In this document: piece by piece, positions 1-22,825 of the stretch | Layout of the letters: each line of letters begins with the position of its first letter | Numbering within the stretch: the stretch's first letter is position 1 | Assembly: GCA_965649055.1 (NCBI GenBank) | Contig: CBFGJG010000029.1 | Coordinates: 1 to 22,825, forward strand | Source of the DNA: a candidate division WOR-3 bacterium | GTDB taxonomy: Bacteria > Hydrothermota > UBA3072 > B12-G15 | Direction of reading: 5' to 3' | DNA: 22,825 bases | Translations under genes and position numbers: made by a program | Notes under the pieces: generated by a model | The model's input: the letters and a program-made list of their open reading frames with translations, nothing else | Told to the model about the DNA's origin: nothing | Databases searched by the model: none

Positions 1-13
1 ATGATAAAATTTT

Positions 14-41
14 TAGACAAAACTTAAATGTTAATTATAAT
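14..41 (+). promoter_or_regulatory. Putative sigma70-type promoter (TAGACA-N16-TATAAT)
   Basis: TAGACA at 14-19 and a perfect TATAAT at 36-41 with a 16-bp spacer, upstream of the 132 gene. AT-rich background lowers confidence. Confidence 0.45.
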
Positions 42-96
42 AAATTGTACCACCATGTCCCTGATCTTCCCGAATTAAATCTATTTTTTTATTTTC

Positions 97-124
97 TTGA
101 CTTAACGGAAAAGTGAATAATAAT
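97..124 (+). promoter_or_regulatory. Putative sigma70-type promoter (TTGACT-N16-AATAAT), predicting a leaderless mRNA
   Basis: TTGACT at 97-102, AATAAT at 119-124 (alternatively TAATAT at 121-126). ATG follows at 132 with no Shine-Dalgarno. Confidence 0.5.
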
Positions 125-131
125 ATTAATA

Positions 132-1523
132 ATGAAATTAATAAGGATTAATGAAAAAATCATCTTTTTTTTATCTATTTTTTATATATTTTTTTTATTT
201 TTTTTATTTTATCCACCATTTTATTCAATAATGGATGAGTGTGATTATCTCACAACTTCCTATACTCTAAAAAAAGGAACTTTCTTTCTCGATAAGGCAG
301 GTATTTATCCAACAACTGCAACTGTTATTGGTGAAAAACACATGTTTTCAAAATTCCCACCAGGTAATTCTATTTTACTTTTTCCATTCACTTCAATTAA
401 TTGGCGTTTTGGATTTCTTGTTAATTTTATTTTGTATCTTTTAACTTTCTTCATTTTTTTACAAATCCTGACAATACTAAATATTCCTTATTATTTTTCC
501 ATTCTTTTACTTTTACATCCTTCATTAGTTCTGTATTCAAGAACAATGATGAGTGATATACCATCTATGTTTTTCATTCTATCCGGAATTTATCTAATCA
601 TGCGTGAGAAGTATTTTTTATCAGGTCTATTTCTTGGCTATTCATTACTACTGAGATATTCCAATGCCGTTATAATATTTGGGATATTGCTTGGTTACAT
701 TATTCTTAAAAGAAAGGCTATATTTTCTATCTTACTTGGAATATTGATATTCTTAGTAATCCAGGCAATTTACAATATATTTGTAATGGAAGGTTTATTC
801 GCACCTTTTTATCTACCTACTGGTGCTGGTGGTCATTCTTTGGGTTATTTAAAAAAAAGTGGGTTATACTACATCTTAGCATTAAATCTGATATACCCTC
901 TTATGCTTCTAATATTTTTTTCTTCTCTAAAACAAAAAAAATATATAATTCTCTCTCTTCCTACCCTATTAAATATCTTCTTCTTCTCATTTTATTATTA
1001 TATTGACAAAGGAAACACATTTTATGAGACGCTTATAAAGGGACAAAGATTTATGATTCCGGTTCTTCCTTTATTGATTATAATTTACTCTGATTTCATA
1101 AAAAAAATTAGATATGTAAAACATTTCTTATTCCTCTCTTCTATTTTACTTTTAATTATTTCTTTTTTAATAAGCCTTAAACTTTATAACTTTCAGAAAG
1201 AAAAATTACTGTTAAAAGACATAGTCTACAATAATACAATAGAATCTGACATTGTAATTTGTAATGGAGAAGTCGGCAAATTAATTAATCCATTTTTCGG
1301 TAACAAAAAATGGAAAGACTATTCAATTTATGGAAAACTGATCATTAAGAAGGATGATTTTAAAGACTATAAAAATATTTATCTCTGCTTTATTGATTCG
1401 GGTAAAGAAGGAAAAGAGAAAGAAATATTTTTTGATTCTGTTTTAGTTATCTTCAATGTTCAAAAAATTATTGAATTAGAAAAACCTAAATATCTTGTTA
1501 TTTATAGAGTTATAGATAATTAA
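132..1523 (+). CDS. Polytopic membrane glycosyltransferase, GT-C fold (PMT/ArnT-like)
   Basis: 463 aa with many hydrophobic TM segments, an acidic DE pair after TM1 (SIMDECDY), KFPPG, MSDIP and late RF-x-x-P motifs, and a soluble C-terminal tail, as typical of GT-C enzymes. Confidence 0.75.
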   Translation: MKLIRINEKIIFFLSIFYIFFLFFLFYPPFYSIMDECDYLTTSYTLKKGTFFLDKAGIYPTTATVIGEKHMFSKFPPGNSILLFPFTSINWRFGFLVNFILYLLTFFIFLQILTILNIPYYFSILLLLHPSLVLYSRTMMSDIPSMFFILSGIYLIMREKYFLSGLFLGYSLLLRYSNAVIIFGILLGYIILKRKAIFSILLGILIFLVIQAIYNIFVMEGLFAPFYLPTGAGGHSLGYLKKSGLYYILALNLIYPLMLLIFFSSLKQKKYIILSLPTLLNIFFFSFYYYIDKGNTFYETLIKGQRFMIPVLPLLIIIYSDFIKKIRYVKHFLFLSSILLLIISFLISLKLYNFQKEKLLLKDIVYNNTIESDIVICNGEVGKLINPFFGNKKWKDYSIYGKLIIKKDDFKDYKNIYLCFIDSGKEGKEKEIFFDSVLVIFNVQKIIELEKPKYLVIYRVIDN

Positions 1524-1524
1524 A

Positions 1525-2235
1525 TTATTTTCTCCCAATTGCAACAATTGATAACCCTATATGAGGAATAGACTTCTTTTCTACTTTTTCTATAAAAGGG
1601 ATTAATTTATCAAATAATAGAATCTGCCAGTACGATAGTCTTTCCTTTTTTCTCAATTTACTGGTTACAAACCAACCAAAAATACCTAAAAAATTGCTGT
1701 AATGTATTTTTTCAATTTTGAAACCAACCTCTTTTAATAAATTTTCCAATGGTTCTTTGTTATATCTTCTGAAATGTCCCAAGTTTTTATCAACATTACC
1801 AAACAAATAACTCAATGCAGGAACATATAAAAGTAATCTGCCACCTTTCCTGAGTAGTTTAAAAATATTTTCAAGTGCCTTTCTATCATCCTTTATATGT
1901 TCTAAAACGTTAACACAAACGATTGTATCAAAATGTCTATTTGATAAAGCAAGGACATCAGAAGAAGATATATCATAATTATAAAATTTAATTTTTGGAT
2001 AATCAATTCTAATATGGGAAATAAAATACTCAGATATATCAATACATTCTAATTCACCAAAATCTTTTAAATAATAAGTTAGGTTACCTATTCCACATCC
2101 AATTTCGAGTATTTTCTTTCCAATATATGGTCTGAATAAGTTTATAATCCATCTATTATAATTTGTAGTTAGTGAGAATGTTCTCAGAGTCTCATATGCT
2201 ATTAAAGATAGATTAAAATCTTTACTATTTAAAAT
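1525..2235 (-). CDS. Class I SAM-dependent methyltransferase (~236 aa); the ORF track shows only its C-terminal 96 aa
   Basis: Manual translation: the frame is open from 2238 to the stop at 1525-1527 and contains motif I (KILEIGCGIGNLT), CIDISEYF and FDTIVCVNVLEHIKDDRKALENIFKLLRKGGRLLLYVPA. No ATG/GTG/TTG upstream of 1815; start inferred at ATT 2233-2235 with GGAG 6 nt upstream. Confidence 0.85.
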   Translation of the reverse strand: MLNSKDFNLSLIAYETLRTFSLTTNYNRWIINLFRPYIGKKILEIGCGIGNLTYYLKDFGELECIDISEYFISHIRIDYPKIKFYNYDISSSDVLALSNRHFDTIVCVNVLEHIKDDRKALENIFKLLRKGGRLLLYVPALSYLFGNVDKNLGHFRRYNKEPLENLLKEVGFKIEKIHYSNFLGIFGWFVTSKLRKKERLSYWQILLFDKLIPFIEKVEKKSIPHIGLSIVAIGRK

Positions 2236-2944
2236 ATTCTACTCCGTTTTTAAATATCTTAAAACCATCACCACCATTTTTTGCATCAGGTGTAGAATGC
2301 CTGAAAATATTCCTTTCAGGATGTGGCATTAGACCAAAAACATTTCCTGTTATATCAGTCATACCTGCAATATCGAATTCTGAGCCTGAAGGATTAAAAC
2401 CAACATATTTTAAGGCAATAAGTTCATTTTCAATTATTAGATTTCTTGAAGCATCATCCTTAAATATTACCCTGCCTTCCTTGTTAGCAACAGGAAGCGG
2501 TATTTCATCTATATCAAAAAGAAAAGGTGTTCTTTTACTAGACCTTTTTACTTTTATCCATCCGTCATAAAACATACCAATTTTATTCGTGGTCAAGGTC
2601 ATAATCTGTTCGTCTGTTATTCCGGGTATTAAACCTGTCTTAACAAGTATCTGAAAACCATTACATATACCGATTATTAATCCTCCTCTATTGATAAACT
2701 CTTTCAATTCATTAAACAAAAAATTTTTTAGCAATATTGAAAAAACCTTCCCTGCACCAAGGTCATCTCCAAAAGTAAAACCACCCGGAATTGCTACAAT
2801 CTGAAATTCTTTAATCTTTTCCCTATTCTCTATAAGGCTTTTTATATATATGTTTTCAACAGATGCACCAGCTTTAATGAATGCAAATTCTGTTTCTCTA
2901 TCACAGTTTGTTCCCGGACCTCGCAGGTTTAGAACCTTTACCAT
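2225..2944 (-). CDS. purQ: Phosphoribosylformylglycinamidine synthase glutaminase subunit
   Basis: PGTNCD, PGGFTFGDDLGAG, GICNGFQILV (catalytic Cys) and GLMPHPER (His/Glu of the triad); adjacent to purL. Confidence 0.96.
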   Translation of the reverse strand: MVKVLNLRGPGTNCDRETEFAFIKAGASVENIYIKSLIENREKIKEFQIVAIPGGFTFGDDLGAGKVFSILLKNFLFNELKEFINRGGLIIGICNGFQILVKTGLIPGITDEQIMTLTTNKIGMFYDGWIKVKRSSKRTPFLFDIDEIPLPVANKEGRVIFKDDASRNLIIENELIALKYVGFNPSGSEFDIAGMTDITGNVFGLMPHPERNIFRHSTPDAKNGGDGFKIFKNGVEYFK

Positions 2945-5715
2945 TTTATTCCTTCCCTGTATATTTTATATACATCACTGATATTTAATGAAATTATTTC
3001 TCTTTTATCTTTAAAACACTTTATGTAATCTCTTATTGTTTTCCCAATTTTAATAAATGGAAGGCCTTGGAAAAATCTTTCGAATTCATCACTTTTATCC
3101 TTATCAACTTCGACAATAAATCTTGAATTTGATTCGCTGAATAAAAAAACAAAAGGATTTATTTGAGGAGCCAATTTTATCTCAGCACCTATTCTATTTG
3201 CAAAACACATTTCTGATAAAGAAACAATTAATCCACCATCTGAAATATCATGGATTGACTTGAATAAATTCCTTCTTATTCCATTTCTAATTCTCAAAAG
3301 TATATCCCTTGCAAAATCTGTATTTACCCTTGGGACCACACCGGATATATTTATTATTTTCGAGATCTGAGAACCGCCAAATTCCTCTTTTGTTTCTCCA
3401 ATCAGGTATATGAGATTATTCTCTTCCTTAAAATCGGAACTACAAATATTTTCACTATCTATTACAGATATTGCTGAAATTAACAATGTCGGCGGTATTG
3501 AGATTAAATCCTTATCAATCTTATATTTATTATTTAAACTATCTTTACCTGAAATAAAAGGAACACGATAGTATTTTGCAAAATCATAACAACCTTTTGC
3601 AGTCAATAATAGGTCTCCTAATACATATTCGTCTTCAACATCACCAAAACAAAAATTATCAAGTATAGCACATTTTTCTATATCCCCACCACAAGAAACA
3701 TTATTCCTTAAAGCTTCATCTATACAAGAAGCTGCCATCCAGTAAGGATTTATCTTACCAAAATTCGGATTTATTCCATTTGATATCACCAAAGCCTTAT
3801 TGGAATCAAGTAAAGGCTTTACTACTGCCCCATCCTGTGGTGAAGGATTCATTGGTTTTAACACACTTCCACCCTGAACCTCATGGTCATATTGTCTAAT
3901 AACCCATTCTTTACTTGCAATATCTGGTAGGGAAATCAATTTCAAAAACAATTCCTCATAATCTTCTGTATCAGGGATTTCTGTTATTGATTCTCTTTCT
4001 CTTATCTTAGCATTCAATACCCTCTTCGGTATACCATTATGCAAGAAATCCATATCAAGTTCACAAACCTTTTTTTCATTATAGTATAATTTTAATTTTT
4101 TATCATCTGTAAACTTTCCTAATACTGTTGCTTCAACATCTTCCTCCTTAAAAATTTTAATAATCCTGTCTAAATTTTTGTAATCTACTCCAAGAACCAT
4201 CCTTTCCTGAGATTCTGATATCCATATCTCAGTATATGATAATCCCTTATATTTCAAAGGGACCTTTTCAAGATGAACTTCTGCACCTGTGTCTTTCCCC
4301 ATCTCACCTATTGCAGAAGACAAACCACCTGCTCCACAATCAGTAATACTCTTTATCAATCCTTCATCTGTTGCCTTAAGGATACAATCCAGCATCTTTT
4401 TTTCTTCGATTGGATTTCCTATCTGAACAGCGGTTATTGACTTTTCAAAAGATTCATCATCAAGTTCTTTTGATGAGAATGTAGCACCATGAATACCATC
4501 CCTTCCTGTCCTACCACCAACAAGGAGAATTATATCCCCGGGCTCCACCTTCTTTTCAATATCTTTTTTCTTTATAATCCCAACACTACCACAAAAAACA
4601 AGTGGGTTATATAGAAAATCATCACTGAATATTATTGCACCATTCAATGTAGGAATACCCATTCTATTTCCATAATCCGCAACACCTTTTACGACACCTC
4701 TTATAATCCTTCTTGGTGGAAGATTAGGTGATTTTGAATCTGGATTAGGGAAACAAAAGATATCAGTGTTTGCAATTGGTTTTGCACCTTTCCCAGTTCC
4801 AATAGTATCCCTTATAACACCACCTATACCTGTTCCAGCACCACCATAAGGTTCAATCGCAGAAGGATGATTGTGCGTTTCGACCTTAAAAGTTACACCA
4901 TAATCTTTGTCGAATTCTATAACACCGGCATTATCTTTAAATACTGAAAGACAGATCTTCGAAGCGATTTCATCTGTTGCCTTCTTTATATAATCCTTAA
5001 AAAGAGAACCTTTATTTTCACCATTTAAAATAATATCTGCTTTAAAAGTTTTATGATAACAATGCTCACTCCAAGTTTGTGCTATTGTCTCAAGTTCACA
5101 ATCACTTGGATTCCTTCCCAAATCCACAAAATACTTCTTTATTGCCTTCATTTCTTCAAGTGATAAAGAAAGAACACCTTCTTTTGAAATCTTCAATAGT
5201 TCGTCATCTTTAGCATATAATATAGGAACTTCTATATATTTAAAATTATAATCCTGAACATATATAAATACCCTTTCTTCTTCTTCAATAACATCTTCTA
5301 TAACAGGATTTGACAGGATACTTTTTATAAGATATTCTTTTTCTTCCACTTTAATTTTACCTTTTATGTTATATCTTTTCCCTGTTCTTGCATTTTCAAC
5401 TTTAAGATTTAATGTATTACATATGTTGAGAAGGGTCTCTCCTGTTGAATCAAAAACAGATGGTTTAAAAGTGATAAGTATTGAATTGTCGAATCTCTTA
5501 AACGAATCGTTAATTATGTAATCTTCTATAACCGGGTCAACAATTATATTTTTAGCGATAAAATCTGCATCATTGTAAGAAATATTTCCTTTTATAAAAT
5601 AAACATCAACAACCTCTATATTATCAACATTTATACCGGAAAATGCAGCAAGTGTTTTTAATTCATTGCTTTCTCCCAATCCAAATTTTTTCGAAACCTC
5701 GATCTTATAAATCAT
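2938..5715 (-). CDS. purL: Phosphoribosylformylglycinamidine synthase synthetase subunit with N-terminal PurS-like extension
   Basis: WSEHCYHK, KVETHNHPSAIEPYGGAGTGIGGVIRD, GRDGIHGATFSS, DCGAGGLSS, SESQERM, QYDHEV, ISGKDSL and HDISDGG motifs. 925 aa, with ~150 extra N-terminal residues ending in DPVIE / NPVIE repeats. Confidence 0.96.
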   Translation of the reverse strand: MIYKIEVSKKFGLGESNELKTLAAFSGINVDNIEVVDVYFIKGNISYNDADFIAKNIIVDPVIEDYIINDSFKRFDNSILITFKPSVFDSTGETLLNICNTLNLKVENARTGKRYNIKGKIKVEEKEYLIKSILSNPVIEDVIEEEERVFIYVQDYNFKYIEVPILYAKDDELLKISKEGVLSLSLEEMKAIKKYFVDLGRNPSDCELETIAQTWSEHCYHKTFKADIILNGENKGSLFKDYIKKATDEIASKICLSVFKDNAGVIEFDKDYGVTFKVETHNHPSAIEPYGGAGTGIGGVIRDTIGTGKGAKPIANTDIFCFPNPDSKSPNLPPRRIIRGVVKGVADYGNRMGIPTLNGAIIFSDDFLYNPLVFCGSVGIIKKKDIEKKVEPGDIILLVGGRTGRDGIHGATFSSKELDDESFEKSITAVQIGNPIEEKKMLDCILKATDEGLIKSITDCGAGGLSSAIGEMGKDTGAEVHLEKVPLKYKGLSYTEIWISESQERMVLGVDYKNLDRIIKIFKEEDVEATVLGKFTDDKKLKLYYNEKKVCELDMDFLHNGIPKRVLNAKIRERESITEIPDTEDYEELFLKLISLPDIASKEWVIRQYDHEVQGGSVLKPMNPSPQDGAVVKPLLDSNKALVISNGINPNFGKINPYWMAASCIDEALRNNVSCGGDIEKCAILDNFCFGDVEDEYVLGDLLLTAKGCYDFAKYYRVPFISGKDSLNNKYKIDKDLISIPPTLLISAISVIDSENICSSDFKEENNLIYLIGETKEEFGGSQISKIINISGVVPRVNTDFARDILLRIRNGIRRNLFKSIHDISDGGLIVSLSEMCFANRIGAEIKLAPQINPFVFLFSESNSRFIVEVDKDKSDEFERFFQGLPFIKIGKTIRDYIKCFKDKREIISLNISDVYKIYREGIKW

Positions 5716-6623
5716 ATAAATCCTCTTGTGTTTTGAAGGTGTCCTCTAAATTTACTTGCAATTCTATATACTTCTAAATACTCTTCTCTTTTCAAAAATC
5801 TGTTTATTTCATCAAATTCCATTGCTTTGTAATATGGATAATACTGGTCCATCAAACTTATATATGTATTTTTTGAAACTTCATTGTACAAAAAATTTAA
5901 AGAGTCAACCGTTCCGCTAATATTATTGGGAAGAACAAGTAGCCTTACAAGTAAACCTTTTCTTGCAACTCCATCTTCCATGACTAAATCACCAACCTGT
6001 CTATACATTTCTTTTATTGCATTTCTATTATATTTGGCATAATTTTTTACATCTGAAAATTTTTCACCATTTTCATTTGAACTGTATCTCATATCAGGCA
6101 TATAAATATCAACTATTCCATCAATCAGTTTTAATGTGTCAACTTTTTCATAACCGAAGGTATTATACACAATTGGGATATTTAATCCATCTTTTTTTGC
6201 AATAAAAATTGCATTAACTATTTGTGGAATAAAATGTGTTGGTGTAACAAGGTTAATATTATGCGCACCTTTAATCTGTAATTCAAGCATAATAACTGAA
6301 AGTTCTTCAACACTTACATAGTGTCCTTCACAGAACTGTGATATTGAAAAATTCTGGCAGTAAACACATCTTGAAGGGCATCCTGAGAAGAATACTGTTC
6401 CAGAACCATTCCTACCTGAAACCGGTGGTTCTTCTCCAAAATGCAGATGAAAAGATGAAATCTTCAATCTTGAATCGCTATTACATTTTCCTTTTTCTCC
6501 CTTATTTCTATTAACCTTACACTCATTTGGGCATAAAACACACCTATCAAGAATCTTATTTAATTCTTCTATCCTCTTTTTAAAAACAAGGTCATCTATT
6601 CTCAAATAACCACTTATAAACAT
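5712..6623 (-). CDS. Radical SAM protein, PflX-like family
   Basis: CxxxCxxC (CPSRCVYCQN), N-terminal CVLCPNECKVNR..GKC, HFGEEPPVSG, NINLVTPTH, DIYMPD and MDQYYP. Confidence 0.88.
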   Translation of the reverse strand: MFISGYLRIDDLVFKKRIEELNKILDRCVLCPNECKVNRNKGEKGKCNSDSRLKISSFHLHFGEEPPVSGRNGSGTVFFSGCPSRCVYCQNFSISQFCEGHYVSVEELSVIMLELQIKGAHNINLVTPTHFIPQIVNAIFIAKKDGLNIPIVYNTFGYEKVDTLKLIDGIVDIYMPDMRYSSNENGEKFSDVKNYAKYNRNAIKEMYRQVGDLVMEDGVARKGLLVRLLVLPNNISGTVDSLNFLYNEVSKNTYISLMDQYYPYYKAMEFDEINRFLKREEYLEVYRIASKFRGHLQNTRGFI

Positions 6624-6629
6624 ATTACC

Positions 6630-6657
6630 ATTATAAAAACAATAAAATTCAAGTCAA
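6630..6657 (-). promoter_or_regulatory. Sigma70-type promoter (TTGACT-N16-TATAAT) for the radical SAM-purL-purQ-MTase unit; leaderless
   Basis: The minus strand reads TTGACT (6657-6652), 16 nt, TATAAT (6635-6630), GGTAAT, ATG (6623-6621). Confidence 0.7.
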
Positions 6658-6671
6658 GTTGATAATTTTAT

Positions 6672-6710
6672 TTGACTTTTATAATCATATATCTAAAATA
6701 GCAGAAAGGA
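6672..6710 (+). promoter_or_regulatory. Sigma70-type promoter (TTGACT-N16-TAAAAT) and RBS for the NifU-like gene
   Basis: TTGACT 6672-6677, TAAAAT 6694-6699, AAGGA 6706-6710, ATG 6717. Confidence 0.6.
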
Positions 6711-6716
6711 AATAAT

Positions 6717-6935
6717 ATGGAAAAGGAAGTTCAAAGGGTTCTTGAAAGAATAAGAAGTATTTTAAGAAGGGATGGTGGGGATATAAGACTTATAAGTGTA
6801 AAAGATGGCATTGTTAAGGTAAGGTTTGAATACGCTTGCAGAGGTTGTCCATCAATGAATGATACTTTAAGAAATATTGTTGAAAAAGAAATAAAAAGAG
6901 AAATCCCTGAGATTAAAAGAGTTGAAGCAGTTTAA
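6717..6935 (+). CDS. NifU C-terminal domain (Nfu-type) Fe-S carrier protein
   Basis: 72 aa, IRSILRRDGGDIRL...ACRGCPS (Nfu CxxC); has RBS and promoter. Confidence 0.9.
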   Translation: MEKEVQRVLERIRSILRRDGGDIRLISVKDGIVKVRFEYACRGCPSMNDTLRNIVEKEIKREIPEIKRVEAV

Positions 6936-8506
6936 TACCTGAAACTGCTCCCACCAATAAATTCCCTCAATATTGAAGTAGGTGGAATTTCATCTTCAGA
7001 TATTGGAAGGAAATGATTCAAGAAATTTAGCAATCTCAATGCTTCACAATAATATTCATCATCATAAGTTATAGACCTTAAAGGAGTTTCAACATAATTC
7101 TTTAAAACTGCAAGTTCATAAACAAGTGAGGAATTGAACATAACATCTGCGTTTTCTTGGAATTTGAAGATATGTTCTTCTTCGCCCTTTATTACACTCT
7201 TCCATCTTGCAAGTGTAACAGCGGGTGGATTCCCGCGAAATAAAGTATCCCTAAAAATCCTTCTTATCAGTCTTACATCCCTTGTTGGTATTCTGTTCAG
7301 GCTATTGATATTAAGTTGAGTCAATGCGCTAACATATATTTTAAATTTTAATTCTTCTTTTATTGACTCTGTTAAAAGAGGATTCAATGAATGTAATCCT
7401 TCAATAATTATAACCTCATCCTTTTCAAGTTTCATTTTATTACCATTCCATTCTCTTTTTCCCTTTTTAAAATTAAATGTTGGAATTTCAATTTCCTCTC
7501 CCTTTATCAGACTCGTAAGGTGTTTATTAAAAAGGTCCAAATCCAACGCTTTTATAGAATCAAAATAATAAGCACCTGTTTCATCTCTTGGTGTCTTATC
7601 TCTATCAACAAAATAATCATCAAGACCTATCACCTTTGGTTTTATTCCGTTTACTCTGAGATGTACACCAAGCCTCTTTGAAAAAGTTGTCTTACCAGAA
7701 GAACTTGGTCCAGCTATAAGTATTATCTTTGATTTTCTTTTAGTAATTTCGTCTGCAATATAAGCAATCTTTTTTTCATGAAAAGACTCTGCTACCTTTA
7801 TTATATCAGATATTCTGTTGGAAACTATAGCGTCATTCAATTCTCCAACACTTCCAATTCCAAGTATTTCAGCCCATTGATTTGATTCGTTATAGGTATT
7901 CAGCAATTTCGTCCTTTTTTCTATCTTTGATAGCCTGAAAGGATCTTCAGATGATGGCAAAATAATAAGGAATCCATTATCAAGTTCTTTTATGTGAAAA
8001 ATCTTTATAAATCCAGTTGAAGGTAGTAACGGTCCTGCAAAATATCTCATATAATTATTAAGGCAATAGATTGGAATAAATTCTTTTGAAAGGTATTTTA
8101 TAGTATTAAAATCTTCTATGCTCCCATCCTTCTTAAAGATGTTCATAGCCTCTATCTTGGATACCCTTGTTTCAACAATTCTAACATCATCTTTTATGAC
8201 TTTTAGCATCTCTTTCTTTACTTCTCTAAGGTCGAGTTTCCCTTTTACAATTTCTCCAAATAATGCCCCACCAAATGAATGCTCTATCTTAATTGTGCAA
8301 TTATGTTTATATGCTATATAAGAAAAAAGAAATGATAAAGTCCTTTCATATGTTCTCACACCTTCTCTATGAGACATATCAATCAGTTTGAGGGAGCCAT
8401 ATGATGGTATATAAGAACCAAGACCAGTATAGATATTATCTACAAGTGCAAGTGTAGTTGGATATTTAATATCTTTCAAAATATTTATAACATTCTTTTC
8501 ATTCAT
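6932..8506 (-). CDS. Long-form nucleoside/uridine kinase family protein with ThrRS-like N-terminal region
   Basis: Walker A IAGPSSSGKTT, LDDYFVDR, IIEGLHSLNP, RLIRRIFRD, FNSSLVYEL and SILREFIGGS, typical of the ~550-aa Udk-like family. Confidence 0.88.
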   Translation of the reverse strand: MNEKNVINILKDIKYPTTLALVDNIYTGLGSYIPSYGSLKLIDMSHREGVRTYERTLSFLFSYIAYKHNCTIKIEHSFGGALFGEIVKGKLDLREVKKEMLKVIKDDVRIVETRVSKIEAMNIFKKDGSIEDFNTIKYLSKEFIPIYCLNNYMRYFAGPLLPSTGFIKIFHIKELDNGFLIILPSSEDPFRLSKIEKRTKLLNTYNESNQWAEILGIGSVGELNDAIVSNRISDIIKVAESFHEKKIAYIADEITKRKSKIILIAGPSSSGKTTFSKRLGVHLRVNGIKPKVIGLDDYFVDRDKTPRDETGAYYFDSIKALDLDLFNKHLTSLIKGEEIEIPTFNFKKGKREWNGNKMKLEKDEVIIIEGLHSLNPLLTESIKEELKFKIYVSALTQLNINSLNRIPTRDVRLIRRIFRDTLFRGNPPAVTLARWKSVIKGEEEHIFKFQENADVMFNSSLVYELAVLKNYVETPLRSITYDDEYYCEALRLLNFLNHFLPISEDEIPPTSILREFIGGSSFRY

Positions 8507-10019
8507 TGACCATTATCACCCTTTCTTTATAAAAATATGCCACATTGTTTCTGCATATCTCTTTTACTTTATACATTGCAATATCAGCATTTCTAATTAA
8601 TTCTTCTTTGTTCTTTGCATAGTTGGGAAATGAAGACACACCAAAACTTGCCCTTATTCTAACCCTGCATTTTTTTGATATCTCAAAATCTTTTTCAGCA
8701 AGCTTTTTTCTCAAAAATTCGGCAAAATTAATGGCATCCATCAATTCAGTCCTTGGTAGTATCAGTATATACTCATCGCCACCATACCTAACTGATATAA
8801 CACCATCAGGAAGATATTTTTTTATCCTCTTTGCAACAAGTTGTAATGTTTTACTGCCTACAAGATGGTCATATTCATCATTAACCCATTTAAAATGGTC
8901 AATATCCATAAAGATTAATGAGACTGGGTATTTTTTCTCTTTTGCATCAATTAGTATTTTTTCAAGTGGTTCTTCAATAAAGCGATAGTTGTAAAAACCC
9001 GTTAAATCATCTTTATATGCAAGTTCTAATATTCTATTATATAATTTTGCGTTTTCAATTGCTATTGTGAGCTGGTTTGCAACCTGAAGAAGAACATCAA
9101 CCTCTTCTTTATTAAAATCATAATTTTTTAAACTCCCAATATCAATAACTCCAAGTATGTTACCTCTTTTCTTCAGTGGAAGGTATAATTCAGATTTTGT
9201 CTTTAAAATACTTTTATCTTCAGGTATATTATTTACAATAATAAAACTTTTTTCTTTGCGGATATTTTTAATGACATCTTTCTGTTCGAAATAATTTATG
9301 TCAATTTTAAATCCTTTTGAAATAGAAAAATCACCAATCAATCTATCATCTGTAAAGACACCTATATAAACATAATGATAGTTAAAGGCATCTCTTATAA
9401 TCTCTGCACTTTTTTTTAATAATTTACTAATTTCAAGAAATGATGTTATATTTCTGTTTATTCGAGAGATTAAGGTTAAATATTTTATCTTCTGATTAAG
9501 TTTTTTCACAAGTGTTGCATTTTCAAAAGCAAGTGCTGCTTGTTCAACATAAGTTTTAACTAATTTTAAGTCATTATTACTAAATTCTGATTCTCCCTTC
9601 TTATTTATAATTTCAATGACACCAACGAGATTTCCTTTACTGATCATCGGTATTGCAAGTATGGATTTTGTTTTGAATTTACTTTTCTTATCAATATCGG
9701 AAAAAAACCTTGGATCTTTACTTACATCGGGAACCAGAATGGGTTTTTTGTTCTTCACAACCCAACCTACTATTCCTTTATCCTTAGGTATTCTTAAACC
9801 TGTTAATTCTTCCTTTTTTTCACCAAAAACATCATAGAATATCAATTCATTCGTAGATTCATCTATAAGAAATAATGTCCAAGCTTCAGCCTGTATAATT
9901 TCAGATATATTCAGCATTATTATATGTAGAATTTCATCAATTGTTTTCCTTGGTGAATTTATAGCTTTTATTATCTCTGCGGCTATTTCGAATTCAGATC
10001 TCATCTTTTCTTTCTTCAA
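8499..10019 (-). CDS. GAF-GAF-GGDEF dinucleotide cyclase; Hypr-type (candidate 3',3'-cGAMP synthase)
   Basis: Two GAF domains, then DDLTGFYN, MDIDHFKWVND, HLVGS, RYGGDEY, SFGVS and ADIAMYKVK. The track start is TTG at 10019; in-frame ATG at 10004 is an alternative. The domain call is firm; product specificity is inferred. Confidence 0.9.
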   Translation of the reverse strand: MKKEKMRSEFEIAAEIIKAINSPRKTIDEILHIIMLNISEIIQAEAWTLFLIDESTNELIFYDVFGEKKEELTGLRIPKDKGIVGWVVKNKKPILVPDVSKDPRFFSDIDKKSKFKTKSILAIPMISKGNLVGVIEIINKKGESEFSNNDLKLVKTYVEQAALAFENATLVKKLNQKIKYLTLISRINRNITSFLEISKLLKKSAEIIRDAFNYHYVYIGVFTDDRLIGDFSISKGFKIDINYFEQKDVIKNIRKEKSFIIVNNIPEDKSILKTKSELYLPLKKRGNILGVIDIGSLKNYDFNKEEVDVLLQVANQLTIAIENAKLYNRILELAYKDDLTGFYNYRFIEEPLEKILIDAKEKKYPVSLIFMDIDHFKWVNDEYDHLVGSKTLQLVAKRIKKYLPDGVISVRYGGDEYILILPRTELMDAINFAEFLRKKLAEKDFEISKKCRVRIRASFGVSSFPNYAKNKEELIRNADIAMYKVKEICRNNVAYFYKERVIMVNE

Positions 10020-12486
10020 GAATAACTTGATATACTATTTTTATTCTTCCTTTTTCCGTAATAAAATCTCCATTCTCCTGAATATCAAACTCAAAATTAG
10101 CAGGATTTATTACAAGCTGTTTACTCTTATCAAGTTCATCAATATAATAAATTCCGGCTCTTTTTATCCTGCATCCTTCAAAATAGTACTCTCTTTCATC
10201 CTCTCTCATTTTTAGAATTTGCAAAAGTTTATCCGAAATATCTTTTTCAGTCATTTTTGTTTCAAACTCCTTGAACAGAGAAAATCTTTCAACATTCAAT
10301 ATTATATTTATTAATGTAGTATGATCTATAAGAATAACAGACCTTTCCTTTGCTTTGCCGGATGAAAAGACACTTGCTTCGTGAACAAGAAAACCTGTAA
10401 TATCAGGATCACCAAAGGAATTTGGAGTAAATACCATATCTCTCTGAGGTAATCCACTGACAATTCCAACACCAAGTTTGAAAAGGGATTTAAATTCAGG
10501 TGGTAGAAGTGCATATGTCACTCCTTCATGTAATAGTTCTTTTTCCGCAATTTCACCGAACCATTCCCTATAGTTTACGTAATTCTCCTTTACAAAATCT
10601 TCTGCAGATTGAACGATACCAATAGCAGTTTTTAAAGCCTTGTATCCAGAATTTGGGTCTTTTAATATTGCAAATTCATCCTCAACTGCTGTAGAAAATC
10701 TTATACTTAGATTTTCTTTTAACATAAAAGTTTTAAAGATATCATTATACAATTGATTTGAATTACCGCCAAACCATATAATTCCGCCATCGCCTATTTC
10801 TTTAAGTAAAAAACCTCCACCTTTTTTAGCATTATTCAATACAGCATAATTAAATTTATTCATTATCATTCTTTGTTTTTCTGCATCTTTTAGGCGATGA
10901 GCCATAAATGTTGAACCCCTTATATCATATATCAAAACAGTTACGACAGAAGAAAAATTTCTCGTTAGAATATTTCCTATTTTCCTATTTTTTTCAATAA
11001 TTGCAGCAGAAATCTTCGGTGTTATTTTACTTGATTTTGAAAATCTATGGAATTTACCAGAAGGTAAAAGCTCAATTCCAACAAGATGTAATGCATCCCT
11101 TGCATCAAGTAATGTTTTAGGATTTTGAGAATCTACTCTTGGTGGCCATACGAAAAGTAAATCCGATACTATCTTGTAAGAAACCATAGGCTCAAAGATG
11201 TTTTCAAATATTGCACGGTAATTTTTTAAAACCTTAACAGGGTCAATAATAACATTTTTCTTTGAACGCTCAACAAGTGTTTTGAATCTATCCGGGTCCT
11301 TTTTATATTCTCTTAGAAATATCTTCTGAATATTCTTCAACACATTGGGCTCTATTATCTCAAAATATTTATCAGATTTCCAGTTATTTATCACAAAGTC
11401 CTCTATCTCCCAATCAGAACCTTTAGGTAAAAATGCCTTGAGTTTTTCTGATGTTATATTCTGTAATTCTCTATTTTCCTGTATACTTCTTCCCACCTCA
11501 AGCATCTTTGATGTATATCCTCTGAAAAGTTTTATGTGGAATTTAATCCTCTTCATCATATTCAGTATTGCATCCTGAGTTCCGTCTATTGCCTTACTTA
11601 TATCCCCTTTTAAACTTATATCAAGAACATCTTGCAATTCATGTAAAGATTTTTCGATAATATTTTTTGTTTCGGTTTTAACCTTTAATGATAGCATATC
11701 AAGTTCTTTATCTCTTTCCCTTAGAATTTTTTCATTTTGTTTGGCTTTTAAAGACACTAATTTTGCAAATTTTACTTGGGTGTCTTCTGAAAGAGGAAGG
11801 AATTGTTCGAATGGGAAACTGTTTAAGTCTGAAAAATCACTTATCTGTGTTGATTCGAGTAATTTAATTATATGTATGTCTTCCCTTTTGATAAAACTAT
11901 CCATTATAATTTTATTTACCTCACGGAAGATTGATGCATCAAAATCATAATTTTTCAATAATCTATTAATATCTTCGAGTGTTACACTTTTTATATTAAC
12001 ACCTAAGAAGTAAGGTCCTTTGTGAAAAAAATCAAAAACCTGTTTTTCTGTTGCACTTAAATGCTGGGTGGACTCAACAAAAATCTTTAATATTTTAGAA
12101 CCAAAATTTAAGGATTCATCAATAGAACTAAATATAGGTGGAAATACTTTCATAAGGAATGCCTCAAATAATAAAGCGAATTCGGATGAAAATGAAAGTA
12201 TATTATTGTAAACATCACTTACAATCTTTGAAACTTCTTCTGCACTTCCGGAAACTGCAAAAAGTTTCATTTTTTCCTCTGTTGATAATTCAACAACTAT
12301 ACTTTCGTCAAAGGTTGATAAAAACTTGATAAAAAAATCTGGAAGTTTTCTTATATCAAAGCATCTTTCTAATAACTTTTTATTCTTTAGGAATGTATCA
12401 CTTTTTACAAGGTTTTTTTTTAAATTTATTATATAATTACTTGATAACTCTGCGGAAGATTCTATATCAGATAGTTTTACTATCAT
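9994..12486 (-). CDS. 830-aa soluble protein: helical N-terminal region plus divergent class III nucleotide-cyclase-like C-terminal domain
   Basis: VTVLIYDIRGST (D521), KEIGDGG (K562, D566), LGVGIVSG, PDITGFLVHEAS (D695) and ILID, in the order of class III cyclase motifs; paralogous to the 21269 gene. Confidence 0.7.
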   Translation of the reverse strand: MIVKLSDIESSAELSSNYIINLKKNLVKSDTFLKNKKLLERCFDIRKLPDFFIKFLSTFDESIVVELSTEEKMKLFAVSGSAEEVSKIVSDVYNNILSFSSEFALLFEAFLMKVFPPIFSSIDESLNFGSKILKIFVESTQHLSATEKQVFDFFHKGPYFLGVNIKSVTLEDINRLLKNYDFDASIFREVNKIIMDSFIKREDIHIIKLLESTQISDFSDLNSFPFEQFLPLSEDTQVKFAKLVSLKAKQNEKILRERDKELDMLSLKVKTETKNIIEKSLHELQDVLDISLKGDISKAIDGTQDAILNMMKRIKFHIKLFRGYTSKMLEVGRSIQENRELQNITSEKLKAFLPKGSDWEIEDFVINNWKSDKYFEIIEPNVLKNIQKIFLREYKKDPDRFKTLVERSKKNVIIDPVKVLKNYRAIFENIFEPMVSYKIVSDLLFVWPPRVDSQNPKTLLDARDALHLVGIELLPSGKFHRFSKSSKITPKISAAIIEKNRKIGNILTRNFSSVVTVLIYDIRGSTFMAHRLKDAEKQRMIMNKFNYAVLNNAKKGGGFLLKEIGDGGIIWFGGNSNQLYNDIFKTFMLKENLSIRFSTAVEDEFAILKDPNSGYKALKTAIGIVQSAEDFVKENYVNYREWFGEIAEKELLHEGVTYALLPPEFKSLFKLGVGIVSGLPQRDMVFTPNSFGDPDITGFLVHEASVFSSGKAKERSVILIDHTTLINIILNVERFSLFKEFETKMTEKDISDKLLQILKMREDEREYYFEGCRIKRAGIYYIDELDKSKQLVINPANFEFDIQENGDFITEKGRIKIVYQVILEERKDEI

Positions 12487-13795
12487 CCGAAATTCCGTTA
12501 AATCTAAACCTGCTTATTTTAACAGATGGACAGATTGTGTGCGAGGGGGTTGGTATGCTATAAAAATCGTTCCCTGTATGAACCTCTATTTCGGAAGATA
12601 TAGATTCAATATTTGAAAATGCCTCTACCATACTCTGAGTAAATCTAAGATTCTTTAGCGGCTTTACTATCTTCCCGTTTTTAATAAGAAAAGTTCCGTA
12701 TCTTGTCATTCCGGTTAGAGTTACATCAAAAGGTCTTACTGTATTTACATAATGAAAATTAGACACATATATACCATTATCTACAGATGAAACTAAATCT
12801 TCTAAGCTACTATTACCTTTTTCCATTACAAGATGGTTTGGAATTGGTCCTGAAACTATCCCTCCACTACTATGACCTGTTGTATCCTTACCTATCTTTT
12901 TACCATAGTATCTATCACAGGTCACGTTTTTACATATTCCTTTTTCAATGATAGTTACCTTTTTTCTTTCAATACCCTCCTCGTCAAAATGGAAAGGAAA
13001 TCCAGATTCATAGTCTTTATCATCATAGATTGTAACATTTTCAGAAAAAACCTTTTTATTTTCTTGGAAGAATGATGTTTTCTCATAAACAGCTTTTGCA
13101 TTAAATGAAAGATATCCCATATGACCTAATATCGAAGCAACTGCAGGGCTTTCAAGTATAACAGTATATTCACCAGGTTCAATAATATGTGGTTCACTCT
13201 TGAACATTATTTTCTTTTTTAAATCATCCAATTTATCAATGTCAAAATCAAGCGTATTAAATGATTTAAATGCTGAATGCTTATTATTTATATAAATAAT
13301 GCTGACATAGTCCATTGGTATAGATTGAAAGAGTCTTAAACCTGCTGAATTCCCAATTGCCCAGGTAACATTACCTGACTTAAGAATGCCATAAGCTGAA
13401 TACTTACCGGACTTCTTAATTATCTTCTTTACAACATTAAAACATAATTTAACATCTATATTTCTATTTGTTTCTTCAGTAGATGTGGCTGTTGAACTAC
13501 TCACAAAGGGCGGCAGGTCATCAATTGGCTTTGAAACCCTTGCTATCTTTCTTGCCTCTTTAATTGCATTTTTTATTAATTTAGTCTCAAGATATGGTGC
13601 GACTGATGAAGCAATTCGATTTTTATTTATCACTTTAACAAAAACCTTAACATCATTCAAAATTGAATTTTGATGGATAAAAGAATTTGCATATCTTATA
13701 AAAATAGACTCATCCATTGAAAATGTTAGTTGAACATCATCTGTTCCTTTTAATACCTTGTCAAAAATTTCAAATACTTTTTCTTTGTTTATCAC
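12467..13795 (-). CDS. TldD/PmbA family protein, TldE/PmbA-like
   Basis: RYANSFIHQN, EPGEYTVILESPAV, FDEEG, TGHS, TGMTRYGTFLIKNG and NLRFTQS; no HExxGH zinc motif. Confidence 0.88.
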   Translation of the reverse strand: MINKEKVFEIFDKVLKGTDDVQLTFSMDESIFIRYANSFIHQNSILNDVKVFVKVINKNRIASSVAPYLETKLIKNAIKEARKIARVSKPIDDLPPFVSSSTATSTEETNRNIDVKLCFNVVKKIIKKSGKYSAYGILKSGNVTWAIGNSAGLRLFQSIPMDYVSIIYINNKHSAFKSFNTLDFDIDKLDDLKKKIMFKSEPHIIEPGEYTVILESPAVASILGHMGYLSFNAKAVYEKTSFFQENKKVFSENVTIYDDKDYESGFPFHFDEEGIERKKVTIIEKGICKNVTCDRYYGKKIGKDTTGHSSGGIVSGPIPNHLVMEKGNSSLEDLVSSVDNGIYVSNFHYVNTVRPFDVTLTGMTRYGTFLIKNGKIVKPLKNLRFTQSMVEAFSNIESISSEIEVHTGNDFYSIPTPSHTICPSVKISRFRFNGISDDSKTI

Positions 13796-15078
13796 ATCTT
13801 CCTCCTTAAAAATTCACCTTCATTATAAACAATGTTTCCACCAACAACGGTCATTAAAACCTTACCTTTCATCTTCCAGCCAATAAATGGGGAATTTTTT
13901 GATAATGAATAAAAATTCTCTTCTTTTACAACCCATTCCTTCTTTAAATCAACAATAGTAAAATCTCCAAAACCACCATCTTTTATCTCTCCGTATGGAA
14001 CATCAAAAATCATTGCTGGTTTTGAAGATAGATGACTTATAAGGGACTTAAGAGGTAATAACCCTTCATTTACAAATTTTGTAAAAAGAGAAGAAAAAGA
14101 TGTCTCAAGCCCTGTAATTCCAAACGGAGCTAAAGGAAATTCAAGTTCTTTTGTATACAACGGATGCGGTGCATGGTCTGTAGCGATAGCGTTAACAAAT
14201 CCTTCTTTCAAAGCCTTTAGTAACGCTTCACAATCACTTTTCTTTCTTAATGGTGGATTCATTTTGAAATTTGAATCAGTCAACCTCAAATCATTCTCGG
14301 AAAGTATTAAGTGATGCGGTGTAACATCAAATGTAACATTACAACCAGAATCTCTACCAAATTTAATTATATCTAATGAAGTTTGGGTACTGATATGTGC
14401 AAAATGTATTGGGGAATTCAAATACCTTGCAATCTGAATATCCCTCGAAACAATAATGCTTTCGGATATATCGGGAATACCTTTAACACCATATGAAATT
14501 GATATAAAACCTTCGTTTATTATTCCATTATCTGATAAATCTTTATCTTCAGGATGTTCTATAAAAATTGCCTTTGTGTTTTTTAAATATTCAAGGACTC
14601 TCCTAACAATTTTTGAACTTTTTATTGTATTTCCATCATCTGTGAATGCCTTGCATCCTATCTCATACATCTCTTTCATCTCTGTCAATTTCTCACCTGC
14701 TCTACCAATGGTTGCTGCACCAACAGGATAAATTCTCAAAAGACCAACTTCTTCTGCCCTTCTAAGAATAAAACTTACCATTCCTTTATTATCAATAGGT
14801 GGATTGGTATTTGGGAAAACAAATATTGAAGTGTATCCTCCTGAAACTGCCGCTTTACTTCCACTATCAAAATTTTCTACATCTTCACCACCAGGCTCCC
14901 TTATGTGTGTGTGTATATCGATAAACCCCGGAAATATATACAGCCCTTTCCCGGATATAGAGATTTCAGGAATACCGATTTCCTTCTTTACAATGCCATT
15001 TTCAATATATATATTACCAATCTCATCAATATTATTCAAAGGGTCAAAAAGATTTACATCCTTTATAAGTAATTTCAT
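13792..15078 (-). CDS. pyrC: Dihydroorotase (type I, long form)
   Basis: PGFIDIHTHIREPG, PNTNP, FTDDG, EHPED, HFAHIST, KMNPPLR and ATDHAPH metal/substrate motifs; follows pyrB. Confidence 0.95.
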   Translation of the reverse strand: MKLLIKDVNLFDPLNNIDEIGNIYIENGIVKKEIGIPEISISGKGLYIFPGFIDIHTHIREPGGEDVENFDSGSKAAVSGGYTSIFVFPNTNPPIDNKGMVSFILRRAEEVGLLRIYPVGAATIGRAGEKLTEMKEMYEIGCKAFTDDGNTIKSSKIVRRVLEYLKNTKAIFIEHPEDKDLSDNGIINEGFISISYGVKGIPDISESIIVSRDIQIARYLNSPIHFAHISTQTSLDIIKFGRDSGCNVTFDVTPHHLILSENDLRLTDSNFKMNPPLRKKSDCEALLKALKEGFVNAIATDHAPHPLYTKELEFPLAPFGITGLETSFSSLFTKFVNEGLLPLKSLISHLSSKPAMIFDVPYGEIKDGGFGDFTIVDLKKEWVVKEENFYSLSKNSPFIGWKMKGKVLMTVVGGNIVYNEGEFLRRKM

Positions 15079-15998
15079 TCTTCACCCCTTGGAAGTCCAC
15101 TTAAAAGATAAATTATTGCCATTCTTACTGCTACACCATTGGTTACCTGTTGCAAAATTAACGACCATGGTCCATCAGCAACATCTGGTGCGAGTTCAAC
15201 TCCTCTATTTACAGGTCCTGGATGCATTATAACAACATCTTTTTTAGCAAATTTTTGAAGAACTTCTTTTGTAACAGAATAAAATCTAATATACTCATTT
15301 ATTGTTGGTATGAAACAGCCATCCTGTCTCTCTTTCTGTATTCTTAAAACATAAACAACATCCTTATTTACTATTGCTTCTTTCAAACAATATGTAATAT
15401 CAACCCCGTAATTAATAAAATATTCAGGCAAAAGTGTAGGTGGACCACATAAAGTTATCTTGGCTCCCATTTTTTTCAATGCAAGTATCAATGACCTTGC
15501 AACCCTTGAATGGAGTATATCACCGATTATAGAAACATTTAAATCTCTTAAATCACCAAACTTTTCAACCATACTTAGAATATCCAATAAAGCCTGAGTA
15601 GGATGTTCGTGTGAGCCATCACCTGCGTTGATAACAGAAGCGTTTATTCTTTCAGAGAGATAATGTGGAGCAAAAGGAACACTGTGTCTTATAACAACAA
15701 TATCAACCTTCATTGCTTCAATATTCCTTGCAGTATCAAGTAATGTTTCACCTTTCTCAACGCTTGAAAAAGACTTGGATATGTTAACTGTGTCAGCTGA
15801 AAGTCTTCTCTCAGCAATTAAAAATGAATTAAGAGTCCTTGTGCTTGGCTCAAAGAAAAGATTGGCAACGGTTAAACCCCTTAATGTTGGAACCTTCTTT
15901 ATTTTCCTTTCAAGAACAAACTTCATACTTTTTGCTGTCTCAATAATCTGATTAATATCTTCGAGTGTTATATCTTCAATACCAAGTAGATGCTTCAT
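15075..15998 (-). CDS. pyrB: Aspartate carbamoyltransferase catalytic subunit
   Basis: FFEPSTRT, KGETLLDT, NAGDGSHEHPTQALLD, GDILHSRVARS, LRIQKER and MHPGP. Confidence 0.97.
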   Translation of the reverse strand: MKHLLGIEDITLEDINQIIETAKSMKFVLERKIKKVPTLRGLTVANLFFEPSTRTLNSFLIAERRLSADTVNISKSFSSVEKGETLLDTARNIEAMKVDIVVIRHSVPFAPHYLSERINASVINAGDGSHEHPTQALLDILSMVEKFGDLRDLNVSIIGDILHSRVARSLILALKKMGAKITLCGPPTLLPEYFINYGVDITYCLKEAIVNKDVVYVLRIQKERQDGCFIPTINEYIRFYSVTKEVLQKFAKKDVVIMHPGPVNRGVELAPDVADGPWSLILQQVTNGVAVRMAIIYLLSGLPRGEE

Positions 15999-16540
15999 AA
16001 TTTATCATCCTTGCGAATTATGAATACACCTTCTTTACCATCAACCTCTTTAATTAAAACTGATACATTCTCATTTTCACCACATTCAACTATCTTTCCT
16101 GTAAAGTCTGGACAAATTGGTAATTCCCTTCCTCCTCTATCAATGACAACCAAAAGAAATATTCTTTTAGGTCTTCCAAAATCTATTAATTCGTCTATTG
16201 CTGCTCTTATTGTTCTTCCGGTATAAAGAACATCATCAACAAGCAAAACCACTTTACCGTCAATCGAAAAATCTATTTCAGTTGTTCCTATCAAAGGTTT
16301 TGGGCCAACAGTAGACAAATCATCTCTATAGAGTGTGATATCAATAGCACCAAAATCAATTTTTAAATTTGTCTTTGTTTTCAAAATCCTCATTATTCTT
16401 TTAGCTATTATATCACCTCTATTTTTTATACCTATTATGCAGATATGTTCGTATTTATCTTTAAAACTATTTATAACATCCATAGAAAGGTTTGTTATAA
16501 TCCTTTCTAATTCTTCATTATTGAAAATTATTTTTTCCAT
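15995..16540 (-). CDS. pyrR: Bifunctional pyr regulator / uracil phosphoribosyltransferase PyrR
   Basis: GIKNRG, DITLYRDDL, LLVDDVLYTGRTIRAA (PRPP motif) and DRGGRELPI; directly upstream of pyrB. Confidence 0.95.
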   Translation of the reverse strand: MEKIIFNNEELERIITNLSMDVINSFKDKYEHICIIGIKNRGDIIAKRIMRILKTKTNLKIDFGAIDITLYRDDLSTVGPKPLIGTTEIDFSIDGKVVLLVDDVLYTGRTIRAAIDELIDFGRPKRIFLLVVIDRGGRELPICPDFTGKIVECGENENVSVLIKEVDGKEGVFIIRKDDKL

Positions 16541-18603
16541 TTAAACTGAATCGGTATTGTTTGTTCCATCTTTGTTGGAACACCGTTAACCTTTCCAGGG
16601 ATAAACTTCCATTTCATCGCTGTGTTTATTGCTTCCTGATCACATACACCACCACCAAAACTCTTTACAACTTCTGCTTTAATAACATTTCCATTTTCAT
16701 CTATCAAAACCTTTACAAAAACTGTCCCTTCAATCCCCAATCTTTTTGCAGCATCAGGAATTGTAGGCATAGCAACTTTTTCAGGTTTTGGGAGTTCTAT
16801 CTGTTCCTGTTTTTGTTCAACTATAGTTGTCTCTTTCTTCTCTTCCTTTACCTCTTGAACAGGCTGTTCGGTTGTGGTAGCCACTGGTTTTTCTTCCTTT
16901 TTCTCAGTAGGTTTTATTGTATCTACAGGCTGTGATAATAATTTTCTTGTCAAAACATCTTCTGCCGTAACAGTCGTTACTATCTTCTTCACTGGCTGTA
17001 TATTTGAAGTTTCCCTGAAATGTTTACCAAGTTCACGAAATGCAACTTCAGTTGAAGGTCTTGAGGATGTTGGAATATATATTTCATCAATTTTTTCAGA
17101 AAGTAATCTTTTATCCATCCTGTCAATACCTTCAATACCGTCCCTAACAAATGAGATATTTGAAGCAACATAGAGGAATGTGTAAGGAATATCTTCAGCA
17201 ATAATCCTCTGAAATTCAGACCATATCTTTTTACTTTCCTTTCTATCAAGTGTTAATATACCTTTCTCAATAAGTTGGTCTATCTGTGGATTATTATATT
17301 TTACAAAATTGTAACTTCCTGTAGAGCTCCATATTGGTGCAGGTTCAAACTCTTTTGAGATATTCCACGAAAGGATAAAAGCTGAAAAATCTCCTTTTTC
17401 AAGTCTTGTAATAAATTCAAGTGTATTTAATTTTTTTACACTTGACATTACACCTATTTTCTTTAAATAACTCGATATCATTTCAGCAACTGCGACTTTG
17501 ATAATATCATTTTGATCAACAAGTATCTCTATATTTAGATTATCAAAATACTTATCCCTATTTTTATCAATATATCCAAGTGATTTGATTATTTCGATAG
17601 CCTTATCCGGATTATATCCAATTGTAAGACCTTTCACCCCATCATCAAACGCCCAGTGATTCTGAGTTATCGGACCGTAGGAAAGTTCTCCGGAACCTTG
17701 TAAAATTTCCTGTATTATCTTCTGTCTATCTATTGCCATAGTTAATGCAGTTCTTAGCCTTTTATCTTTAAACTGACTTAGATTCCAACCAATAAATGTA
17801 TAACTATTGCCTGGTTCGATTATTGTCTTATAATTTGGAAGATTAACTTCTTTTATCCTGTCCGGTGGAAAGTTTAATACAATATCAATATTTCCTAATT
17901 TCATCTCATCTATCAACTCATCAATTGATAATGGAAACCAGAATACAATTCTATCTGCTAATGGTCTACCATAAATATAATTTTCATTGGCAACCAGTTC
18001 TATGTATTCACCTTTTTTCCATTCAACAAGCTTATATGGTCCTGAAGTTATTTCAGGAATTTCTTTAAATTTTTGTTTTCCCAGCTCTGACTCCAAAAGT
18101 TTCGCAGGTAAAGGGAATATATTTGAATTTAATATTTCATCTGCGTATATCATTGTAAATTCAAACTGGATTCCATTATTACCTACGGGTTTTACATTCT
18201 TGATATATTTCAATCTTCCAATGAGAGGGTAATTATTTTTCGGATCTTTCATCACCTCAAATGTTTTTACAACATCTTTTGGTGTTATTGGTGTTCCATC
18301 ACTCCATTTACTATTTTTATCTATATAGTAAGTAATCTTCGTAAGGTCTTCAGAAAATTCCCATCCTGATGCGATACAGGGCATAACTTTTCCATTCTTT
18401 TCAATCTTATGCAAGGGAGAAAAAAGAAGATATGTTACAGGTGAGTAACCTGTAATTGGTGGATAAATTGGATTCAGGTTTGTAGGTTCATCAAGACTTG
18501 CAATTATTAGCGTTCCACCTTTTTCACCTTTATACGTAAACTTCTCTTCCTTAACACATGAGAATAAACCAAAAACAAAAAAAACTATCCAAAGTTTTTT
18601 CAT
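16528..18603 (-). CDS. Lipoprotein: family 5 (OppA/DppA-like) solute-binding domain fused through an E/K/P/T-rich linker to a TonB C-terminal domain
   Basis: Lipobox MKKLWIVFFVFGLFSC; SBP5 motifs KWSDGTPITPKDV, SGPYKLVEW and LRTALTMAIDRQ; C-terminus AKRLGIEGTVFVKVLIDENGNV..WKFIPGKVNGVP..IPIQF is TonB_C-like. Confidence 0.85.
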   Translation of the reverse strand: MKKLWIVFFVFGLFSCVKEEKFTYKGEKGGTLIIASLDEPTNLNPIYPPITGYSPVTYLLFSPLHKIEKNGKVMPCIASGWEFSEDLTKITYYIDKNSKWSDGTPITPKDVVKTFEVMKDPKNNYPLIGRLKYIKNVKPVGNNGIQFEFTMIYADEILNSNIFPLPAKLLESELGKQKFKEIPEITSGPYKLVEWKKGEYIELVANENYIYGRPLADRIVFWFPLSIDELIDEMKLGNIDIVLNFPPDRIKEVNLPNYKTIIEPGNSYTFIGWNLSQFKDKRLRTALTMAIDRQKIIQEILQGSGELSYGPITQNHWAFDDGVKGLTIGYNPDKAIEIIKSLGYIDKNRDKYFDNLNIEILVDQNDIIKVAVAEMISSYLKKIGVMSSVKKLNTLEFITRLEKGDFSAFILSWNISKEFEPAPIWSSTGSYNFVKYNNPQIDQLIEKGILTLDRKESKKIWSEFQRIIAEDIPYTFLYVASNISFVRDGIEGIDRMDKRLLSEKIDEIYIPTSSRPSTEVAFRELGKHFRETSNIQPVKKIVTTVTAEDVLTRKLLSQPVDTIKPTEKKEEKPVATTTEQPVQEVKEEKKETTIVEQKQEQIELPKPEKVAMPTIPDAAKRLGIEGTVFVKVLIDENGNVIKAEVVKSFGGGVCDQEAINTAMKWKFIPGKVNGVPTKMEQTIPIQFKWKK

Positions 18604-18608
18604 AAATA

Positions 18609-18649
18609 CCTCCTTTTTTATATTTTAAAACACTAAAAAAATTTGTCAA
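18609..18649 (-). promoter_or_regulatory. Sigma70-type promoter (TTGACA-N16-TAAAAT) and RBS AGGAGG for the SBP-TonB/pyr operon
   Basis: TTGACA at 18649-18644 (overlapping the valS TGA stop), TAAAAT at 18627-18622, AGGAGG at 18614-18609, ATG at 18603. Confidence 0.7.
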
Positions 18650-21261
18650 GTAATTACACTAATATTTTTTAGCAGTCTTTTTAATTTTTGTATTTTTTCT
18701 TTAAAATATTCCTGTTTTTCCTTCATATTTAAAACAACTTCAGGTGGTGCTTTCTTCTGAAACATTTTATTCTTTAGTTGCTCCTGTATTTTCTTTAACT
18801 CTATATCTATTTTTTCAAGTTCCTTAGTTATCCTTTCCCTTTCTTTGTCAAGATCTATAATATCCTTCAGCTGTATATATACATCAAGACCTTTAAGTGC
18901 AAAAAAAACAAATCCACTGTTTAAATTTCCTATTTTGATATTTTTTAAACCTGCCAAATTCATAATCCATTTCGATTCCTTATTCAATAAATCAATGAGT
19001 TTTTTATCACCTTCAATAAAACAGGTTAGTTCCATATCGGGTTTAATACTGAAATCACCTCGAACGTTTCTTATATTAACAACAAAATCCTGTAATATCT
19101 GGAATTCTGATTCCAAATTTTCATCCATAAGGTGTTTTTCAAATACTGGCCAGTTTGATTCAAAAAGAAATTTTTCCCTGTGTATTCTATTGAAAATTTC
19201 CTCTGCTATACAGGGAGTAAAAGGATAAAGCATCTTAAGATAATTCTCTAAAACCCACAAACTAACACTTATCACTCTTTTTCTATCGTTTTCATCCCTT
19301 AAATATACTTTTATTATTTCAAGATACCAATCACAAAAATCAGACCAGAAACCATCAAATATCTTCCTTGCCGCATCATTCACCCTGAATTCATTCAATG
19401 CTTTTTCAACGTATGAAATATTCTTCATTGTCTTCGAAATAATCCAGCTATCGGCCATTGAAAGATTATATCCTTCTATAATTGGCTCTTCGTCTTTCCT
19501 ATTTAAACTTATAAATCTATATGCATTCCATATCTTGTTAAGAAAATTTCTACCAGTCTCAATACTTTTTTCTTTATAGATAACATCCTGTCCCTCGGGT
19601 GTTATAAGTATTATACCTATCCTCAAAGCGTCAGAACCATAATTGGATATTAAATACATAGGATCAACTGAATTACCAAGTGATTTAGATAGTTTTCTTC
19701 TTTTTTCATCCCTTACCATTCCATTGAAATATACATTCTTAAATGGAATATCTTTCATAAATTCCAGAGATGCCATAATCATTCTTGCAACCCATAAAAA
19801 GATAATATCCCAACCAGTCACAAGGACATCGGTTGGGAAAAATTCTTCAAGGTCTTTTGTTTTTTCTGGCCAACCAAGTGTTGCAAATGGCCAGAGCCAT
19901 GATGAAAACCAGGTATCAAGAACATCTTCATCCTGATAAACATTTTTTGAAAAACATTTTGGACAGTCCTCTACTTTTTCTTTAGAAACCACATAATTTC
20001 CACAATCTCCACAGTAATAGACGGGAATCCTGTGCCCCCACCATAATTGACGAGAAATCGGCCAGTCAATAATATTATCAATCCAATGAAAATAAACCTT
20101 CTTCCATCTCGGTAAATAAAACTTGATTTTCCCTTTTTCTACAACCTTCCTTGCCTTAATACCAAGTTCTTTCATTGAAACAAACCATTGTTTAGAAAGA
20201 TAAGGTTCAACTATTGTGTCACATCTTTTACAGTGACCAACATTATGAATGTATGGCTCTATTTTTTCAAGAAGGCCTGTATTTTCCAATTCTTTTATTA
20301 TTTTTTCCCTTGCTTCAAATCTATCATAACCTGCAAATTTACCACCATTTTTATTTATTCTACCATTTTTATCAATAACCTGAATAAATTCCAGTCTGTG
20401 TTTCTTACCTATTTTGAAATCAAGTGGGTCATGCGCAGGTGTAACCTTCACAGCACCTGTTCCAAATGAAACATCAACCGCTTCATCAGCAATTATTTTT
20501 ATATCTCTTTCAACAAATGGAACAATAGCAAATTCACCAACCAGCCTTTTATATCTTTCATCGTCAGGATTAACAGCAATAGCTGTGTCACCTAACATCG
20601 TTTCTGGTCTTGTTGTAGCAACAGTTATATAGCCACCCTTTTTAAGTGGATATTTTATATACCATAGTTTTCCATTTACTTCTATATCCTGAATCTCTTC
20701 ATTAGAAATAACAGTCATACAGGATGGGCACAAATTCACAATGTATTCGTCTCTATAGATCAATCCTTCTTCATATAATTTCACAAATGCCTCAAGAACC
20801 GCATTAACATACTTTTCGTCAAGCGTGAATCTCTCTCTCGTCCAGTCAACTGCAAGACAAAGTCTCTTCATCTGTGTAGAGATTCTTTTGTGATACTCCC
20901 GTGTCCAATCCCAGCAAAGAGATACAAATTTTTCTCTTCCCACATCAAACCTTGTTAGATTCTGTTTCCTTAACTCATTCTCTACTTTTCCGCTGGTAGC
21001 GATACCTGCATGATCAGTCCCGGGCAACCATAACACTTCATAACCTTGAAGTTTTTTTGATCTTATAATAATATCCTGTAATGTTAGATTCAGAACATGG
21101 CCAACGGTTAAAATGCCGGTAACATTTGGTGGGGGTATTACAATCGTAAATTTTGGTTTTTTACTTTCTGGGTTAGCAACAAAGACCTTATTTTTTTCCC
21201 AGATAGTAATCCATTTTTTTTCTGTTTCCTCTGGATTATATCTTGTTGGAATATCGTTCAC
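18646..21261 (-). CDS. valS: Valine--tRNA ligase
   Basis: PPPNVTG, PGTDHAGIAT, ATTRPETMLGD, GTGAVKVTPAHD, ISRQLWWGHRIP, DVLDTWFSS, KLSKSLGN and a C-terminal coiled coil; GTG start with GAGG RBS. Confidence 0.97.
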   Translation of the reverse strand: MNDIPTRYNPEETEKKWITIWEKNKVFVANPESKKPKFTIVIPPPNVTGILTVGHVLNLTLQDIIIRSKKLQGYEVLWLPGTDHAGIATSGKVENELRKQNLTRFDVGREKFVSLCWDWTREYHKRISTQMKRLCLAVDWTRERFTLDEKYVNAVLEAFVKLYEEGLIYRDEYIVNLCPSCMTVISNEEIQDIEVNGKLWYIKYPLKKGGYITVATTRPETMLGDTAIAVNPDDERYKRLVGEFAIVPFVERDIKIIADEAVDVSFGTGAVKVTPAHDPLDFKIGKKHRLEFIQVIDKNGRINKNGGKFAGYDRFEAREKIIKELENTGLLEKIEPYIHNVGHCKRCDTIVEPYLSKQWFVSMKELGIKARKVVEKGKIKFYLPRWKKVYFHWIDNIIDWPISRQLWWGHRIPVYYCGDCGNYVVSKEKVEDCPKCFSKNVYQDEDVLDTWFSSWLWPFATLGWPEKTKDLEEFFPTDVLVTGWDIIFLWVARMIMASLEFMKDIPFKNVYFNGMVRDEKRRKLSKSLGNSVDPMYLISNYGSDALRIGIILITPEGQDVIYKEKSIETGRNFLNKIWNAYRFISLNRKDEEPIIEGYNLSMADSWIISKTMKNISYVEKALNEFRVNDAARKIFDGFWSDFCDWYLEIIKVYLRDENDRKRVISVSLWVLENYLKMLYPFTPCIAEEIFNRIHREKFLFESNWPVFEKHLMDENLESEFQILQDFVVNIRNVRGDFSIKPDMELTCFIEGDKKLIDLLNKESKWIMNLAGLKNIKIGNLNSGFVFFALKGLDVYIQLKDIIDLDKERERITKELEKIDIELKKIQEQLKNKMFQKKAPPEVVLNMKEKQEYFKEKIQKLKRLLKNISVIT

Positions 21262-21268
21262 ATTAACC

Positions 21269-22825
21269 TCACTCTTTAATAATTATCTTGTAAACAGACC
21301 TTTCCTTTTCAACCTTGCTATCATATATTTTCTTGTATATTGCACTACCCGTAAATTCACCTTTTATCATAACATCTTGCAGGCTCTCATCTTCGTCAAT
21401 GTAAACCTTTGAAAAAACCTTATTAATTACCATCTTATACTTTTTTATAAGGTATCTTCCTTTAAGTCCTTGATACCAGTTTTTCATCTCTTTTAAATAT
21501 ATATCATCGGTAAATGATTGTGAAAACTTTTCATCCTTTACTTCTTCAGGAAAAAATTCCTCAAGTGTAACAAGGAAGCTTAAAAATGTATTTAAGTCAA
21601 TAATTATAGTGGATTCATCTTTTTCTCTCACTTTTGAAAATAGATTTGCTTCTCTGACAAGATTTCCTGTAAGATCGGGCTCTTTAAATTTGTTTATGCA
21701 GAATGAAACATCTTTTTGTGGCTCACCTGATGCAATACCAATACCTACCTGGAATATTCTCTTTATTGAAGGAGGAAGTTCTTCGTAAGTAATTCCACCA
21801 AACTGGAGTTTGAAACCTTCAATCTGTCTAAACCAATCTTCATAGTTTTTAAGGTTTTCTTTAACAAAATTCTTTGACTCTATCACCATATCACGAGCAC
21901 ATAGAACTGCATTTTTTGCCGAAAGCCCTCCTTCAACGAGCATTAAATTTTCTATATCTATGTCTTCCTTTCCGCTCCTGTATTGCATAAAGGAAGTATA
22001 AAGTTCATGACTGTTTCCAGAGAAGAGAATAATCCCACCATCCCCGGTATCCTTAATCGGGAAACCACCATATTTATAAACTACATTTAAAAGCCTTTCC
22101 TGGAATTTATTTCTTATCTCCTCTTCTTTTTTTGCATTTCCTAACTTAAAACCCATAAAACTTGAACCCCGAATATCATAAACGAGAACAGAAACATTAT
22201 TAACAATTTTAGAAAGTGCTTCTTTTTTTTGAATATTCCTGCTTTCTAATTTAATATCAGGGAGTAGGAAAACCCCTCCTTCCCTTCCTCTTAGTCCAAC
22301 CCATCTTGCCTCTTCAAGTGTAGTCTGTTTATATTTGATTACTGGCCATATTTCAATCATCATCTCAATAATTTTGGAATAAACTGTAGGTTCAAAAACA
22401 TCAATATAAAATTTTTTCATATTCTCAATAATTGTATCATAATCAAATTCTGTTCTAAACATCTTCTTGGATAAATAAGTTTTCGGTATTTCAGTTTTTT
22501 TCTTATCAAGGGATTTAAAAATTTCATTTAATAATTCTATTGAAAGCAACCTGTCAATATCATGACAGATAAAATTCAATAAATATGAAAGGTTATAACT
22601 CTTTAAACCTTTCTTAACCCTTCCATCAATTTCCTGTTTTATGCCCCTGAGAGCACCGATATTAATCTTTATAATATCGTTAAGCCTGTCCAGTCTTTCT
22701 ATTAGTTCTATTGTTGAAAATTTATCTAAATCCACTAATAATTGATTAAAGATTTCTTTCAATCTGTTCTTTGTATTTTGTAAATTCAATTCAGACAGGT
22801 TATCTTTTTCACTTATTATTTTGTA
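21269..22825 (-). CDS. Paralog of the 830-aa protein with a divergent class III cyclase-like domain; probably 5'-truncated by the window edge
   Basis: VSVLVYDIRGSS, KDTGDGG, VGIGIASG, PDLTGNLVREAN and IIID. The frame stays open from the TTG at 22789 to base 22825 (YKIISEKDNLSE), so the true start is probably outside the window. Confidence 0.7.
   Translation of the reverse strand, partial: YKIISEKDNLSELNLQNTKNRLKEIFNQLLVDLDKFSTIELIERLDRLNDIIKINIGALRGIKQEIDGRVKKGLKSYNLSYLLNFICHDIDRLLSIELLNEIFKSLDKKKTEIPKTYLSKKMFRTEFDYDTIIENMKKFYIDVFEPTVYSKIIEMMIEIWPVIKYKQTTLEEARWVGLRGREGGVFLLPDIKLESRNIQKKEALSKIVNNVSVLVYDIRGSSFMGFKLGNAKKEEEIRNKFQERLLNVVYKYGGFPIKDTGDGGIILFSGNSHELYTSFMQYRSGKEDIDIENLMLVEGGLSAKNAVLCARDMVIESKNFVKENLKNYEDWFRQIEGFKLQFGGITYEELPPSIKRIFQVGIGIASGEPQKDVSFCINKFKEPDLTGNLVREANLFSKVREKDESTIIIDLNTFLSFLVTLEEFFPEEVKDEKFSQSFTDDIYLKEMKNWYQGLKGRYLIKKYKMVINKVFSKVYIDEDESLQDVMIKGEFTGSAIYKKIYDSKVEKERSVYKIIIKE

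Follow-up and report, generated by a model that had tools for sequence, protein, structure and literature searches.

The window, i.e. the whole stretch of 22,825 nucleotides that was analysed, derives from an uncultured hot-spring bacterium and carries a continuous run of genes on its minus strand. According to the open reading frames and their Pfam and NCBIfam names, the run comprises pyrR (positions 15995-16540), pyrB (15075-15998) and pyrC (13792-15078), a gene for a TldE/PmbA-like metallopeptidase (tldE, 12467-13795), a gene for an unannotated protein of 830 residues (9994-12486), a GAF-GAF-GGDEF gene (8499-10004) and, as last member, the gene of a uridine-kinase-family protein of 524 residues with an N-terminal extension of about 250 residues (6932-8506). 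Each gene overlaps the next, such that the single overlapping run from pyrR to the kinase gene, which had been proposed in the preliminary description, is borne out by the coordinates. An SBP5-TonB_C gene (16528-18603) extends the run upstream. Directly after the kinase gene we found a terminator-like hairpin (6924-6951), which is a consensus match only, the number of such hairpins not exceeding that in shuffled sequences. Gene overlaps are seen throughout the window.

The tldE gene ends with its stop at 12467, 20 nt into the gene of the 830-residue protein, which starts with an ATG at 12486. The latter gene ends with a TGA at 9994-9996. This is 11 nt inside the GGDEF gene when the ATG at 10004 is taken as its start (501 residues), and 26 nt when the alternative TTG at 10019 is used (506 residues); orthologues begin near the ATG at 10004. 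The GGDEF gene in turn terminates with a TGA at 8499, i.e. 8 nt inside the kinase gene with its ATG at 8506. The previously noted overlap of the 830-residue gene with the GGDEF start is directly seen in the sequence, and the GGDEF gene is translationally coupled to the gene in front of it.

For the 830-residue protein (type A in the following) searches against Pfam and NCBIfam returned no family even at an E value of 10, PF00211 included. An AF2 model of the protein had a pLDDT of 87.7. The first ~500 residues form an all-helical region without a recognised fold, for which the N-terminal model (pLDDT 91.3) gave only generic helical-hairpin matches in a fold search. Residues 513-826 (10009-10950, minus strand) constitute a divergent class III nucleotidyl-cyclase domain, as seen from both its fold and its profile. 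In Foldseek the top matches of the model were class III cyclases (3r5g, E 1.4e-6). VIA-align ranked CyaB of P. aeruginosa first (3r5g_B, Z 17.0, 184 residues aligned with an rmsd of 2.6 A), and the range of Z 15.7-17 also included CyaC of Spirulina (1WC1) and the mammalian C1/C2 domains (1AZS, 1CJK), while GGDEF domains reached about Z 12 at most. The family profile retrieved CyaB from the PDB at E 2.4e-5, and hhalign against 13 canonical PF00211 domains provided a probability of 98.8 (E 4.8e-17, 171 columns). Among 1.84 billion representatives the profile had 44 matches at E<=1e-10, followed by a gap and then by weak matches, 13 of the 14 checked containing PF00211. Sequence profiles and the predicted model identify the C-terminal domain of this predicted cytoplasmic protein as a homologue of class III nucleotidyl cyclases that has diverged deeply. 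The earlier designation as atypical class III cyclase-like thus holds for a protein that is invisible to Pfam and NCBIfam. In contrast to the known class III cyclases the family carries two large insertions (residues about 575-612 and 631-668) and the long helical N-terminus.

The active site is conserved in part. Four residues, D521, K562, D566 and D695, occur without exception in all 92 family sequences. When mapped by profile alignment and the predicted model, D521 and D566 correspond to the metal-binding Asp pair and K562 and D695 to the Lys/Asp pair by which adenylyl cyclases select adenine, such that both pairs are common to type A and the class III cyclases. The transition-state Asn...Arg motif of these enzymes is however absent: its positions are occupied by H702 and V706 in the type A protein of the window and are variable across the type A group. 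With His and Val at these sites the type A protein may be inactive on its own.

A paralogue of the family, type B, is encoded at the end of the window (21269-22825, minus strand; the full gene for 739 residues runs to contig position 23489), with rplQ-like genes on one side and valS on the other. In the family tree, obtained by a quick search with midpoint rooting, the paralogues form two branches with an SH-aLRT support of 100 each. The type A branch is the one linked to GGDEF genes. Type B genes neighbour valS or immediately precede type A, and in other lineages the two stand in tandem. Both paralogues are found among housekeeping genes, which are pyr, valS and ribosomal-protein genes here and ruvX-mltG elsewhere. 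Type B carries an Arg...Asn motif, with Arg at position 702 in 32/32 sequences and Asn at position 705 in 30/32, while position 670 is Arg or Lys in 60/60 type A sequences and Gln in 31/32 of type B. The tandem arrangement together with these complementary residues suggests a heterodimer, and judging from sequence type A probably works in this form together with type B. In such a complex B would contribute the Arg and the Asn and A the Arg/Lys. The two halves C1 and C2 of mammalian adenylyl cyclases, which have complementary residue roles, resemble the A/B pair.

Alternatively, the cyclase-like protein could be a non-catalytic ATP sensor or scaffold that controls the GGDEF protein by direct contact or shared localisation. 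The lack of the canonical Asn and Arg in type A is in agreement with this idea. A precedent may be the P. aeruginosa protein 6YII, a class III adenylyl-cyclase-like ATP-binding protein according to its PDB title, which has the cyclase fold but an incomplete set of catalytic residues; its match to type A (Z 13.1) is weaker than that of the true cyclases. Furthermore, protein synthesis in fixed proportion suits overlapping genes, and the large helical N-terminal domain with its long hairpin could mediate assembly. However, the alignment of the 92 sequences contains 23 invariant columns, those that could be mapped being active-site positions. Such conservation across two ancient paralogue groups exceeds what ligand binding usually needs, and the Arg and Asn of type B could complete the site in a heterodimer. 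The partner moreover retains a GAF domain of a small-molecule-sensing type (see below). We thus consider a pure sensor or scaffold unlikely.

The GGDEF protein starts with two GAF domains. The first one, GAF-A (residues 27-164; 9528-9941, minus strand), is identified by Pfam and belongs by similarity to the cyclic-nucleotide-binding type. Its best solved relative is the GAF domain of Leptospira interrogans Lcd1 (5W10, PMC11800159; 151 aligned residues, E 1.4e-24), followed by CyaB2 (1ykd) and the GAFs of PDE5/2/10/6, as anticipated by the previous assignment to PDE/CyaB-type GAFs. In the NKFDE-like motif N, K, F and D are invariant in 39/39 aligned partner proteins. Among GAF domains, those that bind cAMP or cGMP are closest in sequence to this conserved first GAF. 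In some distant orthologues the N-terminal stretch appeared receiver-like when judged by eye.

The GGDEF domain (8547-9020, minus strand) bears the Ser in 'DHLVGS', the motif 'RYGGDEY' and the Tyr in 'FYNYRF', which are the Ser, GGDE[F/Y] and Tyr given as criteria of Hypr domains in the available text of PMC6456294. It thus carries every published sequence mark of the rare Hypr, i.e. cGAMP-producing, type. Its best match in the PDB is the Hypr GGDEF of Geobacter GacA (6d9m, E 2.7e-26; PleD, 4.6e-22), in agreement with the GAF-GAF-GGDEF architecture and the Hypr serine noticed before. The residues of the Ser348, GGDE[F/Y] and Tyr304 type are common to GacA (6D9M/5VS9), which is regulated by a receiver domain according to the same text, while the protein of the window has GAFs for this role. 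At the specificity site Asp is present in 8 of the 9 GGDEF domains of this genome, the partner being the only one without it, and in none of its orthologues (0 of 46 readable, 0 of 5 further ones), which have Ser or, in about a third of the cases, Gly. In many partners the base-contacting Asn (339 position) is replaced by Asp.

A GGDEF gene was found directly downstream of type A in 51 of 71 loci (51 of the 61 informative ones), in 16 of 20 loci and in 5 of 6 of a further sample, where the loci come from related genomes and are non-independent samples. The order of cyclase before GGDEF was seen in 10 of 12 families examined, and at the junctions the stop and the start commonly overlap or are 0-11 nt apart. 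The flanks differ: 32 of the 51 paired loci have neither pyr genes nor tldE upstream, and a second, distant lineage without pyr genes (L063-L066, L117) likewise has tldE in front of the pair. Since the pair is kept while all other neighbours change, it is the conserved unit, and a functional link between the two genes is very likely. The pairing had been regarded as possibly incidental. Incidental packing in a compact genome, with the GGDEF protein as an ordinary diguanylate cyclase, would be in line with the ubiquitous overlaps and with the housekeeping surroundings of both paralogues. It is contradicted by the recurrence of the pair across the phylum, far above chance, and by the missing Asp of the partners; also, neither the tree nor the family tallies indicate that the loci are near-copies of one lineage. 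We consider this explanation extremely improbable.

The preliminary description had read the locus as a candidate two-tier second-messenger module that may link nucleotide-pool status to cGAMP output. Of this, the class III homologue, the Hypr GGDEF and the conserved pairing stand, while a link to the nucleotide pool is poorly supported, since only 19 of the 51 paired loci, confined to one part of the tree, have a pyr/udk context. It looks like a lineage-specific gene order: the placement behind the pyr genes is local and outside the core of the cassette. In the lineage of the window the location behind pyrR-pyrB-pyrC may nonetheless tie expression to the pyr operon.

How could the two proteins be connected? 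The cyclase-like enzyme, probably acting as A/B heterodimer, would use ATP to make a cyclic nucleotide, most probably cAMP. This would bind to GAF-A and switch on the Hypr GGDEF, which would then produce 3',3'-cGAMP or a dinucleotide mixture. We hold this relay tentatively, at slightly less than an even chance for the reading as a whole. About 8 ordinary PF00211 cyclases in this genome could supply cAMP as well, which counts against a dedicated relay. The logic is identical to that of Myxococcus xanthus GacB (MXAN_2643), where, according to the available text of 10.1101/600031, cAMP binding to the GAF activates cGAMP synthesis with an EC50 of about 79 nM. Both proteins have an N-terminal cNMP-type GAF before a GGDEF with the Hypr serine, although many orthologues of the window's partner have Gly instead. 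GacB is inhibited by c-di-GMP (same source), while the protein of the window lacks an RxxD I-site and has two GAFs. Lcd1 also shares the GAF-GGDEF architecture but is, following the available text of PMC12943098, a cAMP-dependent canonical diguanylate cyclase, in contrast to the Hypr marks found here.

Both enzymes might instead be active within one regulon without wiring through the GAF: the cyclase would have another product (e.g. cGMP, cUMP/cCMP or a non-cyclic nucleotide) that acts on other receptors, the GAF would respond to some unrelated metabolite, and the GGDEF, with Ser or Gly at its specificity site, would yield some dinucleotide. GAF domains indeed bind many ligand classes (available text of 10.1101/600031), the pyrimidine cyclases 7r65 and 8jsf come close in structure (Z 14.9 and 14.7), and the Gly at the 348 position together with the Asn-to-Asp change at 339 points to a remodelled base pocket in many partners. 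Type A also survives without its partner, as in G009 and in the 13 genomes of family f10 with single-copy type A and no adjacent GGDEF gene; in G031, G037 and G009 the best GGDEF matches elsewhere in the genome are canonical. The role of type A can thus not consist only in feeding the partner. On the other hand, the invariant Lys/Asp pair is by alignment an adenylyl-cyclase signature, the PADLOC (Pycsar) models gave no match, the nearest solved relatives of GAF-A all come from cAMP/cGMP-regulated proteins, and co-regulation alone hardly explains an adjacency retained in most families. Taken together, we regard the absence of wiring as quite improbable, somewhat more so than a pure sensor.

The pair is best explained as a conserved cassette of two nucleotide-signalling enzymes in uncultured TA06/Stahlbacteria/Edwardsbacteria-type bacteria. 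That no such system had been described is correct only in part: a cAMP-activated GAF-Hypr GGDEF has been published with GacB, while a genetically coupled dedicated cyclase is not known to have been described, the available text of 10.1101/600031 mentioning none beside gacB. The overlapping cyclase-like gene and its phylum-wide co-occurrence with the GGDEF gene set the present pair apart. While the relay logic is already known from GacB, the dedicated, hard-wired and divergent cyclase family is new, and its position before the GGDEF gene suggests that a relay from one nucleotide messenger to another is built in.

The G+C content of the window is about 30%, and ORF calls over its whole length revealed a long run of overlapping genes on the minus strand. 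According to Pfam and NCBIfam, the genes read along this strand are as follows: a 5'-truncated ORF without a family (21269-22825, -), valS (-), a 691-aa fusion of an SBP_bac_5 domain (residues 72-430) and a TonB_C domain (614-688) at 16528-18603 (-), pyrR, pyrB and pyrC (-), a PmbA/TldD-family peptidase (12467-13795, -), an 830-aa ORF without a family (9994-12486, -), a GAF-GAF-GGDEF protein (8499-10019, -) and a 524-aa protein of the uridine kinase family (6932-8506, -). Direct reading of the junctions showed that the peptidase stop falls 20 nt within the 830-aa gene and that the GGDEF stop falls 8 nt within the kinase gene. The stop of the 830-aa gene lies 11 nt past the GGDEF start if the ATG at 10004 is used, near which the GGDEF orthologues begin; the TTG at 10019 would give a 26-nt overlap. 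The gene order, the overlaps and the uninterrupted run reported in the preliminary description were found to be correct in every particular. A terminator-like hairpin (6924-6951) follows the kinase gene; it was identified by consensus only, and such sites were no more numerous than in shuffled sequences. Rfam gave no match in the window at E<=0.1. For the c-di-GMP-I riboswitch there was no match in the whole genome, which is uninformative as the control was also absent from 14 of 14 control genomes.

Side observations were made on several of the surrounding genes. The SBP_bac_5/TonB_C fusion, in which a periplasmic solute-binding domain is followed by TonB_C at the C-terminus, is retained in relatives of the order, and its gene shares 13 nt with pyrR. 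The uridine-kinase-family gene comes after the GGDEF gene throughout the order; its product has an N-terminal extension of about 250 residues with a faint threonyl-tRNA-synthetase-like match (TIGR00418, E 1.5e-4, residues 89-207). A 303-aa radical-SAM protein of the activating-enzyme type (5712-6623, -) is encoded between the kinase gene and purL. The latter encodes a 925-aa FGAM synthase (2938-5715, -) with a PurS domain (79-142) fused ahead of PurL, and an overlapping purQ comes next. A 463-aa ORF on the plus strand (132-1523, +) gave only faint matches, to putative surface-glycopolymer glycosyltransferase families.

The 830-aa protein matched no Pfam or NCBIfam family even at E 10, and PF00211 was not found above its gathering score for either the whole protein or its last 318 residues, again even at E 10. 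A single-sequence search of the PDB returned a faint match to the cyclase CyaB (3r5g, E 0.41), and a protein homology search restricted by its word filter retrieved just 2 close relatives. In an AlphaFold2 model obtained from 92 aligned relatives (pLDDT 87.7, pTM 0.80) the C-terminal domain (residues 513-826) is predicted to adopt the class III cyclase fold: all top Foldseek matches were class III cyclases (3r5g with E 1.4e-6 and target TM 0.67, then 1wc3, 2w01 and 1azs). VIA-align against 48,161 chains placed CyaB (3r5g_B) first, with a Z of 17.0 and an rmsd of 2.6 A over 184 of 196 residues (model range 514-826), followed by other adenylyl, guanylyl, uridylyl and cytidylyl cyclases. Its top 21 rows were cyclases or cyclase-like proteins, while GGDEF domains appeared only near Z 12. 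A domain profile found CyaB in a PDB profile search (E 2.4e-5), and hhalign against canonical PF00211 domains gave a probability of 98.8 (E 4.8e-17, 171 columns), the alignment revealing two insertions in the family domain. Among 1.84 billion representative proteins the profile had 44 matches at E<=1e-10, followed by a gap. The weaker matches beyond this gap were confined to roughly the first 100 positions of the profile, and of 14 examined, 13 were PF00211 proteins. By profile alignment and predicted structure, the 830-aa protein is a hidden homologue of the class III cyclases.

The first 500 residues are predicted to be helical with a long hairpin (pLDDT 91.3 when folded alone). Foldseek gave no match for them at E<=0.001, and VIA-align returned only generic helical hairpins for residues 233-354 with Z around 10, below the meaningful level for helical proteins. 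No sensor domain was recognised in this part by a search that was weighted on 233-354 and barely covered the rest. A Pycsar pyrimidine cyclase was also considered. PADLOC contained no family matching the 830-aa protein, its paralogue in the window or the GGDEF protein, and the neighbours are the GGDEF gene and housekeeping genes. The fold match to the pyrimidine cyclase 7r65 (Z 14.9) was weaker than that to adenylyl cyclases. Neither the family nor a linked cyclase was found described in the limited literature covered. Two orthologue loci had been flagged for internal TGA stops; in both the matches overran the true stop (in L047 the ORF ends at 8478 and the match at 8484). In an orthologue flagged for TAG no internal stop was seen on reading the sequence.

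The putative active site combines conserved and altered positions. D521 and D566, which are invariant in all 92 sequences, align to the Asp of 'SDIRGFT' and the Asp of 'GD' in CyaB, such that both metal-binding Asp residues appear to be present. K562 and D695 are likewise invariant and would provide the substrate-specifying Lys/Asp pair; K562 was placed by both the PDB profile search and hhalign, D695 by hhalign only. The roles of the canonical metal and specificity positions are textbook knowledge, and the Lys/Asp pair marks adenylyl cyclases. The canonical transition-state Asn and Arg of helix alpha-4 (VNxAxR) are absent: the 830-aa protein has H702 and V706 instead. This absence speaks against a catalytic role in a signalling relay, and a non-catalytic ATP sensor or scaffold is a rival reading of the protein.

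Most genomes hold two members of the family. A quick, midpoint-rooted maximum likelihood tree of 92 sequences separated two branches with an SH-aLRT of 100 each. One branch, here called type A, includes the 830-aa protein and takes in every GGDEF-linked gene. The other, type B, includes the truncated ORF at the window edge. In 16 loci its genes are located directly upstream of type A in a tandem B-A-GGDEF arrangement; otherwise, as in the window, they have ribosomal-protein genes on one side and valS on the other. Both types share the invariant core, whereas their catalytic positions differ. At position 702, the canonical Asn, type A is variable (N 26, D 12, S 10 and A 8 among 60 sequences) and type B has Arg in 32 of 32. 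Position 705, to which no canonical residue is assigned, is variable in type A and Asn in 30 of 32 type B sequences, while position 706 of type A is hydrophobic. At position 670, a conserved Arg before the G-x-G strand in canonical cyclases, type A carries Arg or Lys (60 of 60) and type B Gln (31 of 32). The complementary residues together with the tandem arrangement suggest that type A and type B may form a heterodimer with one complete active site.

The type A clade members without an adjacent GGDEF gene (6 aligned, mostly of family f10) mostly combine Asn702 with Lys705. In f10 a lone type A gene follows pyrC (L084, L087, L088, L089, L095 and L104) with neither a type B nor an adjacent GGDEF gene, and its helix 'INEAK' (Asn702, Lys705) is nearer to the canonical cyclase motif. 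The valS-side type B gene, found in the window at 21269-22825 (-) and in locus L037 at 1273-3489, is always preceded by genes for proteins of 118, 324, 213 and 124 aa, which to judge by size could be rplQ-rpoA-rpsD-rpsK. Across several families type B stands directly before valS, an odd and very stable housekeeping place for a protein of signalling type.

The family was found in 62 of 151 genomes of a phylum sample, with an all-or-none distribution by family. Its carriers are uncultured MAGs recorded under the names candidate division TA06, Stahlbacteria, Edwardsbacteria, UBP2 and, in some cases, Cloacimonadota. A GGDEF gene was located directly downstream of the cyclase-like gene in 16 of 20 loci. 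Over 71 loci, 51 had a downstream GGDEF gene, 10 had none, 7 represented the valS-linked paralogue and 3 were cut by contig ends. Further families contributed the pair in 5 of 6 loci. Altogether 10 of the 12 families with type A that were examined possess the pair; f10 lacks it and in f13 the partner is encoded elsewhere in the genome. As a rule the two genes overlap at stop and start or are only a few bases apart. The flanks change: pyr genes or tldE were found upstream in only 19 of the 51 paired loci, the others being flanked by ruvX-mltG, CBS/Na-H exchanger, smpB, trmD-rplS and other genes. The pair is thus a conserved unit, while its pyr context is not conserved. The preliminary description had cautioned that the adjacency could be incidental; with 51 of 61 informative loci, changing flanks and 10 of 12 families, chance is effectively excluded. 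No extra conserved genes of the module were found, since the flanks differed in 8 distant loci and only tldE recurred, in two lineages only. In a distant lineage without pyr genes (L063-L066, L117) a TldE/PmbA-like gene directly precedes the pair as in the window, and it is absent from the intervening order. Perhaps the TldE/PmbA-like peptidase is an optional third component of the cassette.

The partner protein, taken from its ATG at 8499-10004 (-), has a clear GGDEF domain (PF00990, E 5.8e-36; TIGR00254, E 9.6e-44). The best solved relative of this domain is the Geobacter Hypr GGDEF GacA (6d9m, E 2.7e-26); PleD scored 4.6e-22. The eLife study of GacA (PMC6456294) recognises Hypr enzymes by three marks, namely Ser348 replacing Asp, GGDE[F/Y] instead of GGEEF (the "Goldilocks rule") and a cross-dimer residue other than Arg, which is Tyr304 in GacA. 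Substitution of Ser or Thr for the Asp that reads guanine (Asp344 in PleD, Ser348 in GacA) is a criterion in both PMC6456294 and PMC12943098. All three marks were found in the partner: 'DHLVGS' aligns to GacA 'GHLVGS', the signature reads 'RYGGDEY', and 'FYNYRF' aligns to GacA 'LFNYRY'. Eight of the nine GGDEF domains in the genome, i.e. all others, have the canonical Asp. The readable partner orthologues have Ser or Gly at the specificity site in 46 of 46 cases, a count that omits the misaligned and unreadable row L090, and in a further 5 of 5; none has Asp. Their cross-dimer residue is Y, S, A, T or V, never R. The partner in the window lacks an RxxD I-site, which distant orthologues have.

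About a third of the partner GGDEF domains carry Gly ('GHxxGG') instead of Ser at the base-reading position, and many have Asp for the base-contacting Asn ('VDD'). Such Gly or Asp-for-Asn variants occur in L060, L063-L066, L068, L070-L073, L091-L094, L106, L117 and L130-L133. No description of either variant was found in the partial literature available.

The partner architecture varies between GAF-GAF-GGDEF and one or two GAFs behind an N-terminal stretch that by eye resembles a receiver, with the first GAF domain, GAF-A, always present. GAF-A is related to GAFs that bind cyclic mononucleotides. Its closest solved relatives are the Lcd1 GAF (5w10, E 1.4e-24) as well as 1ykd (CyaB2) and PDE5 (E 1.8e-24), followed by PDE10, PDE2 and PDE6. 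An NK-x5-F-x3-D pattern is invariant in GAF-A of 39 partners; its N, K, F and D would correspond to those of an NKFDE-like motif, with Leu at the place of the final Glu. The structure 5W10 is that of Lcd1 (PMC11800159), which is described as cAMP-binding in 10.1101/600031. The predicted complex of type A residues 495-830 with the whole GGDEF protein had a score of 0.00, which says nothing either way.

These data are best read as a relay, in which the cyclase-like enzyme (probably in the form of an A/B heterodimer) would make a cyclic nucleotide, most likely cAMP, GAF-A would sense it, and the Hypr-type GGDEF would then make cGAMP or a mixture of dinucleotides. This relay logic is not new. In M. 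xanthus cAMP activates the GAF-Hypr GGDEF GacB with an EC50 of ~79 nM (10.1101/600031), and in the partial sources covered this was the only activator of a Hypr GGDEF found described. Within the limited literature on Hypr GGDEF and GAF domains, judged by titles and abstracts, no linked cyclase was found. What is new is a cyclase family that is dedicated, coupled to its partner in an operon and invisible to the databases, together with its two complementary paralogues and the partner subfamily with Ser or Gly. Against the relay stand, besides the missing Asn and Arg, the persistence of type A without the partner in f10 and in genome G009, and the ~8 ordinary cyclases of this genome. A competing explanation is that both enzymes belong to a shared regulon and are not wired through the GAF. 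The two-tier idea originally proposed is plausible for the pair; its link to pyrimidine metabolism is weak, given the 19 of 51 paired loci with pyr or tldE upstream.

A more far-reaching version appears improbable to us. Here A/B would be a heterodimeric class III cyclase of a new kind, its catalytic helix rearranged to Arg...Asn from Asn...Arg, and its product would not be plain cAMP. A GGDEF subfamily with a rebuilt base pocket (Asp replaced by Ser or Gly, and Asn often by Asp) would sense this product through its GAF and give a dinucleotide other than c-di-GMP, possibly one undescribed for GGDEF enzymes. In the window lineage the cassette would be transcribed with pyrR-pyrB-pyrC and the uridine-kinase-like gene, with pyrimidine supply setting the signal.

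The cassette is real, conserved and uncharacterised, and represents a variant of a known signalling logic. To our knowledge, few organisms are known to use Hypr GGDEF/cGAMP signalling. The natural pairing at operon level points to the enzyme that would act upstream of a Hypr-type GGDEF in an uncultured phylum, and it provides two genes suited to joint expression and assay. The cyclase family had gone unrecognised; it comprises ~44 clusters (50% identity) in a set of 1.84 billion proteins, matches no Pfam or NCBIfam model and illustrates the extent to which the class III catalytic core can diverge. Among the partners, the split between Ser and Gly at the specificity position constitutes a natural experiment on GGDEF substrate choice. 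If the A/B model is true, the two paralogues would mirror in bacteria the asymmetric pairing of C1 and C2.

Follow-up and report, generated by a model that had tools for sequence, protein, structure and literature searches.

The gene at 8499..10019 on the minus strand of the 22,825-nt stretch of DNA analysed here (the window), which comes from a candidate division WOR-3 bacterium, probably encodes a GAF-regulated Hypr-type GMP-AMP cyclase of the GacA/GacB kind, as judged at the level of sequence. Hypr enzymes are GGDEF proteins defined by a Ser or Thr residue that takes the place of PleD D344 and corresponds to GacA Ser348 (PMC6456294, PMC9140294). The Ser in question, Ser389, is accompanied by two more positions of the Hypr signature, so that all three sequence features described in eLife 2019 (PMC6456294) are present: Ser389, the GGDEY motif and a cross-dimer residue other than Arg (Tyr345). 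An earlier note on this DNA had drawn the Hypr interpretation from the Ser signature; it is supported by these features and by the best PDB sequence match, 6d9m, and the predicted product is 3′,3′-cGAMP.

Gene and Domain Organization

The open reading frame encodes 506 amino acids, counted from a TTG codon at 10019, and ends with the stop codon at 8501-8499. The ATG at 10004 is the likely start and gives the 501-aa protein called in databases, where it is annotated as a diguanylate cyclase, the pipeline label that the earlier note had anticipated. Residues are numbered below in the 506-aa frame unless stated otherwise. All features of the gene lie on the minus strand. Domain GAF-A (9528..9941) spans residues 27-164, GAF-B (9054..9431; a weaker GAF match, GAF_2, E 1.5e-10) spans residues 197-322 and the GGDEF catalytic domain (8547..9020) spans residues 334-491. 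The AF2 model of the GGDEF domain has a pLDDT of 94.5. The best solved relatives of GAF-A are CyaB2 (1ykd, 3e-25), PDE5 (3mf0, 4.3e-25) and 5w10 (7.3e-25), which are GAF domains from cyclic-nucleotide cyclases and phosphodiesterases. GAF-A also contains NKFD(L) (INKKGESEFSNNDL), which we take to be a version of the NKFDE motif.

Signature Residues of the GGDEF Domain

The minus-strand translation around the NDxxGHxxGD position reads DIDHFKWVNDEYDHLVGSKTLQLVAKRIKKYLPDGVISVRYGGDEYILILP, and the reading NDEYDHLVGS given for this motif in the earlier note is exact. Ser389 (AGT, 8853..8855), the Hypr selectivity residue, stands 24 residues before the first Gly of the GGDEY active-site motif (residues 413-417, GGT GGC GAT GAG TAT, 8769..8783); both the codon read-out and the PleD alignment confirm that this is the spacing of PleD D344 to G368. 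The Gly of the GH motif is replaced by Asp384 (8868..8870), as had been claimed, which turns GH into DH; this pair, NH in most orthologues, does not occur among the characterised Hypr enzymes compared. The metal Asp, base Asn, GGDE and phosphate Lys/Arg positions are intact in the alignment with PleD and GacA, with roles that we presume to be those of the PleD residues. The segment equivalent to the RxxD inhibitory site (PleD R359-D362) reads PDGV (8799..8810), so that the I-site is absent, in agreement with the earlier observation, and c-di-GMP feedback is not expected.

Ser348 of GacA makes contact with the base at its Watson-Crick face, and the Asn339/N335 position provides a sugar-face contact to it (PMC6456294); Asn380 (8880..8882) is aligned on GacA Asn339 and PleD N335. 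According to the same source, natural Ser/Thr enzymes carry exclusively GGDE[F/Y] and never GGEEF (the Goldilocks rule). The cross-dimer Arg is found there in 94% of canonical diguanylate cyclases and favours guanine, whereas Tyr, Ser, Ala or Gln at this position leads predominantly to cGAMP (PMC6456294). The corresponding residue of the WOR-3 protein, Tyr345 (TAT, 8985..8987), is aligned on GacA Tyr304.

Comparison with Characterised Enzymes

The best PDB sequence match of the domain is 6d9m, a Geobacter Hypr GGDEF (E 3.2e-27, ungapped over 160 residues), and the match to PleD is weaker (2.1e-22). In the ungapped alignment Tyr345, Asn380, Ser389 and GGDEY fall on Tyr304, Asn339, Ser348 and GGDEF of GacA. 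The structural comparison ends in a tie, with Z 26.1 for 6d9m (rmsd 1.7, 169 aligned residues) and Z 26.3 for PleD. The earlier note had proposed aligning the protein to GacA and PleD and had regarded a Ser outside the base-binding position as evidence against its reading. Ser389 falls on GacA Ser348 and PleD D344, and when model residues 1..170 are superposed on PleD 284..454, residue 61 occupies the place of residue 344.

GacA (GSU1658 / Gmet_1914, Rec-GGDEF; 6D9M) has an HLVGS stretch identical to that of the WOR-3 protein, and the cross-dimer Tyr, the Asn at 339 and the central Asp of GGDE[F/Y] are also common to both. The input differs, being a GAF-GAF tandem in the WOR-3 protein and a receiver domain in GacA. 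The WOR-3 protein is without an RxxD I-site, in contrast to GacA, in which R393 is present and c-di-GMP acts as an inhibitor; the GH motif, unlike that of GacA, is DH. The lineage is also different, the closest named relatives being labelled candidate division WOR-3, and no GEMM-Ib riboswitch was found in the WOR-3 genome.

GacB of Myxococcus xanthus (MXAN_2643) is described as a cAMP-activated GAF-GGDEF Hypr enzyme (10.1101/600031). The WOR-3 protein resembles it in the GAF sensor ahead of a Ser-type GGDEF domain and in the presence of an RxxQ HD-GYP protein in the same genome, as with PmxA in M. xanthus. The GAF regions, two domains in the WOR-3 protein versus one in GacB, are likened by description (10.1101/600031). 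Inhibition by c-di-GMP is described for GacB, whereas the WOR-3 protein lacks the I-site. The WOR-3 gene also belongs to a conserved operon alongside a cyclase-like gene, a feature that does not figure in the available description of GacB (10.1101/600031). Bd0367 (DgcA) of Bdellovibrio bacteriovorus likewise has Ser at the selectivity position, but differs in its receiver input domain, its intact I-site (R260) and the production of both messengers in vivo (PMC9140294); the substitution S214D converts it to an almost pure c-di-GMP synthase (PMC9140294). In the sources available for GacA, GacB and Bd0367, all three have an RxxD I-site with inhibition by c-di-GMP, which is typical of Hypr enzymes and not defining for them. 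With PleD, the canonical diguanylate cyclase of Caulobacter, the WOR-3 protein has in common the fold, the spacing from 344 to GG and all catalytic positions except the base-reading ones; Asp344 is replaced by Ser, the cross-dimer Arg by Tyr and RxxD by PDGV.

Conservation and Phylogeny

Only one of the nine GGDEF domains of the host genome has the Ser; the other eight have Asp, and seven of these carry the cross-dimer Arg, as read by eye from the alignment. Orthologues keep the Ser in 22 of 41 related genomes. With this conservation, the two accompanying signature positions and the rarity of Ser/Thr forms among GGDEF domains, the Ser is judged not to be accidental. The cross-dimer residue of orthologues is Ser, Ala or Tyr and never Arg, and RxxD occurs in none of the 21 full-length Ser-type orthologues. 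Asp occupies residue 384 in the four genomes of one family (f1), Asn is found in relatives at the order level, and all others have Gly; among full-length Ser-type orthologues (21 in all), 4 have D and 17 have N, and the 22nd (G024), which is truncated, has Gly at this position. The catalytic residues are, to judge by their invariance in 29 Ser-type relatives, under selection (D367, K372, N375, D376, H380, S384, R406, GGDEY, K481 and R485 in 501-aa numbering).

Similar associations are observed in wider samples. The best 120 clusters include 109 with Ser, none with the cross-dimer Arg and 120 with GGDE[F/Y]. The scan of loci in species genomes covered the best 80 of at least 595 stretches, and its lineage list is a sample in which WOR-3 genomes do not appear. 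Ser is present in 52 of these 80 loci (0 with Arg, 52 with GGDE[F/Y]) and Asp in 22 (17 with Arg, 12 with GGEEF). The Ser set among the matches listed includes Rec-GGDEFs of Myxococcus, Desulfuromonadales and Bdellovibrionales.

The free domain trees were poorly resolved because the GGDEF domain is short; they contain no clean Hypr clade, and the Ser label has to change 6 to 8 times on them. The constrained-tree test was relied on instead. A tree with all 38 non-Asp rows held together, a group defined by the trait itself, was not rejected (p-AU 0.776); its log-likelihood exceeded that of the free tree by 24.

A Putative cGAMP Phosphodiesterase and Other Signalling Genes

The presence of Rxx(Q/N) instead of Rxx(K/R) is described as the signature of PmxA-type cGAMP phosphodiesterases (10.1101/600031). 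The earlier note suggested a search for cGAMP-specific HD-GYP proteins, and a single candidate with this signature was found in the genome: one of seven HD-GYP domains has RSYQ, aligned on RPYK of PmGH (4mcw). The protein is encoded at G000:C19:1124-2464 (HD_5 match, E 6.1e-24); five of the other HD-GYP domains are canonical and one is degenerate. Where the GGDEF orthologue is of the Ser type (22 relatives), the HD-GYP orthologue has RxxQ in 21; it has RxxQ in none of the five genomes whose GGDEF orthologue has Gly or Ala instead of Ser. The genomes are closely related (two families plus one more), so this co-variation counts as one or two evolutionary events.

The search for GEMM-Ib riboswitches, also suggested by the earlier note, was unsuccessful, with no RF01051 match in the 93.8% complete genome. 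At this completeness the result gives the Hypr assignment no support, yet it is no evidence against it. The same genome has no match to the c-di-GMP-II riboswitch (RF01786) and no PilZ domain, none of these searches yielding a reader of the signal. No Rfam family was matched in the window.

Proposed Mechanism and Alternative Explanations

In the proposed mechanism, the dimer would be formed by two GGDEF domains with one NTP bound to each, Mg would be positioned by the short Asp of GGDEY at a distance that suits a Ser enzyme, and Tyr345 would cross the dimer and stack on either purine. It is from this arrangement that 3′,3′-cGAMP is predicted as the main product from ATP plus GTP, along with some c-di-GMP. 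The switch for synthesis would probably be a small ligand acting on GAF-A, with a cyclic mononucleotide as the most likely candidate, and feedback by c-di-GMP would be absent because the RxxD I-site is missing. The signal would probably be removed by the single RxxQ HD-GYP protein.

Ser alone is insufficient for Hypr activity: the D-to-S mutant of GSU3350 stayed a pure diguanylate cyclase, and four of five such mutants were dead (PMC6456294). The WOR-3 protein could accordingly be an ordinary diguanylate cyclase that makes essentially only c-di-GMP in the cell despite its Ser, all the more as the natural Ser enzymes Cabther_A1065 and Ddes1475 make more c-di-GMP (PMC6456294) and the genome has eight Asp-type GGDEFs, one EAL and five canonical HD-GYPs for c-di-GMP turnover. 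However, both natural enzymes carry the cross-dimer Arg, whereas the WOR-3 protein has Tyr and its orthologues have Ser or Ala, and this reading does not easily account for the RxxQ HD-GYP protein and its co-variation, two points that make an ordinary cyclase unlikely. The inactivity of most engineered D-to-S enzymes (PMC6456294), together with the altered GH motif and the missing I-site, would also suit a catalytically dead GGDEF serving as a nucleotide-binding or scaffolding domain. The dead enzymes, however, were GGEEF proteins, while GGDEY agrees with the Goldilocks rule (PMC6456294), and no variation is seen among the 29 relatives at the metal-binding Asp, Asn, GGDE, Lys and Arg positions; loss of activity is therefore very improbable.

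The main product might also be a different one, e.g., c-di-AMP or another purine-containing dinucleotide, made in a pocket remodelled by Asp/Asn384. In vitro, all three dinucleotides are made by Hypr GGDEFs, which also take other purine NTPs (PMC6456294), and the change of Gly to D or N at residue 384, which adjoins the base-reading helix, is lineage-specific and conserved. There is, however, no evidence of residue 384 touching the base, and the literature links the RxxQ signature of the phosphodiesterase with cGAMP (10.1101/600031); we consider a different main product quite unlikely. A Hypr-type GMP-AMP cyclase is the preferred reading of the gene.

Neighbouring Genes and a Possible Two-Messenger Relay

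The upstream gene (9994..12486, minus strand) encodes 830 aa, and its 3′ end overlaps the start of the GGDEF gene by 11 nt, counted from ATG 10004. The protein has no match to any Pfam or NCBIfam family, PF00211 included. Its C-terminal part of about 380 aa (9997-11139) is a very divergent class III cyclase-homology domain (CHD) with an insert. The AF2 model (pLDDT 85.2) matches CyaC 1wc3 (E 5.7e-8) and 1wc1 (E 6.1e-8) as well as CyaB 3r5g, with a TM-score of 0.75 to 1wc1, normalised to the target, and hhalign against the genome's own CHDs gave a probability of 96.3% (E 1.8e-9). A full class III catalytic set comprises two metal Asp, the substrate Lys and the transition-state Asn and Arg. Both metal Asp residues and the Lys of K..GD are aligned on canonical positions and invariant in 75 sequences; the canonical VNxAxR position reads VHEASV, without the Arg. 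The downstream gene (6932..8506, minus strand) overlaps the GGDEF stop by 8 nt and encodes a 524-aa protein whose C-terminal half is of the uridine-kinase/PRK family and whose N-terminal part resembles ThrRS. Within the order this gene stays beside the GGDEF gene, and the cyclase-like / GGDEF / uridine-kinase-like arrangement recurs across relatives.

The cyclase-like protein may, tentatively, be the input of a two-messenger relay in which the GAF-GAF Hypr GGDEF protein is the output half. In such a relay, the translationally coupled protein upstream would act through GAF-A to start cGAMP synthesis, either by producing a cyclic mononucleotide, which might be an unusual one, or by binding directly to the GGDEF protein. 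Without an I-site the line would be uncoupled from c-di-GMP, and the RxxQ HD-GYP protein, as a co-evolved eraser, would remove the signal.

The module is surrounded by pyrimidine and purine genes; from this position and the adjoining uridine-kinase-like gene it could report nucleotide-pool status. A role in anti-phage defence was also considered and rejected, with no PADLOC matches for the GGDEF protein, its two neighbours and the RxxQ HD-GYP protein.

Distribution and Significance

Synthesis of cGAMP by GGDEF enzymes is characterised for Geobacter, Myxococcus and Bdellovibrio, and the published sequence rules are now all found together in an uncultured WOR-3 bacterium. GAF-linked Hypr enzymes are already known from GacB (10.1101/600031), and what is new is a member in candidate division WOR-3; the literature search returned no text pairing 'WOR-3' with 'GGDEF' and, among the matches listed, none pairing 'Hypr' with 'Nitrospir'. 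The lineage offers a natural candidate Hypr enzyme without an I-site, a candidate writer/eraser pair with signature residues that co-vary among relatives and a conserved cyclase-like partner gene. Enzyme, eraser and partner make up a testable model of cross-talk between cyclic mononucleotides and cGAMP, and if the relay were true, an uncultured phylum would possess a complete, riboswitch-free cGAMP pathway.

Ser/Thr forms are reported to make up 0.17% of GGDEF domains (PMC9140294). Many Ser-type GAF-GGDEFs were found among the matches listed, in MAGs labelled Nitrospirota, Acidobacteria, Methylomirabilota and others, so the signal may be much more widespread than this share suggested. All these database neighbours are annotated as diguanylate cyclases.

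The GGDEF Gene and Its Signature Residues

A GAF-GAF-GGDEF protein is encoded on the minus strand of the window (8499..10019), with an open reading frame of 506 aa from a TTG; the database form, P0002, starts at the ATG at 10004 and has 501 aa. Residue numbers refer to the 506-aa form. Domain searches place GAF-A at residues 27-164, GAF-B at residues 197-322 and the C-terminal GGDEF domain at residues 334-491 (Pfam GGDEF, E 5.8e-36). The translated motif region reads DIDHFKWVNDEYDHLVGSKTLQLVAKRIKKYLPDGVISVRYGGDEY. Base-by-base reading of the minus strand locates Ser389 (codon AGT, 8855-8853), the GGDEY motif (8783-8769) and, at the cross-dimer position, Tyr345 (codon TAT, 8987-8985). From Ser389 to the first Gly of GGDEY the distance is 24 residues, equal to that from D344 to G368 in the canonical diguanylate cyclase PleD, and the position of the RxxD I-site is occupied by PDGV. 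The earlier note had reported the Ser codon, the spacing, GGDEY and the missing RxxD correctly. It had also expected an annotation pipeline to see a plain diguanylate cyclase, and all of the best 120 database matches are named so, as is NCBIfam TIGR00254.

A phmmer search against all PDB chains returned 6d9m, in which the Hypr GGDEF of Geobacter metallireducens is fused to T4 lysozyme, as the top match of the GGDEF domain (E 3.2e-27), with PleD next (2.1e-22). The alignment to 6d9m is gap-free across 160 residues and can be read by a simple offset onto the numbering of Geobacter GacA (PMC6456294): Ser389 corresponds to Ser348, Asn380 to Asn339, Tyr345 to Tyr304 and GGDEY to GGDEF (Asp374, Glu375). 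The AlphaFold model of the domain (pLDDT 94.5) superposes on 6d9m with Z 26.1 and rmsd 1.7 over 169 residues, and on PleD with Z 26.3 (model 1..170 on PleD 284..454); structure alone favours neither template. The worry that a structural alignment might put the Ser outside the base-reading position is answered, since the superposition places model residue 61 (Ser) on PleD 344.

The founding paper on Hypr enzymes, the GGDEF subclass making 3',3'-cGAMP, is Hallberg 2016, as cited through PMC6456294 and PMC9140294. Their structure and rules were published in 2019, and according to that paper (PMC6456294), Ser348 of GacA is hydrogen-bonded to the purine at its Watson-Crick face, and natural Ser/Thr GGDEFs are exclusively GGDE[F/Y], because Ser combined with GGEEF is too far from Mg for substrate binding (the Goldilocks model). 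The same text gives the cross-dimer residue as Arg, which favours guanine, in 94% of predicted diguanylate cyclases; Y304R shifts the product of GacA towards c-di-GMP, and among natural Hypr enzymes cGAMP predominates when the cross-dimer residue is Tyr, Ser, Ala or Gln, while the two with Arg make more c-di-GMP (PMC6456294). A paper on Bdellovibrio Bd0367 puts Ser/Thr forms at 0.17% of GGDEF domains and reports that the S214D variant of this enzyme makes c-di-GMP almost exclusively (PMC9140294). The window protein combines all three sequence features of Hypr enzymes (Ser, GGDE[F/Y] and a non-Arg cross-dimer residue), and its GGDEY, which could be mistaken for a degenerate motif, fits the Hypr rule. 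The proposed Hypr assignment of this GGDEF is supported by these three published rules, and cGAMP is predicted, with reasonable confidence, to be a major product.

Conservation and Phylogeny

The assembly that has the window as its contig C29 (2.08 Mb, 85 contigs, 93.8% complete, 31.6% G+C) encodes nine GGDEF domains. Ser is found in the window copy only; the other eight read G-D and carry Arg (seven) or His (one) at the cross-dimer position, as judged by eye. With one Ser in nine domains, the residue is therefore specific to one paralogue and not a lineage-wide drift.

Conservation was assessed in 41 genomes, this one and 40 relatives. A Ser-type orthologue is present in 22 of them (4/4 in family f1, 17/20 in f2 and 1/1 in f3), five more distant genomes have Gly (four) or Ala (one) at the selectivity position, and this query found no orthologue in the rest. 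The Gly-to-Asp change in the GH motif, noticed earlier, is borne out: the position is Asp throughout f1 and Asn in f2, and Gly stands in almost all remaining Ser-type proteins among the orthologues and the best-120 and best-80 search sets. All 21 full-length Ser-type orthologues lack an RxxD I-site, so c-di-GMP cross-inhibition has probably been lost in this lineage, a natural loss of the I-site in a Ser-type GGDEF. Such cross-inhibition has been shown for GacA, GacB of Myxococcus xanthus and Bd0367, whereas here the RxxD site is gone; the Bd0367 paper reports that I-site mutants stop co-purifying with dinucleotides (PMC9140294).

The orthologues with Gly (L026 in G025, L041 in G027, L042 in G033 and L043 in G035) and Ala (L044 in G029) belong to the same phylum and retain GGDEY and a non-Arg cross-dimer residue; a homologue of the cyclase-like gene discussed below adjoins all of them except L043. 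The published rules do not allow their nucleotide specificity to be predicted. L043 (G035:C22) contains two in-frame stops, one TGA and one TAG, and the matches at L043 and L044 (G029:C101) each fall into two pieces; gene disruption or faulty assembly may account for both.

The full-length protein search yielded 1069 proteins at E <= 1e-20 among 8000 candidates scored. Among the best 120 of these, which were examined, the closest come from sources labelled 'candidate division WOR-3 bacterium', and further labels are Thermodesulfovibrionales, Nitrospirota and Limnocylindrales. The selectivity position in these 120, own protein included, is Ser in 109, Gly in eight, Ala in two and Asp in one; cross-dimer Arg occurs in 0/120 and GGDE[F/Y] in 120/120. 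The scan of species genomes was sampled as its best 80 loci. None of the 52 Ser loci has a cross-dimer Arg and all 52 have GGDE[F/Y], while 17 of the 22 Asp loci have the Arg and 12 have GGEEF; the remaining loci (four Asn, one Ala, one Thr) have GGDEF and no cross-dimer Arg. Ser-type Rec-GGDEF proteins in this sample include those of Myxococcus vastator and one Desulfuromonadales MAG; ahead of the GGDEF at a Bdellovibrionales MAG locus (L136), the receiver match is partial and sub-threshold only. GAF-GGDEF examples come from Malonomonas, Nitrospiria, Methylomirabilota and Acidobacteria.

Trees were built from rows picked by similarity to the query, and the short domain resolves them poorly: the Ser label needs eight changes in a 155-row FastTree tree, against 41 with shuffled labels, and six in a quick IQ-TREE tree of 70 rows. 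For the latter tree, hand-picking also played a part: its rows comprise the nine GGDEF domains of this genome, 11 orthologues, 19 scan loci with Ser or another non-Asp residue (including lineage-named examples such as Myxococcus vastator and Nitrospiria), all Asp-type loci and seven database matches. Constraining 38 non-Asp against 32 Asp rows, a grouping defined by the residue trait itself, gave a log-likelihood 24 above the free search and was not rejected (p-AU 0.776). The data are compatible with one Hypr-type clade, which is compatibility and not proof. In the literature collection searched, no paper mentions both 'WOR-3' and 'GGDEF', and WOR-3 would be a new lineage for Hypr GGDEFs.

Candidate Phosphodiesterase and Search for Signal Readers

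The HD-GYP protein PmxA, which carries RxxQ where others have Rxx(K/R), has a preference for cGAMP that is reversed by Q518R (10.1101/600031). The window genome encodes seven HD-GYP domains: five with Rxx(K/R), one degenerate and one with RSYQ, aligned on RPYK of PmGH (4mcw). The last, a 447-aa protein (G000:C19:1124-2464), is the one candidate with the PmxA-type signature for the cGAMP-specific phosphodiesterase that the earlier note had proposed to look for. Of the 22 genomes whose GGDEF orthologue has Ser, 21 carry RxxQ in the HD-GYP orthologue; the exception is 70% complete. In the five Gly/Ala genomes, the HD-GYP orthologue is absent (three) or reads RxxR or RxxK (two). It reads RIYH (RxxH) at L070 (G009:C12), in a 95%-complete genome where no GGDEF orthologue was found, and RxxQ in three further genomes with no detected GGDEF orthologue, two of them 62-78% complete. 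A cGAMP writer and eraser pair would be expected to give such a pattern, which adds a candidate phosphodiesterase co-varying with the Ser-type GGDEF; because the genomes are close kin, the co-variation amounts to one or two evolutionary events and is not a statistic.

The suggested search for GEMM-Ib riboswitches drew a blank: the 93.8%-complete genome gave no GEMM-I match, nor were a c-di-GMP-II riboswitch or a PilZ domain found in it. One EAL domain was found.

Gene Neighbourhood and a Possible Relay

The GGDEF gene lies in a minus-strand run of nucleotide-metabolism genes (2225-21261, Pfam matches), in the order valS-type tRNA synthetase, PRTase (pyrR/upp-like), pyrB, pyrC-like amidohydrolase, TldD/PmbA-like protease, the trio of a uridine-kinase-like, the GGDEF and an 830-aa cyclase-like gene, radical-SAM, fused PurS-PurL (925 aa) and PurQ. 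The stop of the upstream 830-aa gene overlaps ATG 10004 by 11 nt and the GGDEF stop overlaps the kinase start by 8 nt; the trio is a co-translated unit within the run. At 30 loci, own included, the 830-aa homologue directly adjoins the GGDEF gene in 25 and the kinase-like gene follows directly downstream in 21; where a neighbour is missing, the locus mostly lies at a contig end, is a paralogue or belongs to a distant family. The N-terminal ~250 aa of the kinase-like protein (6932-8506, minus strand) weakly resemble threonyl-tRNA synthetase (TIGR00418, E 1.5e-4).

The 830-aa protein matched no Pfam or NCBIfam family. By eye, its sequence is class III cyclase-like (VLIYDIRGSTF ... LKEIGDGG), and relatives are called 'class 3 adenylate cyclase' in some JGI records. 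A profile of 75 family sequences weakly matches CyaB (3r5g) over this stretch (E 0.0034), and an hhalign comparison with seven canonical cyclase domains from this genome reaches a probability of 96.3% (E 1.8e-9). Modelled with AlphaFold, the C-terminal 381 residues (pLDDT 85.2, pTM 0.87) match class III cyclases first: CyaC 1wc3 (E 5.7e-8), then 1wc1 (E 6.1e-8, target-normalised TM-score 0.75), CyaB and Cya2. All 75 sequences keep the two metal-binding Asp and the K..GD Lys; in the hhalign comparison, the 830-aa protein lacks the VNxAxR Arg. The protein is thus predicted to be a class III cyclase-like partner, conserved and translationally coupled to the GGDEF gene. Its N-terminal ~450 aa (11140-12486, minus strand) have no Pfam or NCBIfam match, and the family profile gives only weak matches to long-helix proteins, e.g., apolipoprotein A-I (E 0.003), pointing to a helical or coiled structure.

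The best PDB matches of GAF-A are the adenylate cyclase chain 1ykd (3e-25), PDE5 (4.3e-25) and chain 5w10 (7.3e-25). 1ykd is CyaB2 and 5w10 is the cAMP-bound GAF of Lcd1, and the GAF domains of all three bind cyclic nucleotides. GacB, published in 2019 as a GAF-linked Hypr GGDEF, is activated by cAMP with an EC50 of about 79 nM (10.1101/600031); the window protein is likewise a GAF-linked Ser-type GGDEF. Genes for eight or more proteins with canonical class III cyclase domains lie in the genome (contigs C1, C9, C16, C17, C22, C48 and C62), so cyclic mononucleotides are plentiful in the organism. The simplest model would be a relay in which a cyclic mononucleotide acts on the GAF-linked GGDEF to give cGAMP, because of the plentiful cyclases, the cyclic-nucleotide-type matches of GAF-A and the cAMP-activated GacB. 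Several of the canonical cyclases have open reading frames longer than 1000 aa, and two carry tandem cyclase domains.

Elsewhere in the window, the open reading frames at 132-1523 (plus strand, 463 aa) and 21269-22789 (minus strand, 506 aa) lack any Pfam match with E <= 0.1. A 691-aa protein (16528-18603, minus strand) is an unusual fusion of a family-5 solute-binding domain (SBP_bac_5, E 9.8e-70) and a C-terminal TonB_C (E 1e-19).

Follow-up and report, generated by a model that had tools for sequence, protein, structure and literature searches.

A very divergent class III cyclase-type domain lacking the canonical Asn/Arg pair in a candidate division WOR-3 bacterium

The hallmark of class III cyclases is a set of six catalytic residues, and a domain that keeps the fold and some of these residues raises the question whether it still works as an enzyme, and on what. 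We addressed this question for a gene in a window of 22,825 nucleotides, the whole stretch of DNA that was analysed (contig CBFGJG010000029.1 of assembly GCA_965649055.1). The original prediction, made from the letters alone, had described a divergent cyclase-like domain with rewired catalytic residues, and proposed a metal- and NTP-binding family that may use different chemistry, act as an NTP sensor or need a partner.

Protein layout and fold of the C-terminal domain

The target gene encodes a protein of two major parts joined by a linker. Its host is an uncultured hot-spring bacterium. The features are as follows; clades A and B are the two branches of the family described below.

9994..12486, minus strand: gene P0001, encoding the clade-A protein of 830 aa (open reading frame list and translation)
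11230..12486, minus strand: N-terminal region made up of helices only (residues 1-419), which include a long hairpin at about 234-342 (model of residues 1-430)
10951..11229, minus strand: linker, residues 420-512, consisting of helices, a short hairpin and a helix entering beta1 (BLASTP against the paralogue, model secondary structure)
10012..10950, minus strand: residues 513-825, the class III cyclase-homology domain, interrupted by four insertions (VIA, Foldseek, hhalign)

A cyclase-like domain had been placed at 10300..10950. It is present there and extends further, to position 10012, with a last strand at residues 813-823 included in the VIA alignment. The model of the domain has a pLDDT of 82.7. 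In a Foldseek search with this model the best 50 matches were all class III cyclases (best E 8.5e-8), and VIA superposed it on CyaB (3r5g) with Z 18.4 and rmsd 2.7 over 184 of 195 residues (model range 95..407); altogether 50 cyclase entries matched it at Z ≥ 15.7. The predicted structure has the class III fold that had been suggested for the family. Comparison of profiles pointed the same way, as hhalign aligned a family profile (A1, 39 family sequences) with a canonical profile (A3, seven canonical cyclase domains of the same genome) over 149 columns, with a probability of 96% and E 4e-9. The family profile matched CyaB with E 0.004; when the single target sequence was run against the PDB with phmmer, CyaB was the sole match, at E 0.41. 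Neither the target nor its clade-B paralogue matched a single Pfam or NCBIfam family at E ≤ 1. The target does not reach the curated cut-off of PF00211, and among sequence comparisons profile methods alone connect it to class III cyclases. The models thus indicate that the C-terminal domain is a real but very divergent adenylyl-cyclase-type domain.

The N-terminus is helical, as expected, but a helical region of some 500 residues proved to be an overestimate: the separate region comprises residues 1-419 only, and residues 420-512 form the helical and hairpin linker. This linker is common to the target and the clade-B paralogue, their BLASTP alignment beginning at residue 419. The model of residues 1-430 has a pLDDT of 88.6, and no Foldseek match to it was found at E ≤ 0.001; the nearest were AhlC/YaxA-type helical proteins with TM ≤ 0.3. 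A wide VIA search retrieved generic helical hairpins alone (Z ≤ 10.9), a result that is uninformative for helical models. Pfam found no domain in this region, and a search of the ESM Atlas with residues 1-500 gave no usable match. The view that the N-terminus holds no recognisable sensor therefore stands for these four methods. No transmembrane segment had been seen either, and none is clear in the hydropathy profile, where the 19-residue Kyte-Doolittle average peaks at 1.53 (residue 104).

Catalytic-site residues and their conservation in two clades

The residues and insertions that bear on catalysis are listed here.

10924-10926, minus strand: D521, first metal Asp, at the end of beta1 in YDIRGS (translation, hhalign)
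10789..10803, minus strand: K562-E-I-G-D566, in the beta2-beta3 turn, with the Lys that specifies the base and the second metal Asp (translation, hhalign)
10651..10761, minus strand: Insertion 1, residues 576-612, a short helix and a beta hairpin (gap in the hhalign template, model secondary structure)
10483..10593, minus strand: Insertion 2, residues 632-668, the helix alpha3 extension NYxxYRxWF and the loop EGxTYALLPPEF (hhalign)
10567..10569, minus strand: R640, candidate substitute for the missing catalytic Arg (clade conservation; three-dimensional place predicted)
10477..10479, minus strand: K670, at the canonical beta4 Arg position (hhalign, conservation)
10402..10404, minus strand: D695, at the adenine-specifying Asp position, invariant (hhalign, conservation)
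10369..10383, minus strand: H702-E-A-S-V706, part of helix alpha4, where canonical domains have Asn and Arg (hhalign, conservation)

Direct translation gave the codons of K562 (10801-10803), D566 (10789-10791), H702 (10381-10383) and V706 (10369-10371), and reproduced the strings quoted in the original prediction, DIRGST...KEIGD, DITGFLVHEASV and VKENYVNYREWF...GVTYALLPPEFK. D521 and D566 are 45 residues apart in the translation, as had been stated, and both align with the canonical metal aspartates, hhalign pairing YDIRGS with F.DI.GFT and K..GDGG with K..GDaiM. That the two meet in one site is predicted from topology, one lying at the end of beta1 and the other in the beta2-beta3 turn, and from these alignments. 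The assignment of K562 and D695 to the adenine-selecting Lys/Asp positions agrees with hhalign, in which D695 pairs with a Thr/Asp column that precedes the Gly of GD.VN.A.R by three residues, and both residues are conserved across the clades. Equally, H702 and V706 occupy the positions of the canonical Asn and Arg. The Arg at the 706-equivalent position is a catalytic residue in canonical class III cyclases, as known from mutagenesis of mammalian and mycobacterial enzymes, and its loss in the target could mean low or zero turnover.

Between the Lys and Asp motifs there is indeed an extra stretch, although its size is about 59 residues and not about 50: K562 and D695 are separated by 133 residues, compared with 74 in a canonical domain of the same genome (L003). 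Insertion 1 is not present in canonical cyclase domains. Nowhere is the family more conserved than in Insertion 2, whose loop (model residues 227-242) has a pLDDT below 50.

Of 7959 candidates, 261 were related to the target at E ≤ 1e-3. They form a small family, limited to genomes of the Stahlbacteria, TA06, WOR-3, Cloacimonadota and Edwardsbacteria types. A literature search found no description of it, nor of cyclases without the Asn/Arg pair, and it is an undescribed class III cyclase family. Conservation was counted over 90 aligned rows, 57 of clade A and 33 of clade B, which come from Stahlbacteria, TA06, Cloacimonadota, Edwardsbacteria and UBP2 records. In-frame TGA codons in two orthologues were merely natural stop codons that the search had read through. 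The two clades are paralogous, and the window carries one member of each, the second being the following gene.

21269..22825, minus strand: clade-B paralogue, cut by the window end, a 740-aa open frame in the contig (BLASTP, conservation)

D521, R523, K562 and D566 are conserved throughout clade A (57 rows) and in 32 of the 33 rows of clade B, the exception being a fragment with a gap. N689, D695 and S716 are kept in every one of the 90 rows and D721 in 89 of them, a pattern that points to a nucleotide and metal site under purifying selection throughout the family. The basic residues distinguish the clades. R640 is present in all 57 clade-A rows and in none of clade B. Position 670 is Arg in 55 and Lys in two clade-A rows, and Gln in 32 and Arg in one of clade B. 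At position 702 every clade-B row has Arg (33/33), which never occurs there in clade A (0/57); clade A instead has Asn in 24 rows, Asp in 13, Ser in 10, Ala in eight, and Gly and His in one each. Neither Arg nor Lys occupies position 706 in any of the 90 rows. R542 is nearly invariant in clade B, and the clade-B paralogue in the window has the equivalents of R542, Q670 and R702. The target itself is among the most deviant members of clade A, with Lys at 670 and the sole His at 702 among the 57. In a tree from which columns 640 and 702 had been omitted, a single branch (SH-aLRT 99) separated the R640 type from the R702 type. Because both clades cover the same phyla, the duplication appears to be old, with both copies retained. 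Genomes with a single copy exist for the A-like type (G001, G002, G005/G012, three of f21 and three of f30) and for the B-like type (G010), and therefore either type can stand alone.

The GAF-GGDEF partner gene and explanations for the locus

Downstream of the target, and in the same orientation, lies a second gene.

8499..10019, minus strand: partner gene, GAF-GAF-GGDEF, 506 aa (Pfam)

Its start, TTG at 10019 or ATG at 10004, overlaps the cyclase gene, whose stop codon TGA is at 9994-9996. A relative of this GGDEF gene follows on the same strand within -100..+900 nt for 50 of the 57 clade-A genes, and was also next in 5/5 additional single-copy loci; it is missing for the other seven clade-A genes and for nearly all clade-B genes. 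When 15 downstream open reading frames were scanned, 10 encoded GAF and GGDEF domains and one REC-GAF. The best solved matches of the first GAF domain (GAF-A) are cNMP-binding GAFs, namely 5w10 (1.4e-24), which we take to be Lcd1, CyaB2 (1ykd), PDE5, PDE10A and PDE2A, and the REC-GAF-GGDEF form of the partner gave the same cNMP-binding matches. These matches do not settle what the partner would bind, because GAF domains bind other ligands too. The host genome has 11 PF00211 matches at eight loci, all canonical cyclase domains, and these enzymes could be an alternative source of the ligand. In the GGDEF domain, alignment places a Ser at the Hypr position (hlvGS, shared with 6d9m, where PleD has hdiGD), the motif reads GGDEY, and the canonical guanine-reading Asp is never present in the partner family. 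The Hypr signature, as given in an excerpt of PMC6456294, combines Ser, in place of Asp, at the residue that recognises the base (Ser348 of GacA) with GGDEF, not GGEEF. Judged by its residues, the partner site carries this signature and appears Hypr-like.

The best explanation, in which we place middling confidence, is that the target is an active and probably adenylyl class III cyclase with a relocated arginine, which feeds the neighbouring GAF-GGDEF enzyme. Such a cyclase would rely on what the domain has retained, the metal ligands D521 and D566, the phosphate loop YDIRGS, K670 (Arg in most relatives) and the adenine-type K562/D695. The Asn/Arg pair of alpha4 is gone, and clade A would use instead its invariant R640 on the family-specific extension of helix alpha3. 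From the topology of the fold, this extension is expected to begin beside the metal/phosphate corner of its own subunit, and R640 is therefore proposed to touch the phosphates in cis, as a candidate substitute for the missing Arg. Catalysis would probably yield a cyclic nucleotide, most likely cAMP, with the partner's cNMP-type GAF as the probable receiver, and the cNMP-bound, translationally coupled GAF-GGDEF enzyme would then make a cyclic dinucleotide. We favour a working cyclase over a dead domain because residues are invariant across candidate phyla, an alternative invariant Arg is present, and a GAF-GGDEF gene of the cNMP type is linked to the target gene. Of the possibilities first raised (different chemistry, an NTP sensor or a partner), the evidence narrows the choice towards a working cyclase with a relocated arginine; a partner could still be involved, as the paralogue about 9 kb away carries the complementary arginines.

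The same missing residues could also be those of a pseudo-cyclase, which would bind metal and ATP with no or very slow turnover and act on the GGDEF enzyme or another target by contact, as a switch. No family member has the Asn/Arg pair (706 is Arg in 0/90), a conserved overlapping gene pair suits a protein complex as well as a relay, cyclase and GGDEF domains share a palm-like fold, and the large conserved insertions could be interaction surfaces. We nevertheless regard a pseudo-cyclase as doubtful: an invariant metal Asp pair, an invariant Lys/Asp pair and a clade-specific Arg exceed what ligand binding usually needs, the conserved feature of the partner is a GAF of the cNMP type, which argues for a diffusible ligand, and the GGDEF neighbour is missing for some members (7/57 clade-A and nearly all clade-B genes). 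The neighbourhood of the target (pyr genes, PmbA/TldD, the GAF-GGDEF gene and a PRK-family gene) brings up a product other than cAMP, such as cGMP, a pyrimidine cNMP tied to pyrR-pyrB-pyrC and the uridine-kinase-like gene, or a non-cyclic product. The pyrR-pyrB-pyrC genes lie upstream in the window and at 22 of 71 related loci, with one short locus having pyrB-pyrC only, a gene of the PRK/uridine-kinase family follows the GGDEF gene, the structural matches include the cUMP synthase 7r65 (Z 16.8), and the rewired site leaves specificity open. Such a product is, in our estimate, very improbable, as Lys and Asp at the specificity positions are the adenine signature of class III cyclases and 7r65 scores no better than adenylyl or guanylyl cyclases. 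The pyr linkage is missing in Cloacimonadota, in Edwardsbacteria/UBP2 and in operon-type Stahlbacteria loci, and therefore looks like inherited gene order; a pyrimidine cyclase was rejected as the main reading, the linkage being confined to some lineages. A Pycsar (PycC) role was likewise unsupported: PADLOC gave zero matches for the target, the clade-B paralogue and the GGDEF gene, an effector gene is absent beside the target, and the context is one of housekeeping genes.

An involvement of the paralogue would refine the relocated-arginine cyclase and does not exclude it. Tentatively, A and B of the host genome may form an asymmetric heterodimer with one complete catalytic site, to which clade A would bring the metal/phosphate half (D521, D566, K670 and R640) and clade B the base/transition-state half (Lys, Asp and R702). 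The second, arginine-poor site, made of the B metals with Gln670 and the A Lys/Asp with His702, would bind a nucleotide or regulator. Mammalian C1/C2 and soluble guanylyl cyclase follow the same logic. The basic residues are complementary, R640 with R/K670 in A and R542 and R702 with Q670 in B, and the two clades, present in the same phyla, have both been retained since the apparently old duplication. The two types occur together in at least 30 of 58 assemblies among the matches listed, and two of five assemblies scored as 'A only' yielded a B copy when they were searched again. At 18 loci the B gene immediately precedes A, the stop of the one overlapping the start of the other, and the GGDEF gene is next. 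Canonical Asn is found at 702 in 9/9 single-copy A-like genomes, and D, S, A and H occur there solely in B-bearing lineages. On the other hand, only about four independent changes lie behind this decay, and Asn702 is kept in some lineages that have both A and B (L011, L012, L024, L027-L032). A and B each keep the metal Asp pair and the Lys/Asp pair, so that homodimers are possible, and A-only and B-only genomes are known, so that pairing is not obligatory. In the window some 9 kb separate the two genes, which are not adjacent; valS follows the clade-B paralogue, a neighbourhood kept in 12 of 33 clade-B rows. More elaborate, and in our view rather unlikely, would be a bacterial pair of the C1/C2 type in which A supplies metals, phosphate contacts and R640 in cis, and B supplies base contacts and R702 in trans, shifted by one helical turn. 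One full site and one arginine-free allosteric nucleotide-sensor site would result, with a cAMP output coupled to a Hypr-like GAF-GGDEF enzyme that may make cGAMP or another mixed dinucleotide.

Significance and relation to known cyclases

The family retains four of the six catalytic residues, is without the Asn/Arg pair and conserves an arginine elsewhere, and so provides a natural test of what catalysis needs; it would widen the sequence rules by which cyclases are called active or 'pseudo'. Because Pfam and NCBIfam miss the family, cNMP signalling is under-annotated in Stahlbacteria, TA06, WOR-3, Cloacimonadota and Edwardsbacteria-type genomes. The conserved pairing of the putative cyclase with a cNMP-type GAF-GGDEF protein whose base-reading residue is non-canonical would make a directly testable two-messenger relay, and if the C1/C2-type reading is true, uncultured phyla would have a relay in which a cyclic mononucleotide signal is hard-wired to a cyclic dinucleotide one. 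The complementary arginine sets of A and B may reveal how asymmetric cyclase heterodimers originated.

Among characterised enzymes, CyaB of P. aeruginosa (3r5g) and CyaC of Spirulina (1wc1) resemble the target in fold (Z 18.4 and 18.2 over 184 and 181 residues) and in the two metal aspartates, the P-loop, the basic residue of beta4 and the specificity Lys. Unlike them, the target falls below Pfam PF00211 detection, has two insertions between beta3 and beta4, which add about 59 residues, and another two before beta8, carries an invariant Arg on the alpha3 extension in place of the alpha4 Asn/Arg, and bears a 510-residue N-terminal region without a recognised fold. Rv1900c of M. tuberculosis, described in an excerpt of PMC4886424 as a class III cyclase that is active although His replaces the Asn, gives a precedent for H702 of the target and is a structural match (1ybt/1ybu, Z 16.0). 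The comparison covers the Asn position; the architectures are unrelated, and the target family has Arg at 706 in none of its rows. The same excerpt (PMC4886424; Biol Direct 2016) presents DUF2652 as a divergent, uncharacterised branch of class III cyclases that has kept the metal Asp and lost the Asn, and in this the target is similar. DUF2652 proteins are, however, single-domain, of about 250 aa, keep the Arg and come from Actinobacteria, Bacteroidetes and Proteobacteria; the target, with 830 aa and no Pfam match at E ≤ 1, was rejected as a member. The Pycsar cyclase PycC and the cUMP synthase 7r65 share the fold, but the target differs from Pycsar systems in its Lys/Asp pair and housekeeping neighbourhood, with neither a PADLOC match nor an effector gene.

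Mammalian C1/C2 (1azs/1cjk) and the alpha and beta chains of soluble guanylyl cyclase are, like A and B, paralogous domains with complementary residues (Z 16-17.8). In the family described here, by contrast, both paralogues keep the metal Asp and the Lys/Asp and the arginines alone are split; A and B, unlike C1 and C2, are separate proteins, each found alone in some genomes, and their heterodimer is a prediction. The partner has its closest counterparts in two cAMP-activated GAF-GGDEF enzymes, Lcd1 of Leptospira interrogans (excerpt of the review PMC8846402) and the Hypr enzyme GacB of Myxococcus xanthus (excerpt of bioRxiv 10.1101/600031), with which it shares a GAF of the cNMP-binding kind (best match 5w10) joined to a GGDEF domain whose Hypr position is Ser. 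The excerpts on Lcd1 and GacB mention no dedicated cyclase gene next to either enzyme, whereas in the target family the pairing of cyclase-like and GAF-GGDEF genes is conserved and the two are translationally coupled.

A cyclase fold with an altered catalytic helix

The target protein is encoded by the following gene:

9994..12486, minus strand: target gene, 830 residues (ORF list and translation)

Direct translation of this ORF bore out every residue named in the original prediction: D521 lies in YDIRGST, K562 and D566 in KEIGDGG, and D695, H702 and V706 in DITGFLVHEASV. The insert that had been quoted, VKENYVNYREWF...GVTYALLPPEFK, is present. Extra residues do lie between the Lys and Asp positions, about 59 where about 50 had been given: K562 and D695 are 133 residues apart, and one of the genome's canonical domains has 74 over this interval. 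The protein lacks a hydrophobic stretch of transmembrane strength, as had been claimed for its N-terminus, the top 19-residue hydropathy mean being 1.53. No Pfam or NCBIfam model matched the target, even at E <= 1.

When the target sequence alone was searched against the PDB, the only result was a weak match to CyaB (E 0.41), which improved to E 0.004 with a profile of 39 family members. This profile was compared with a profile of seven canonical cyclase domains from the same genome, giving an alignment of 149 columns with 96% probability (E 4e-9). The two Asp residues align with the canonical metal ligands, and K562 and D695 with the specificity Lys and the specificity Asp/Thr position respectively; the Asn and Arg of canonical VNxAxR fall at positions 702 and 706 respectively. 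An AlphaFold model of residues 420-830 (pLDDT 82.7, pTM 0.82) upheld the predicted fold, the Foldseek top 50 being class III cyclases throughout (best E 8.5e-8). VIA-align of the model with CyaB aligned 184/195 residues (Z 18.4, rmsd 2.7) over a range extending to model residue 407. This range, together with the fold matches, indicates that the C-terminus, residues ~513-825, is in the model a single class III cyclase domain with four insertions:

Residues 576-612 and 632-668: beta3-beta4 insertions
Ahead of the last strand: two further insertions

The domain has the class III fold with intact metal, P-loop and Lys/Asp positions, and has lost the alpha4 Asn/Arg pair. Residues 1-430 are well modelled (pLDDT 88.6); this region consists of helices throughout and includes a long hairpin, and structural comparison of this model gave no specific matches.

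A homologue search with the target returned 261 relatives. Among the 120 listed, none had a precomputed Pfam domain, seven were named 'class 3 adenylate cyclase' by JGI and one 'adenylate/guanylate cyclase domain-containing' by NCBI. Exhaustive phmmer against 1.84 billion cluster representatives gave 46 matches at E <= 0.001. The family is small and closed. Its loci lie in records of Stahlbacteria, TA06, Cloacimonadota, Edwardsbacteria and UBP2 and in further MAG records, and 62 of 151 sampled genomes of the window's phylum (as grouped by the tool) carry it, patchily across families. The window's own genome has two copies, both on the window's contig, as well as 11 canonical PF00211 matches at 8 loci and six cNMP-binding domain matches. 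Three of its contigs (C22, C62 and C48; loci L009, L010 and L007) hold long canonical cyclase frames of 927-1385 aa with two PF00211 matches each, tandem domains that may form intramolecular pseudo-heterodimers; a further canonical locus, L006, has an in-frame TAA.

Two clades and their arginines

The family alignment combined 88 ORFs taken from the loci with two window genes, the target and this paralogue:

21269..22825, minus strand: type-B paralogue

The resulting 90 rows comprise 57 of type A, the target's side of the family, and 33 of type B, the paralogue's side.

Residues at four positions in the two types (target numbering)
Position 542: type A, K 30, L 11, I 8, M 6, R 2; type B, Arg 32/33
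Position 640: type A, Arg 57/57; type B, never Arg
Position 670 (canonical beta4 basic position): type A, Arg 55, Lys 2; type B, Gln 32/33
Position 702: type A, N 24, D 13, S 10, A 8, G 1, H 1; type B, Arg 33/33

D521, R523, K562 and D566 are kept in 57/57 rows of clade A and 32/33 of clade B, the last B row being a fragment that is gapped at these positions. None of the 90 rows departs from N689, D695 or S716, and at least 88 have each of N635, W642, F643, P662, P663 and D721; Arg or Lys at position 706 occurs in none. In a maximum-likelihood tree of 89 rows (one fragment left out), built without columns 640 and 702, types A and B lie on opposite sides of one branch (SH-aLRT 99). Cloacimonadota and Stahlbacteria rows are found on both sides, and the duplication is therefore old. 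A third, single-copy subtype (loci L095-L100; genomes G053, G068, G103, G088, G113 and G130) keeps R640, R670 and N702 and has a short 'PPLK' or 'KPLK' link in place of the EGxTYALLPPEF loop; a GGDEF gene lies downstream in all four of these six genomes for which downstream DNA was fetched.

At least 30 assemblies in the retrieval had both types; 26 A only and 2 B only were among those listed. A renewed search of five 'A only' genomes turned up a second copy, of type B, in two of them; the other three were single-copy. In the phylum survey several families were two-copy throughout and others single-copy. Nine genes from it that were single-copy or matched weakly were fetched: six, from families f21 and f30, were A-like and had a shortened loop, one was A (f10) and two were B (genomes G010 and G153, the latter from a family, f15, that is otherwise two-copy). 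The occurrence of each type on its own is an argument that either can function as a homodimer in which every site has one arginine.

The degenerate residues at 702 (D, S and A, and His in the window) are limited to lineages that also hold B, and the canonical Asn is kept in 9/9 single-copy A-like genes. This pattern hints that an A/B heterodimer may form in those lineages, with one complete and one arginine-poor site. We regard this reading as possible but rather unlikely, as the decay represents only about four independent changes, and A and B are each found alone in some genomes.

Literature searches found no paper describing this cyclase family. New here are the division into two clades whose arginine sets are complementary, the occurrence of each type alone, and the decay of Asn702 in the presence of the sister clade.

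Gene neighbourhood

The gene downstream of the target is the partner:

8499..10019, minus strand: GAF-GAF-GGDEF partner gene

A relative of it lies directly downstream on the same strand for 50/57 type-A genes, as it does at 5/5 further single-copy loci, one of them type B. Pfam scans of 15 downstream ORFs, picked for diversity, found GAF and GGDEF in ten, with either a receiver domain or another GAF ahead of them, and REC-GAF in one; of the rest, one was a UvrD-type helicase, one a PRK-family protein and one a KaiC-type ATPase, and one had no family. In the window the partner's start (TTG 10019 or ATG 10004) overlaps the target's stop (TGA 9994-9996), and stop/start overlaps are likewise seen in family loci. 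The partner is conserved and translationally coupled, with a cNMP-type GAF-GGDEF architecture.

The order B, A, GGDEF is found in 18 loci, and the remaining B genes are mostly upstream of valS (12 rows). The window's paralogue is directly upstream of valS (18646-21261, minus strand), an arrangement kept in 12/33 clade-B rows, which belong to genomes of Cloacimonadota and Stahlbacteria type. As pyrR-pyrB-pyrC lies upstream only in some lineages, that linkage looks like inherited gene order.

Other window genes were noted. A 524-aa protein (6932-8506, minus strand) has a PRK/uridine-kinase family domain only at residues 261-459, its 250-residue N-terminal part being without a Pfam match; this gene follows the GGDEF gene in the window and 15 related loci (L011-L022, L025, L026 and L023, the last without a GGDEF gene). 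A 691-aa protein (16528-18603, minus strand) is an unusual fusion of SBP_bac_5 (family-5 solute-binding, E 9.8e-70) and C-terminal TonB_C (E 1e-19) through a Glu/Lys/Pro-rich linker. The window's only long plus-strand gene (132-1523) encodes a very hydrophobic 463-aa multi-pass membrane protein with no Pfam match at E <= 1e-5.

Proposed mechanism and the GGDEF partner

We give about even chances to an active, probably adenylyl, cyclase with a relocated arginine that feeds the partner. In the ferredoxin-like core beta4 would adjoin beta1 in antiparallel orientation, so that the alpha3-beta4 connection would begin beside the metal/phosphate corner of the same subunit. The extension of alpha3 with R640 should project over that corner, and R640 could thus replace the lost Arg in contacting the phosphate; this is the weakest step. 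Arg702 of clade B would sit on the same face of the helix as 706, one turn ahead of it. The product would most likely be cAMP, read by the partner's GAF domain. A pseudo-cyclase acting by contact seems improbable, and a cyclase making a different product very improbable.

The top solved matches of the partner's first GAF are the cNMP-binding GAFs 5w10, CyaB2 1ykd, PDE5, PDE10A and PDE2A (E down to 1.4e-24), and the one GAF present in the REC-GAF-GGDEF form has the same matches. In the partner's GGDEF domain, Ser aligns with the guanine-reading Asp of canonical enzymes, a substitution described as the Hypr signature (PMC6456294). Of 41 partner genes from loci L011-L066, 28 have Ser here, 13 have Gly and none has Asp, and 40/41 have GGDEY rather than GGDEF; in receiver-domain forms Asp replaces the sugar-face Asn (VDD for VND). 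Together these changes suggest that the partner's product may differ from c-di-GMP. Two cAMP-activated GAF-GGDEF enzymes have been described, Lcd1 (in a review, PMC8846402) and GacB, with a Hypr GGDEF (bioRxiv 10.1101/600031). Both resemble the partner in GAF-GGDEF architecture, activation by cAMP being a feature of Lcd1 and GacB.
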